A stretch of DNA of 63,367 bases, the filler included, from Sphacelaria rigidula (taxonomy: Eukaryota), in the NCBI GenBank assembly GCA_964200075.2. It is 9 parts of 9 records of this genome, joined end to end, with 100 filler letters (N's around TTAATTAATTAA, not from the genome) between each part and the next. Parts side by side here need not be neighbours in the genome. Positions count along the whole stretch, not along the records: positions 42,314 to 49,265 come from CAXNAA020017244.1; 8 more parts are not named here. One strand, written 5' to 3'. Below are positions 1-63,367 of the stretch, one piece after another. The notes beneath the pieces were generated by a model. That model made no database searches, was not told the DNA's origin, and saw only the letters and a program-made list of their open reading frames with translations. The translations under genes were made by a program, and so were the position numbers. Numbering within the stretch: the first letter of the stretch is position 1; each line of letters opens with the position of its first letter.

Positions 1-58
1 GGTCAGTGGTCTTATGACTATGGCATGCATGATCATGAGTACCCCCCCCCCCCCCCCC
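1..58 (+). mobile_element. 3' end of SINE-like repeat family B with poly-C tract
   Basis: GGTCAGTGGTCTTATGACTATGGCATGCATGATCATGAGTAC followed by (C)n; same terminus at 28210, 43320, 43830, 63080 and on the minus strand at 13926 and 49420. Confidence 0.75.
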
Positions 59-2072
59 TGCAAAAATAACCTTCAAAAACAGCAAAAAAGACACAGAAAA
101 CCAGCAAACCGGTTGTTCGGCCATTTTCTGAGTATCGATAAAATATGGACATGGACGCTTTTTTCGTCGATATTTTCAAAAATCATATCGAACTTGTTAT
201 TCCGTTCGCTTCTCAACACTGTTATCTACTCACACCCCTCACTGCGACAACTATCACGCCAAAATCAAGATTAATCGGGCGCACACGCGCAGATGATACA
301 CCCAACGTTGGTCCGTGGCCACAAAAGTCACGTGCGCCATTTTGGGCTATCGCACGCCTTGCTGCGCGTACAGCAGTACAGGGGGGTCAAGTGAAGCTCG
401 CGCGCAAATTTGGTTGCCGGAGTAGTATTATCTGGTACCACAAACAGCAAGTAAGCGGCGGAGCAGCTGAATCTTGTCCAGGGTGAGCTGCTACTTTCCT
501 TGCAGGTGGCACTGGTGAGAATCCCTTTTCCAAGATATACTGCAGTTACTTCTGCCAGCACTGTGCAGACAACACTTGTCACTGTGCCAACACAGCCTTC
601 GGTAGATACCGTTACGAGCTCGGATGACGTGGCACGTTGCCGTTGATTCGCTGTGTGATGAGCGGTTCCTGTTTTTCGGCTATCTTGCTTACTTTTCCTC
701 ATGTGCTCTATGGATGGGGACTTGATACCCCTAGGGAGACTCACTGTTTGACTTCAACTTGTCGCCCAGACCCACAAATTACGCTCGAATACCTCATGAT
801 CACTGTTGCTGTTGTTGCTGCTTCCTTTTGCTACTGCTGCTCTTGTTTGCGTTGGAGCAGAGCGACGAGGAGGCAGCAGCAGACCGTCCAGTGACCGGAT
901 TCATGCTCACGAAGGCAAGTACGGTGGAAGACAAACGAATGCTGAAGCCGGCCAGCGGCTGTCCAGGACTGCCGATGCCGTGATCCGTGCGTCTTTGCGG
1001 TGATTGTCGAACCTTGCCCAACGTGCCAAATACAGAGTTATCATATTTTTCGTTTTTTTCGTCCCGGTATCCTTGCGATGGACGGCCCGCATGGCCAAGG
1101 CTAACCGTGTATACAGCGTGCCGTGATACCCACCTTGTATGAAATATAACGCTCCAATTTTTCGACGACTTTGCCACATACGAAGTGTGATGAACTGTTG
1201 GGGCGCCCGCAGATGAAAAAGTGGAAGTATTTACGACGGTAAGTGAATAGTGACTGCGATACCGACCGATTGATAAGATGAACATCCTGGGTATTTCGAG
1301 ATTAGGTACGAACAATAACATAATGTATTGACCGTGTGATTCTGTTCGACTGATCATGGCCCTCAGTCAGGGTGTGATCGTATGATATAGTACTATAGTA
1401 CTACCGTGCGAGAATTGCCAGAAGTCCTAATAAAGCTGCAAGTATGGAATGTGCAGGCTTGTACAGATAGTGTGTTCGGAGATTATGTTCAACGTGAACG
1501 AGCGATTCTTTTGTGTCCCTCTTGCTTCGCTCAAAGTCAAATTTTCTCTCGTTCATAGTAATTTCTTCCTCTGGTACACGATTTTCCAGCAATTCCCTGT
1601 TTTTTTGGTGTGTGTTTCCACGTACTGTGGCCGTCTCCAGGCACAATTTTCAATTCCTGGGGCAGCTGCATAGTGCCGTTTCCAACAAAGTCTCGATTTG
1701 CTTTGCCGAGGGCGTTGACGTCGTAATTTTGTGCTCCTCTTCACGACTCTTTTGCAGTCGACGTCACCATTTTTTGTAATGATTGGCGAGATTCCTCGTT
1801 TTTTACGCCTAAATTTCTGGCGGCATTAAAGCTCGGACGGATTTCGAAAAACCGTTGCTGCATTCGACAGATACTCCGAGTTAGTCCGTCTACAACAATG
1901 CGTGAGATCAGGCAAGATATGGCCGACAGCAACAGTGGAGGGCGAGCGCTTGTGGTGGACAACAATGGGCGCTTAAGAGGGATCGTCACTAGGACTGACC
2001 TCTTGAGACAGGTGAGGAGAACTGCCCTTGCGATGCCTTGTTCATGACGTGTGAGTGGCGATGGTCGTTCGA

Positions 2073-2342
2073 GTACAGGCTGGTTCACACTGATCATCCA
2101 AAATTACGTCGTCAGCAAACTGTATGCCTTCCGCAATCCCTACCCAATAATCGTGTACGTGGTATCATATTGACCGCAATGAACAGCCGCAAAGGGTGAC
2201 AGCCAGCTTCTCATGTAAGGTCATAGCGGTGGTGCTCAGGGTGAAAAGGTACCTCGACCAATCAGCACCATTCAAATTGCTCTGAAATGAAAAAGACGAA
2301 TCCTCAAGTTGATTTCCACCCAATTTCCACACGCTCTAAATC
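2073..2342 (+). repeat. Dispersed repeat, probably a DNA-transposon end (starts TACAGGCTGGTTCAC)
   Basis: Colinear similarity to ~40586-40852; TA-CAG start resembles Tc1/mariner ends; matching second TIR not found. Confidence 0.5.
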
Positions 2343-3603
2343 ACATTTCTCAGTTTTTGGAACATTTGACACCGGTTTAGACTCAGAACTGATGTTATCG
2401 TTACCGCGTGTCTGAGGCACTATTCGTCACGTCACGGAGCGGAGTCTGACCTTTTTCCCCGCTTCACTCGGCCCAGAGGTTTCGAGAACGGTCTCCGAAC
2501 GGAAATCTGATCGCAGAAAGAAAAATGTGGCGTATGTAGCGGATTTTTCACGTATTCTTTACATTTTTTATTTCGATTCGAGTTTCAGAGGCATTTCCCG
2601 AAACCTTAAAGCCGAGGAAATCGGATGATTGGACCAGATATCCGTTTGTATTATTAATTCTGCACATTACGTTAGAGAGGTGGTAAATGGCGTCCAGGAC
2701 ACGTGATGGCGATATTTCGTGTTTCAGTACTTGAAACTGTGTCAAGCGCGCCAAAATCTGAAATAATCCGATAAAAAAAAAAATCTTCATAAATGATAGC
2801 CTATCTTGTGAACAAAATTGTTCACGGTGTAGTATTGACGCTGCTGACCTCTGAATTCCTGTTCATGGTAATCCTATCCCACAAACACTAAATTGCATAT
2901 CTAGCAGGGCAGGCGGTGTCGGAAGTATACTTCCTGTGCTAGCGTTCTCCTGATCTCCGGGTATAAATGAGCTGTAGTCCGAAAATTGGGGTGGGAAGTT
3001 GTGCAATCTCCTGTCGAAGGACTGGAGCAGTGCATCTTGCTGTTCTTCGTGCTGCAACCGCAGCGGGCAGAAAACAAAAAAAGGAGCACAAAAATCGCAC
3101 ATCTGGAGACATGCGGTTGCGCTGAGTGTGACCTTCAATGTGACCCCTTTTGATTTATTTTTTCGTCGACAGTGTTAGGCTGAAGAAACAGTAGATTTTG
3201 TGACAGGCTTCCAAACGTACCGATTCTCACTCGTAAAAATTGTTGTAGTTCGACGGTGAGAATGCATATCTCTGAGCTCGAATCATGAAGCCTTCCGAGC
3301 ATATCATGAATGTGCGAATGTTCTCCCCCATCATTGAGGTACGTCTCAGCTGTGGTCGGCATGTTGGTGCTGGTGGTGGTTGCCGCAAGTATTGTTTGAC
3401 ATGGTGCTTTAGAGCCCGGCACCGAACGTACGCAAATATGGCACTCAATGAATGTGTCGCTCGTGGGCGTAGGATAGTGTAGGCAAGTCAGCGAGGTCTA
3501 ACCAGCCGGCTCAAGCATGGGTTATACCGTTTTGCACACCACGTCCAACCAAGCGGAAGTCAAAGCTATCAAAACGGCAGTGTCATTTCACTTCTCTATC
3601 TAG

Positions 3604-3928
3604 GCCATGTTGAATCCTTTGGGCATTTTCTTTTTTCCTTTTTTTTTCATCGTCTTACTGTATTTTATTTTATTTGCTCTGTACTTTCCTCTTCTTTTTT
3701 TTTTTCGGTCGGCCATCTGTTTCTGGGCTTTGCTTGTGTTGACTTTTTTTATTACTTTTTTTGTTACGACTCAGTCTGCTATGTCGTTCTGTTCGACTTT
3801 TTTTTTCTTCTGTTCCTTCTTATTTTCAGAGCGTGTTTCAGTTTCGTTTTCTTGCGTATGTCCATCATGAGACCATGGTTGGTCCCCTGGGGGTTCAGTT
3901 AGAGTGCGACAATCAATCAATCAATCAA
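3604..3928 (+). mobile_element. Retroposon 3' end with (AATC)n tail
   Basis: CCCCTGGGGGTTCAGTTAGAGTGCGAC(AATC)n; homologous end on minus strand at ~50390-50460; 5' boundary approximate. Confidence 0.55.
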
Positions 3929-3944
3929 GTAGCGTGGCTGCCTT

Positions 3945-4483
3945 TAGCAGTGGGCGCCTGAACTGTTCATGTTGCAATGCCTTCGTAATTGGCGATTTTC
4001 TTAGGCTCTTTCGCTTACCACCGCTTATCACGTTGAGGATCTGAAGACACTTGTATCCGCTCCACATTCCAAGAAAAAAAATTCATCTGTAGTCAATATT
4101 GAGTGACTTACGGGCTGACGGGTCATCGGGGGTCCTGATACGTTTCAGCCAAGATTCTGACTCTTCAGTATTTTAGGTGGATCGAGCCTGTCCCAATCGT
4201 ATTTGTGAAGAGATGCGCAGGTTTGTTTTTTGGAAGTTCCACCTACTCAGTGCGCTAGAGCCGAAAAACTGTGCTTCACGGTCAATACCACCTTCCTAAT
4301 AAACGGGGTATATATTTGTATCGCAGAATAAAACCAACTGACACTAACTTGAGCACTGGGGGGAGAAGACGGTCTGTTGATTTTACCAAAATCTACCGAC
4401 CCTAGCACTTTCGAGGACTATCGAAGAGTACTTACGAAATTAAAGCATTTCTGAACAATGAATAGTTCAGGCGCCCACTACTG
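3945..4483. mobile_element. Non-autonomous TIR element (MITE-like)
   Basis: Inverted termini CAGTGGGCGCCTGAACTGTTCAT (3948) and ATGAATAGTTCAGGCGCCCACTA (ends 4480); no clean TSD. Confidence 0.55.
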
Positions 4484-4729
4484 TAGACTTATACAAGTGC
4501 TGGTGGGGATAGGGTCCGTCACGTGTCGCAATTGAAGTCAACCAACGACCCCTACTCTTCTCTTCTTGTTCCAGCTGTTTGTGCTGTGAAATAGTAGTAG
4601 CACACGCGTCATTTTGTCTTGACTTTCCTGTATTCATTCACTTCGCCGCTCATGTGTGCCACGCATCGTCATATACGGACATGTCTGGCGCATCAAAATA
4701 CTCTCCAGAGTTACTTGAGCGCTCTCAAC

Positions 4730-4779
<50 letters not shown>

Positions 4780-6724
4780 ACCCCCCCGTCNNNNNNNTGG
4801 TGGCCCCCCAATGCTCAATACCGGCAATGTCGGCCCAACAAAAACCCCCCCCGGAGTTACTTGGGCCCCCCCACCCCCCCCCCCCCCCCCCCCGCTGCCG
4901 CCCCTCCCGAATCCTAATGACGTCGATCGCCTGATTGTTGTGCAACAGTACCAATTTTACCGACAACTCAAGGGTCCAGCGCGCTCTCCACTGTACAGGC
5001 AATGGATAGGGGCGGCCGTGGAGCCTGGAGATGCCATTACGCATGGCACAGACGGTGTCGACGACCGCAGTCGTTGCTCTCACGCCGTAGCGACCTTTTT
5101 GGGATGAATCCGAGAGTGTGTCGGGTAGGGTATTTCCTACATTTGGGTATTTCAATAGATCGTATACTTGAGCACCCAAAGCATGGGTGGAGCGTTGATA
5201 TCTTACTCAACAATACCTGGATATTGTGTGGAGTAATGCGATCGTGCCTGAGTTTCCCCCATGTAGGGGTATAGTTTGAAGAGTGGACCATCGCAACACA
5301 AAATTCGGGAGAGTAAATACGTAAGTACACGGGTATTCACCCTACTCGACATACGCTTGGATGAATCATTGGACTGCTCTTTTCTCATATCCCCACCCCC
5401 TCCTCATTCACATGCACGTTTCTTGGAGTTTGTGCCCTTATATTGAATAGAGTAGGATCTATAGAGCGAAGTTTGGGATGGCGGCGGGGGTTGGAGTGTT
5501 ATGCGTCCTTCACAGCCGAGCGAAGTGGTTGTAAAGTCACGACGCTAAGGATGGAATCGTCGTGACAAAACATTGACGGAACCAGTTGCCATACTATCGT
5601 ATGGTATGGTATGGTATGGTATACGGTCTCCGTGGCGACGTGTCAGCATAGTCATGATGTACGAGTCACATGTTCTTGCGTATGTTCGCAAGGTGTTCCT
5701 CATTTCTCGATTTAGAGGCATGGTCCTGTGCCCCTTGTTTTCAGAGTTTTTCATCGAGGAAATAGCGTTTTATTTTATTTTACTGAGATATACAGTAGAG
5801 CGAATTTGAAGCGAAAAAGGGCAAAGAAAACAAGATGCTGACAAGACGAGTCGAACCAGCGTGTTCGCGTTGCAAAATACATGAGTCTTCCTCCTTCTTC
5901 CTCAGGACCCATTTGAAAAAGAAAGCTGCGGTTTGGGAACCATGAAATTTTTGCCACGGATTACGCTGTATTTCCGTAGAAGGAGCCGCACTATGAAATC
6001 CGTTCGAAGCGGAATGTGCGTGGATCGAGTCCACTTTCCGGGTACTGTTCCGTGTTTCTGTTATTATGACCTCTGTGCGACCCGACCCGCTTACAAACAA
6101 CCCCGGGCTAGTCAACCCGGGCCGTCTTCCCGGGTCTGTCACCCTGGGACTGTCATCATCCAATCCCCAGTTTGGGAGCGTCATTCTCCCATGTCAAGAT
6201 GTCTCCTCGGGGGTGCATCCCCCACTCTGTCATTCTGTACCTCAACCCAAACCGACTTGCAAAGTCCGTCCTGTTCAAGTCCACGTCGCGGCTCCGCACA
6301 CTCCGTACCCTTTCACCGAATGAGAAGCTACAACCTACACCCACCCACCCTCCGGGTAGGATAAGTCACACTCACCGTCCGACTGTGTCTTATATTTCCT
6401 ATTTTTCTGACGCTACAGTCCCTTCACTCCGTAGAACCACGGTTTTAGCCTTGAAAATCCTTGCTTGTTTTGTTGCCAGTCGGTTGGGGAACCATTGCTG
6501 CAGTACCGAAATGCCGTCGTGTTCTGCTCGGTCATTCCAAACCGACAACATTCGATGCTTGTTGGAGGGAATGAGGTTGCCAGCGCGGCCAATACGAAAT
6601 GTTCATGGGATTCGCGGTGCATAATATAGCCGTGACCTGCTCAACGTTGCCTGCACTGAACGGGGCGCCTTCCTTCCTAAACCCTTTTAGACGTGAAAGT
6701 AAATGGAATCTACGTTCAATATTG

Positions 6725-6953
6725 CAAGGGTCGGACAAATCAATGATTCGTCTGGAAATTACTTCGTTTTAGTGTAATTGATTCGAATTGTACGAATCAA
6801 TCCCTAGCCTTTTTTTCAGCGTTGCAACCCAGGGATACGCAGCCCAGACACGTGGAATGGCGCATAAGTTGCGTGGATACCCCTTGGACCAGCGGTAAAC
6901 TTTTTTCTCCCTTTTGGGCCATCAGGTCGAAGAAATCGTGGATTTGGTGATTC
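6725..6953 (-). mobile_element. hAT-type MITE, truncated by contig end
   Basis: Reverse-complement homolog of 62115-62372; begins CAAGGGTCGGACAAAT. Confidence 0.75.
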
Positions 6954-7053
6954 NNNNNNNNNNNNNNNNNNNNNNNNNNNNNNNNNNNNNNNNNNNNTTA
7001 ATTAATTAANNNNNNNNNNNNNNNNNNNNNNNNNNNNNNNNNNNNNNNNNNNN
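6954..7053. other. Artificial contig linker N44-TTAATTAATTAA-N44
   Basis: 100-bp spacer with stops in all six frames. Confidence 0.98.
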
Positions 7054-7539
7054 TCACTTGAAGCGAATGATCAAAGCCACTCTCAATCGTATCATCTACT
7101 CTCAATCTCACGGAAACACTGTTAAATACGGTAACGCGAGGGTATCAGCTTTAGGGTGTGGACAACGTAACAGTTACAAACATCGTGATATGTGGCGTGA
7201 TCTAGACCCGACCGTGGATGAGTACGACACAGACGTGAGTTTGAGACCATCATGGGTCAGGCTGGTTGGGATGTTTTGGGTCCTCAAAATGACCCTCCGA
7301 AGCCTAGGAGTCACGAACGACCACAAGCGCGTTTTGCTGACTGATCGGTCGTTAGTATGGAGTTTGATGCATACCATCAGAATCAACCATGCACTCAAGA
7401 GTTTAGTCGGGGGTGCGATTCATAACCCACATCGGTTACTATACTGCAGTGTAGGGTAGCATTGTACCGTACCGCACAGTCCCACGTACTCCGTACCAAC
7501 TCTTCGACAATGGCTGGGTCTGCCGCGAAACGGTGACAT

Positions 7540-7960
7540 CGACCAATACTGCGTCGAATTCGTCAAACAGTATCGGGAACAAAATACACCCCTATCTTCA
7601 AGCCTCCGGCAGATGTGGAATCGTTGTCTCTGTTCGCCACCACCCTGCTGTACCCAAGCTCGCATGCCATCGTGGAAGATGAAAATGACCTTGATCATCC
7701 GCGGTGGGACTCCGGCACGAGCGAGTACTCCCCGCAGGAGCGTGCGGTCTACGGAGCCACGCGCTTCTTGGAGATCGATCAAGCACATGTCCGGCGGGAT
7801 ATGGCTCGCCCGTCCGCACTCCTGCAGTCGGTGTTCTATAAGCGTCATGTTGATGATCTATCGTTGGGTCAAGCTATGTCAAAGACTCGGATCTGTGTGT
7901 TTACACCCGAGATGATAAAAGGCGCCGGAGGGAAAGCAAGCCAATACTTGCACCACAAGA
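7540..7960 (-). pseudogene. RTE-clade LINE reverse transcriptase fragment
   Basis: CLIDLQEARGSVDRTLLRGVLARAGVPPRMIKVIFIFHDGMRA resembles RTE RT motif FIDLxKAYDSVDR...GVP...FHDGM; frameshifted. Confidence 0.75.
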
Positions 7961-10278
7961 CGTGAAAAAAAGCGAATGCTTAACTCTATGAACTCCAAAA
8001 GAGCACAATGTTGCGATTAGATCTATATGCAATTCTATCTTTCCTTAAATATTATTTTATTTTTATTTATTTTTCCGCACATCAGTCCGATCTCGCGAAC
8101 CCGTGGTCACAGACGTAGGTTCGCCTTTCCAATACCGTCCCTGCTATTCATTACAAGACATAAAACCAAAAATAAAAATAAGAAGAGAGATGCCACGAAA
8201 ACCGCTGAGAAGCAGCTCCCCCGAGTTCAGCGGGGAGAGAAAAAAAGGGAAGAAAAACAAACAACGCACGCCAGATCTGTCAAAAATTCTTAAGAAGTCG
8301 GTATTGACAGAAAAGATCGGGACAAAGTATGACCAACGCCTCCACTGTACCCGAGTGGTTTCAGCGGTCCAGGTGAAACCAATTAGGTCGGGAGGGAGAT
8401 TGACGGTTCGGATCTCGGGTAGATGCAACTGGACTCTTTCCCACAAAAAGTGTATGATTTCCGTTGTGAAAAGCATGACGTGAGTAGCAGAGAAGAGTGC
8501 TAGTCATGATCCAATTCGCGATCCCGAGAGGAAAGGTGTGCACCGCGGGAGAGATGGGTGGACCGCTTGGGACCACAGCTTCGCTCCGAGGTTGGGGAGG
8601 AGACAGAAGTGTCGTGAAAAAGCAAGCTCGTGTAATTGCGCAAGCCGTACGCCACTGGCATTGACAGGCATTGCTTGACGGAATCGCGCGCGCTACTGGA
8701 TGAGTTGGGCACCCTAAGGCACTAGTCTCTCGGTGCGCACATAGGAACTGCGAGAAACGCACCGACATACTATTTTCTTTGATGAACCCAGCTCTTCCAG
8801 TATTCCATGCGTTACCGCTACTTTGCTGTACACCCTGGACAAGAGATTTCATCTTCAAAAAGTGTACTGGATACAGTATCGACTATTGCGTCTATTGTAA
8901 TAGACAAACTATTCCATACTATGCACAGTACATATTTTTGACAACATAATCTATTGTTCAGAGTGTTATTTGCTCGTCTTTCCCGATACTGTGCTGCCGC
9001 CAGAGTCGAGAAGGCCGTTGTTGGCCATAGTGGAACTTTGCTCGATTTGGTGAACCAATTGAGCTGGCGTTAGTGGCGGTGCCACATTCATCTCGTCATC
9101 GACCGTGTAGGTTGATCTCGAGGCCGATGGCGCTGTTGAAGTTGTTACTGTTGCCTTAAACTACTCGCAAAAGCATGTGCATGATCCGTTCGTCGGTGCC
9201 CTCCACTGCACTACCAGCAAATACCGCAGATGAGGACACTTCGGCAGCTGCACGACCGTCTCGACCTTATCTCATATTTTCAGCTGAATACTCGATATGT
9301 CTGTCATGCTGCCTCTCAGGATAAGGGGTACGGGTTGAGGGTTAGGTCCGAGGGCACTGAAACGGACCATGGTCATTATCCAAATGCGAGTGTCGTGGGG
9401 GTGGGGGGTGGTGATGACACCAATGTGGACTTAGTTCGAGAAAGCAACGCCTGTACACTGACGTGCTGCCCTTCCTCAGGGGAGGTGTAACTACTAAATA
9501 GACGCGACTCGATTGGATTCGCCCGGGCGACGTTGTGGAGAGGATTCATTGGATGAGTTGTTAGGGCATGTCCGATATTTTGTGGGAGACGTCACTGTGT
9601 TGGCGGCAAGGTGACGATGTTTGGGGCGCAGAGGTAGCGCAATCGGGTGTGAACACATGATTGGACCTCAACATTTTGCTCGTAAGCTGCTTGTCTCAAG
9701 CACGTTTTTCGGTCTTTGTTGGGTGTCCCTGGTTGTTTTTAGGCATCGTATGCGTGATTGGCCAATTTAGCACCCACAGGGTGTCCCCCCCGTGTTAATA
9801 CATTGCTCGTTTATCTTGTGCAGGCTCTTGACAACTCTCCACACACTGTCGAGGTTGCCAAAGGCGCCAACCCGCGATTCGTTCAGATTTGATATGTGTG
9901 TAGAAGTTCCCGTCTAGTTCACTCTCTTGAGGTGTTCAAGATGAAAACAAACGGCGACCGAAGGCTGCTGCGACGAATAGGCGGTAATGACGTCTAAATC
10001 CTGTGTCCCCGTGTATGCTGATTCGGTGGACCTGACCAAGACCCTTCTGTCTAGTTACTAATGTTACAACGCAGACTGTGTACAGTAGTTACACCGTAGC
10101 CTACATTCTCTCCAGATCGTGGCAAATGTGTCCTGTAAGTGTATAATGAATATATTCCCTATTCCCCCATGCACGTTTCGGATGAGCGCGTGCCCACTAA
10201 GCTCCCTGACAGCTCGCCACTCTTCCCCCCCCCTCCCCCCTTCCCCCTGTGATCGATGTTGCGGGCACGCAAAATCAG

Positions 10279-12889
10279 GTGAAGCTAGCGGGCACGGCGA
10301 GTATTAGGGTAGAAGAACTGAGCGCGGACCGTTCTGTAATAAAATTGGCCAACGCTCGAAAAGTGAGTTCTGCGTTGTGTGTTCTCGTTTGTTCTTGTAC
10401 CACAAACATCGCGCTGTGCGGTCAGAAGTCTCATGAGCGGGCACTATCACCCGCACTGTTGTCAGTATTCCCGATGAAAGCATCCAGAATGCCGCAGGAA
10501 GATCGAGACACGTATTTGTAAGCGGCTGGGGTCAAGTTCTTATGAGCCGAGATTTGATGTTTTTTCCAGGCTATATCCCCCGAAAATAATCGTGCCAGGG
10601 TCTTGTTTGTACAGCACGCACGTTATGTCATCCAGGGCCCTTCTGTTGGCCTGTTACCTTGCGTTTCGATACAACCGTCTAATTTGTAGCGAAATTGCAT
10701 TGCTGGTCCTCACTACTGATCCGAGCAGGTTCAAAATCACATAGGTGGGGTGCATGCGTGTGGCATGGCTCTCGCGGCAGAATCTGCGACGGGGATTCTC
10801 ATGGGGATGAACGTACCGGACAGTCGATTACCGCTTTGCAAAAGCATGACTGTTGACTTCAGGAGGCGGGCACAAGGTAAGATTCGCGTCCGTATACAGC
10901 GATTGTGAGCACGAGGAGATGGGATTGTTGCTTTTTTGTTGCGTTTCGTCAGGGCAAGATACGATTAGGTCAACGTTTTACCGTCCCGTCAAGTCAAGGG
11001 GATGACTCCACAATGCTCGTGATCCATCACAAATCTGTGGGCTGTTGTGACGATTCTGCGGGTGAACACGACGCAGGTGGCTTGACTGCTGTGGCTACTT
11101 TGACGGAGGATCAACGGCGGGAGATGCGATTACAGGAGAAGGGAGAGGCGACGGTGCAGGTGAGACGATTTCCCTCTACACGCACACATTGAATGATGCC
11201 GTCGTGCTTTTTGTTTGTTGAGATAAAAGAACCAACAGCTGCCGCTCACGCGCCTCGAATACATCGTGAAATTTCGTGTCCTTGCTAGTCTCTCCTTCGT
11301 TTCGTCGTCCGCTGGGCCGATAATCCCTACTGTATGGCGGTCCAGGATGCTCCCTGTCCAAGGGACTAAGGGGTGTCTCCGGTGCAAACAGCACCAGCTG
11401 TATCAACTCATGAAACGAAAAAATGGTCGACCAACTAGCCCAGTGTGCGCAGCTCCCTCTAGTCGGCCATTTGGACACTTCATCTCTCACCACGCGAGTA
11501 CACCAATACTGTTCACCAGCGGCAGCTGGAGGATGACTGGAAACAGAGATCAGGATTACCGAGTATCTTGCGCGATGGTGCTGGGGTTTTTGGTATGTGC
11601 GTCGCTGACGCCGAGGCGTTAACATCGAGGATTGTTTTCCGACATCGAACTCGTCGTTCGAAAAGTTATGACCAAACAAACATGGTCGCTACGCCCCGGC
11701 GATGAAAGTCGTTCATCATGGCGCAGTTGCGGTGGAGTTGTGGGTTCGAATACCAAGAGTATGGTTCTATATCACAGGTGCCAGGTGTCCATCACGTGGG
11801 GAGTGTGAGGGCGTTTATCAACAATTGACAACGTTGAAATTGTTTCAATGTCGACGGGCTGTGGGGATGCTGATGGTCATTATCCAATGCTCGATGGTAT
11901 TTTGCAAGGCAGGTATGAGGCGAGGGGTGGGTTGGTCCCTTGAGAGTACTGATTCGTTCCGAGAAGAAGGGGGAGGGAGGCATACTCATTTGTTGCTTGC
12001 CTCAGTCGTTTGATCCTTGACCCCGCATATCCCTTTCGAGACGGAGCAAGCGCGGGGGGGAAGAGGGGTGTCTACATTTTTACCGTTCAACATCAATCGC
12101 CAATATTGTACATAGGCAAATCCGATATATTGATGATGTATGTATCGCTGCGGCGACCTTTTACGCCAGGCGAGCACGTAAACCCGGTGCAAAATGCACT
12201 CACACCTGCTGGTAAGTGGACCCCACCGGAGGCGGGGAAAATGCATATCTCGGCATAGTCTTCTCGAGGACGAAACTCTGTGCGCAACGATGGATGCCGC
12301 CGTTCCCAAATGTGAGGGCGCAGATTGCGAGTGTGTTTACATCAGGCGGTGTAGCAGAAAATGCGCAATGGCACGTGTTTCCCACCTGCGTTATCGTGCG
12401 GAAACCGCACCGTCTTCGGGCAAAACACTGTGGAATCGTGCTTCACCTTCATGAGCAAGCCCTCGCCGGTGGTCGTTCGTTAGTAATTCACATACAAAAC
12501 AACGCTTTGATTTCGACACCTTGCGAAAAGGCGCGCTCGTCCCTTAAATTTTTCGATGTACGCCGACGAACTACTCGCATTTATGGTGTTGCACACGATC
12601 ACTAGATTTCTGTCGATGCATGTCGCCTTTGCCGTGCTACCTCGACGCACTCCTTTCCTCCTATTTTTGACTACGAATGCCTCTCTAGTCGGGTAATCAG
12701 CTCACTCCTTGCCGCCGCCGCCCACCTCGCCTTCACATGTATGCCTGCCGTTATCCTCACTTGCGCTTTTCTCTGATCGTTGCTCACCATGATCGGGCAT
12801 GAAAGGTAACGGTTACAGATGAGTCAGGCAAGGAGCCAATCGAGGCGACGTTCGTGTGGGCATGGGTTCCGAAGAAGAGAAAAATGTGA
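10279..12889 (+). CDS. DUF4442 / PaaI-like hot-dog-fold thioesterase, spliced, 5'-partial (exons 10279-10362, 10729-10876, 11077-11159, 12806-12889)
   Basis: All exons are AG/GT-bounded with matching phases 0,1,0. They give 132 aa VKLAGTASIRVEELSADRSVIKLANARK-VQNHIGGVHACGMALAAESATGILMGMNVPDSRLPLCKSMTVDFRRRAQG-GLTAVATLTEDQRREMRLQEKGEATVQ-VTVTDESGKEPIEATFVWAWVPKKRKM*. NHIGGVHA...AESATG and C-terminal WAW are typical of DUF4442 proteins. First exon not located. Confidence 0.88.
11968..12050 (-). mobile_element. LINE family A 3' end inside intron 3
   Basis: Reverse complement of GCTCCGTCTCGAAAGGGATATGCGGGGTCAAGGATCAAACGACTGAGGCAAGCAACAAATGAGTATG plus C-rich tract. Confidence 0.7.
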
Positions 12890-13916
12890 CCTCATCGTTC
12901 CCTTGGCACGTGCAACGGGGAATCCCGAACCTTGAAACTTGGTGTGGGATTTGCATGATGAATGGCGCAGTGACAGTGTAGTCGGGACTAGATGAACATT
13001 TTCGTTATATGTGTTCGTCTACTGAGACGTTTGCACCGAGCTTGGTAGGTACGTTCTGTGTAGGAGCTTTGTTCATTCTGTGCTTTTGTTGAGATTTTGT
13101 TTCTCGAGGGGAACCCTTGGTGAAGACGGTTGCAGCGAGAGATTCTGCCAGCATGTATTGTACATATCCTTGAAGCTGTTGTTAGCAGTTGGTCGAGCGT
13201 AATACTTTCGAGAAGTCTGCATGTACAAAATGACACGTGGGACACGCGGCTTTGGCGATGCAGAGGAGAAGCACAAGGTCCGGTCGATGATATCTAGGGC
13301 TGGGAACTGGACCAGTTTGTACTGGTAGTTAAACTGGAACTGGAGTTGAACAGGAACTGGTGATGAGGACTGCAGTTTATCCAGTTTATTTGAAGTTTGC
13401 CGTTATCGGCTATGTTTGTACCATTTTTTGTATGGTTCGTTTATAACAAAGATGCTTACATGATTACGAACAAAATGGCAATAGGATTGGGGCCTGCACC
13501 TGACAACAGTACAGGTACAGACAGTACAGTACAATATTCGTGGTTACTACACCTTAAAGTGATATTGCGGATATATGCCAGGTTTGTCGTTTCATAGCAC
13601 GACATATAAAATCTGGAATAAAAAATATCAAACAGTAATCCGCGACCATAGTACAAAGTACACCATGGCTTGCAATTCAACTGCATGCGTGCTTGTGGGT
13701 CCGGACGTCAATCATCTTGCGCTCTTATCTCCGCGTGTTGCCAGCCTTGGCTTGTTTGCATCCTCCTCTCCTCACGAAGAGTCTACTGCTGCATAATACA
13801 GATGAATGGTTTTCGAATCGCTCATCGCTTTGAATGGGATTCGAATGTCATCCGAGAGTGCCCCCAAAAAAAACAGTCCGAGACCCTATGCCCCTTGTTC
13901 GAATCCTGGAGTCTTC

Positions 13917-14005
13917 GGGGTGGGAGTGTACTCATGATCATGCATGCCATAGTCATACGACCATTGACCTCGCATCCCTACAAAGCCGGGAGCGATTCGA
14001 AAACC
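13917..14005 (-). mobile_element. SINE-like family B 3' end
   Basis: GTACTCATGATCATGCATGCCATAGTCATACGACCATTGACCTCGCATCCC with G-rich flank. Confidence 0.75.
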
Positions 14006-14105
14006 NNNNNNNNNNNNNNNNNNNNNNNNNNNNNNNNNNNNNNNNNNNNTTAATTAATTAANNNNNNNNNNNNNNNNNNNNNNNNNNNNNNNNNNNNNNN
14101 NNNNN
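14006..14105. other. Artificial contig linker
   Basis: N44-TTAATTAATTAA-N44. Confidence 0.98.
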
Positions 14106-14295
14106 TGATGGGAATATGCCCGGTCAGCAGTCACTGACCAAGGTTCCAGCCTAAAACCATGTAACTTGTCCTTGAGTTGTTATTGTAAAGGATTTAGTAT
14201 GGAAACGGCAGATACCACCCCCACCCACCCCCTAATCGGTCCCAAATGTATAAAAAGGGGTGTGGGTCCAAAACAAAAAAAATTGTGCGCCCTTG

Positions 14296-14529
14296 CAGCG
14301 GCACCAAACTTTTATTTTTTATTTTTCATGAGTTAAGGGCAATAATCAGTTTTCAGGTATCAGTAAAATGCCCTTAACTCTTGAAAAATAAAAAAATAAC
14401 TTTTGGTTGCCTATTTTTAATTTTTTCATGAGTTCAGGGTGATAATCAGTTTTCAGGTATCAGTAAAATACCCTTAACTCATGAAAAAAAATATATATAC
14501 ATATATATGTATATGTTGGTGCCGCTGTA
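14296..14529. repeat. Two tandem hairpin units inside an outer inverted repeat
   Basis: Unit approximating TTTTTCATGAGTTAAGGG-ATAATCAGTTTTCAGGTATCAGTAAAAT-CCCTTAACTCATGAAAAA occurs twice; outer CAGCGGCACCAA / TTGGTGCCGCTG. Confidence 0.75.
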
Positions 14530-17500
14530 ATTTGTTTTTTCATGCCCTATGCATTGTCCATATACCAAATTTCAGGGTCCAACTCTAACTATTGGCGGGA
14601 GCATGGGTCTGCAAACTTCAAATCCGTCCCTGGGATGGCCCAGCTCGTATTGCACTGGCAGTACCATACGGCCAACAATCGGATGTACTAGTCCCCCAAG
14701 TCCAGCGTTCGTGGGTTCTAGGAGGCAGATACCTATCGTCTTAGGTTAGTCACGTGACTGCGCACACCCATGATATCTACTATTCGTACTCTACTATACC
14801 AACGCACTGTGTACTGGTGTGCGCCAGTGTCATACATGTCCATCCATGAGATCAAGATCCTGACGGTATCTTGAGATGATGATGTGGACCGCGTTCTGTG
14901 ATGATGAAATGGCGCCCTCCGCCTACCTTCAAGGATCCACGGTCGATCCTAGCACATCTTTGGTCAAGCAAGGTTGATGCGTGCTGGAAATCTCGCTCCG
15001 CCGCTCCGCGCGATGGTGAGGGCAGCCACCAACAACCCCATCCGAAAAACGGTAGCGACAACAGTGCTTCGTGTCATCCTATTGATATCATTCCCCAGAA
15101 GATACGTCGCGCAGGCGTTTTCCAAGTGTACGCCCTGAAACCTCAAGCACAGTCGATCCTACACGGTTTGAGAAAGCACCTACTTACATCACTGCTGATG
15201 TGGAGTTGTATAAAACACCTGCAGCGACGTTTTCAAGTAAGTCCTACCCAGGTGTTCCATCCACCACACAGCGCACGAATGGATTATGGTTGGACCACAC
15301 AGCAGTAGCACCGACTGTACTCAACTCTTGGTCATTTTCCATTTCCGGTGCCCTGAAACGCGATCGCACTCGATTGAAAACCGAAGATACCTCACGCTGC
15401 CCCAGCTTGCTTGAACTTCTCGTCACTGGAGATTTTTCTCGCTCAAGTCGTGCGTAGGTCTATTCTTAATGGTGCGGTTGTGGTTGAAAACTTTATACTT
15501 CCCTTGTGCTGTGGTTTTCCATTTTCCACCGGAAAATTGGCAAGCGCCATTATTAGCGGTGGGGCCAAGTGTTGCATTTCACGTATACTACCACCAAATA
15601 TTATGGTATCAAATAGAGCAGGCGTCCAACATCATTTTAGTCGCCCCTACTGTAAAGACAGAATGACAATGTCTACACTATCTAGGAGCAAACACGGTTG
15701 TCGTCGACTGTGTACAGTGAAAAGATAATATGTATGCACTCGTATGCAGACTACACTCCCGCAACCACAACATAAATCAGCATCACCATGCTGATTACTT
15801 CATGCTCTCTGGGCATCACGTCAGGCTCGTGGTCGTTAATGGTGATCAGGTGTATACAGAAGGTAGTTTTTCTCGCTAAGATGGACGTCTATGATACCGA
15901 CCTCGTGCGGCGAAGCCTTTGGGGGGGGCTGGCAATCGATCTTACAGCTACGGGTACAAGTACCATCACTCATCTGTCGTCTGAACCACAGGAAAGAGAC
16001 CTGCTAGATGACCTACGAGTACCATCTATCCGAATTTATGGATGATGAGTGATTGAGAAATACCTTCCTTGCTTCCTGACGAGAATCACGATATTACGGA
16101 GGAGGGTATCCCACAAGAAATTCAGCACGGTCTTCGGTCTTCGGCAGGTCGTGAACCAGCACGTCCTTCGGCTGGCCGTTGAGAAGAGCCCGTCACATAC
16201 ATGGTACCATGATTGGTGGGTTGGAGTTGATGCCCCACAACCAAATCCATCGGTGGTCACAACACAGGCATACCCAACGTAAAAATATATAACGTCTGGT
16301 AGATGAAACACGATACATACAGCGCAAAATCAAAAAGAAAGAAGGAGCGAACAAGCAGACGAAATAGAAAAGGACGAAGGAAAACAAAAGAGACCCGAAA
16401 ACAAAAAAACAAAAATAAAGGAATTAAAGGAAACGGGGAGTGAGAAATGGAAAAGCCGGGCGGGCCAAGATCCCGCAACAGGCCCGAGAAAGGGGGAACA
16501 AAATATAACGCAGACAAAAACGGAAGGGGTTGCTAAGCTGTAACTTTCCACTCATTGATCCATTCATCTTGGCTCAACGGTCGTGAGTACCGTCGCGTTG
16601 ACGAGAAGATACCAGTTCTTTTCGAGGCAAATGGCAAGTGGATGGCAGCACGTAAAGCGATAAGCCGCGACTTCTGAAACCACGCGTCATCCTTGTATCA
16701 TCATATCCGCGCGTATATATCCATGCAACCACCGTACGTAGTATTTTCTCCACAGCACACCTTGTAACTACTACCCAGTATGGACGCATGATGCCTAGAC
16801 ACCCACGTATGTCTAGCACGGAAATAATCGAAGGCCGACCTATCCCTTCGTTTCGCGCGCGACTCGAATCCTGGCAGCGTCCCCAAACCACCAAAAACGC
16901 ATAGTAGAGACATATTATTATATAACCGATAGATTTTCTACGCCTACCCTTTCACCGCGCTGCGTTGCATATGTTTCCACTTGCTACTTGAAGGCAGTTG
17001 AAAACAGGTCCAAAAATTGCATCGCCGGGACCTAAGGCAGTAGAAAATATACGAAGTAGGGGAACACCGCGGTGACAGGGTAGCCCTATATTATTTGTTG
17101 TTTATTCTCACGTGTCAACGTTTCGCCTCAAAAATCTACAGATTAAAATCAAGCCGCGCATGGCCTGTGCACTGTCGCGACGGAATAATATACAGTACCC
17201 TTAGCCGGCCCAGGTATTCCTCTGTTCTAGTTGCAAACGTTCCCAATAATGACATATTTGTGAATCCTGTGGCCCCCAACCCCCCCTGATTCATGTAAAT
17301 TCGTCTAGATTAGTTGCTTCCCACACATTTCGGGGATAATCCATGGACCGACTACAGGCATGCATGTATGTGGCGCAAAGGGTCATGGCAACATATCGTT
17401 GTATAATATCCGATCAACGGTCTGTAGAAGAAAACGAAATGGGCCCGTAGGGGGGGATAGCCAACCTGCTGTCCCCAAGTTCATTGCCGAGGCGTGGGCG

Positions 17501-17691
17501 AATGGGTGCAGTAAGCTGCCGTATACAGAGATCCCTGGCATGGAGACCGATGCGATGGCGGACACGACAACCCCCCAAGCTCATCACTCGCCATGATTAC
17601 ATTTATAGGATCATGTTCCGTATCGTGTGCCTCGAGTAACCACCAGTAGTCCGGGCAAGTGTGGCGAGGCGTGAGATAACGTTGCTACTTT

Positions 17692-17949
17692 GAGCAATGC
17701 TACGGTATTGGTGCACTTTCTGCGCCAAATCATGTCTGGTTCGGGGGCTCCTGACGATCCTGGATGCACAAAACATTGGGTCAGGGCATTCCCGTTTGCA
17801 AATACATTCGGGATATTATCCCTCGCACATGGTATCTGGCGTACTCTCACATACTTCATAATAAATAAGTAGTGTTTTGGATTAAATGAAGGGCTCTTAA
17901 CAATTTTAACATCAGAAAATATGTGTGCACCCCTACCGTAGCATGACCC
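17692..17949. mobile_element. MITE with GAG termini and 4-bp TSD (Sola2-like)
   Basis: TIR approx GAGYRATGCTACGGTAGGGGTGCAC; CTTT on both flanks; homologous to 22108-22364. Confidence 0.8.
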
Positions 17950-18009
17950 CTTTGGCTCCAGGTTGTCGCCACCGCGTGCGCTCGTGTGCATATATATAAT
18001 ATGTGTGTG

Positions 18010-18215
18010 TGACCGCGGCCGGCATCCGAGGCCATCGGGACAGAGCGGCCAAGGAGCAGAAGCGAATATACGAACCTCGCAAAGCCCAACAGACTTTTTG
18101 GTTTTAATTATGAGTGTTTCTTGTTTGATTTTTTCGACAATATATTGACAGAAAAAAAAAGCGCACCCGCATGAAAATTTTCGAAGAATTGTCCCCCGGG
18201 AGAGGGGGGGGGGGG
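18010..18215 (-). repeat. Dispersed repeat family C
   Basis: Reverse-complement similarity to ~33800-34020 and ~34890-34980 (GGTGGGCTTTGCG...TCTGCTCCT...TGTCCCG). Confidence 0.6.
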
Positions 18216-18480
18216 CGTGTTCGAAGATCTTCTCCCAACACACCCTTGATCAGGTATTATATATAATATATATACTGTACATATATATATATATATATTG
18301 TATCTCTTCATAACCCCTTGATGTGGCGCCCAACAAGGGGTTCAGCGGGAGACTCTCTTCGGCCCGAACACTTATCTACAGCAAATAATCGAAGCATGAT
18401 TCATCCTGGCGAGGGTGAAAAGTCGAGGGGACGGGGGTGGGGGACACGGCATAAAAACGACGGGGGGGGGGGGTATAATA

Positions 18481-18620
18481 GAGTAATGCCGCGGTAGGGG
18501 TGCACTTTTCAGTCCAAAAGTTTTCTAAGGCTGCACACGAAGGTTCAGATATTTTTCATCGAGAGGCTCCTACAGTAAAGAGTCCCGGGAAAAAAGTACA
18601 CCCCTACCGTGGCATTGCTT
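18481..18620. mobile_element. Short (140 bp) relative of the Sola-like MITE
   Basis: GAGTAATGCCGCGGTAGGGGTGCAC ... GTACACCCCTACCGTGGCATTGCTT; flanks AATA/GATA. Confidence 0.65.
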
Positions 18621-18821
18621 GATATAGCTCGATCAAAAATGAGGCGAAGGCCAGGCTATGTTTTCTTGAATAGAGAAGTATGGCTGCGAGCACGGGTCCG
18701 AACAAGGAGAGGCTAAAATGAAGGAAAGCAAAATACTGTACGCCATGATGATTTCCAATATCAAGGCGTTAATCCTCGTGTTATCACATAGAGTTGAGCA
18801 TACAGATGAGAATTGATACCT

Positions 18822-19103
18822 ATGGTGGCTCCGAAGTATGGATCAACGCTACCTACGGCAGAAATCCCGCCTTCTCTATCGGGCACGGCAACAAATGCCG
18901 CTTCGCCAGACGCCGACACCAGCAATGCCAACAACAACGTGGATGATGTGTTGGAGAGAAGGCGACCAAGTCGAGAGACGATACTATCGGGTTTTGTCAC
19001 TATGGCGAGCGAGCACAGGCAGGAGGGTAATAAGCTGTTCAAGTTCCAAGATTATGAGAGAGCGGCAAATAGTTATTCGGAGGCATTGTTCATGCTGCAG
19101 AAG
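18822..19103 (+). CDS. Exon (probably first) of a TPR-domain protein
   Basis: ATG at 18822 after in-frame stop; ASEHRQEGNKLFKFQDYERAANSYSEALFML is a canonical TPR helix pair; ends AAG|GTGCG donor. Confidence 0.75.
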
Positions 19104-20981
19104 GTGCGCTGAGCGTTGTTGTACCACGGCGTTGTTTGCGTTCGGGGGTACCGGAGATTACTGCTGCAACACGGATTGGGTACTGTACTTACAGAAAGTG
19201 TACAGTAGTATAATAGTATAGGCGGAGACAGACTTCTGACTCGTGTATTATTGTCAACATGTAAAGGTCAGCGTCTGATTGTTTCACCGTAGCTGGCGGA
19301 GTATTGACCCCTCCCCATGCAGGTGACCTTTTCAACCCCAACGTTCTTGAGGAGCAAAAACGCCAGTAGAATTCACCTCGACCTCGCAATCTAAATAGTG
19401 ATATATCACTGATAAAAAGCTCTCAATAACCTTTCCCGACATCACTTTGTGCGGTTCTCGAGAAATTCGGAGTCGAAAAAACGTTAAAGGGGTGTTATAC
19501 CCCGTCACGCAGGAGTACAACTACTACTGTACTGTGGACTCACTCCTGTCTTGCCTGTCTTTACAACAGATCTCGGCGATTGGCCTGCCGTCAAGCGAAA
19601 AAATATTTATCATCGTATGTACGCGTACACGATGCACGGTATGGAGTGTACTGCTGTGGACTGAATTGCATAGTGCGTTGTGTGCCGACTTGTTTTTTGC
19701 TTGCTTGTGAGGTCCAAACATTCGTAAAATACTGCAGTTGACTCCGTATATATGGCGGTAAACAAGCGGAAGGCGTCCGCATCAGATGCCTAGTACGAAT
19801 GTACCGCGCAGATATCGGAACGGTTTTTAATGTGAAGACAACAACAACGGGCATCGTGCCCCGAGTGGCATGATGAGTCACTTACACGATGAGACGGGGA
19901 ACCATGACCAGTCGGACGTGCCGATACCTCGTTGATCGCTGAGCCCCGGGAAAAAAAAAATGACGTATTTTAGCTGGACAAATCAGATGACTGTGTTGGG
20001 GAAAACGCGATCAACACTGTTTACCTTACAGGAGGCTATGTCATTGTTGTTCGCATCACTTCACTGTTGTGGGGCGAGTAGGCACGTGAGCAGAATAACG
20101 GAACAGTTTATCGTATTGCATCCTCAATGTCCTCTACTAGTATAGAAAGAATGAAAATCAATGAATACAATATTTGCAGCTTTGACAGTTCTACGGTCTT
20201 GTCAGGAAACAACGACTCGAATAAATCGCGTGGGTAAAGGCCTCACCGCAAAAGTCGAGCTCCACGGACACAAGTTCCTCTCCCGAGATACTGCATATCC
20301 GGTTTCGTCAACAAGGGGGAACATGTCTAATTTGGGACAGGTTGAAGTTTCACGTTTGTAGTCACGAACCGCTGTCACTGCGATCATTTTGGGGGGCCAA
20401 AAACAGCGAGTGCAGTTTATTTGTTTTGTCGCGAAGAGCCAGATGCAATATATAGTCATCTTCCATCGCTCCTCTCTGCCCACAGTTTATGCTACAGTAC
20501 TTCTGCGTCTGCCCACCGGCAAGCAGTGCTGTACTTGCTGCGGTTTCTTCTGTAAGTCAGCTAGGGCGAAGTGACGGAAGACCGTACATAAATGCCCGTG
20601 CGCCCCTTCTCGTGCGAGTTTGAGTCCCCCTAACTGGTTACTGGCTTAGATATCAATCCCTTTTGTCACTGCTGGAATGCTAAATCGTGTTCAACTCTCA
20701 GCGGGGTTGACTGCCAACGCACACATTGTCCAGGGCACACACACCCTCTGCATCCATCGCCCTTCACCGAGAGTTCTCGGTATGCCGGAGGTTGGGGTCA
20801 GGGTTACGATTAGGGTACAACGAAAAAGATGTATCAAGCGTGGGTTTTCGGATTCGATGTCGCCTACACCCGGCTCCCATTCGTACGTAGCAACGCATAC
20901 ACTTGGTTCGTTTGTGATCACCCTGCTTCAATCCTGGGCTGTTTCACGGTTTTCGAAGTATGCGCCCCCCCCCCCCTCCCA

Positions 20982-21057
20982 CTGAGCCTGGTCCGGCGAA
21001 AACCCGGCGTTCTCCGTCCCGGCTTTGGAGGGATGTGAGGTCAATGGTCTGATGACT
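20982..21057 (+). mobile_element. SINE-like family B fragment starting directly after a poly-C tract
   Basis: GAGCCTGGTCCGGCGAAAACCCGGCG...GGTCAATGGTC, cut by contig end. Confidence 0.7.
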
Positions 21058-21157
21058 NNNNNNNNNNNNNNNNNNNNNNNNNNNNNNNNNNNNNNNNNNN
21101 NTTAATTAATTAANNNNNNNNNNNNNNNNNNNNNNNNNNNNNNNNNNNNNNNNNNNN
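21058..21157. other. Artificial contig linker
   Basis: N44-TTAATTAATTAA-N44. Confidence 0.98.
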
Positions 21158-22107
21158 GGGGGGGGGGGCAACACGGGCACTCTAGCCCCAAGTTTCTGCC
21201 GCAGATCCCTGTATTCCGGCGCCCTCTTGCGGGGAGAACCTCATGGTGCAAGGGGTAAACGGCGGGTGCAGTGAATAGAGTGATGGCGGCGCGCGAAAGG
21301 CCGCGTGCGGCCCATGAAAATAAGCGGCGAGGCGGGTGGTAAACGGCGTGATACATGAGCGCGAAACCCGCATGCATTATGCTGCGTTGGTGCGACGCCA
21401 CACGCATGCACAGTCGAATACGTCCCACGTGATGCTGCTTGAGGGCTGTCGGCGCGATACTCGCGTGTGATTACAGCGGCATGATGGAGTACATGGTGTT
21501 GGTGACGGCACGACAGTTGCGCGGGGCACGACGTGCTTACAGGAAAGAGGTGGGCATGATTGCCGCTGTGATTCCGACCACGACAAGGAACTGCCGTTTG
21601 CATAGAGGTTGGTCGTGAAAGTGCAAGCGTTTTATAAGGTAACCGCGCACCGTAAAGGCACAAGCTGCTGGCTTATGGCGCTTCCAGACGGGTGCAATTT
21701 GGTGTCGTTTTATCAGGGGGTGGTTTATACCGTGAAAGTGTTCGAGTGTGAAGTGACCCCTCACACACAGGCAGGTAGCGGTGCGCACGAGTGGGAGAAA
21801 GCAAGAGGAGTGGAGTGGAGGCGAGCGTGACAGTGCTGCATCACACCCTCGCGCTGTCATTGGGGTTAGCGTATGCTGTTTTCAATAGTTTTGTGCGCGA
21901 CTGTGAACATCGCTGTGTGCTTGGCCTCACCTGCTCTTCGCTGCGAAGGTGTGCCTTGGCTGCGGTGCTGTACAGACAGTGCAAGCATCCCCCTCCGCCT
22001 TGTGCTGATCTTCCCTGCACGTGGAGAGGGCACATGACACCAAACAGTCGAGGCTGGTGTTGATTGTAGTGGTTGGATAGCGATCTGTGCCTACGTTCTT
22101 TGCCTGT

Positions 22108-22364
22108 GAGTAATGCTACAGTAAAGGTGCACTTTTTTCGCGAAATCTTGTCTAGTTCAGGGGCTCCTAACGATTCTAGATGCACAAGAATATGGATCAG
22201 GACATCCTCGTTTGCCAATTCGCTCGGGATATCCCCAGCACATTGGAGTAGTATTCCTGGCGTACTTTCACATATTTTCGTAAGTGGTGTTTCGCATGAG
22301 ATCAAGGGCTCCTAAGAATTCCAACCTCAGAAAATATTTGTGCACCCCTACCGTAGCATCACTC
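22108..22364. mobile_element. MITE with GAG...CTC termini and 4-bp TSD (Sola2-like)
   Basis: GAGTAATGCTACAGTAAAGGTGCAC ... GTGCACCCCTACCGTAGCATCACTC; CTGT on both flanks. Confidence 0.82.
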
Positions 22365-22634
22365 CTGTACAGCCTCTACTGCTTCACCGGTTTTTAGAGC
22401 CAGTGCGAGCACCCTTCCAGCATTCCAGCCCCTCTGCCCAGCTTGAGAGTCATCGCGAGCGACCGGTTTTCAGCGGTCAAAGGTACTTCTTCGCCCGTGC
22501 CAACGGGTGTTTTCGTTTCCCTATGATATGAGGTCGTCGCCTTTGTGCTGTTTTGGGTTTGGGGGGGGCTGCGTGATCGAGTTGTACACGCAGATGCGCG
22601 CGCTGTACAGACCGTGCGGTGCATGAGCCTCACC

Positions 22635-22930
22635 TTGTAGGGGCTCAGCTTCGAGTAGGTCTTCTGAAGAACTTGTTGTCAACGTCCCCAACCTTCGCGG
22701 AAGCAGTCGTAACACCAATCAAGCCGTTTTGTTTAGCAAATTCGGTCCACCTACCGTGGTGAACGTTCCACTGCCGGTGAAAGCAGCAGTCAAGACGCTG
22801 TGGTGGAGCGAGGACGGCCTGTGAAAGATGTGGGTGTCCGGATTCGCCCATGTTGAGTTTGCAGGACCCCAAGAGGACGGCCCGTAACGGCCCAAAAACC
22901 GCCGTGCAGCGGTGATGCTTACCTCCGCCG
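22635..22930 (-). pseudogene. Possible degraded pogo/DDE_1-type transposase fragment
   Basis: Frameshifted peptides FLGRYGPSSW, THIFHRPSS and QRLDCCFHRQW loosely resemble LDGHxSH...LPxHxSHxxQPLD. Confidence 0.3.
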
Positions 22931-24649
22931 TTTGACGCCGATAGGGCTCTGTTTTCAAAACTGTTTTTTTACAGCCTTTGTGTGCTCCCTGCGGACCCTG
23001 TGCGAGTATTATTTTCTACTGTTGTCGCCGTTACATGCAACGCCTTTAATGTGTTTTCTGACAGCCGTCATGTTCAAGTCCGCAGCGTACCACCTGATTT
23101 GTGGGGGTTCTTCTCACCCACCGTGTTCACCACACGCGGCAGTTGACCCTGTTATACGCGGATATTCGGCTTCTCCACTTGACAGCGGTTATCACGATAT
23201 CATTGTTTACGCAGGTGGAGCACTATACGCTGAGATATCCTTGCTGGCATGTACGCGATGTTGGCTGAAACATGATGAAATAAAAGCGGCGGAATCACGC
23301 GTTCGGTCTATTTTCAGTATAAAATTCAAAAACTACGGATCTTGCAAATATCAGACGCTAACTACTGTAGCGAGAGTGGCACCCCGCTCGTTTCCGTGGC
23401 AGGGCGTGTAAAGTATCAAACCTTCCTTGAAAAAGGCGTGCAGCGTGAAGTACAATGCGATGGGGGGGGGGACTACGCAGCAACTGGGAGATAAAAGCGG
23501 GGATGCAGCCGAAGTTCAGGTTTGATGTTCCCGAAGTGCGAAATTCAAAATACTGCGGGAGTGGGCACGAGCCCATTCAAGACGACACTCGGGGTAAAAC
23601 GCCAATGGTCATTGGTGAGAACTTTTCGTTCAGCCCGGCGGATCAATCATCGCGTGTTATGAGCAAAACCTTGGTGTCGAATAAAAAAATACAATTCGTC
23701 AGGACGCAATACCCAACTCAACGCAATCGTCCGGTGGAGATACGGCCTACAACAAGGGTGGTATGATTGGTCATTCATGGAGGAACACTGGACCACGAGC
23801 AACGGAACGACACAAGAGTACACACCCGAGTCGCCAGCTGACGAGGCTGCGCCACGGGATAGGGGTAGCACAAACAAGCAAACACATCCAGATGATTTTT
23901 CGAGATGCAGAAACTCACTTCAACCTGAAACAGTCGTCGGGGATCAATACGGCCTACAACAAGGGCGGTATCATTAGCAGTACATGGTGTAACCAAGGAC
24001 CCGTGCAACAAGATGATGTAAGGGGATAGATACTCCCGTGCGGCGAGCTCTCTTGGCTGGCGGCGGGGGGTTGAGCAGTGACAACAACAAACACATCCAG
24101 AGAAAGTCATCAAAATTCCAAACATGTGGGAGGCTGGACTAAATTTACAGTCCTCTCATCGCGTAAAGAAATCTCGAAGACAAAAAATAAATAAATAACA
24201 CTAGATGCCCAGGGGACACGGACAGAGATGCGACAACGACAAGGAATGTGACTACGGGCACTAGAAACGTAGTCACCAATAGGGCAACGCAGCATAAAGA
24301 AACACGATACCAAAACCTGCGAGGGACTACAATGCAGGGGGGGGGGGGGCTACGATCTGATATCTGACCAGATTGGATTGGGAAATCGAAACCCGCTAAG
24401 GTGAGGGGGGCTACGATCTGATATCTGACCAGATCGGATTAGGGTTCTTAAATCCGCCAAGGGGAGCGTATCGCTCGCCGCATCGCCGAGGGATGCGGAC
24501 GGTGTGTCGTAGCAACTCAAGTCAAGCTTACGATACAATCGGTGTTGGGGGGGTACGATCTGATATTTTGACCAGATCGGGGGGGGGGTGCTGGGAAACA
24601 GCCAGGGCAGCGGCATATGAAAGGGGCACGTGAGCTGTGTCCGAAGGCG

Positions 24650-26800
24650 TCTCTTCCACATGAGAAGATGTTCGAGCTCGAGCATTATTCCCATAGTACA
24701 GTCAACAATGATACTTTGCACTGATAAGGGGGGACATGGTGCGCTAGAAAACCCTGCGCTGTTACGGGACCATTTCACTCTCCTCGGCAAGGGACGGGGA
24801 CCATCTGATACTACAAGGAAAAGCTCAACCGGGCCGGACTGAGGTGATGACAAACATCTTGTGGTGGTCATGCAAAACTTGTGGGCTTCCATCCGAGGGA
24901 AAATTGTGTCGCTGAAACCACAATTCGTCAATTATCAGGCGAGTCCTGAAAAAAGGCTCGACTTGTAGTACGGTTGACGGAAAACAAAAACATACACCAT
25001 GATAAGGATTTCGGTCAGGCGGCATTGTCCCAGGATGGCGAAAATCAACTACGGTAGACTCGAGTCATTTGTGCCAACGTCAACAACGCGACGTCCGGTA
25101 TTACATGCGTGTGCTGTCACAGGGGGAAGCTACAGTTTCCACGACTGATGGTTCAGCTTCCCACACCTCAGGACCATCCTGCGCTGTGGGGTACCACATC
25201 ACACAAAAAGGGCGCCCGGGGGGGAAGGGGGGGGGGGTTCCGCATCTACAAATATCTGGGGTGCTCGCCGAGGTACAGGGGGGGGTAGAATTCGGCACAA
25301 GGCTAGTCAACCCTATTCTACTGCAGCATGATCGGCGGGCACACAGTGTGCACATGGCACAGTGGCGCGTGCGATACTCTGTTCGAAAGTAGAGTGGACA
25401 CACTGTGGTGAGACAGAGTTACGGTTGGCTACATGCACAAGGCGGAAGTTGAAGGTAGTTCCGGCCAAATCGACGCGTGGTCGGGAAACCAACAAAGTGC
25501 GTCACCATGGCACCCACGCGGATAGAAACAAGCGGGAACAGGACCAAGCGGGAACAGGACCAAGCGGGAACAGGACCAAGGGCAGCTACATCAAATCGCT
25601 CAGCAGCTACAAGCAGTGTACCAACGGAGGGGCAGATACGTATCATTAATACGCGAAGCGGGGGCAACGTACAGCAGTCTTCGCTACCATTGTACAATGC
25701 AACCGAGCCCAGAGTGAGCTGACGCCCACGACAATCAGAATAGACCAGGGGCGCCTCACTAAATACAAGTAAAAAACGCAGAAAAATAGAAGCGAGTTAC
25801 TGACTACAGCTTGAGCAGAAAACACAACGCCAAGCAACACAAAGACGTCCTAACCAAGCAGAACAAGGTCCGTTTATCGACGCGAATTGTCATGATGGTG
25901 TAGCTAATGCATTGGCTGAGGTCTCTCAGTACGAGTACCAGGAGATGCCATTGAGTCCAGCTAACACAAGCTCCCACGTGGGCACAACGTACGACCTATA
26001 GCTATCCACCAAGAACAATCACACAGTAGGTTCATCCAAGTGCAGACTGTTTGTTGATTAGGAACTCACGTGTTTCATAGAGTGATGTTATATCTACAAG
26101 CCTCTCTTACTCAGTATAGCCGGGGCGCAGCCATGGGAGCAGAGCGTAGTGATGGTCCAGGGTAGAGACCAAGGCGAAGCCAGAACAACCTCAACTAATT
26201 ATATTAGCAAACAACGCGTCACGGGTCTACGAGCACACTCGCACAGCGTATATCTTGCAACGCCTCCGAGCTTCATCACAGTTAGGGGTAGGGGTAGGGA
26301 TACTTGTAAAATGTGCCAACCATGAAAATTTGTGACCCAAGGTCGGCAAATTCTTGGACCACGATGTGTGCAGTGCATCTCGAAGGTACATGCGTTTTTC
26401 AAGTGAAATTGATGCCGATTCGGAAGGTGGTCTATACATGTACCCTCAGACAGCGAACGTAGTCCGTCTGGACTTCGCCAACTTCTTCGAGTGAAATTGA
26501 TGCCGGGTCAACAGATGACGCTCTTTCGTTGTCTAAGGGTTGACCCAAAACGTGGGCAAGCTGAAGCTTAACCAGGACAGAACCTGCTTGATCGAATTTG
26601 CGGGCGCAGCCCATATCACAAGCCAAACTTCCCACAAAGAGAAAAGGGTAACCCAAATTGAATTGAATGAAGCCGGAATGTGCCCGAGCGTTCAAACTCG
26701 GCACTGGCCCAACATTGAGGACCTCTCCAAAATCAGACGGAGGGCTGAAACATGGGACATGCCCTGTTTCACTACTTCTGTACCGCAGCAAACACATTTA
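24650..26800 (-). pseudogene. Highly degraded L1-like LINE remnant (tentative)
   Basis: DYVRCLRVHV (YLG-like RT motif) upstream of Cys/His-rich CPLYFRTEYRTRHCAMC (zf-RVT-like); many stops and frameshifts. Confidence 0.28.
25529..25580 (+). repeat. 16-bp tandem repeat x3
   Basis: AAGCGGGAACAGGACC repeated. Confidence 0.85.
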
Positions 26801-27009
26801 AGCCCTCCTCATATGTTGAAGCTTCAACTGTCTGTCCTGTTGTGATGTGTTCAGGCAGTACGAAGACGGGTTGGGTTGCATGCGAGCTGCGATATTGTCG
26901 TTGTGTTCCTTTCTGCATGAAGCAATGTTAGCCTGCACGTAGTGCTTGCTGCACACTGTTGGAAACTTCATGGGTGTATTAGCTGTTTCGTCTTTCATAA
27001 GACTAAGAG

Positions 27010-27877
27010 CCCACCCCAACACGCAGCTCAGTCAGTGGATCCTGCCACAATTAGATGCCCAAGTTTTCGCCAACAAGAAGAAACGCCAAAAGTAGTGTGG
27101 TGTCGGTTCAGGCACACATTTCACTGCAGTTACGTTGATGTGTGGCGGCCACGACTGCTGCAGTTCGTGATCTTGTCTTGTTATGTTCGCAATGACGGTA
27201 AACGTGGGGTGGCACCTCGAGGGCGTGTGCTTCCGTAGTAGTACAGCAGCAGCAGCAGCAGCAGCAGCTTGACACTTTTAATTTTGCAGCAAGAGAAAGC
27301 AGCTGATGCCTACTGTACACAGTCCGTGTTCAGGTTCTGAAAAACACTGCAGAACTGCTGTGTTGTGTTGTGTTCAGTGTAGTACTCTGTACTCCATATA
27401 ATGGGGTCACGTTTTGGGCAGTTTTCCGAGACGTTTGTCTCTCCTGTGCATGAGCGCGTATACAATTCAATCGCCCACTCCAACACGAAGCTCAGTCAGT
27501 GGACCCTGCCACAAAATTAGAAGCCCAAGTTTTCGCCAACAAGACGAAGCACCAAAAGTGTGGTGATCTCCGTTCAGGCACACGTTTCACTGCAGTTACG
27601 TTGAAGTGTGGCACCCACGAGTGCTGCAGTTCGTGTTCTTGTCTTGTTATGTTCGCAATGACGGTAAACGTGGGGTGGCACCTCGAGGGCGTGTCCTTCC
27701 GTAGTAGTACAGCAGCAGCAGCTGGACACTTTTAATTTTGCAACAAGAGAAAGCAGCTGATGCATACTGTAAATAGTCCGTGTTCAGGTTCTAAGAAACA
27801 CTGCAGAACTGCTGTTGTATTGTGTTCAGTGTAGTACTCTGTAATCCTTATAATTGGGTCACGTTTTGGGCAGTTTT
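27010..27877 (+). repeat. Direct repeat pair of ~410 bp (27010-27426 and 27473-27877)
   Basis: Both start GCCCACYCCAACACGMAGCTCAGTCAGTGGA, end GGGTCACGTTTTGGGCAGTTTT and carry a (CAG)n of different length. Confidence 0.85.
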
Positions 27878-28109
27878 TCAAAAAGTTATGCTTGTGTTTT
27901 TCAAAGTATCCTGAAAAAAATGAGGCAATTTTTTATCACAGAAATCCACTGCCGAATCTGGAATGGTCTGAGACAACAACCGATTCGAAATTGGAACTAG
28001 ACATGGGGTTTCATCAACGAGAAAATATGGGCCCAAACGTTTGAGGAGATGTGCACCTTCCCCTTGGTCAAACGATGAAAACAATTTGCGGATCACGGCC
28101 CAACTCGTC

Positions 28110-28209
28110 NNNNNNNNNNNNNNNNNNNNNNNNNNNNNNNNNNNNNNNNNNNNTTAATTAATTAANNNNNNNNNNNNNNNNNNNNNNNNNNNNNNNNNNN
28201 NNNNNNNNN
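28110..28209. other. Artificial contig linker
   Basis: N44-TTAATTAATTAA-N44. Confidence 0.98.
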
Positions 28210-28338
28210 CGTCCCGGCTTTCTAGGGATGCGAGGTCAATGGTCTTATGACCATGGCATGCATGATCATGAGTACACCCCCCAATGGTCATACGACTAAG
28301 GCAAGCAAGAACTGGGTACGCCCCCCCTCCCCTCCCCA
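28210..28338 (+). mobile_element. Stacked 3' ends: family B, C tract, family A, C tract
   Basis: ...CATGAGTACACCCCCC-AATGGTCATACGACTAAGGCAAGCAAG...GTACGCCCCCCCTCCCCTCCCC. Confidence 0.7.
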
Positions 28339-29201
28339 GGTGGGTGAAGATGTGATATCAGGTTTGATGTTCGCGGATGGTTTTGTGGGCATTTCAGAAA
28401 CACCAGGAGGATTGCAGAAGCAGATAGACAAGGCGCTAGAGTACACTAGGAAATGGAAACTGACAGCGTTCCTTGACAAATGCGCGGTGCTCGTCTGTAG
28501 CGAACATGAGAAAAATCCGGTACAGTTCAAGTGGAAGTGGGGAGAAGAGGAACTGCCGATCGTTGACCAGTATACATACCTTGGCGTAGAGATATCAGAA
28601 AAGTGTTCTTGGGATGTATACATACACGAAGAAATAGAAAAGAGTGACGCAAAGATAGGCGGGATGGACGTGATCTTCAGAGACCCGCATCTAGGCACTA
28701 GGATTAAGACATGTACCCTGATGAACGTGATCATACGAAAGGTGGAATATGCCGGAGAAGTACGGGAAGGGAACGTGGAGTTGATGAAGACGTTGGAAGC
28801 AGTACAGATGGCAGCACTTGGATGCTCAAAAACGACGAGTAATACAGTTTTGAGAGCAGAGTTCGGAATGCACTCAGTTGAAACAAAGAGAGACATGAGA
28901 AAATTCACGATGGCAATGAGCGTGAAGGACATGAAGAGGAAGAGATTGCCAGCTATAGTTGATAAGGCTGTACGGAAGAAAGTACGAAAGGGTATGCTAT
29001 AAAGTGGGATATAAAAGTGGAGAAAGTATGGAAGGAGATAGGAGGAAACCGAGACGAAATACTGTCCATAGGTGAAGGCATGGGGTACAAGACAGAAGTA
29101 AGATACATGATAGAAATAAGGGGAAAAGGAGCGCTCATACGCGAAGTAGACGAGGAAGAACACCTGGAGATTCACGGGGGGTTGAAAGAGGGGATAGGGA
29201 T
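28339..29201 (+). pseudogene. LINE family A ORF2 reverse transcriptase, 5'-truncated, interrupted by Copia insertion
   Basis: GLMFADGFVGISETPGGLQKQID...LPIVDQYTYLGVEI non-LTR RT motifs; internal stop at 29002; resumes at 33305. Confidence 0.88.
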
Positions 29202-29611
29202 TGTGCAGATTATGTATTTGACATAGATCTCATACGTAGATTCCCGGGCATATAGCCAACCAGCCTGGTAGAAACCACTGCCGTTCAGTACAAAGTACCA
29301 ACAGGAACGGTCCGGGAACCAGTACTGTAGCCAGGGTTCAGTCGAGCCAGAGCGGCTCCGCGGTTCTATATTGCAAGCTCCCCAGTTGGGGTTTAGGGCT
29401 GAGATTCAGAAAGAGAAAGTTTAGATAGAGCTGTACACCAGCGGGTGACATCTGAATGAATAATGAAAAGCACGGCGATGCAGCGCCCCACTCGGGTACG
29501 TTGTCTGTTCAACTCATCAAGATCTCTCGTGACCATTGCCTTGCTCCGCGATAAAACGGTGCACTGCGAGGAAGCGCGCCACGGCCACACCAAACACCTC
29601 ACAAGTGCACA
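29202..29611 (+). repeat. 5' LTR (410 bp)
   Basis: Direct repeat of 32892-33299; about 13 substitutions and a 2-nt length difference by manual comparison. Confidence 0.95.
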
Positions 29612-29632
29612 GGTTCGTGAGCCTCGAGGAGT

Positions 29633-32600
29633 ATGGAGGCAGACCCACGCAAGTTGCCAGTCTGGACAGGCGTTCGTGGGCACTCGCGAGAAACATGGGA
29701 CGCATTGAGACTTTCCATCGTTGGATACGCAGAGGGGGAGGGACTATACCCCCTGCTGCGACCGGCTTCCACCAAACCGGTCGTTCTGACAGCGACCACG
29801 ACACTTGACCAGCGTAGGGCGTGCGAAACGCACGAACGCAATACACATATTTATGATTCCTCCTGGCAAAGGCTACGAAAGGGTCAGCCGCAGCCATCGT
29901 GGCACGATGCGAGCACGGCGGCAACCCTGATGGCAGGGAAGCCTGGCTGAAGATGGAAGGGATCTACGGAGGACGTGCACAGGACGAGTGGCCTGTGCAA
30001 CTACTTGCATTCGAACAAAGACTGCCGGATCTCCAATGAACTTCTGCAGAAGAATCAGCAGATTTTATGGTGAAGCTGGATACCATCTGGGGAGAAGTCG
30101 AAGCGCTTGGAAACGTCAAAGCCGGCGAGACCAAGACGGCAGCCCTTCTACTCGGGATCAAGGAGGCGCTTCCACAAGTATTCATCCAGCTAACAACCCA
30201 GCCAGGTATGACGTACGATGAGCTAAAACGAGCAGTCGTAGCATCATCAGCATATCTAACGCGTGACATCGAACGCCGCGATGAGGCAGTAGCGTTCCAA
30301 TCGAGAACCGACGGCAACGAAACCGACTCAAGGCTCGATAGCAATCAATGCGCCTACTGTTTGAAGCGAAGTCATAGGTAGCGGGAGTGTCGCTCCCACC
30401 TTAACGGCACACTTCCGGCTAAACGACAGCCGGGGATGAGCCCCGCACGAAGGCTCCCACCCCCTCCGCAAAACGACAGAAGGAATGGGAGGAGGGACAA
30501 ACCGCAGGCATTCATAACGATGAACGTGGTAGTCAAAGATGAGCGAGTAGTACCCATGTGCACGTCGACTAACAGTGACACGAAGGTATCAATTCTCTGC
30601 GACTCGGGAGGGAATGTCCACATGACTCCCTGGAAACAGGATCTCAGGAATATACGTACGGTCAATCGAAGCTGTACATTTTGGAAAAAGGGACAGCTGC
30701 AGGCAATGGCAATGGGAAAGATCCCATTGCACGTGGGCGCTCGGGGAAAGGTGGCTCCGGCAAAGGTCACACTGGAGGACGTACTTTGGGTCCCTGGACT
30801 ACCTTGCTCGCTGCTGAGTACCAGAACGATTCGGCGTGACGGAGGAAAATTCGTGGATTCCGGCAGGAAGGAGAGCTACCTTCGGTTCAGAAAGGATGGA
30901 CCGAAGATCCCCCTAGCCGAGAATAAAGGGTTCCTGACCCTGTCGGCATCGCTGCAGGGGGGTGGCAAACATGCGGCGTCGGCGCACGCTTCGTTCGCAA
31001 ACAAGAAGCAGCGCCTCACATTGAAGGAGTGGCACGACACCTTAGGGTACATCGACCCAGCTGCCATAAAACGCCACGAGAAGCGTGGGCTGATCGATAT
31101 CACTGAAAACACGGCGGCGTCCGAGATGCGCTGTAGAGTCTGCAAGGAATGCAAGTCCGAAGCGCTCAGCTACGGCCGCGGCGGCAGGAGTCCCAAAGCA
31201 CCAGGTGAAGTTGTGCACATTGACCTTGAAGGGCATTTTCACGCCGATGTCATGGGCATGAAATAATTTCAGGTTTTCGTGGATGAGGCCAGTCGAGACA
31301 AGCACATTGTTGGACTCAAGACATGAGATCCAGCCACTGACGCAACGAGAGTCTACATCGACAAAATGGCCCGTGAGGGAGTGGCCATCGAATGCGTCAG
31401 CGGAGACGGCGCTGGGGAACTTGGACGGTCAGTCAAATTTAAACGCATGCTGACCAATCGCGGCATCAAGTGGCGCTCCTCACCGCCAAGGTCACCGCAG
31501 AGTAATGGAATTGCTGAACGTGCCATTCAACAACTGATGAGGACAGCACGCAGCCCACTGGTGAAAGCGGTACGCGGAAAGGACTACTGGTTGTTCGTTG
31601 TGGCGGACGCGGCATTCAAGACCGCAGGGATGCCCCATGAGTACCTCGGGGGGGAGACCCCATGTGAGAGGCTGACAGGAAAGCCTTTCAACTACGACAG
31701 GCTTCGTACTTGGGGGATCCGAGTGTTTCGTGCATCATCACAAGCGACAACGCGGCGCCGCTGCAAAGTTCCACCGATATGCGAAGCGGGGCATCTTGGT
31801 GGGGTACGATCGGCACTCTCTCTGCTGGTATGTATGGCTGATGCAGGAATCAAAGCTCGTTAAGTCTTCATACATCACGTTTGAAACAGAGACCAAGATC
31901 CTAGACATCGTGGGGGACCTGAAGGCGGTCGAACTCAGCGATCACGAGGACGAACCATCGGAAGAAGAGGAAGCAGCACCAATCAACGGCGATGATGGCC
32001 CGGGTGAACAACCACCACAGGACCCGCCATAATCGAAGCGCTCTTCTCTGGATAGTGGACTGCGCAGGTCCAGTCAACTAGCGCAACGGCATCGAGGGGA
32101 CAACGCACAGCAACGCTTCAGAAGTTCTGACGGCAGCAGTTCTGATAGCGGAAATTTCCTCGCCACCCTTCAACAAGATCAACACAAAGGCGCATTCTGC
32201 ATGCTCGGGGGCGGAATCGTTACTGAACCACAGGAGCCGTCGACAGCAAAAAAAGCCCTGGCAGAATCTGATGCTGACAGATAGAAAGTGGTCATGGAAG
32301 AGGAAATCCAGCGGAAGGACAACAAGCCTCAGAGCCGAGAAGCCGGTGAACCGCTGGGACCACGAGTGCTACCGGCGGCGCCTGTAACTCATGCGACTCC
32401 AGGCGCAAACGAGCGCTCCGACGGCCCAAAGACCAGGGTATCCCAGACAAAAAAACGAGCGGCGCGTCGGACTGGAGGATCAAGCCTCCTCAAACAGAGA
32501 TGGTCGTAGACGAGGCCGACTCACCAAACTATCGGAGACGCTGGGCGGTAACGAAGGAGCGAAGCTCGAGAAAATGTTCATGCCGAGCACGGACGGTTCT

Positions 32601-32880
32601 GGCCTTGACCAAGAAACGAAGCAACAGCCCGCGGTGAAAGAAACGACAAAGGCAGTGGAGGGACCACCCAAGGGTGCGGGATGCATGCCGAGCAAGGACG
32701 TTCAAGTTGCCGTTCTCGACGAAGGATGTCAAAACGGAAAAGGCGCCGGAAGTCAGGACGAGTCCAGGGGGTCCAGGTCCACCACGTGGCTTCTATGGCA
32801 TTCAATGGAAAGATTCGTTTGCCTCGTATCTAGCACGTTGGGTTTGATCGTATCAGCTCTCTGCTGTTGCCGCCATACGA
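29633..32880 (+). pseudogene. Disrupted Copia gag-protease-integrase polyprotein
   Basis: Zinc knuckle CAYCLKRSHR*REC; protease ILCDSGGNVHMT; WHDTLGY...CRVC; integrase VHIDLEG / GDGAGE / SNGIAER; GILVGYD; EPST..AL...VMEEEI then no RT. Confidence 0.9.
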
Positions 32881-32891
32881 TCATGGGGGAG

Positions 32892-33299
32892 TGTGCAGAT
32901 TATGTATTTGACATAGATCTCATACGTAGATTCCCGGGCATATAGCCAACCAGCCTGGTAGGAGCCACTGCCGTTCAGTACAAAGTACCAACAGGAACGG
33001 TCCGGGAACCAGTACTGTAGCCAGGGTTCAGTCGAGCCAGAGCGGCTCTGCGGCTCTATATTGCAAGCTCTCCAGTTGGGGTTTAGGGCTGAGATTCAGA
33101 AAGAGAAGGTTCAGATAGAGCTGTACACCAGCGGGTGACATCTGAATGAATAATGAAAAGCACGGCGATGCAGCGCCCAACACGGGTACGTTGTCTGTTC
33201 AGCCCATCAAGATCTCTCTACCATTGCCTTGCTCCGCGATAAAACGGTGCACTGCGAAGAAGCGCGCCACGGCCACACCAAACACCTCACCAGTGCACA
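32892..33299 (+). repeat. 3' LTR (408 bp)
   Basis: Preceded by polypurine tract, followed by TSD. Confidence 0.95.
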
Positions 33300-33304
33300 G
33301 GGAT

Positions 33305-33801
33305 GAAAGAATATCTGCATGGACATGAAAAATATGAAACTGCGATTTTGGGTGGAGGACCTGCACCTGCCAGAAAGAAGAAAGAGATATACCAGTAGTC
33401 GTGTGGAGGAGGAAGTAGATGCACAGAACTGCCTCTGTGGCACAGCAATAGAGAGCAGAAGTCATACAGTGGCAGAATGTGAACTATACAAGGAGGAACG
33501 GGGCGTGCTAGAGGGGGATATGCGGGACGTGAACGAAGGTGGCATGGAACCGTTTTATGCATTGGACAAGAGGGAGAAAACGATGGTTATACTGGGAGAT
33601 AGATGGTGGCCACAGACGGCGAAATAGGACGGGGATAAGATATGTGAACGGTTTTTGTGCAATATATGGAAGAAACGTGATCAGTGCCGGAATGTTGGAG
33701 GTGCCTCTATTAGGAGTAGGAACGGTGCTCCGTCTCGAACGGGATGCATGGTCAAAGGTCAAACGACTAAGGCAAGCAACAAATGTACACGCCCCCCTCC
33801 C
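33305..33801 (+). pseudogene. LINE family A 3' part (C-terminal Cys/His finger and 3' end)
   Basis: CLCGTAIESRSHTVAECELY zinc-finger-like motif; continues the 28339-29201 LINE; ends in C tract. Confidence 0.85.
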
Positions 33802-34110
33802 GGAGGGCATTTTTCCGAAATTGTCATTTTGTCTTTTTGGTCAACTTTGTTGCAAGAAATTGATTAATAAAAAATGCTTCTTTTTTTTTCTGTTAATTTT
33901 CTGCAAGAAGTCTATCAATGAACACTGACAAGACCGAAAAGTCCGGTGGGCTTTGCGAGGTTCGTATATCTTCTTCTGCTCCTTGCCCGTTTTGTCCCGC
34001 GATGACATCAGATGCCGGAGTGCATTTTTTCGAAAATTATCCCGATTTTTTCTTTTTCGTTATTTTTTTTGCAAGAAATTGTCCAATACGATCGGATGTC
34101 ATGACACACA

Positions 34111-34547
34111 GAGTTTTGGCCCACGGATTGTTCACTTTTGGGACGTTCGACCCACTTTTTGATCCCCAAACAGGGAAAATCGCCAACACACGTCTTGGAC
34201 GCTTTGCATCGCCCCACAGAGAAGAGCCTAGCCCACTTTTCAGATTCACTTGGCTCCAAGGTTTTTGAGAGTGGCCGCTGAACAATACTCCGCGTGCAAT
34301 AAAACCTACGGCGATCTTCACAGATTATTAGCAAACAGCCGTATGTTGGCAAGCACAGATTATTGCACACGAATTATTGGTCAGCGGTCAATCTCGAAAC
34401 CTCGGAGCCAAGCGAATCTGAAAAATAGGCTAGGCTCCTCTTGTGGGGTGGTGATGCGAAGTGTCAGAGACGTGGCGATTTTCCCCGCGTGGGGGTCAAA
34501 AAGTGGGTCAAACGTCCCGAAAGTGAACAATCCGTGGGCCAAAAGTC
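34111..34547. mobile_element. Foldback element with ~170-bp imperfect inverted arms
   Basis: TTTTGGCCCACGGATTGTTCACTTTTGGGACGTT ... AACGTCCCGAAAGTGAACAATCCGTGGGCCAAAA. Confidence 0.75.
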
Positions 34548-34553
34548 ACGCGC

Positions 34554-34846
34554 GGCTATTTGGCTACCTCCAAAATTCCTCCAGATGGATAAACTTTTCG
34601 AGTCTCTAGAAGAATCAAACGCCTCCGGAGGGGTGCGCGGCCCTCCAGAGGAGATTTTTTGGTTTCATACAGAGGGATTATACGCCTCCGGAGGTATACC
34701 CCCAAATTCCTCCGGAGGACTGCGCGGCCCTCCGGGTCGGTAGAGTTTGGTTTCCTCCAGAAGGATTGAAGGCGTCCGGAGGGATTTTTTCCCCCTGGAG
34801 GGCCGCGCATCCCTCTGGAGGCATTTCGGGGTGTAGCCAAATGGCC
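34554..34846. mobile_element. MITE with GGCYATTTGGCTAC TIRs and internal CCTCCGGAGG palindromes
   Basis: GGCTATTTGGCTAC ... GTAGCCAAATGGCC; partial homolog at 58218-58350; no TSD recognised. Confidence 0.7.
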
Positions 34847-35064
34847 GGGTGTGGTCTGTTTGCCATAACATCCGGCCTAAACACGGACAAAAACCGAAGA
34901 GTCTGGTGGGCTTTGCGGGGTTTATATATATATATATATCTGCTCCTGCTTCTTGCCCGCTCTGTCCCGATGGCCTCAGGTCTCCTTGCCAAGGATCGCT
35001 CTGTCCACGGCAGCTGGCCGCATTCGCCCAAGTCTCGGCAATAAACCAGGGGACAGACGGCTGG

Positions 35065-35117
<53 letters not shown>

Positions 35118-35161
35118 ACCCCACCCTTTACCTTCGCCCTGCCCCTGATGGATTTCTTCTT

Positions 35162-35261
35162 NNNNNNNNNNNNNNNNNNNNNNNNNNNNNNNNNNNNNNN
35201 NNNNNTTAATTAATTAANNNNNNNNNNNNNNNNNNNNNNNNNNNNNNNNNNNNNNNNNNNN
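35162..35261. other. Artificial contig linker
   Basis: N44-TTAATTAATTAA-N44. Confidence 0.98.
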
Positions 35262-36587
35262 AGAAATAGTGAAGTGCATGGTTTGAGGTTCCTTCCTGTC
35301 CTCTGGGGACAAGAACAACGAAAAAAACTGCTGATTTTGGCTGTGTTCACAAACTTGAACAAACTTGACCACAACACATTCCCTGGAGGACGGGGAAGCG
35401 ATCGATACCCTCACCTTCACCTAAACTATCTCGAGATATGGCGCACATAATATTCCATACTAAAATCAATATATTACTAGCAGAGGCACTAAATGCACTA
35501 AATCTGGTTTTCGCGTGTCTGTTTTGGAGAGCTGTGCTTTGAAATTTCGAATGGAGAATCGCTCATGTATAATATTTTGGAAAAAAAAAAAAGGCATTTC
35601 TTCATTTCTTCATTTTTTCGTTTGTTTATTTTTTAGGGAAGTTTCAAGTAAAAATGAACATTGTCCTTGGACGCTGTCATATTTTTTCAAAAGTGTGGCT
35701 TGAAGCTTAGCATGGAGATTCGCAAAGGCATCCTGAAAGTAAAAAAAAGTGGGCGTTCACTTTTCTTGGTAAGGAAGGGGAGAGCTGAGAGCATTCTCTT
35801 GACAAATTTGTCTTTACCATACAAAAACGTCCTTGACTCATGAAAGAAACGAAAAGGAAAATCAACATGTCCCATTATTTTGGTTCATTATGCCCTAACG
35901 AGGTCCCGCATAAAATTTCCAAACACAAATACCAAACCCGGACCGGTAATTGGCCTGCACAATGCTGTTCCGAATTTCGTAAATGGCCCCACGCCCCCTC
36001 ATTAGTTGGACTTTTGAATTTGGTACGGAGAATGAATAAGGCATATTAAAAATAAGTATTTCGCGACCCTGCTTTTTTTTTTTTTCATGATTTCACGATA
36101 TTTTGCTGAAAACTGGATACTGGTTGCTTCCTTTGGACTGATTAAGAAAAAACGCATCCCGCAATATGTATTTTATTTTGCCCTATTCAATAGTCGTACC
36201 GAATTTGAAAATCCAACTATGGATATTGAGGAGAGGCGGGGTCTGGAAGCTACAAATTTGTGTGTTTAGGCTTGACCAGCTCATTCTCTGTTTTTCTCAG
36301 AGCTCTTTACGTTATGCCGCCTCTTGTAGACTGAAAAAAGTCTCTGAGAAAAGTCGTCCAAAATTACTTTTCTCAGAGACTTTCTCCAGAGAAATCAGTT
36401 TTCAGAACCCCACCTTATAGCCTATGAAAAAATCCTGAGGATTTGTACACCTGAGGCCATCATCTAGCCTGCGTGCAGACGCTGGAAGTGTTCATCATTT
36501 GTATTTCGTGCTTGTGCGACCTGCGGTGAGCCTGCGGTAAATCAACACGTAAATACTCCTGTCGAGGTACAGGATGGATGGGATGGC

Positions 36588-36588
<1 letters not shown>

Positions 36589-36625
<37 letters not shown>
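36589..36625 (+). repeat. (CA)n microsatellite
   Basis: Pure AC run; flank GGGATGGCAAC resembles GGGATGACAAC before the CA run at ~39450. Confidence 0.9.
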
Positions 36626-36627
<2 letters not shown>

Positions 36628-37092
36628 AGCTACTGGTATACTTTGTAATAGGTATCGAAATGATGGGCGTATCGACACTTACTTCAGCCGATCGCCGCTT
36701 GGTACAGTAGTCGTTGCAAGCGGCGCAATGTGTGCAGCAGACGGTTTGTGCCATACCGCACACAACAAATTCACGTGACAGTTCGTAAGTAGTGCGGCAG
36801 CAACCGTCTCAGTACGCAGAATACTACAGAGTGCGCAGTCGGTGGCGGGCACGACGAGCTTGAAACGATACGAACAGTCAACACAGCCAGCAGGGGCGAC
36901 ATGGTGCTCACTACGGTATTAGCTTCATATATTACAGCTTGATACTACTGTACTGTGTACAAAAATGGAGAAAAATGGACAACTACGCGTAGTTAATGAT
37001 ACTGTACTACTTTACGAGCTTCCATTATTCATTTATTTTTTACTTCACCCTCTTTTGCTGCTCCCCTTCTTTTGCCTCTTTTTTTCTCGCAG

Positions 37093-37238
37093 AATGGGGG
37101 GTTGGAGCCGTTCTCCAACAGGAGACACGCGCTGATCCAGGTGTGCGGGGAAAAAGTAGTGCTGCGACACTACCTGGACTTTGCGGAAACGGTGCTGGCG
37201 TGCCTTGCCGCGGTAGAGGTGTCCGACATGGCTAGCAG
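37093..37238 (+). CDS. Internal exon of a SET-domain protein (SETD3/Rubisco-LSMT substrate-binding region)
   Basis: Polypyrimidine-CGCAG acceptor and CAG|GTAC donor; NGGLEPFSNRRHALIQVCGEKVVLRHYLDFAETVL matches the R..A...R.GEK.VL pattern. Confidence 0.65.
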
Positions 37239-37959
37239 GTACAATCTATATCTCCGTCATTTTGTGGTGTTTACGTTCGATGCTGTACAAGCTGGGTCGC
37301 TTAAGAAGCGGAGTTTCCTTCAGCCGGTTGTAACTGACGATCTATTGCGAGCTGTGCCTACTATCACACATCGCGATAATCTGCAAATCAACGCGCGTCT
37401 TCCGCTCCACATAGCACTGCGATCTGACAAGTTTCCATCAAATGAAATACCAAACTGTAGTCAGCTGCGAAGTGTGGAGAGTTGAGGGTGTCATGTGCGG
37501 CGGAATTAGGGGGGAAAACGGCTGAATTCGCATTTACGGTTACAGTCGGTTGTGCCGCGGCCGCAAATTGGTGGTGCCGCACTAGTTGTGGTTGTATAAC
37601 AATTCATGTCGTACGCGCGCAGGGTCTGGGATGGCACGCAGACGAGACCTCCAGCGCCCCAAGGCGTTGGGCTTGTAGAAAACGTCGAAAATCTGGCTGA
37701 GTTGGTTGTACTCTAAAAGCAAGTGAACCAGTTCTCGACAGAAAAACGCGATTTCTCTGCTCAATTTGGAGTCGTTTTCCATGAAATTTTGACACGATAT
37801 ACATGAGGTATATGTGAAGCCCCTACCGCTTCCCCCTCTTCAATTTCTTTTTCTTCCTCGTGAGTTATTGGTGTTCTGAATTTCGAAACATTTTTTTCGG
37901 TACAAAGGCGTCGACAACTCGTTGAAAAAACAAGATGTCCCGGGGGGACAAAAGAGAAT

Positions 37960-38100
37960 TCACAACTTTTTTGTTCACTCACATACATCCTCATGCTTTC
38001 AACGACATTAGAAACCCAAACTCATCTGGCGGAAATCGAACCCCGCGTTATGTCCACACTAACGGTCTCAGTTGGACCATTAGAACACCGGGGCGCGGCG
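37960..38100 (-). mobile_element. tRNA-derived SINE
   Basis: Minus strand CGCCCCGGTGTTCTAATGG...GGTTCGATTTCC...GTTGAAAGC; homolog of 62560-62815. Confidence 0.65.
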
Positions 38101-38301
38101 ATGCTGACAACATGAAAATTGTGTTCAGGGCATATTCGAATATTTACATACCCTTGACAAAATTATATGGCGACAATAATTACGACAGGCCCACGCGCTA
38201 CCCGGTACATTTTTTGTCTGTTGCATTTATTGACCCTTTAAAATTGTCCAGGGGGTGAAATTTTCCAGGGTTCCTTGCGTTACAAGTCACAAGTTGTGCC
38301 G

Positions 38302-38351
38302 GGCTAGTACTACGGTGGGGGACCACGTAAGCCCCCACCGTAGTACTAGCC
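38302..38351. repeat. Perfect 20-bp stem hairpin with 10-nt loop
   Basis: GGCTAGTACTACGGTGGGGG-ACCACGTAAG-CCCCCACCGTAGTACTAGCC. Confidence 0.95.
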
Positions 38352-40314
38352 AGGCCCGACGCTTAATTCGGTTTGATTTGACTTTACAGAGGGCTCCGTG
38401 TGTAAGGATTTTTTACGTGTAACGTTACGTTGTGACGTGTAACGTCAAGAGCCCTGAAAGTTTCGGCGCTTGGTCTGACGGTCATCGCTAGTGTGGGTGT
38501 ACTCAACATGAGTACTACATGACGCACGAATTGCTTGGCTGTGTTTCCAGCGTAGATACCCCCTCTAGCGCTGGAAGCCAAAAACGCGCAAGTACACACG
38601 TTGCGTAATATTTTACGCTTGGTTTCCTCGGGCTCGCGGTGATTCATTGCTTCTTTTTTTTCCCCAGTTTTCTTCGTCTATTTTTTAGACTCCTCCTTTT
38701 CTTCTTTTCACCGGTATGGCTCGAGTCACGCTCTTCCGCATACTCCCAATGTAACTGGTATCATTGCTCGAGTACGACCAAAGTTTACGCGTGGCACGTG
38801 TGGAACATGACCATCATTGCCAATCACTTGAGCAATCGAGTCCGAGCACTGCTGTATGAATCAAACCCGCCAGATCCCACCCAACAATTTTTTCCTATTA
38901 TATAAGTTGCAGTTGGTCTTTCTGAGCTCCTGTGGCTTGATGTTTAAAATGAAAACCATTTTTTCTAAAAGCCCGGCGCCTTGCATACATGAAGAATGTA
39001 TTTGATGCTTTTGTTTTTTTCGCCTCCTCTGATGCATGAATCTGCTGCACTCATTCGCCACCACCTCTACTTTATTATTTTTCGAGGCACTTTATCTCTG
39101 ACCCGCCCACCCCTTGGGTGTCAGATAGTACGGTTGACCCCCAGCTGAACTACCGGAGATGATGTTGGAAACAGCTGCTCTGGTGGCTGAAATAGCAGAT
39201 GTATGAGTCAGGGATCATGGACCGCAAGAAGCACGCAGTATATATTGTAGTTAGACTTGACGGTCAACGAGGGAAGGGGACTGCCGAACCCCTCTCGCAA
39301 TATAAAATAAAGGCGAGCACCGCGGAAGGAAGGTGGGGTACTAAAAACGAATAAAAAAGAAAAAGGTCCTGTGTTGACCTTCCTCCTGTGTGATCCCGGC
39401 TGGTGCGACCACATATACCGAAAGGTGTAGACTGGCGTCCAGAAAAGAAGGGATGACAACACACACAATTAGTGGTAATGCTTGTGAATAGAGAGAAGCT
39501 GCTCGGCTATCACGTCCGGGTCACCGGCGTTGGAGGTCGGCGAGTGATACTGTTCGAGAAGAGGCCTGGCGCCCCCCCAAGGATTGAATGTGACAAGCAT
39601 CGCACACTGTTGGACATCTCTGACGACGTGATGAGACGCGGGTAGCCGGTATCAATCCGGCATGATGATGACCCTTTATTGTGCTGTCCCCGTTCCTTCT
39701 TTCTGTTCTAAAATCCCGCAAACTCATCTCATCTTCTTTTGTCCGTCGGCTGTTTCTGTGGTCATGGTCCGTGCCACCGGACGGATCAATGATTTTTTTT
39801 TTGCTCGGGTTGAAATCTACCTTCGAACCGTCATCCCCGTCAGTTATCGAGGCAAACACAAGCTGATACAGGATCACTGTGCGGGGCATATCCAGAGCAT
39901 TTGGGAACAAGATCGGGCAAAGGTGAGTTGAACATGTCGGAACATGGTTCGGGATGAGGGTGCCTCTCGAAAGAACACATGGTTGAGCGTGCCTTGACCT
40001 GCTCGAGCGCCAGCATCGACCCGACGCAGATGACTGGAAGTGATCTGCAACAGTCACTTTGGTGAATGACCAATAGTACACGAGCAAGGGGTTGGGGACC
40101 GCGGAATACACCGTAGGTTCAACGAGGATTATGCTTGCGAAGAGAGAGGAGGTGCTCAGGAATATCGGCGGGGTTTTCCGGCCGTGGACGTTAGCGGGAT
40201 ATATTGTTCCGAAAAGAGGCCTGACGCCGAAGAGGTTTAAAACGGACCTGTGGCAAGGTATCTATTTCGTAGGGTAGCGTGTGCATCACCCCCCCCCACC
40301 TTCCCCCTCTCTTG

Positions 40315-40585
40315 CGGCAAGCATGATGATCGTCAAGCTAGATCATATTATGCGAGGTAGGAGAACCCGAACTCCGCGGAATGGGGATGATCGTGCTACG
40401 TAGTGTTTATATCGTGAGTTCCCCATGATGCAGTGTATAAGCCGTGGCTGTCTCTAGAAGTGGCGATACCAGAAATTGTAGCTATTCGTTGCAGATTGTC
40501 GTCCATGTGTAAGATAATGAGTAGGCGTCGGGCCGCACAATCTTAGCAGGATGCAGCACATCCTTCATGCGATATGCCGAACACA
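40315..40585 (+). mobile_element. SINE-like family B body, interrupted at ~40586 by the repeat also seen at 2073
   Basis: Colinear with ~43490-43750; starts after C-rich tract at 40288-40310. Confidence 0.65.
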
Positions 40586-41630
40586 CTACAGGCTGGTTCA
40601 CGCTCATCACCCAAAATTGTGTCATCAGCAAATGCCTTTCGCTATACCTACCCAATAGTCGCATACATGATATCATACTGACCGCCATGGATAGCTCAAG
40701 AGCGTGACATAGCCGGATTTGAGTGTAAGGCCTTAGTGGTAGCGCGAAGGGCGACAAGGTATATCGACCAATCAGCGCCCGTCAAGTTGTTCCCAGATCG
40801 AAATTATGAATTCCAAGTCCGATTTTCACCCAATCTCCACATGCTTCAAATCGCGGTAATCATCATCGGCTCGGGAATATAACGAAAAAAACATGTATTA
40901 AAACGATCACTCCGGGGGTCGAATTATACCCCGTTTCGGTAATGTCAGGTGTTGGCGTCTAATTTCCACCAATGATACGCACGAAAGACTCAGGGAGCCT
41001 CGTAACGGTGTCCCCTATATATGTTGTAGAAAATCTCGGATCGCCCTCAAACTTGACAGTTCCGTGGGTGTTGATGCTCCAAATAAAAAAAAATGTGTTC
41101 TTGACAATATCTCATAGTTTCTCCCTTCTCCACCAACTTCCGGGGGTCCCAGTATGAAGACCCCCGACAGGCTGTACAGAATGCCCTGAAAGAATAGTAA
41201 TAAGATGATGCGTCCTGAGATCGTTCAAGGAACACATGTACGAAGTTTGGTGGATAAACTCGAAAACCTCATACAGTTTTTCTCGCCTTGATGTAAAATT
41301 CACCCCAATAGACGTTTCCATACTAAAACGAAGTAGTTAGGAGTTGCACGTTTCAAGCCCAAGCCCTTGACAAACGCGCGGACCTTCACGGCGTTATTAG
41401 GAGTTAGATCCCGAAACTTTGCACAAATCTGCTATGTATCATTACGTAACGTTTTACGGACAGCTCATGAGCAACCTAAGGTAAGAAATCGAAAGGGTCT
41501 CTCAGATCCCTTGTTCAAGAATACCTGGTGAGAGACAACAGGGACCCGAGAAGCCATAGCGCCACCTTTATTTTGGCCCCTCCACGTGCTCGGCGCCCAG
41601 TGCTGTATGAAGCAAATATGAGGGGAGTTA

Positions 41631-41705
41631 GGGGAGGGGGGGGCGTACTCATTTGTTGCTTGCCTTAGTCGTTTGACCACTGACCACGCATCCCTTTCGA
41701 GACGG
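41631..41705 (-). mobile_element. LINE family A 3' end
   Basis: G tract then CGTACTCATTTGTTGCTTGCCTTAGTCGTTTGACC; G-rich sequence also on the other side. Confidence 0.75.
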
Positions 41706-42213
41706 AAAGGGGGGCGAAAGAGCTAGCTCATGAGCTGTCTGAGGTGTACACAGTGTTCCACGAGTCGTGCCGTAATCATTGGCTCATCTTAACCACCCTA
41801 AGAATAGCGAGTCCCTTGTGTACCTACCTGCAACACCGTTACACCAGTATCCTAGGGTTATGAGCCGCCGGGTCACTGAAATCCACGGCGTTGTCTCAAA
41901 AGACTCGATGAAGGCGTCGGTGGGACAGACCAGTGCACGTCTGGCCCAACCGTGGTGAAAGCCGACACTGGAACATGACGGAACCGAAACCTGTCGGGGT
42001 GAACTCCCCGCCTTCAAGATGTACAGACTGTTGGTATTTTCCGGTGAATAACCGCAAAGTGTCTTCAGTTGCGCTTCGTATTCGATTGACAAAGCAGGGA
42101 TGAAATAGTATCGAGCATGCGTCTTTTTTTAAGGCGATGTGTAGTTGAACGTTTTGTTCTTCAACGTAAAAATCAATGAATGTCCCGCTTCCCCCCCCCC
42201 CCCTCCGCCGCTT

Positions 42214-42313
42214 NNNNNNNNNNNNNNNNNNNNNNNNNNNNNNNNNNNNNNNNNNNNTTAATTAATTAANNNNNNNNNNNNNNNNNNNNNNNNNNNNNNN
42301 NNNNNNNNNNNNN
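42214..42313. other. Artificial contig linker
   Basis: N44-TTAATTAATTAA-N44. Confidence 0.98.
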
Positions 42314-43885
42314 GGGGGAAATGCGGGACGTGAACGAAAGTGGCATGAAATCGTTTTACCCATTAGACAGTAGGGAGAAAACGATGGCTATACTAGGAGA
42401 TACATGGTGGCCAGAGACGGCGAAACAGGACGGGGATAAGATATGTGCAAAAGGTGTTTGTGAAACGTATGGAAGAAACGTAATGAGCGCCGGAATTTTG
42501 AAGATGTCTCTATTAGGTGTAGGAACGGTGCTCCGTCTCGAAAGGGATGCGTGGTCAATGGTCAAACGACTAAGGCAAGCAACGAATGAATGCGCGCCCC
42601 TCCCCACCCCCTCTCCACTCTTGAAGGGTTAGCGTCGGTTGGCATCGACGCTGTAAAACACACCACTCACTGCGAAAGCAAGACAACCAAGCTACCGTTT
42701 TCTTCTCACTTGCGTACGTGATCCCCGCGCAAAGGGGATTATCATACTACGAGTACGTAATATACAATTGGTGAAGCCCAAGAGGCAGCTCAACCCATGA
42801 CTATCCCGGGGGATACCAGAATATGAAGCAACGCATTCGAGGCTGTTATCCATTCGCAAGATGATCAGTACGCTTCAGGCCGGACGATCTTGGTAAGATG
42901 CAGGTTACCCCTTGTGCGACTCGCCGAACATGTGACGGCATTTCGGGCTTGGTGATTGCGACCCTGATCCGGCGAAAACCCGGCGTGCTCACTCCCGGCT
43001 GCGTAGGGATGCGAGGTCAACGGTCTCATCACAATGGCGTGCAATGATGAGTTCACTTCCCGCCCCCACCCCCATATGGTGGGACACGCGAGGAAGTGCG
43101 GCACCCGTGGCTGTCTCTGGAAGTGGCGATGCCAGAAAATGAAGCAGCTCATTTTAGGCTGTCATCCATATGCAAAGCTGTCACTACGCTTCGGGCCGAA
43201 CGATCTTAGCAGGATGCAATTCACCCTATGTGCGTCTCGCCAAACACATAGCGGAGCTTCGCGCTGGGTGATTTATTGCGGGCGCGGTTCGGCGAAACTC
43301 GGCGTGCTCCATCCCCGCTTTTTAGGAATGCGAGGTCAATGATCATATTCTACGGCATATAAGATCATGAGTACCCCACCCCCCCTCCCCCGCCCCCCCT
43401 GGTAATGGCGCTGTAAAGCAAGCCACTCACTGCGTCAGCTAGGCCGCCAGGTTACCGTTTTTGTTTGCACTTGCGTTTTTTGCGGTAACCATGATGGTGG
43501 TCGAGCCAGATCATATTGTGCGGGGTGGGAGGCCCTCAACCCGCTCGCGCGGATGATCATACACCGTAGAGTTTGAATGATGAGACACCCATGAGGTAGC
43601 GTGTAACCCGTAGCTGTCTCTGGACGTGGCGACACCAGAAAATGAGGCAACTCATTGTAGGTTGTCATCCACATGCAAGATAATAAGTACGCTTCGGACC
43701 GAACAATCTTAGCAGGATGGAGCTCACCCTTCATTCGACTCGCCGAACACGTCACGAAGCTTCGCGCTTGGCGATTGATTGCGAGCCTGGTCCGGCGAAA
43801 ACGCGGCGTGCTCCGTCCCAGATTTGTAGGGATACGGGGTAAATGGTCTTATGACTACGGCATGCAAGATCATGAGTGCCCCCTC
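42314..43885 (+). mobile_element. Head-to-tail array: LINE A 3' end (42314-42600) then three family B copies (~42630-43057, ~43075-43375, ~43401-43880)
   Basis: Each unit ends in an ATGAGT-type terminus followed by a C-rich tract, and the next unit starts right after it. Confidence 0.78.
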
Positions 43886-45134
43886 ATCGTGGGGTTGTAT
43901 GGTGGAGTGGTGTGTTTCACTTCACATCTGATGCCATTTAGTGGAGGATATCGGGAATATCAGAGTATCCGACGGAGGTTATTGGGTGAGATATATCGCT
44001 CAGCTGTGGAGGCGTTAGTACCTACCTACAGGCGAATCACTGAAGGGAAGGACAAAGCCCAAGAAGATCAACAGTGCCGTGAGCCGGCGGAAGCAGCTAG
44101 GGGAGGCATGCGCTAGTAGGAGGCTGAGTGGCTTCGAACCAGCAGTGACCCCTTTTGATATTGTTCGGAGATCGGTGTGGTTCGTGACCGAAAGGCAGGA
44201 GAGGTGGTATGGGAGTGGGCGTTCGTCAAGACTTGGCCGCATTCAACTGGCAGACAATGTTTATTGTGTATTGTCTTGGTTTAGGTATTCTTCTGGTGTG
44301 AGCGGTGTGTTAGCTGGCGAAGAAGAAATGGTGGGTGCTTGAACGTCCGTGACTCGGGCACATAGGCTGATATCAATGACGGTAATCCCAGAGGAGAACA
44401 AGCCACGAGCTTTGCACCTGCGAAACATTTGACTGTAGCTGGGAGGTCACCGAGCCTGAATTCCTGGTTAAAGCTAATCAACTATGCTCACGCTCTGCCA
44501 TGAACAACGTTGATGTAGGATACAGTGCAGTACAAATAGCATGCACTATGTTGCAATTGCGAAGGATTTGGTAACCAATCAGAGGAATAATGTCTAATGA
44601 CGTACGCTATGCGAGTACAGTCAAGTGTGCAGTACAAGCAACCTGGTTGCCCATCGCCCACTTCGATCAGTCCATCTTGGTTCTTGGTTCGGGTGCCAAC
44701 TGCCTGCCTTGCTCTGGGGGTTGAAATCAGTGTCCGCGATGAGTCTGTGAGGGTGATACTGAAGTGAGGGATGTTGAGCGTGTGTTGTTGTGTGACTGAG
44801 GTTGATTGGAGTGTGCGAGAGCAAACAGGGTGAAGTAACATGATACAAACGCGTTTTAGAACCATCTATAACTACTGCTGACTGCTGTTCTCGCCCTTGA
44901 GTTGTGTGAACGCTTACCCCTCATCAGAGCGGTCGATTACACTAGCGCAAGAGTTACCGCCGGTGCAGAAGGGTTTGAGATTGGAGAGAGTTTGAGCAAG
45001 AGGAGAGTTGGAGTCGAAGTGAGAGAGTTTGAGCAAGAGCAGAGTTTAAGTCGAGGAGTATTTGAGAGAGAGGTGTGAAGGTCTTGAGGTTTGAGTACAG
45101 GTTGAGCAGGTTGACAATTTGACTAGGTTTTAAA

Positions 45135-48100
45135 ATGGAAGAGTATCATCACCCCACTATGGAAGGGCAAGTGAGATTTCTGACTGAACAAATGAACAGA
45201 ATGAAACAGACAATGAACAGTACACCGGTGATGCCTGCTAGTACAGCACAGCAAGCACCGTTTCATAACCCCAATTCCCACCGTGTGCGCAGCAACAAAA
45301 ACATTCCACCTTGGGATGAAGAAGCTGCCACATCTACCAATTTCAGGGATAGGTTCAAGGTGTTCAACATCCAGATGTGTGCCTATTTCAAGGATGAGAA
45401 ACGCTATGACGCTTTGCTAGTTGAAAACCCCATCAGGGTACACCGTGAGAATGAGGAGGATTTGCGAGCAAGTTTTGGAAACGAAACAGTCGACAAAGCC
45501 AAAAGGGCTATGAGGATAATACTCGATAAAGTAAGCTTTTGCACCTTTGGTAACGCATGTCGATATGCTTGCAAACTCAAGTCAAGCATAGAATTACTTC
45601 GTTCAGTACTACAGGATTCCAGAAGCTACAGAAAAAGCCAAGTTGGAACACGACTGACAAACGTTGCAGATGGCTGACGATGAATTGCCAATTAACTTTC
45701 TCTCGCGGGCCCACGTCACTTTCTACGATAGCCCCCTCCCCACAAGTGCATGGTTTTGGGAGGCAAAATCTTCACGTAAATCGAAATGGGAAAAGCCGAG
45801 CACAACGAGAAGCTGAAAACTCCCACGCCTGGGTTCNNNNNNNNGAACATCAGGCGCTCTATGGCCATTTCTTTCGTGACACTTTAAGCTGGTTTTGGGG
45901 GGGGGGGCTATCGTAGAAAGTATCCCACTTTATTCGTGAGAAGCGCCAAGAATTCGATGTGGTTCTCTCGGACTGTGAAGCAAACAGGCATATTGTTCGA
46001 TGCATTTCATAAGAGTAGGAGCACGAGCGCAGGAATTTACTAGCACTACGAGAGATAAGCGTAGATGAGGTAACCAGCCAGCTAGGAAATGCGTATGCAG
46101 AAGCGCAATTGTTGAAAGAAAGGCAGAAAATAACCTTGAACCATGCACGTTCCGCCTCTAGTACTGGTGGAAGGGGCCATGGATCACCTGGCGGATGGCA
46201 GAACAGGGGGAATCGCAGATCCCACAATCCGCAAAATCAACAAAACAACCACATCCCTCCAAACCCACACCAATCCATTTTCCATACCAACCATGGTTCA
46301 CAGCAACACAACAAACAGCAGTGGTCATGGTGGTCGAGGGGGATTCCCCGAGACCACAGCCATGGCGACCACACAGTCCGTGGAATCATTTGGAACCAGG
46401 CCGTGGTCGGATACACCAACCTAGTCAACGAACCTACCAAATTCGTTGCCCTTTTCATTGTCTCAACTGCACTCCTTGTCAGTACCACGCGCAGCATCAC
46501 AAAGCCCAGCAACCCCCAATTCCCCAGCACCGCCAACCAACATACACGGGCCAAACACGCCACCGACAACAATCCAACCACACAGCCAATCACATCCCAT
46601 CACAATCCCATTACCCGCATCCTCAACACCAAATCCACAACCATCAACCACAAGCCAACACCGTCCAGCAGACTGATCCCCCGTACCAGAACCATGAGAG
46701 CGTTGAAAACGTTGTCAACGGGGACGATGCTTTCAACGATGCCGGTTACGCCCACACAGTACAATACCACACCTCCCAACATCAACTGCAGTCGCAGCCT
46801 ACCACAATCACGGAACACCTCCCCCACTACACTCCACCTCCATCATCCAGTCACCATCCCTCACAGTTTTCAGAACACAACCAATCCCAATACTATTCCT
46901 CGTCAACCGCACCACAGACCTATTACCCATCACAACTTCAACCGCCAGACCACTCCCACCGTGATCCTTTCTCCGCCGCACCACAGACCCATCACCCATC
47001 ACAATTTCCACCCCCAGACCACTCCCACCATGATCCTTCCTCCCCTCCACCACCACCACCGCACTCGTCACTCTACCACGAGCCATCCGACCGATATTCC
47101 CATTCGGTAAACTCCCACCAAACCTCAACTGCCAATCTGCCGCTTGCTGATAACCGTGGTAATAGTGTGCACATGGCGCTTTCTGCCGTGCCAGAGGAAT
47201 CAGTTTTCAGTTTAGGTGAACCCGACATTAGCAGTAAAGTCATCTTGCATCGATCCAGATCTGTGCCCGACCCTGATGCAGAGATATGGATAGCTAATTC
47301 AGGCGCATCACACCATACCACTGGGGACATGACTCATGTTTTTGATACTCACCCTCCTCCGCCGGGGAACGAGAGTGTTATTCTGGGTGATGGTACGGTA
47401 CTACCGGTTAAGGCTGTAGAAGTCTCAAGCTGAGACTTTATCAAGCACGTGCAAACAACTCCCCCCCATGTCGATGCAGTGTGTGTATTGCTGACGGATG
47501 TGTATATTTTGGATGGAATTTAGTTCAATCTCTTCTCCATTCACAAGGCCCAAAAGAGCCAACGAGTCATCTGTGATAAAGAAGGTGTGCATTTATTCGA
47601 TGGCAGATTGCGGTTTGACTGCACTAAGCGCTCATGATCACAATTTGCCCCACGCCTCTCGTGTACCCACGGACAGATGCCCGTGGTCACGCCTGTTGTT
47701 GCGGCCAGAAAAGACACGGTTCCTATTTCCACTCCACAACAAGCAAGTGTCACTGAGATTCCCCCGATTTTTGATTCCGGATCCCGAGGAGGTAGTGTTC
47801 GTAAGACCACCCCGAGTTCTGTCCCTGTCCCCCTGCAGAAGAGTGTCACAAGTGTTTCGTCGAATTCTGTTCCTGCCCCCCCGCAGAAGAATGTCACGAG
47901 TGTTCCCTCGAGTTCTGTTCCTGTCCCCCCGCAGACGAGTGCTACAAGTGTTCCCCCCCGCCTACCCACGATTGATGGTACTTCTACTGTTGCTTCAGGG
48001 CTGTATGTTGTTCCCGGGCTACCGAAATGCGACCTCAGCATGTTTTTTGATCAGCAGCTACTGTTGGGAATAGACGGTACTTCCCCTATAATGCCCCCCC

Positions 48101-49070
48101 CCTTTTTTGAGTCTTGAAGAGTTGAGTGAAGGGGAGAGAGTATACATGGTTTTTGCAGTACTGGCACCCAGTCGAGGACCCTTCACGGTCGGCAAACTAC
48201 GAAGCCGAGTGGACGTCGGTTTTTTCCATGCCTCCCTCTACCACGCGAACGAGACTATCCTTCGAGCTACTGCCGCACAACGGGGTATCATCCTCACCGG
48301 ACGACTGGAACCGTGCAAAGGATGCTTCGAGAGTAAGGGACGACGGGCAGGTATTCCGCATGTGGGCTTACGTGCTTTGACGGTGCTCGACATCGTGCAC
48401 CTCGACTTGACCGGACCTCATACACGTACTCTGGGAGGGTCCATGTACATGTTAGCCTGCGTCGACAGTAAATCTCGTTTGATTATGCTGTACGGGCTAG
48501 CACGGAAGGCGGGTGACTTGGCGATGGTGAAACGCTACCTCGCTGATATCAACCGCTTCGGTATCCCGCGCTGCTTCCGCATCGACAACGGTGGTGAGTT
48601 TCTCTCCCAAGCCTTCATCGACTTCTGTTATAACGCCCGTATCCGCCGCGAGACCACCGCGCCTGATACTCCCAAGCAGAACGCGGTCACCGAAAGATCA
48701 ATCTGGCGCATAATGAAGGCCGGGCACGCCGCGCGCTGCGAGGCATCACGACTGTTCCCCGACATCGATTTGCCGAGGTTCCACACCTTGGCGGCAGCCT
48801 GAATCTTCTATGGCTAGAGGCCGCCGTCTGGGATGGTTTCAACCGCTCCGCAACTACGGCCAACCCCGGCAAGCTTCCTCCATACCAAGTCTTCACGGCC
48901 GACAGCCACCTCTCCAAAACGTACCTTTTCTACAGCCCGGTATGATGCGCGTCACCCGAAGATCGAAGAAGGACGTCCAAGCTGTGCGCTGCTTCTACCT
49001 CAACAATGGCAGCAACCATTCCTCAACAACAATCAAGGTTCTCAAGGCCGACATAGGTGCTGTTTATTCC
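45135..49070 (+). mobile_element. Second Copia family, degraded gag-PR-IN, 3'-truncated
   Basis: Gag from MEEYHH; protease WIANSGASHH (~47285); FHASLYH...CKGC; integrase VHLDLTGP / RIDNGGEF / QNAVTER (48107-48802); multiple frameshifts; LTR not delimited (possibly within 43890-45000). Confidence 0.85.
45715..45924. mobile_element. MITE inserted in Copia gag, 4-bp TSD CCAC
   Basis: TIR CACTTTCTACGATAGCCCCC / GGGGGCTATCGTAGAAAGT; removal restores frame FLSRAH-FIREK; homolog at 57409-57668. Confidence 0.8.
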
Positions 49071-49265
49071 TTGGCTCAGGCACAGGGTAATGGTTTCAGA
49101 TCGTTTATTGAAAAACACCCAAGTTCTACTCTAACTTGGGAGAGTGCTGATGTGATGGAGGTAGATGAAATGAGAATGAACAAGGGGGGCGGGCGGCCCC
49201 GCTGCTCTCAACTGTACTGTACCACATTTGCACACACTTGACTGTCGGTACTTGTACGTCACCCC

Positions 49266-49365
49266 NNNNNNNNNNNNNNNNNNNNNNNNNNNNNNNNNNN
49301 NNNNNNNNNTTAATTAATTAANNNNNNNNNNNNNNNNNNNNNNNNNNNNNNNNNNNNNNNNNNNN
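49266..49365. other. Artificial contig linker
   Basis: N44-TTAATTAATTAA-N44. Confidence 0.98.
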
Positions 49366-49530
49366 CGGGACGGAGCACGCCGGGTTCTCGCCGGACCAGG
49401 CTGTCTCACCATGGGGGGGGGGAGGGTACTCATGATCATGCATGCCATAGTCAGGGTGTGTGTGTGTAAAGATTTGTTGCTTGCCTTGGTCGTTTGACCA
49501 TTGACCACGCATCCCGTGCGAGACGGACAA
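49366..49530 (-). mobile_element. Stacked family A and family B 3' fragments
   Basis: Reverse complements of both termini separated by G/GT tracts. Confidence 0.7.
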
Positions 49531-49870
49531 GATTGGGGGGGCGGGGGCGGTTACTGGCGAGAAAACGAAATAACTCGAAAGAGTCCTGAGGACTTCCTGC
49601 ACGTTCGACAAATATCTTGCGCGAGCCCTGCTGTAACTTTGTAAGCTCTCCCACACGACATGGTGAACTGGATCCTGGTTCATCATGCCACCCTCGTACG
49701 GTACCTACTCTGTATCATGTAAGGGGGACGGGGGGGCGGGGGGGGGGGGGGAAGGGGGGCCGCTGGGCCGACCTCAGGGGGAAAGGAGACACGCGGAAAA
49801 AAACANNNNNNNNNNGCTGGTGGGTCGGGGGCGGGGTCTGGCTGTCGGCGTCCGCCGCCCCGTGGGCGGC

Positions 49871-49907
<37 letters not shown>

Positions 49908-51874
49908 CGGGGGGGGGGGGAGAAGGGGTGCCGCTGTGACGACTTCAGGCGGAAAGTACACACGCGCAATAAAAACGGAGAAGGCAATGGATACACCGGC
50001 ATCAGGGCGTACAAGGTAGTTGTAGAAGACAGGGTTATTCTGGATCGGTCCATGGTATGCTATTTATTTCTTGCCTCGAATAACTCGATACGAGAAAGCC
50101 TTTTTGGCTGCTGCTCTGCCTTGGCCTTCTACGAAAACTGCACAGAATAGAACGTGTTCGCGCAGCGTTCTATTCTTTACAGACGAGACTACATGTTTTG
50201 TGCGTGACAGGCGAGACAAAAAAAAACGCTGTAAACTTAATGTTGCAAAAAAATTGAGTCTGGACAAGCAGGTGTGGAGGATGACGGAGAACGGGTCACC
50301 GGTTGACTGCCAAGTTTTTTTCCCCCGTTCTCGTCTGCCGATTGTTTCCGAATCGGCGCCATCACTTTATCGGCATCATCCCATCATCTTTTTGATTGAT
50401 GGATTGATTGATTGTCGCACTTTAACCGACCCCTCAGGGGTCTAGACAGGATCACATGATGGACGTACCCAAGAAAACAAAAACCGAATCTACGGTAGAA
50501 ATATGTAACATGAATACAGTATTTATAGCATCCGCCCGAAAGGAACGAGTACGGTACCCTCTTCGAATCATGGATATGGACGAGGAGCGCTCCGCTTTAA
50601 CGAGCGCTAACGAGCTTTTCGAGAGAGACAGAGAAAACAATACTCCTGCGGTGGATTACAGCGTTTAACCTTAATACGCTATTCGATACCCTCCCCCATT
50701 TGAACAACACCCCTAGGTGGCGAGTTTTCAAAGTTTTTCGCGTGGAGGGCTGGCGCCCACATGACCCATCTTTGAACCGGACGGCCGAAGTGAGAATCCC
50801 GCAAGATCATCCCTGAGCCGGAAAAAAATACTCACGTATCGTATTTGGACCGAACGACAGGAGCGAAAATCTAAAAGTGTTTCACATGACCGGCGGCGTT
50901 ATTGTACTCATGTTTTTGATCTGTTCCTGTCCTCATCTTTTTTCAGAAGGTGATCATGTGAGATCTTGCCACCCGGCTAAGATAAATGTCATTTTGTGAT
51001 ATTTGTGCTCGGTTTTGAGAGATGTTCGTGTGATATTTCTCTCAGTACCGACAGGGCCCACCATTTTCGATCTTTGAAAGTATGAGAATATCGGCTAAAA
51101 AACTCCGCCCCGTTACCAAATACGTCGGGTATGCAGTAAAATGGTTGGATTTTGTGACACCATAATCCCCGCAATAGCTGAAATATATCTGATTATGGGA
51201 GTCCACCTGAAAAGAGAAGCCAGCTAGCCGAGAACGAGGGCAGTGATCATAGATGCAGACCGCTCAAGTAGTAGTTTGCTAGACCTCCCAACTCCAATGA
51301 TATCGTCTTGTTATGCTCGGAAGGTGATAAAATTTTCCTATGTAGACTAGATATGTACCTATAAGACTAACTGGACATATATTCTCCCTAAAATCGTGAA
51401 GCATGATAAATGCTGTATAAGCACGCAAAGCATGAACGCGAAACGGGTGATACCACTCGTGCATAAGCCTTCGGTTCAAGGATCGTTATGCAAAACCTGT
51501 GCACAGTTTACAAGTGGTTACGTGGAACTTGTACTTGTAGTTCGAAACTGGTTTTGTGAGACCTATGCCCGGTCCGGAGATGGTTATGTGAAAGCTTGCC
51601 CCGGACATGAACAGCCCTGAAAAAAATCTCGCATAACTGTTTGAACTGGCTCAGGCATATGGACACATCAAAATGCATGTGCAACGCCGGAAATGTGCGG
51701 TAACGTAAAAAGCTTTGCATGTTTATGAACACTCTTGGCAACATCCCGGTGCCTGCAGCATCGTGTAGGGGCACGACAGATACCACCGTCCACTACATAT
51801 CATTTTCGGGCCATGAATTGTCGAGACCTGATCATCAGTGCATACCGCATCCCAAGGTAACCTCTTCCCCGCAC

Positions 51875-52087
51875 CTGCGCCGCTCCGGTGTCGCTGTCCC
51901 CGAGAAGGGCCACGAGGGCGGGCAGGAGAGGTGGTGCTAGTATGGACAAGCAGCGGCCGGAGCGGCCAACGTCGTCTCGTGGCTCGCCGCGACCAAGCAC
52001 CACCAGAGTCTTGACGGTAAGCTTTTTGACACCGACGACAGGGTGATACAGTCCGGCCAGCAAAAAAGGCACTGTCTCGGCGTTTTC
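51875..52087 (-). CDS. Internal exon of an ARM/HEAT protein resembling 26S proteasome chaperone S5b (PSMD5/Hsm3)
   Basis: 213 nt, phase 0, C-rich CTCAG acceptor and CAG|GTGCG donor; VPFLLAGLYHPVVGVKKLTVKTL...LLPALVALLGDSDTGAAQ resembles PSMD5 GLxHP...VK.L motif. Confidence 0.62.
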
Positions 52088-52220
52088 CTGAGCGGATGGG
52101 GGACGGGGGGAAGCGCGCGGCGCGCGGGGGGGGTCGCCTCTTTACTATTATAACTACCACTTATCGTGTGGAGGGTGGCTGTTGGACAGGATATGGGCAA
52201 GGGAGTTGTTCGAGGGATGG

Positions 52221-55200
52221 CGGGGGGGCGGGGGGCGTACTCATTTATTGTATCTTATACTAGTCGTTTGAGCATTGACCACGCATCTCTTGCGAGACGG
52301 AGCACCGTTCCTACTCCTGATCGAGAAATTTTCAACATTGGGGCGCTCACTCGCTTCTTCCGTACACTACACAGAAACCTTTTGCATGTCTTGTTTCCCC
52401 GTGTGTGGCCACCATGTATCTCCTAGTATAGCCATCGTTTTCTCACTACTATCTAATGCATCAAAGGATTTCATGCCACCTTCGTTTACTTTCCACATTT
52501 TCCCTTGTAGCATGCCCCGTTCCTCCTTGTATAGTTCACATCCCGCCACTATAAAAGTTGGCGCGACCTATTTGCAGGTGGGGTACGCAACTACACGCGT
52601 GCAGGTCGCGATCACCTCCGGAGCCAAACCCACAAGAAACCCTATTTGAAATGCTGCTCACAAGAAACAATAGCCGTACTCCACGGCAACTCATAGCACG
52701 GCAGTAACACCGGAAAGAAATTCTTGGCCGCAGGGCAGGATACCACGAACGTAGGCGACGATGACTTCTGTGCTCGATACTACCGGGAATCATAGAATGA
52801 ACCGTATTTTCTTGGAGCACTTCCTGGGGCAATCTCTCAAAGAACAGAAACGTGTTGATAGTCACTGCGGCGTCAGGGACAACAGACCATCAGCTGAGGG
52901 TTCAAATGCAATCCTGTCATGCGTGAGTGCGATTGCGTAATAACTGTCCACGCCCGCCGTGGCCCATGCGCGGGAAAACTGCGTGTGCGGGCAAATAACT
53001 ACATGCTGATCGATACCGCGGTACTCTGAGCACTTTACAATGCCATATATACGCAAGGAGGGAAGTGACCTTGTGAAATCACACCATTGAACTTCAAATA
53101 CTTGTCTGTTGTCTGCTATGCGGCCTGTACTGTACACTCTACATAGTAGATAACAGACAACTGTAGTACACTACTAGTTAGTACCGTACAGGCCTTGTAG
53201 TGCTCTATACAGGTAACAAGTGGTACGAGACATAAACACTACTACTACTCGCGCAACCGCCTGGATAGCGTGCGCAGTGAACAGATGGCGCGCCGTCTTG
53301 TACAACAGTGCAACCGTATGATATGGCGGGATTATCGAAAGCAAGCAGCTGCTGCATATACAGTCGGTGTACTCAGATCACCCATGCAATCGACATGCGC
53401 GGCGGTTGGCTGGCCAATAACACAGCACGACTGTTGGCTTGTCAGTACAGTATCGAGCAGAGAGCTCATCGCCACTGTGGTGTGTCACCTTCTGCTCTAC
53501 GATAAGATCCCTTCCTTTTTGTCCTGCTCTAGACTGCTGCGGAGTGCGACTGACTGAAGTTCCGTGTGTGGAGTGTTTCGGTTTCAAATTGGGGATGTCG
53601 TGAACTTGATTCTGGAGGCGTTCGCGACCTGCACGCTTTATTTTGCATGCCCCACCTGCACATAGGTCCCGCCACATGAGTTCTACTCTCTGCAGCCTTG
53701 ACAGGGGCATTTCTGTGCATCTACCTCCCCCCTCCACTCGACTATAAGTATATCTTCCTCTTTCTGCCAGGTCCACGTCCCCACTCTAAATCGCAGTTTC
53801 AATTTTTCACCGCGTCCATTGGGCCATGCAGATATGTTGTCTTTCCTATCCACTCGCCCAACCTGCCGTATATGTTCAAGTGCTCTTCCGCGTCTACGTT
53901 CCGACTTCGCGTTTCTTTTTCCCTTATTCCTATCATGACTTACTTTTGTCTTTTACCTCCCTCGCATTCCCGTATGGACGTTATCTCGTCTTGGTTTTCC
54001 CTTATGTCCTTCCATATTTTCTCGGCCACGCTATCCCACCTTATTCCAGTCTGCCCTTTCGTCATTTTCTTCTATACAGCCCTATCAACTATAGCTGGCA
54101 GTCCCTCTTTCTTAATGTTCTATGCGCTATATTGTGAGTTCAGTTTCCTCGTGTCTCTGCTTGTTGCAAGTGAGTACATCCCCCACTCTGCTCTCAATGC
54201 TGTATTACTCGTCGTTTTAGAGCACCCAAATATCTTCTTAGCTGCTGCCATCTGTACTGTTTGCAACTTTTTCGCGAACTTCGCGTTCTCCTCCCATACT
54301 TATCCTGAATATCCCAGCTTTGGTACAACCAAGTTCATCAGGATACATCTCTCGATCCTGGTGTCTGGATGCGGGTCTCTCAGGATCACGTCCATCTTTC
54401 CTACATGTGCCTTACCCCCTTCCATTACTTGTTCATGTGTGCATCCCAAGAGCAGTTTCTTGAGATCTCTACGCCAAGGTATGTATACTGGTCTACGATC
54501 GGCGGTTCCTCTTCTCCCCACTTCCATTTGAACTCCACGGGGTTCCTCTGATCTTCGCTACATTCAAGTGCCGAGCACTTGATAACGTTCGCTGTCACTC
54601 TCCATTTCCTAGTGTATTCTGCCGCCTTCTCTATTTACTTCTGCAATCCTTCCGGTGATCCTGATATCCCCACAAAATCACCCGCGAATATTAATCCCGA
54701 TACCATATCTTTACCCACCTTGACCCTTCTTGCTTTGCTGCTTCCAATACTCTTATCAGGCCATTAATAAATACCTTGAATAAAGTGGGTCATGACGTAC
54801 ATCCTTGTGCAAACTCCTTGTGAAATATCAAAATACAATATTTCGATATTTCCCCGTCTAGGACCATAGCCCTTTTCGCACTTTTTCTCATCTTCTTTAC
54901 CATTCTTCACATCTTTGCTGCAATCTCAGTTTCCCGCATTTTTTTCACAGCTTATTTGTCCATACCGCACTATTGGCCTTTCGTACGTCTAGAAATAAAC
55001 AGTAAGTTGTTCGTAGCCTGGCGTTTTCCCTACCTTAGACAATCTTACCCAATGTGTACACGTTGGTGTAAAACCTTTTTTCCCCTCGCTGATTTTCTTC
55101 CTTTCTCTAGCATCGTTCCCACTTTATCGTTCAGAGTCTTACAAAATGTTTTTTTACCATATTTAGTAGCGTTATCCCTCTATGATTCCCTAGGTCGGCT

Positions 55201-55260
55201 TCGTCTCCTTTCTTGAAAGGCGTATTGCTGCTCGTTCTCTCCACCTCTTGGGTGTGTACT
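52221..55260 (-). pseudogene. LINE family A copy (RT to 3' end), split by a TIR element at 52550-53674
   Basis: Minus-strand FLDVRKA, QGCT.PTLFKVFING, IFAGDFVGIS and YLG motifs; homologous to 28339-29201 plus 33305-33801; G tract at 3' end. Confidence 0.85.
52550..53674. mobile_element. Non-autonomous DNA element with ~95-bp imperfect TIRs
   Basis: TGGCGCGACCTATTTGCAGGTGGGG...GCGTGCAGGTCGCGA...ATTTGAAA mirrored at ~53582-53674. Confidence 0.72.
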
Positions 55261-55276
55261 CGTTTTCCCAGATCCA

Positions 55277-55830
55277 TGGGGGTATGGCGTACTCATTTGT
55301 TGCTTGCCTCAGTCATTTGACCATTCACCATTGACCACGCATCCCTCTCGAGGCGGAGCACCGTTCCTCCTCCTAATAGAGACACTTCCAACATTTTGGA
55401 GCTCATTACGTTTCTTACATACATTACACACACCTTTTACAGACCTTCTCCCCTTCCTGCCCCGCCGTCTGTGGCCACCACCTACCTCTTGGTAAAGCGG
55501 TTGTTCTTTCGCTACTCTCTAATATACCAAACGATTTCGTGCCATCTCCGTTTACTTTCCACAGTACCTCCTCTAACACATCCCGTTCCTCCTTGTATAC
55601 TTCACATCCCCCAACAATAGACCTCTACTCCTGTTGCCTCGCCACATGAGAATTTTCCTGTGTATCCATTCCCTCCTCCACCCGACAACTGGCATACTCT
55701 CTTCTTTCTGACAGGTCCAGGTTCCCCACCAGAAAACGTATTTTAACGTGCAAATATTTTTTCATCCCTACGCCTCCTCCAAACCCCCGGTATACCTTCA
55801 GGTGCTCTTCCTCGTCCGCTTTCTGGGGAG
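55277..55830 (-). mobile_element. Additional LINE family A 3' copy
   Basis: GCGTACTCATTTGTTGCTTGCC...; colinear with 33305-33800. Confidence 0.78.
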
Positions 55831-56316
55831 GGGGGGGGGGGGGGGGGGGGGGGTTTTTCCCCCGCCCGTTTGGGGTGGGGCGGGCGGGCGGTCTGTGTTT
55901 GGTCTGTTGGNNNNNNNNNNCCCCCCCCCCCCCCTCTCCCCGCGGCCTCTGTGGGGGGGCCCCTCTGGCTGCTGTCGGGGGGGGGGGGGGGGGGGGGGGG
56001 GGGTAACTTTGTACCTACCGCTTTTCCTGTTGGTGGGACTCCGCGTTCATGTTTTCCCGTTCGAGTGAGAACAGCCGAGAACCCGCACGGAATGTCGTTC
56101 ATCATCATGCACGGGGACGACCGTGCCCACTATCGTAAACTGATACTCGGACTATGACACAACATCCCTGTGGCAGCGTTTGCGGGCAGACTCGGCGATT
56201 TTCCTGGCGGGGAATATTGCATGCGCATGGTGGGTATTGGAGGGGATGCGGTAAAAGCGCGCGCGCGCGCGGGGGGGGGGGGGGGCGCGGTATAGCGCGG
56301 GGGCCGGCCAAGGGGG

Positions 56317-56416
56317 NNNNNNNNNNNNNNNNNNNNNNNNNNNNNNNNNNNNNNNNNNNNTTAATTAATTAANNNNNNNNNNNNNNNNNNNNNNNNNNNN
56401 NNNNNNNNNNNNNNNN
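56317..56416. other. Artificial contig linker
   Basis: N44-TTAATTAATTAA-N44. Confidence 0.98.
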
Positions 56417-57408
56417 AAAAATAACTACCAACCCCCCCCATCCCCACCACCAAAATACACAAAAATTTTTTTTCATAACATCCCCCCCCCCCCCCCCCCC
56501 CCCTCCCTTCTCCCCCTCCCCGTATCTTGTGGTACCACCAGGGTTGCTGCGCCACCTCGGGAGAGGGGGTATACGAAGGATTGGATTGGCTGTCTCAGGC
56601 GCTCAAGAACGAGAAGAAAGCTACCCACAGAACAAGTTCTGGTCCCGGCTTTTAAGCGTATACGTTTCGTAGTACAAGAACTACAAAGATAGTGGGCGGA
56701 GAGAGAGAAACGTCAAAAAGTGTCCCGACTGAAAAATGATGGGGGAAAAGACAAAGACAGGCGTAGCACGCAGCGTGTCTTAAATCCATTCTAAGAGGGT
56801 GATATTAATGGTAATCGAGATAGGTGGTGTTGGGGCTGTGAACGGAAAGCGAACGGTAGGTACACACGTTTTTACTTCAAGTGGAGAACGACCTTTTACT
56901 TCAAGTGAAGAATAACCGTCCATTTTTCGCTACGCAGTGCCGGTACCGACGACTCGCTCTCCTTCTTATCCTCCATAAGGATATGTTGCTGTCGCGATTA
57001 AGGTCGGACGCACCAAACCGTACCATACCCAAATCAGGGCTTCACGCCGTGTGCGTTCCCCTCGCGGACATGATGCTGCTGTTGTGACATCACCCTTGGG
57101 TTAACCAGTCGACAACGTGGATCTATTACCTGACAGAGGAGCGGAAGGGGCTTGGGGTCGGGCGTAGTCCTTGTGGTTTATGTCTTCACCGTTGACCTGC
57201 TGACCGCACACACTCTTCCAGCATGAGCGATCGCCTATGGCTGGTTGCTCATTTCGCAATTTGTTTCTTGATGAAGCTAAGGAAGCAGGAGGGGGGGAGG
57301 GATATTATTGTTGCTCTCTCTGGGTGACTGGCAATGGTAAAATCTGGCTGAAGGAGGAGTGGGGAGGGGGGGTAGCATATGATCGGCGTGAGGCCGATGA
57401 AATGTTGT

Positions 57409-57668
57409 GACACTTTCTACGATAGCCCCCCCCCCCCCAAAAGTGCCCGGTTTGGGGAGGCGATTTTTTCATGTAAGTCGAAATGGAAAAGCCGAGCACG
57501 ACGGGCAGCTGGGAATTCCAACGCTTGGGTTCGTTCTTGTCAATGTCGCCCATATGAGGTGCTTCATGCAGCCTGCAGCCTGAACCCAAACATCAGGCGC
57601 TGTATGACCATTTTTTTCGTGACACTTTTGGGCCGGATTTGAGGGGGGGGGGGATCGTAGAAAGTGTC
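57409..57668. mobile_element. MITE (GACACTTTCTACGAT TIR family)
   Basis: GACACTTTCTACGAT ... ATCGTAGAAAGTGTC; TGT on both flanks. Confidence 0.8.
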
Positions 57669-58217
57669 TGTAAGGATAACTCACGAAACGAAACACTTTG
57701 AAACTAGGGAATATGTGTGGTGTGGGGGCCATTCGTCTTATTTCCGAAGGCGTTCGATCATCGACGAGGAATGGAAGAATGGCCTTGGAGCGTTTCCGTC
57801 GCGAGACCGCTTACTTTCGGATGTTCGAGTGATGCGGGGACTTGAGTGCACGTGGGAAGAATAAGTAGGTCGGACTGAGCCTTTTTCGACACAACGTGGC
57901 AGAGCACCGCACCGCGCCGTGTAGCGGCTTGATTGTTCTGTTCCGTTTGTTGAGCAGCAGAAAAATCGACGTCGCCGTATCAAAGTTGTCCGTCTTTTTT
58001 TGCATTTCCTTGGCCCATGTGCGACCTTGTGCGTGTCTACAAGCAGTAGGTGTTGCGGCCACAGGTCGTCGGCATTTTATGGATAGTTAATTAAAAATAG
58101 CGTGAGTCATCCTCTTGTGTAACTTGTGCATGTGCACTTGTGCATGTGCACATGAGTGACGCGGGAATGATACGAACTGAAAACAGAAGAGAAAACAGCG
58201 TCAAGTCCTCCACTCGT

Positions 58218-58350
58218 GGCCATTTGGCTACCCCCAAAATTTCTTCAGGTCGGTCAAATTTTCGAGTCTCCAGAGGGATTAAACGCCTCCGGAGGCTTGT
58301 TTTCGCCTCTGGAGGGCCGCGCATCTCTCCGAAGGTATTTTGCTACCCCC
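58218..58350 (+). mobile_element. Partial GGCCATTTGGCTAC MITE abutting truncated Copia LTR
   Basis: Homologous to 34554-34846. Confidence 0.65.
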
Positions 58351-61300
58351 AAACACTGGCTACAGCGCTGGTTCCCGGACCGATCCTTTTGGTGCTTTGT
58401 ACTGAACCGTACTGGCTCCTACTTGATTGGCTGACTACATGCCTGAGAATCTACGTATGATATCTATGTTCGATATATAATCTGCACACTCCCCCATGAT
58501 CGTACAGCGGTAACGCCGGAGAGCTGATACGATCACACCCAACGTGCTGGATACGAGACAAACGAATCTTTCCATCGAATGCCATTAAAGTCACGTGGTG
58601 GACCCTGGGCCCTCCGGACTCGTCCCCACTCCCGCCGCCTTTCCCGTTTTGATATCCTTTGTCGGGAACGGCACTTTGAACGTTTGTCGGCTGTGTGCGA
58701 GGCTGTCCTTGCTCGACATGCATCCCGCACCCTCGGGTGGTTCCTCCACTGCCTTGTCGTTTCCTTCACCGCGGGCTGTTCCTCCGCTTCTTGGTCAAGG
58801 CCAGAACCGTCCGCGCTCGGCACGAATATTTTCTCGAGCTTCGCTCCTTCGTTATCGCCCAGCGTCTCCGGTGCTTCGGTGATTCGGCCTTGTTCACGAT
58901 CATCTCCGTTTGAGTAGGCTTGATCCTCCATTCCGACCTGCTTCTCGTTTCTTGTCTGGGATGCCTTGGTCTTTGGGCCTTCCGAGCGCTCGCCCGCGCT
59001 TGGAGTCGCACGAGTTACAGGCGCCGCCGGTGGCACCCGTGGTCCCAACGGTTCACCGGCCTCTCGGCTCTGAGGCTCGTTGCCCTTCCGTCGGATTTCC
59101 TCTTCCATGACCACTTTCCATCTGTCAGCATCAGGTTTAGCCAGGGCTTCTTTTGCTGTCGACGGTTCCTGTGGTTCAGCGACGATTCCGCCCCCGAGCA
59201 CGCAGAATGCGCCCTTGTCCCGATCTTGTAGAAGGGTGGCGAGGAAATTCCCGTCATCAGAACTGCTGTCGTCAGAACTCCCAAAGCGTTGCTGTGCGTT
59301 GTCCCCTCGATGCCGTTGCGCTTGTCGACTGGAGCTGCGCAGTCCACTATTCGGAGAAGAGCGCTTCGATGATGGCGGGTCCTGTGGTGGTTGTCCACCC
59401 GGGCTATCATCGCCGTCGATTGGTGCTGCTTTCTCTTCTTCCGATGGTTCGTCCTCGTCATTCCTGAGTTCAACAGCCTTTAGCTCCCCCACGGTGTCTA
59501 GGATCTTGGCCTCTGATTCAAGCGTGATGTGTGAAGACTTCACGAGCTTTGATTCTCACATCAGCCATACGTACCGGCAGAGAGAGTGCCGATCGTGCCC
59601 CACCAAGATGCCCCGCTTCGCATATGGGTGGAACTTTGCAGCGGCGCCGCGTTGCTGCTTGTGCTGACGCACGAAACACTCGGATCTCCAACTACGAAGC
59701 CGGTCGTAGTTAAAATACTTTCCTGTCAGCCTCTCACACGGGGTCTCGCCCCCGAGGTACCCGTGAGGCATCCCTAAGGTCTTGAATGCCGCGTCCGCCA
59801 CAGCGAAGAGCCAGTAGTCCTCTCCGCGTCCCGCTTTCACCAGTTGGCTGCGTGCTATCCTCATCAGTTGTTGAATTGCACGTTCAGCAAATCCATTACA
59901 TCGCGGTGTCCTTAACGGTGAGTTGCGCCATTTGGTGCCGCGATTGGTCAGCATGCCTTGAAATTCGACTGACCGTCCAAGTTCCCCAGCGTCGTCTCCG
60001 CTGATGCATTTGATGGCCACTCCCTCACGGGCCATTTCGTCGATATAGGCTCCCGTGGCGTCAGTGGCAGCATCTTGTGTCTTGATTCCAACAACGTGCT
60101 TGTCTCGACTGGCCCCATCCACGAAAACCTGAAAGTATTTCATGCCCGTGACATCGGCGTGGAAGGGCTCTTCAAGATCGGAGTGCACAACTTCACCTGG
60201 TGCTTTTGGGACTCCTGCCGCCGCGGCCGTAGCTGAGCGCTTCGGACTTTCCTTCCTTGCAGACGTTGCAGCGCATCTCGGACGCCGCCGCGGTATCAGT
60301 GACATCGATCAGCCCACGCTTCTCGAGGTGTTTTATGGCAGCCGGATCGATGTGTCCTGAGGTGTCGTGCCACTCCTTTAATGTGAAACGCTGCTTCTTG
60401 TTTGCGAACAAAGCGTGCGCCGACGCCGCATGTTTGCCATCCCCCTGTAGCGATGCCGACAGGTTCAGGAACCTTCTATTCTAGGATAGGGGGTTCTTCG
60501 CTGCATCCTTTCTGTGCCGAAGGTGGGTCTGCCTCCTGCCGGAACCCACGAATTCTCCTCCGTCACGCCGAATCGTTCCGGTACTCAGCAGCCGGCAAGG
60601 TAGTCCAGGAACGCAAAGTACGTCCTTCAGTGTGACCTTTGCCGGAGCCTCCTTTCCCCGAGCGCCCTCGTGCAACGACATCTCTCCCATTGCCAGTGCC
60701 TGCAGTTGTCCCTTGTTCCCAAATGTACAGCTTCGATTGACCGTACTTATATTTCTGAGATCCTGTTTCCAGGGAGTCATGTGGACATTCGCTCCCGAGT
60801 CGCAGAGAATCGATACGTCTGCGTCACTGTTGGTCGACATGCAGATGGATACTACCCGCTCATCTTCGACTACCACGTTCCTCGTCATGAATTCCTGCGG
60901 TCTGTCCCTCCTCCCATTACTTCTGCCGTTTTGTGGAGGAGGTGGGAACGTTCGTGCGGGGCTCATCCCCGGCGGTCGTTTAGTCGGAGGTTTGCCGGTA
61001 AGGTAGGAGCGACACTCCCGCCACCTATGACCTCGCTTTAAACAGTAGGCGCACTGGTTTCTATCTAGCCCCGAGTCGGTTTTGTTGCCGTTGGTTCTCG
61101 ATTGGAACGCTACTGCCTCATCGGGGCGTTCCATGTCAGACGTTAGATATGCTGATGATGCTACGACTACCCGTTTTAGCTCATCGTACGTCATACCTGG
61201 CTCGGTTGCTAGCTGGATGAATACTTGTGGAAGCGCCTTCTTGATCCCGAGTAAAAGGGCTGCCCTCTTGGTCTCGTCGGCTTTGGCGTTTCCAAGCGCT

Positions 61301-62469
61301 TCGAATTCCCCCCCAGATGGTGTCCAGCTTCACCATAACATCTGCTGATTCTTCTGCAGAATTGCATTGGAGATCCCGTAATCTTCGTTCCAATGCAAAG
61401 TAGTTGCACAGGCGGCTCGCCCTGTGTACGTCCTCCGTAGATCCGTTCCATCTCCAGCCAGGCTTTCCTGCCGTCAGTGTTGCCGCCGTGCTCGCATCGT
61501 GCGACGATGGCTACGGCTGAACCTTTCGTAGCCTGTGCCAGGAGGAACCATAAACACTGTATATTGCGTTGGTGTGTTTCGTACGCCCTACGCTGGTCGA
61601 GTGTTGTGGTAGCTGTCGGAACAGCCGGTGTGGTGTAATCCGGTCGCAGCAGGGGTTATAGTCCTTTCCCCCCTGCGTATCCAACGATGGAAAGTCTCCA
61701 TGCATCCCATGTTTCTCGCGAGTGCCCACGAGCGCCCGTCCAGACTGGCAACTTGCGTGGGTCCACCTTCATACTCCTCGAGGCTTACGAACCTGTGCAC
61801 TTGTGAGGTGTTTGGTGTGGCCGTGGCGTGCTTCCTCGCAGCGCACCGTCTTGCAGCGGAGCAAGGCAAATATCACGAGAGATCTTGATGGGTTGAGCAG
61901 ACGACGTACCCGAGTGGGGCGCCGCATCGCCGCGCTCAACACTATTCGTTCAGACGTCACCTGCTGGTGTACAGCTCTATCTGAACTTTCTCGCTCTGAA
62001 TATCAGCCCTAAGTCCCAACAGTAGAGCATACAATATATAGCCGCGGAGCCGTTCTGGCTCGACCGAACACTGGCTACAGTACTGGTTCCCGGACCGTTC
62101 CTGTTGGTACTTTGCACGGTTCGGACGAATCATCGCCGGTTCGAATCACCAAATCCACGATTTCTCAGGCCTGATTGATCGAAAGAGAGAAAAAAGTCGA
62201 CCGCGGGTCAAACAGGTCTTCACGCAACGTTTGCCCCATTCCACGTGCCTGGGCTTCGCGTACCTGGGTTGCAACGCTGAAAACCAAGCGTAAGGATTGA
62301 TTCGTACCGTACGAATCAATCACACTATAATCAAGTAATTTCCGGACTGATCATTAATTCGTCCGACCCCTGGTACTTTGTACTGAACCGTACTGGCTCC
62401 TGCTAGGCTGGTTGACTACATGCTTGAGAATCTACGTATGAGATCTATGTTCGATACATAATCTGCACA
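58351..62469 (-). mobile_element. Second copy of the RT-less Copia family
   Basis: 5' LTR 61794-62469 (with MITE insertion); truncated 3' LTR ~58351-58488; PPT 58489-58495; PBS-like GGTTCGTAAGCC; CAYCLKRGHRWREC, ILCDSGANVHMT and integrase core motifs; EPSTAKEAL...WKVVMEEEI then no RT. Confidence 0.92.
62115..62372. mobile_element. hAT-type MITE (258 bp) in Copia 5' LTR
   Basis: TIR CACGGTTCGGACGAAT / ATTCGTCCGACCCCTG; 8-bp TSD GTACTTTG at 62107-62114 and 62373-62380; the other LTRs show the empty site. Confidence 0.88.
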
Positions 62470-62559
62470 GTCTTCATCCCCACACAAGCAGCGCAGCATA
62501 GCGAGTATGCACGGTCGTGTAACACACCCGCGACTTCCATCGTTATGTGCAATCAGCCA

Positions 62560-62815
62560 CCGCGCTCCGGTGGTCTGAATTAAAATGGTTCACCTGACTC
62601 CGTTGTTAGGGTGGGAAGAACGCGGGTTCGATTCCCAACAGATACGTCTAGTTTGGCGTTTTCCTCCGAATTATCTGATCTCAGCCGTTGAAAGCGTGAA
62701 GGCGCGAGTATATAATATCAAAAGTTTGACTGAGGATGGTAGACGAGAGTTGACGCGGTGCGGGAGCGCTGATCAAATCCGGGAAACCAAAACCCAAGGC
62801 GTATATATATATATG
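62560..62815 (+). mobile_element. tRNA-derived SINE with (TA)n-like tail
   Basis: A-box-like TGGTCTGAATT...TGG and B box GGTTCGATTCC (62625-62635); no full cloverleaf; homolog at 37960-38100. Confidence 0.68.
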
Positions 62816-62940
62816 TACAGAACTGGGGGAGAGATGGGTTGATCCCTGAAGACCACAGACCGGTCCCGAGGAAGAGGAGGAATTCAAAATGTGACAACAA
62901 AATGATTTCTCCGCCCCCCTTCGCCCCCCCCCTCCCCCCC

Positions 62941-63367
62941 AGCGCGGACCGAATGATCTTAGCAGGATGCAGCTCACTATATATGCGATTCGCCGAACAC
63001 ATCACGGCGCTTCGCCCTTGATGATTGATTGCGAATCTGGTCCGGCGAGAGCTCGGCGTGTTCCGTCCTGGCTTTGTAGGAATGCGAGGTCAACGGTCAT
63101 GTGACTACGGCATGCAAGATCATGACTATTGCCCCCTTCCCCCCCCCTCGTTTGATGCATTAGACAGTAGGGAGAAAACGATAGCTATACTAGGCGATAG
63201 ATGGTGTTCAGAGACGGCGAAACAGGACGGGGATAAGATATGTAAGAGGAAGAAACGTAATGAGCTACGGAAAGAACGTAATGAGCGCCAGAAGCAATGA
63301 GCTGCGGAAGGAAAGTAATGAGCGCCAGAATGTTGGAGGTGTCTCTATTAGGAGTAGGAACGGTGCT
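62941..63367 (+). mobile_element. Family B copy (62941-63130), C tract, then LINE A 3' region (63150-63367)
   Basis: Both units begin immediately after C-rich tracts; the A copy has local tandem duplications of GTAATGAGC. Confidence 0.75.

Follow-up and report, generated by a model that had tools for sequence, protein, structure and literature searches.

How can a Ty1/Copia element with no reverse transcriptase (RT) of its own found a family? The question is raised by two elements in the window, the 63,367-nucleotide stretch of DNA from Sphacelaria rigidula that was analysed here. Both retain gag, protease (PR) and integrase (IN) regions, and the whole RT–RNase H (RH) segment of pol is missing from both. 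We hold with moderate confidence, as a whole, the reading that they represent a real multi-copy RT-less Ty1/Copia lineage, supplied with RT–RNase H in trans and probably semi-autonomous.

Copy 1 occupies positions 29202–33299 on the plus strand. Its structure as first read from the sequence, a 4098-bp element with two LTRs, a polypurine tract (PPT) and a GGGAT target-site duplication (TSD), is confirmed, together with the order gag–protease–integrase. The 5′ LTR (29202–29611) and the 3′ LTR (32892–33299), 410 and 408 nt long, both run from TG to CA and are 96.6% identical; 14 of 408 aligned positions differ, with one gap event (K2P 0.035), and the divergence, judged by eye to be 3–4%, measures 3.4%. 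The TSD was read directly on the left (29197–29201) and on the right (33300–33304). A PPT, GGGGGAG (32885–32891), adjoins the 3′ LTR and is identical in copy 2; the equivalent site in the related locus L001 is AAGGGGGG. The TG...CA ends, the 5-bp duplication and the PPT beside the 3′ LTR are those of a Ty1/Copia element. Between the 5′ LTR and the start codon lies a PBS-like 18-mer, GGTTCGTGAGCCTCGAGG (29612–29629), of which 17 of 18 positions are kept in copy 2; its first bases are not TGG. A scan of the 63-kb window found no tRNA gene. The insertion is also visible from its absence elsewhere: paralogous contigs of the flanking repeat stop at 29201 and connect that position to about 33327 (8, 7, 8 and 1 such contigs in sequencing runs X1, X3, X4 and X6), and the consensus of their loose ends agrees with the 3′ flank of copy 1.

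The internal region of copy 1 follows Copia order as far as the pre-RT motif, as the sequence-only reading had proposed. The gag region (29633–30420), located by tblastn with the gag of the relative P0001, has private stops and one frameshift and carries a CX2CX4HX4C zinc knuckle near 30350–30395; in the relatives P0001 (E = 3e-4) and P0030 (E = 7e-4) Retrotran_gag_2 is matched weakly, in both cases below the Pfam cut-off. The protease region (30595–30840) matches Pol_BBD (PF22936, E = 3.1e-10), with a DSG motif seen by eye. Integrase (30990–31891), comprising the zinc-binding H..H / C..C residues, a DDE core and an SH3-like domain, is recovered by a profile of six relatives (E = 3e-103 and 1e-31) and by the Pfam families SH3_retrovirus (E = 1.1e-9) and, weakly and below cut-off, rve_3 (E = 3e-4); the top match of integrase profile A2 is PDB chain 7z0h_W, named ‘Integrase’ (E = 0.0026, positions 2–202 of 207). 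A linker and the pre-RT motif (EPST..AL..DADRWKVVMEEEI) fill 31892–32311. The series Pol_BBD, integrase profile, SH3_retrovirus, pre-RT motif is collinear by tblastn with both P0001 and P0030, and integrase lies upstream of the position of RT, in the Ty1/Copia order gag–PR–IN(–RT–RH). Similarity to the RT-bearing relatives then breaks off at 32311, right after ...RWKVVMEEEI, where the tblastn alignment of P0003 stops at residue 412. Since the RVT_2 RT and RNase H that define a complete member are lacking, the element is a Copia derivative by descent.

The stretch between this junction and the 3′ LTR (32312–32891) measures 580 nt, at the lower end of the 580–600 nt of filler first reckoned to lead to the PPT. 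It might be a decayed or frameshifted RT/RNase H, and off-frame strings such as RTVLALT and FYGIQ do resemble Copia RT motifs by eye. The searches argue otherwise. A profile of the RT–RH segment (484 positions, six relatives) reaches at best E = 1.7 over 12 frames of both copies, whereas the integrase profile built from the same six proteins, a positive control, yields 6e-132, 3e-103 and 1e-31 on the two decayed copies. Beyond the pre-RT motif tblastn of P0003, P0008 and P0009 gives no match at E ≤ 10, and Smith–Waterman alignment of the stretch with RT–RH gives z scores of −0.8 to 1.6 in 12 comparisons. Pfam finds neither RVT_2 nor RNase H in 10 ORF pieces of copy 1 and no RVT_2 in the 4 copy-2 ORFs scanned; RVT_2 is matched in the RT-bearing relatives P0030 (E = 7e-46) and P0003 (E = 7e-34). 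Moreover, the stretch is as well conserved between the copies as integrase, so that a remnant of RT would still be recognisable. A decayed RT, which the sequence-only reading had named as the finding that would undo it, is thus refuted within the reach of these searches, the best value of the RT–RH profile standing against 1e-103 to 1e-132 for integrase, and we regard it as exceedingly improbable. The absence of RT and RNase H from the family, as first proposed, is upheld.

Copy 2 (58352–62469, minus strand) lies in a separate piece of the window and, as had been noticed at the outset, shares the junction and the filler, here called the tail, with copy 1. Its 5′ LTR (61792–62469) holds a 253-nt insertion at 62118–62370. 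Profile, ORF and alignment evidence place gag, PR, IN, linker and tail, with the same junction, in the internal region (58494–61791), and the tail itself (about 58536–59094) ends at a TGA (58533–58535). Only the first ~142 nt of the 3′ LTR are present (58352–58493), and a TSD is therefore unreadable. The estimate of about 10% LTR divergence agrees with the measured 10.8%, which stands for 14 differences in only 130 positions. The two copies are 88.5% identical over 3770 columns, and identity is uniform, 88–91%, from the 5′ UTR through the tail (tail, 88.2%).

Their different flanks, the TSD of copy 1 and the paralogous empty sites show that these are independent insertions and not one segmental duplication. 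If instead a single dead, deleted copy had been duplicated segmentally or by an assembly artefact, there would be no transposing family at all; the presence of just two copies in the window and the unreadable TSD of copy 2 would fit this. Such an origin is scarcely credible, however, given the 5′ flank of copy 2, which is unrelated to that of copy 1 and answers the objection of segmental duplication foreseen in the earlier reading. The copies also differ by 11.5%, their LTR divergences are unlike (3.4% in copy 1, 10.8% in copy 2), and the tail is known in many further variants, from four runs and from 13 database ORFs. The string GGGGATGAAGA is found near both insertion sites and might suggest a preferred target; with n = 2 sites this is indistinguishable from chance.

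Both copies in the window are dead. There are 7 in-frame stops and 4 frameshifts in copy 1, against 3 and 5 in copy 2. From the ATG at 29633 to the TGA at 32845, all 10 stops and 9 frameshifting indels are private to one copy, which implies a common ancestor with one intact gag–PR–IN–tail ORF of ~1,075 codons. Judged from this pattern of lesions, the tail was translated in frame with integrase in that ancestor. The proposed comparison of dN/dS across gag, integrase and tail could be made between the two copies, and is near neutral and uninformative: the ratios are 0.80 for gag–PR–IN, 0.73 for the linker and 1.02 for the tail, differences fall evenly on the three codon positions (71/76/71), and no purifying selection is visible in this comparison, which has little power, decay since insertion being the expected source of most of the divergence. 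The stronger suggestion, of a particle and an integrase made by the family itself, goes beyond this evidence, as both copies are dead, dN/dS is close to neutral and no tail-bearing protein of 187–2000 aa was found.

The tail of copy 1 (32312–32847) is acidic and rich in proline and serine. It comprises ~180 codons that were in frame with integrase in the ancestor, carries a private 1-nt insertion and a private 23-nt deletion, and ends at a TGA (32845–32847) ~40 nt upstream of the PPT. Once private indels are allowed for, neither copy has an internal stop in 191 codons; shuffled tails have a mean of 6.7–7.5 stops, and a fraction of 0.0012–0.0018 of 5000 shuffles has none. The first impression that copy 2 reads through the filler in frame for ~190 aa is correct insofar as the tail frame is open, but the 340-aa read-through ORF runs out of frame for ~42 codons between two compensating 1-nt indels. 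Disorder is predicted for the tail: an AF2 model has a mean pLDDT of 55 and no secondary structure elements. The ESM Atlas holds no usable match for the related tail ORF P0021, and no relatives of the tail are detectable outside the family.

Within the family, relatives are more numerous. A search of 1.84 billion representatives in public data returned 13 matches, and all 13 are tail-like ORFs of 81–163 aa in the same frame, 37–75% identical to the window tail and differing from it by in-frame indels. Three of the 13 (P0020, P0024 and P0028) cross the junction, P0028 being the most diverged member. Longer proteins with the tail were found neither at 187–595 aa nor at 596–2000 aa, and no intact gag–PR–IN–tail polyprotein has been recorded. 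Ascertainment affects the 13 ORFs: a protein database takes in only open frames, so that the openness of these sequences says less about selection than it might seem to. At the nine listed tail sites a letter other than that of the window is carried by 7–34 contigs in run X1, 5–28 in X3, 7–31 in X4 and 2–12 in X6, and the integrase/tail junction is crossed, with more than 31 nt on each side, by at least one contig in each of these runs. Contig depth in X1 is lower over the tail (bins of 5.5–8.9 thousand) than over gag–IN (16.5–36 thousand) and the LTRs, a measure that cannot rank gene parts. That X6 is RNA is no more than a guess, and its contigs over the tail say nothing firm on expression. 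On the strength of these sequences, the family has further members beyond the two in the window. The family may be long-lived, as first described, to judge from tail identities of 37–75%.

Autonomous elements of the same Ty1/Copia clade provide the background against which the loss is seen. P0030 (1384 aa, ENA), P0003 and P0008/P0012 with locus L001 have integrases 61–83% identical to those of the window elements at the protein level; that of P0003, from Sphacelaria rigidula itself (NCBI CAM9301783.1), which has RVT_2, is 81% identical to copy 2. Their gag, Pol_BBD protease, SH3-like integrase, linker and pre-RT motif are collinear with those of the window elements, and they go on to RVT_2 and RNase H where the window elements carry the tail. 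A metagenome scan with the integrase alignment identified one relative, L001 (61% identity), among 232 pattern matches, and no close relative among them. L001 is a distant relative that has in common with the window elements the LTR start TGTGCAGA and a G-rich PPT.

In the window elements a frame of ~190 codons, fused to the end of integrase, stands where the RT–RH segment of pol is missing, and the cis parts for retrotransposition, namely the LTRs, the PBS-like site and the PPT, are kept. Because at least two insertions have this structure, RT–RNase H must have come in trans, and it is very probable that the RT-less family spread with RT so supplied. The most likely source is an autonomous relative within this Copia clade, the P0003-like element present in Sphacelaria rigidula being a candidate. 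The existence of a master copy with an intact gag–PR–IN–tail ORF makes the family probably ‘semi-autonomous’, with its own Gag, protease and integrase; that these proteins were in fact used is an evenly balanced proposition. We infer mobilisation in trans and the use of the family's own proteins, as we would any function of the tail.

A rival reading is that of a passive element. The copies may descend from a non-autonomous deletion derivative that took all its proteins in trans, its frame an unselected leftover that was still intact in the ancestor only because the deletion was recent relative to the two insertions. The 10 stops and 9 frameshifts of the two dead copies fit this, as do dN/dS values of 0.8–1.0 with even codon-position differences, the lack of a long tail-bearing protein among those found, and the commonness in sugar beet of non-autonomous families with partly decayed POL domains, of which 15 are described (PMC13570524). 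It is harder to reconcile with an intact ancestral ORF of ~1,075 codons, with a tail frame open in both copies (P about 0.001–0.002 by shuffling), or with a tail that stays open in 13 diverged sequences, with identity as low as 37%, and retains the junction even in P0028. The openness of the frame across these sequences argues for long persistence, and we consider the passive derivative rather unlikely. At the opposite extreme is a long-lived semi-autonomous lineage in which Gag, PR and IN were under selection, RT–RNase H alone was outsourced, and integrase acquired a disordered C-terminal domain maintained by selection, which might serve, for instance, in tethering or in contacts with the RT or particles of the partner; this we advance tentatively.

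How the exchange of RT for a tail came about is a separate matter, and one proposal fits either functional reading. The template may have been a subgenomic RNA of an autonomous element, shortened by splicing or in some other way and then reverse transcribed; RT–RH would have been lost as an intron, and the tail would correspond to the ~600 nt that follow the end of pol in the parent and lead to the PPT. Ty1/Copia RNA is known to be spliced in Arabidopsis (PMC5580714), and in L001 ~610 nt separate the pol stop (4541) from the PPT (about 5152), the same length class as the tail. The L001 spacer, however, is filled with stops throughout all six frames, unlike the open window tail, to which it has no similarity (HMM E ≥ 0.15; blastn matches of only 8–13 nt).

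A second set of sequences bears on the same proposal. P0001 and P0035 (976–984 aa) and P0034 (742 aa) are intact IN-carrying ORFs in other public data that, by eye, show about five differences from the autonomous P0030 up to ‘DAFCMM’ and then switch to another tail of 115–123 aa. Pfam finds no RVT_2 in P0001, the one of the three that was scanned. An out-of-frame RT was rejected as the source of the P0001 tail, at best 41 of 115 residues being compatible against a background of 25 ± 4. These ORFs resemble the window elements in clade, in an intact gag–PR–IN ORF and in a non-RT tail, which starts ~20 residues upstream of the window junction; they differ in that the tail is basic and may belong to transcripts, not genomic copies. 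The switch is what splicing might produce, but kinship of this type of tail with that of the window was rejected (z −1.2 to 0.3), and an origin by splicing seems to us improbable.

If the tentative reading of a long-lived, selected semi-autonomous lineage is true, the P0001 type would be a second, unrelated RT-less gag–PR–IN form in the same clade, and division of labour would recur there, perhaps via splicing. A gag–PR–IN family that lacks the polymerase alone would be a cleaner case of such division among retroelements and could show which proteins are needed in cis and which can be shared. Should the tail be a selected extension of integrase, it would be a candidate for a new targeting or interaction module. 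The elements score as Copia on integrase and fail RT-based classification, so that RT-based surveys of brown algae would miss them.

Non-autonomous LTR retrotransposons are usually described as gene-less (TRIM, LARD) or gag-only (TR-GAG, Quinta, Sabrina). The window family is neither: an ancestral ORF of ~1,075 codons sets it apart from LARDs and TRIMs, which have no internal coding capacity, and protease and integrase set it apart from TR-GAG elements, which have a single GAG-only ORF. BARE-2-like elements have a defective gag and retain pol, BARE-2 itself being reportedly described in a paper titled ‘Life without GAG’; the window elements keep gag and miss RT–RH. A described Copia family with gag–PR–IN and without RT–RH was not found in the open literature, and subscription journals or supplements may hold one.

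The nearest known systems each share part of this arrangement. The TR-GAG elements of plants (PMC4350172) and the gag-only Copia families of Ectocarpus, such as Copia-N1_Ec32 (PMC12477816), are likewise non-autonomous LTR elements that keep part of their coding capacity, and the latter indicate that brown-algal Copia elements do so; they have gag only, to which the window family adds protease, integrase and a new C-terminal part of the ORF. In sugar beet, 15 non-autonomous families have at least one partly decayed POL domain (RT, RH, INT or CHD; PMC13570524). Partial POL domains are thus a recognised category, though the main text of that paper, whose supplementary tables may list a gag–PR–IN family, describes partly decayed remnants and not, as here, a complete open ancestral gag–PR–IN frame with a new tail. 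RLG_Quinta of wheat, the non-autonomous partner of RLG_Cereba, has lost RT, has an intact partial-protein ORF with DUF1, a domain of unknown function, and is believed to supply its own protein while being cross-mobilised (PMC11302176). It too is an RT-less derivative of an autonomous LTR element in which an ORF is joined to such a domain, but it is a Gypsy element with GAG only, its integrase also gone, and its partnership draws support from a PBS and LTR termini identical to those of its partner. Partner pairs have been recognised by the same PBS and LTR termini and by overlapping activity periods and population structure (PMC9744471). Beside these systems, the RT-less gag–PR–IN Copia family represents a known parasitic way of life in an unusual form.

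Copy 1 of the Copia family that lacks reverse transcriptase and RNase H (RT-RH) lies on the plus strand in piece 5 (28210-35161) of the nine pieces of about 7 kb that make up the window, and copy 2 lies in piece 9 (56417-63367). The pieces contain a few short runs of N and are separated by spacers of N44 + 12 nt + N44; it was thus fair of the sequence-only reading to place copy 2 on another contig. Two brown algae, Sphacelaria rigidula (81-83% integrase identity) and Choristocarpus tenellus (59-70%), are the source of the nearest proteins that bear a name, and the sequencing runs that contain the sequence include some labelled "algae metagenome" and "protist metagenome"; a brown alga is therefore the probable host.

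The LTRs of copy 1 (29202-29611 and 32892-33299) have TG...CA ends; their alignment of 408 positions shows 14 mismatches and, in addition, a single gap of 2 nt (96.6% identity, K2P 0.035). GGGAT is found at both ends of the element, and GGGGGAG adjoins the 3' LTR. The boundaries are confirmed by paralogous empty sites. Copy 1 is embedded in a very abundant repeat. Among contigs of four runs (X1, X3, X4, X6) aligned at ≥80% likeness, those of other repeat copies stop at 29201 and pick up near 33327 (8, 7, 8 and 1 contigs, respectively), and the consensus of their loose ends past 29201 (GAAAACATATCTGCATGG...) matches the window's 3' flank (GAAAGAATATCTGCATGG...). The host repeat (28226-29201 and 33305-33800) has 10-100x the summed contig depth of the element, with related pieces at 54243-54720. 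Its ORF at 28226-28999 resembles RVT_1 no more than faintly (E=0.15); the repeat may be a LINE-like element. A GGGGAT(G)A-like sequence adjoins the 5' LTR at both insertion sites (29185-29201 and 62470-62485), which with n=2 is indistinguishable from chance.

The 3280-nt internal region of copy 1 encodes gag, protease and integrase. The gag region is collinear with that of P0001, an RT-less protein from other public data, and contains a CX2CX4HX4C knuckle recognized by eye. Protease is marked by Pol_BBD (E=3e-10) and integrase by a weak rve_3 match (3e-4) and by SH3_retrovirus (1e-9); the best PDB match of profile A2 is chain 7z0h_W, "Integrase" (E=0.0026). The similarity shared with relatives that have an RT stops at 32311, directly after ...DADRWKVVMEEEI, an endpoint that in the autonomous relative P0030 falls about five residues ahead of the start of Pfam RVT_2 (residue 906).

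The sequence-only reading had recognized that the filler beyond this point, here called the tail, might prove to be decayed RT. Within the reach of the profile and alignment searches, that possibility is ruled out. A 484-position RT-RH profile built from six relatives (P0003, P0008, P0009, P0010, P0012 and P0030) and run with all filters off over the six frames of each copy gave a best E of 1.7, with a negative score, whereas an integrase profile built on this set of six reached 6e-132 for copy 2 and 3e-103 and 1e-31 for copy 1. The tail had no tblastn match at E≤10 to three RT-bearing proteins, and Smith-Waterman comparisons of tail with RT yielded z values of -0.8 to 1.6 against shuffles in 12 comparisons. 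Given these negative results, off-frame strings resembling RT motifs are due to chance. The proposed structure, two copies in Copia order without RT or RNase H, is confirmed.

Copy 2, on the minus strand, comprises a 5' LTR starting at 62469, an internal region (61791-58494) and a 3' LTR of which no more than the initial ~142 nt survive, down to 58352. Its 5' LTR is interrupted by a 253-nt insertion (62118-62370) that looks like a MITE: its terminal inverted repeats are imperfect (GGGGTCGGACGAAT... / ...ATTCGTCCGAACC) and a 13-nt direct duplication (GTACAAAGTACCA / GTGCAAAGTACCA) flanks it. Of the 130 positions at which its two LTRs can be compared, 14 differ (10.8%); the earlier estimates by eye, 3-4% for copy 1 and about 10% for copy 2, were right, the copy 2 value coming from an LTR fragment. 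The 5' flanks of the two copies are unrelated. The copies are 88.5% identical over 3770 columns, and identity is even by segment (5' UTR 89.0, gag 90.6, protease 89.5, integrase 89.5, linker 89.8 and tail 88.2%), so the tail was already present in the element of their common ancestor. Elsewhere in the window, a second LTR-type element, unrelated to this family, occupies 46019-48799; it scores as an integrase core at 48092-48799 (rve E=6e-10) and weakly as Pol_BBD at 46162-47430 (E=0.031), and this piece stops ahead of any RT position. Direct repeats of ~200 nt, spaced 316-503 nt apart and 62-91% identical, occur at 42774-43800, 40385-40584 and 27046-27722.

From the ATG at 29633 to the common TGA at 32845, copy 1 has seven in-frame stops and four frameshifting indels; the same span of copy 2 has three and five. 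None is common to both copies, and the copy 1 stop codons at 31264, 31324, 32030 and 32282 are non-stop in nearly all run contigs (sites 31266, 31324, 32031 and 32283). Thus the last common ancestor had a single open gag-protease-integrase-tail frame of about 1,075 codons. When two private indels per copy are allowed for, the tail has no internal stops in 191 codons in either copy. Composition-matched shuffles average 6.7-7.5 stops, with none in 0.12-0.18% of 5000, and the remaining two frames have 2-7. The tail was thus no spacer: it was translated in frame as the C-terminal part of the polyprotein.

The tail is not confined to the two copies. With the copy 2 tail (195 aa) as query, a search of 1.84 billion cluster representatives yielded 13 proteins at E≤0.001, of which 12 reach E≤1e-10; every one is 81-163 aa long and in the same frame, and they are 37-75% identical. 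The seven that were traced are unnamed and come from contigs of 591-2675 nt in Logan (six) and ENA (one) assemblies. In three tail-bearing ORFs (P0020, P0024 and P0028) the pre-RT motif continues into the tail; the same junction is therefore present in diverged members. The alignment of tail ORFs contains in-frame indels. None of 487 candidates among proteins of 187-595 aa, or of 913 among those of 596-2000 aa, passed as tail-bearing, and the search listed no long tail-bearing protein. Run contigs cover the tail as well, and those at 32283 reach at least 74-96 nt in both directions, which takes them across the 32311/32312 junction. At the nine tail sites listed, a letter other than that of copy 1 is carried by 7-34 (X1), 5-28 (X3), 7-31 (X4) and 2-12 (X6) contigs, counts that are evidence of many variants, copy 2 itself among them, and not of copy number, from runs that may include the window's own source sample.

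No Pfam family, ESM Atlas look-alike or, among the 1.84 billion representatives, relative outside the family was found for the tail. An AF2 model from 13 aligned sequences has a mean pLDDT of 55, a pTM of 0.14 and no secondary structure elements, suggesting an intrinsically disordered, acidic, Pro/Ser-rich segment; its end is somewhat better conserved (...PPRGF.GI.WK..F.SY). The tail could have been derived by deletion or splicing from a parent resembling L001, a distant autonomous locus (61% integrase identity) that shares the LTR start TGTGCAGA with the window family. In L001, a non-coding spacer of about 610 nt (4542-5160), unusually long for Copia, separates the pol stop (4541) from the PPT/LTR (~5152/5162), and a parent of that kind would be able to supply sequence of tail length. 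Yet this spacer has no open frame in any of its reading frames, and nothing in it resembles the tail.

RT-less gag-protease-integrase forms may arise repeatedly in this clade. P0030, a polyprotein of 1384 aa from ENA, is autonomous and intact (RVT_2 E=7e-46). P0001, P0034 and P0035 belong to the same 90% cluster, with about five differences by eye up to "DAFCMM", and are intact ORFs through integrase (976-984 aa for P0001 and P0035, 742 aa for P0034). Past that point they carry a basic tail of 115-123 aa instead of RT; P0001, the one of the three scanned with Pfam, has no RVT_2. This tail is unrelated to that of the window family, and an origin as out-of-frame RT was rejected (no more than 41 of 115 residues fit, where the background is 25 +/- 4). 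Alternatively, these proteins may represent spliced transcripts.

The window elements retain what an LTR retrotransposon needs in cis, have no RT-RH and have been inserted two or more times in this one form. By the mechanism established for LTR retrotransposition, RT-RH was then supplied in trans. A plausible source, in the same or a related species, is P0003 (RVT_2 E=7e-34; integrase 81% identical to copy 2). To this extent the earlier interpretation, an RT-less family that borrows RT, is supported; its further proposal, that the family uses its own Gag, protease and integrase, is an inference for which the ancestor's unbroken ORF and the open frames of diverged tails speak. Against such use, copies 1 and 2 are both dead, and an intact gag-protease-integrase-tail polyprotein was not found in databases. 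A dN/dS comparison of the two copies gives near-neutral values (0.80 for gag-protease-integrase, 0.73 for the linker and 1.02 for the tail), which also count against use but form a weak test: judged by the LTR divergences, roughly two thirds of the 11.5% by which the copies differ arose after insertion.

In Copia elements RT-RH forms the 3' end of pol, so that one 3' internal deletion yields the gag-protease-integrase subset, and the structure is in itself unsurprising. LTR elements that are non-autonomous yet code for some of the proteins are already established: TR-GAG (PMC4350172), gag-only Copia families of Ectocarpus (PMC12477816), RLG_Quinta with GAG plus a domain whose function is unknown, RLG_Sabrina and RLG_WHAM lacking RT and INT (PMC11302176, PMC9744471), and 15 sugar beet families whose POL domains are partly decayed (PMC13570524). 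In searches of the openly accessible literature, no Copia family with a single-frame gag-protease-integrase and no RT-RH was found described. The interest of the window family lies in the in-frame tail found family-wide and in the apparent long persistence of its open frame.

What the first reader, a model, noticed from the sequence alone, without database searches (positions are those of the whole stretch)
42314..43885. LINE/SINE system that ends in, and appears to target, poly-C tracts
Seen: more than a dozen family A or B 3' termini are followed by C-rich tracts and none by poly-A (e.g. 41, 28275, 28320, 33790, 42595, 43060, 43375, 63130; minus strand 11970, 13920, 41635, 49415, 52225). Copies also start right after C tracts (20982, 28339, 40315, 43401, 62941, 63150). 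This builds same-strand head-to-tail stacks such as A-B-B-B here. Known: some non-LTR elements target microsatellites or telomeric repeats. I do not recall a described poly(C)-specific one. Inference: the endonuclease or priming prefers C/G homopolymers, so each insertion recreates its target. This may also explain why many contigs break at G/C runs.
Basis: partly seen in the sequence, partly recalled or inferred. Interest (0 to 1): 0.72.

Follow-up and report, generated by a model that had tools for sequence, protein, structure and literature searches.

The report
Brown-algal jumping gene favouring cytosine runs
This is a very abundant copy-and-paste jumping gene of a brown alga, with a short hitchhiking partner, that ends in a run of C instead of the usual A and mostly lands at short C runs; a matching family has already been catalogued in the model alga Ectocarpus, though how it works has not been studied.

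Summary
Family A is the 3' end of an APE+RT LINE whose closest named relatives are Ectocarpus proteins (58-65% identity). Family B is a ~560-nt non-coding partner sharing A's last ~65 nt. In an unbiased 630-kb sample, 46 of 56 intact 3' ends carry a C tract (background 3%) and 0 of 56 an A tract. 26 of 43 5' junctions follow a C tract (background 4.8%). Sixteen of 142 copies keep a detectable 11-21-bp target-site duplication, 14 starting with C. Empty paralogous sites of two insertions hold C3-C6. So the tail is element-borne and the target preference is real but loose (C run 2-19). This is the L1 poly(A)/T-rich logic moved to C/G. It is not new: Dinatale et al. 2025 (supplement) list Ectocarpus RTEX-1/2 and RTEX-N1 with (C)n ends, C-rich TSDs and tandem copies. 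The contig-break idea is only minor: 9 of 104 contig ends are G/C runs and 16 lie inside copies. My literature searches did not find the TSD geometry or a ~65-nt truncation hotspot described.

The parts
42314..42596 (+). Family A: 3' end of the LINE ORF (last ~90 codons), stop codon and ~5-nt 3' UTR; cut on the left by a contig start
   Evidence: 94% to A 3' consensus; tblastn to P0002 1272-1359 and Ectocarpus-labelled P0005 1848-1927
42597..42618 (+). C-rich tail/target tract after A
   Evidence: sequence
42626..43052 (+). Family B copy 1 (consensus 63-155 + 223-560, internally rearranged, 77-84% identity)
43059..43073 (+). C tract after B copy 1
43076..43372 (+). Family B copy 2, 5'-truncated at consensus 260 (83%)
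43374..43399 (+). C tract after B copy 2
43400..43883 (+). Family B copy 3 (consensus 77-560, 89%) with a C5 tail
42214..42313 (.). Artificial linker between separate contigs (44 N + 12-nt spacer + 44 N)
28210..28338 (+). Stack of a short B end, a short A end and their C tails in front of the long A copy
28339..33799 (+). 5'-truncated family A LINE (RT from P0002 residue ~905 to the C-terminus) with C tail; interrupted by a Copia-like element at 29202-33299 with a 5-bp TSD
41635..41706 (-). ~65-nt 'mini' A copy (98% to consensus) starting at the shared hairpin, with C tail and a C run upstream
53676..55825 (-). Two further decayed A pieces (RT region 55276-53676; 3' end 55825-55289)
62945..63367 (+). 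B (378-558), C tract, then A (261-...) head-to-tail stack
3819..3924 (-). Empty paralogue (C5) of the unrelated repeat into which the A copy of locus L154 inserted; a second one lies at about 50402-50488 (+)

Best explanation
A brown-algal non-LTR retrotransposon (single APE-endonuclease + RT ORF, the Ectocarpus 'RTEX' type) and a ~560-nt non-autonomous partner move by target-primed reverse transcription primed on oligo-G. Shown: both end in the same ~65-nt segment with a conserved hairpin, then a few bases, then (C)n. In A the ORF stop codon lies 5 nt before the tail and no AATAAA lies in that segment. Insertions duplicate 11-21 bp that start in a C run and end at the 5' junction. Inferred: the endonuclease nicks the G strand in or next to a C/G run, the freed 3' G's pair with the RNA's terminal C's and prime cDNA synthesis, and the second nick falls ~15 bp further on. 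Every insertion therefore leaves a C run on both sides (5' TSD; 3' tail plus TSD). These are new targets in the same orientation, hence same-strand head-to-tail stacks. The preference is loose (2-4 C can suffice) and C runs are plentiful (about 1 per kb), so the family spreads genome-wide. Also inferred: ORF2p recognises the terminal ~65 nt. That would explain why B borrowed exactly this segment and why many copies are truncated at its 5' edge.
For: APE+RT protein with catalytic-type motifs and a C-terminal CC..HC motif in intact relatives P0002/P0004 (motif roles recalled). The RT matches L1 ORF2p and R2 structures. Own-genome copies together cover residues 1-1360. C tails in 46 of 56 ends vs 3.0%, A tails 0 of 56; C-rich 5' flank in 26 of 43 vs 4.8%, and 21 of 36 when not behind another copy. 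16 of 142 copies score above the 99th percentile of permuted flank pairs, 7 of 32 among copies >=95% identical; 14 of 16 start with C; lengths 11-21. Empty paralogues: L154 site, 16 of 20 carry C5-C6 and the other 4 a broken C run (counted by eye); L167 site, 2 of 2 carry C3-C4. A and B tails match at 53 of 71 columns, and both fold the same hairpin stem with different loops. The same end and C tail occur in two independent marine metagenome contigs. The same features are annotated in a near-gapless Ectocarpus assembly. Correlation of tail letter with first TSD letter is published for RTE retroposons (PMC6007223 discussion).
Against: No TSD could be shown for 126 of 142 copies (decay; all-C TSDs are down-weighted by my score). 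15 of 36 unstacked 5' flanks have no C tract. One TSD has only CC behind a T run (L049). The single empty paralogue of the L166 site has only CCC where the filled site has long C tracts. All 59 own-genome protein matches but two short pieces carry stops, so no active copy was recovered here. There is no RNA or biochemical evidence, so whether the endonuclease or the priming step selects C/G is untested.
Confidence: 0.8

Rival explanations
1. Within the same model: the endonuclease is nearly unspecific, and all bias comes from annealing of the RNA's C tail to whichever nick exposes 3' G's (priming selection only).
For: Target runs as short as CC-CCCC work (7 of 16 TSDs have a run <=4). Tail letter and first TSD letter are correlated across RTE elements, and pairing is offered as one cause.
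Against: 26 of 43 flanks hold long C-rich tracts, 12-fold over background. That is more than 2-4 nt of pairing needs, although more G's give more registers.
Confidence: 0.5
2. C tails are only element-encoded. The upstream C tracts are tails of older, unrecognised copies or arise after insertion (slippage, retention bias), so there is no target preference.
For: The tail is longer than the target run in 11 of 16 TSD cases. 7 of 43 copies sit directly behind another copy.
Against: 21 of 36 flanks not behind a detected copy are still C-rich. Empty paralogues in unrelated repeats carry the C run that became the TSD start.
Confidence: 0.07
3. Stacks come from one event (template switching between RNAs, or read-through transcripts) rather than successive insertions.
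For: In the window's own stack no TSD passed the threshold. Observed stacking (7 of 43) is higher than the 6% share of C tracts that are A/B tails (p=0.013).
Against: Inner or outer stack members carry their own TSD in L004, L036 and L066. Members of the window's stack differ in identity to consensus (94, 77-84, 83, 89%), which points to different ages.
Confidence: 0.15
4. The C runs are sequencing or assembly artefacts.
For: 9 of 104 contig ends are G/C runs against 1.3% expected.
Against: Strand-specific position after a fixed motif, interrupted tails, TSDs with unique bases, the same tail in two independent metagenome contigs and in the Ectocarpus annotation.
Confidence: 0.02

Closest known systems
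RTEX-1a/1b_Ec32 and RTEX-2_Ec32 (Ectocarpus sp. 7; Dinatale et al. 2025, PMC12477816, Supplementary Material 3)
   Same: Single EN-RT ORF, (C)n 3' end, C-rich TSD, 5.5-5.9 kb, thousands of copies. Family A matches Ectocarpus-labelled proteins to the last codon (P0005, 58%), and its closest intact relatives group with Ectocarpus-labelled RTs at SH-aLRT 100 (quick tree, 60 of 109 rows).
   Different: A different genome (244 Mb). Copies here are 10-15% diverged and broken. Identity to the Ec32 consensus could not be measured because the FASTA supplements are unreadable. The paper's main text has no occurrence of 'C-rich', and the passages I read give no TSD geometry or mechanism.
RTEX-N1_Ec32 / RTEX-N2_Ec32 (same source)
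   Same: ~600-bp non-autonomous element with unknown head, 3' ~60 bp shared with the LINE, C-rich TSD, 'can be present in tandem'.
   Different: B is ~560 nt plus tail and shares 53 of 71 columns with A (83% over 60 bp is given for N1). B's first 52 nt repeat its own subterminal segment, which the annotation notes do not mention. Orthology with N1 is untested.
RTE-clade LINEs and their SINEs with microsatellite-like tails (Nishiyama & Ohshima 2018, PMC6007223)
   Same: The first base of the TSD matches the repeated base of the 3' tail; shared LINE/SINE 3' end.
   Different: Those tails are built on T or A stretches and TSDs start with T or A. Here tail and target are C.
Mammalian L1/Alu (recalled)
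   Same: Homopolymer tail pairs with the nicked complementary strand; ~15-bp TSD that starts with the tail base; tails seed new targets.
   Different: The L1 tail is added by polyadenylation and the target is T/A-rich. Here the tail is C and appears templated, and the partner shares a structured 3' end.

Membership tests
Ectocarpus RTEX-1/2-type LINE | Single ORF with APE endonuclease and RT | tested here: met
   P0002/P0004: Exo_endo_phos + RVT_1 in one 1328-1360-aa ORF; own-genome copies align over residues 1-1360, with stops
Ectocarpus RTEX-1/2-type LINE | (C)n 3' end | tested here: met
   46 of 56 C-tailed, 0 of 56 A-tailed
Ectocarpus RTEX-1/2-type LINE | C-rich target-site duplication | tested here: met
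   14 of 16 detected TSDs start with C
Ectocarpus RTEX-1/2-type LINE | Length 5.5-5.9 kb | tested here: inconclusive
   4.1-kb ORF plus >=1.4 kb of conserved upstream sequence in L141/L148; 5' boundary not reached
Ectocarpus RTEX-1/2-type LINE | Sequence identity to the Ec32 consensus | not testable with these tools
   FASTA supplements cannot be read
RTE-X clade (general) | RT groups with named RTEX references in a tree | not testable with these tools
   No named RTEX reference among hits; the clade label rests on the paper's best-blastp notes
RTEX-N1-type non-autonomous element | ~600 bp, non-coding, 3' ~60 nt shared with the LINE, tandem copies | tested here: met
   560 nt + tail; 53 of 71 columns shared; stacks
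Classical SINE | Head derived from tRNA, 5S or 7SL RNA with a pol III promoter | tested here: not met
   No Rfam match on the window or on three full-length B loci at E<=1 apart from one chance C-run hit; ARAGORN and A/B-box scans were not run
Strictly sequence-specific LINE (microsatellite or telomere targeting; examples recalled) | Nearly all copies inside one defined target repeat | tested here: not met
   Target C run 2-19; 15 of 36 unstacked flanks without a C tract
LINE with 5' self-cleaving ribozyme | HDV-like or hammerhead fold at the 5' end | tested here: inconclusive
   No hit with simple descriptors on B or on five A upstream regions; the true 5' end of A was not recovered

The most novel reading that the evidence does not exclude
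The brown-algal ORF2p has an APE endonuclease that itself selects G runs (the mirror image of L1's T-rich nick site) and copies an RNA that ends in templated oligo-C with no poly(A) step. A ~65-nt terminal module overlapping the last codons would be the complete cis signal: 11 of 23 truncated A copies begin within 12 nt at its edge, and B carries just this module. This would be a compact, poly(A)-independent, C/G-directed retrotransposition system that is so far only listed in an annotation table.
Probability: 0.3. Interest if true: 0.6.

Novelty: new member of a known kind. Interest (0 to 1): 0.3.

Why it matters
It is a dominant repeat of this genome: about 92 3' ends per Mb, roughly 22,000 if the sample is typical, and >=2.8% of bases. 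It shows that the homopolymer tail/target logic of L1 can run on C/G. For specialists the (C)n end and C-rich TSD are already on record for Ectocarpus. What this adds is quantification, TSD geometry, empty-site evidence and a candidate minimal cis element. These make the open question of whether the endonuclease or RNA-DNA pairing picks the site directly testable, using intact relatives such as P0002/P0004.

Tried and rejected
Ribozyme at B's head or in A's upstream region: a 7-bp G-U-opened stem closes B's first ~125 nt, but no HDV-like or hammerhead descriptor matched and Rfam gave only a chance C-run hit. The ~65-nt mini copies as a separate family: 23 mini vs 36 long copies share the majority base at every position and have equal identity (0.919 vs 0.924), so a truncation hotspot is preferred. 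Homology of B's head to A's upstream region: none at E<0.2. The element as the main source of genomic C tracts: only 65 of 700 tracts touch an A/B end. Contig breaks explained by C runs: 9 of 104 vs 16 of 104 inside copies. An empty paralogue for the L153 site: none among the 40 scored candidates. Five public runs of 4 samples hold most of a test locus, but no read or contig alignment was obtained, so empty orthologous sites and run lengths in other individuals remain untested. Earlier scan notes: none found. Literature searches for a poly-C-tailed LINE (listings seen) surfaced only the Ectocarpus paper as relevant; the Blepharisma poly-C passage concerns a DNA-transposon TIR. Subscription journals and Repbase are not covered.

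Full report
Setting. The window is nine contigs of 6,951-6,953 nt joined by N linkers. They are consecutive entries in a size-ordered, 244-Mb, 27,214-contig eukaryotic assembly (lengths). Position 42314 is a contig start. The closest named protein relatives are from Ectocarpus, so I infer a brown alga.

Observation. The stack is A (42314-42589, 94% to my A consensus), B (42626-43052, rearranged), B (43076-43372) and B (43400-43877), joined by C tracts. The other listed termini are present. For statistics I used 80 systematically picked stretches, 630,277 nt. BLAST with consensuses ending before the tail gave 74 pieces, 56 with an intact 3' end. Of these, 46 have >=7/10 C in the next 20 nt (background 3.0%) and 0 have >=7/10 A. 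Of the 56, 13 were dropped for the 5' test because they run past the consensus or lie at a contig edge. Of the other 43, 26 have a C tract in the 30 nt upstream (background 4.8%); 21 of 36 do when copies directly behind another copy are excluded. All 9 adjacent pairs are on the same strand. An HMM search found 58 3' ends (47 C-tailed, 0 A-tailed; 1 hit in the reversed control), about 92 per Mb.

Family A. Window 28340-28999 translates to a 220-aa RT segment with 17 longer homologues, the best at 62-65%. The intact ones, P0002 and P0004, carry an APE endonuclease and RT in one ORF and match L1 ORF2p and R2 structures. P0004's 90% cluster includes two Ectocarpus-labelled proteins. Ectocarpus-labelled P0005 matches A to the last codon at 58%. 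In a quick tree of 60 of 109 RT regions, these proteins form one group at SH-aLRT 100 (the careful search did not finish). Own-genome copies cover residues 1-1360 but are broken. The stop codon lies 5 nt before the C tail. Upstream of the ORF, two copies share >=1.4 kb including a ~65-nt tandem repeat. Two unrelated marine metagenome contigs carry a relative with the same end and a C tail.

Family B. It is about 560 nt plus tail. It has no Rfam match, and its first 52 nt repeat its own subterminal segment. Its last ~70 nt match A's end at 53 of 71 columns, and both fold a hairpin with the same stem and different loops. 11 of 23 truncated A copies in the unbiased sample start within consensus 433-444, the 5' edge of this shared segment. 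These minis carry no diagnostic bases, so I read this as a truncation hotspot. That ORF2p binds and protects this segment is inference.

Target versus tail. I scored all 142 held copies with both junctions and no N; this set is partly selected for similarity to my queries. 16 have a duplication that ends at the 5' junction and beats the 99th percentile of permuted pairs (7 of 32 among copies >=95% identical). Lengths are 11-21 bp, and 14 of 16 start with C (for example CCCCCTTTAAAATCA in L118 and CCCTACACTACTGA in L153). The C run at the reconstructed empty site is 2-19 long, and the downstream tail is longer than that run in 11 of 16. Real empty sites came from insertions into other repeats. 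For L154, 16 of 20 empty paralogues have C5-C6 at the TSD start and 4 have a broken run (counted by eye). For L167, 2 of 2 have C3-C4. For L166, the one paralogue (about 80% identical) has only CCC, which is ambiguous or against. So the target contributes a C run and the element contributes a tail. Against a strict reading: 126 of 142 copies gave no TSD, 15 of 36 unstacked flanks are not C-rich, and L049 inserted at CC behind a T run.

Mechanism. Target-primed reverse transcription is established for APE+RT LINEs (general knowledge). The geometry here fits a first nick on the G strand in a C/G run, pairing of the freed G's with the RNA's terminal C's, and a second nick ~15 bp away (inferred). 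A published model for RTE retroposons links the tail letter to the first TSD letter through cleavage choice and/or pairing (PMC6007223; abstract and one discussion section read). Each insertion leaves C runs on both sides, so later copies land head-to-tail. L004, L036 and L066 show stack members with their own TSDs. Stacking behind a copy (7 of 43) is somewhat above the 6% share of C tracts that are A/B tails (p=0.013). Whether the endonuclease or the priming step makes the choice, and how the RNA gets a C end, is not shown.

Side claims. The genome has 700 C-rich tracts in the sample (about 1.1 per kb), of which 65 touch an A/B end. There are 209 C/G homopolymers of >=8 nt against 11 after shuffling. 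The element therefore exploits a C-run-rich genome more than it creates one, although fully decayed copies would be missed. Of 104 contig ends, 9 are G/C runs (1.3% expected) and 16 lie inside A/B copies (about 2.8% coverage).

Prior art. Dinatale et al. 2025 (PMC12477816; abstract, main-text passages, and part 1 of 3 of Supplementary Material 3 read) list RTEX-1a 'single EN-RT ORF; (C)n 3'', RTEX-2 '(C)n termini/TSD', and RTEX-N1a (607 bp, 60-bp 3' end 83% to RTEX-1/2, 'can be present in tandem'), all with TSD 'C-rich'. RTE-X has 16,418 copies there. The main text contains no 'C-rich', and the supplementary figure PDF has no RTEX text. I could not see the figures or the FASTA supplements, which may show more and would allow a direct identity test. 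Saccharina also has an RTEX-1 (PMC4421812; passages). Seven searches (listings only) showed no paper on the mechanism of C-tailed LINEs, but the library lacks most subscription journals and Repbase.

Verdict. Interest 0.3.

Noticed in passing
window 29202-33299 (+) and about 58352-62117 (-): Two 88%-identical copies of a ~4.1-kb Copia-like LTR element (TG...CA, 5-bp TSD GGGAT in the first) with protease-like and integrase hits. No RT hit was found in the frames scanned. The first copy sits inside a family A LINE.
   Followed up: partly
window 3819-3924 (-), about 50402-50488 (+); L062, L076, L082, L118, L131 and others: A third abundant short repeat beginning with (GATT)n and containing a C6 run followed by a G run; 20 copies seen among held loci. 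It served as the target of an A insertion in L154.
   Followed up: partly
L141 and L148, upstream of the LINE ORF: The LINE's upstream region contains a ~65-nt tandem repeat shared by two copies, possibly a monomer-type promoter.
   Followed up: no
family B, consensus 1-52 vs 467-519 (e.g. L003, L004, L011): Full-length B begins with a near-exact copy of its own subterminal hairpin segment. B copies also start repeatedly at consensus ~63, ~260 and ~465.
   Followed up: partly
L156: A 65-nt A mini lies between two partial B heads, as if about 90 nt of the B head had been duplicated around it.
   Followed up: no
window 34111-34547: A ~440-bp imperfect palindrome (76% self inverted match), MITE-like, beside other short repeats shared with 17688-18161 and 58211-58340.
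   Followed up: no
window 46019-49241: Another decayed integrase-bearing LTR-retrotransposon-like region (Pfam rve, weak Pol_BBD).
   Followed up: no
whole window: The window is nine separate contigs of near-equal length joined by 100-nt N linkers, so adjacency across linkers means nothing.
   Followed up: yes
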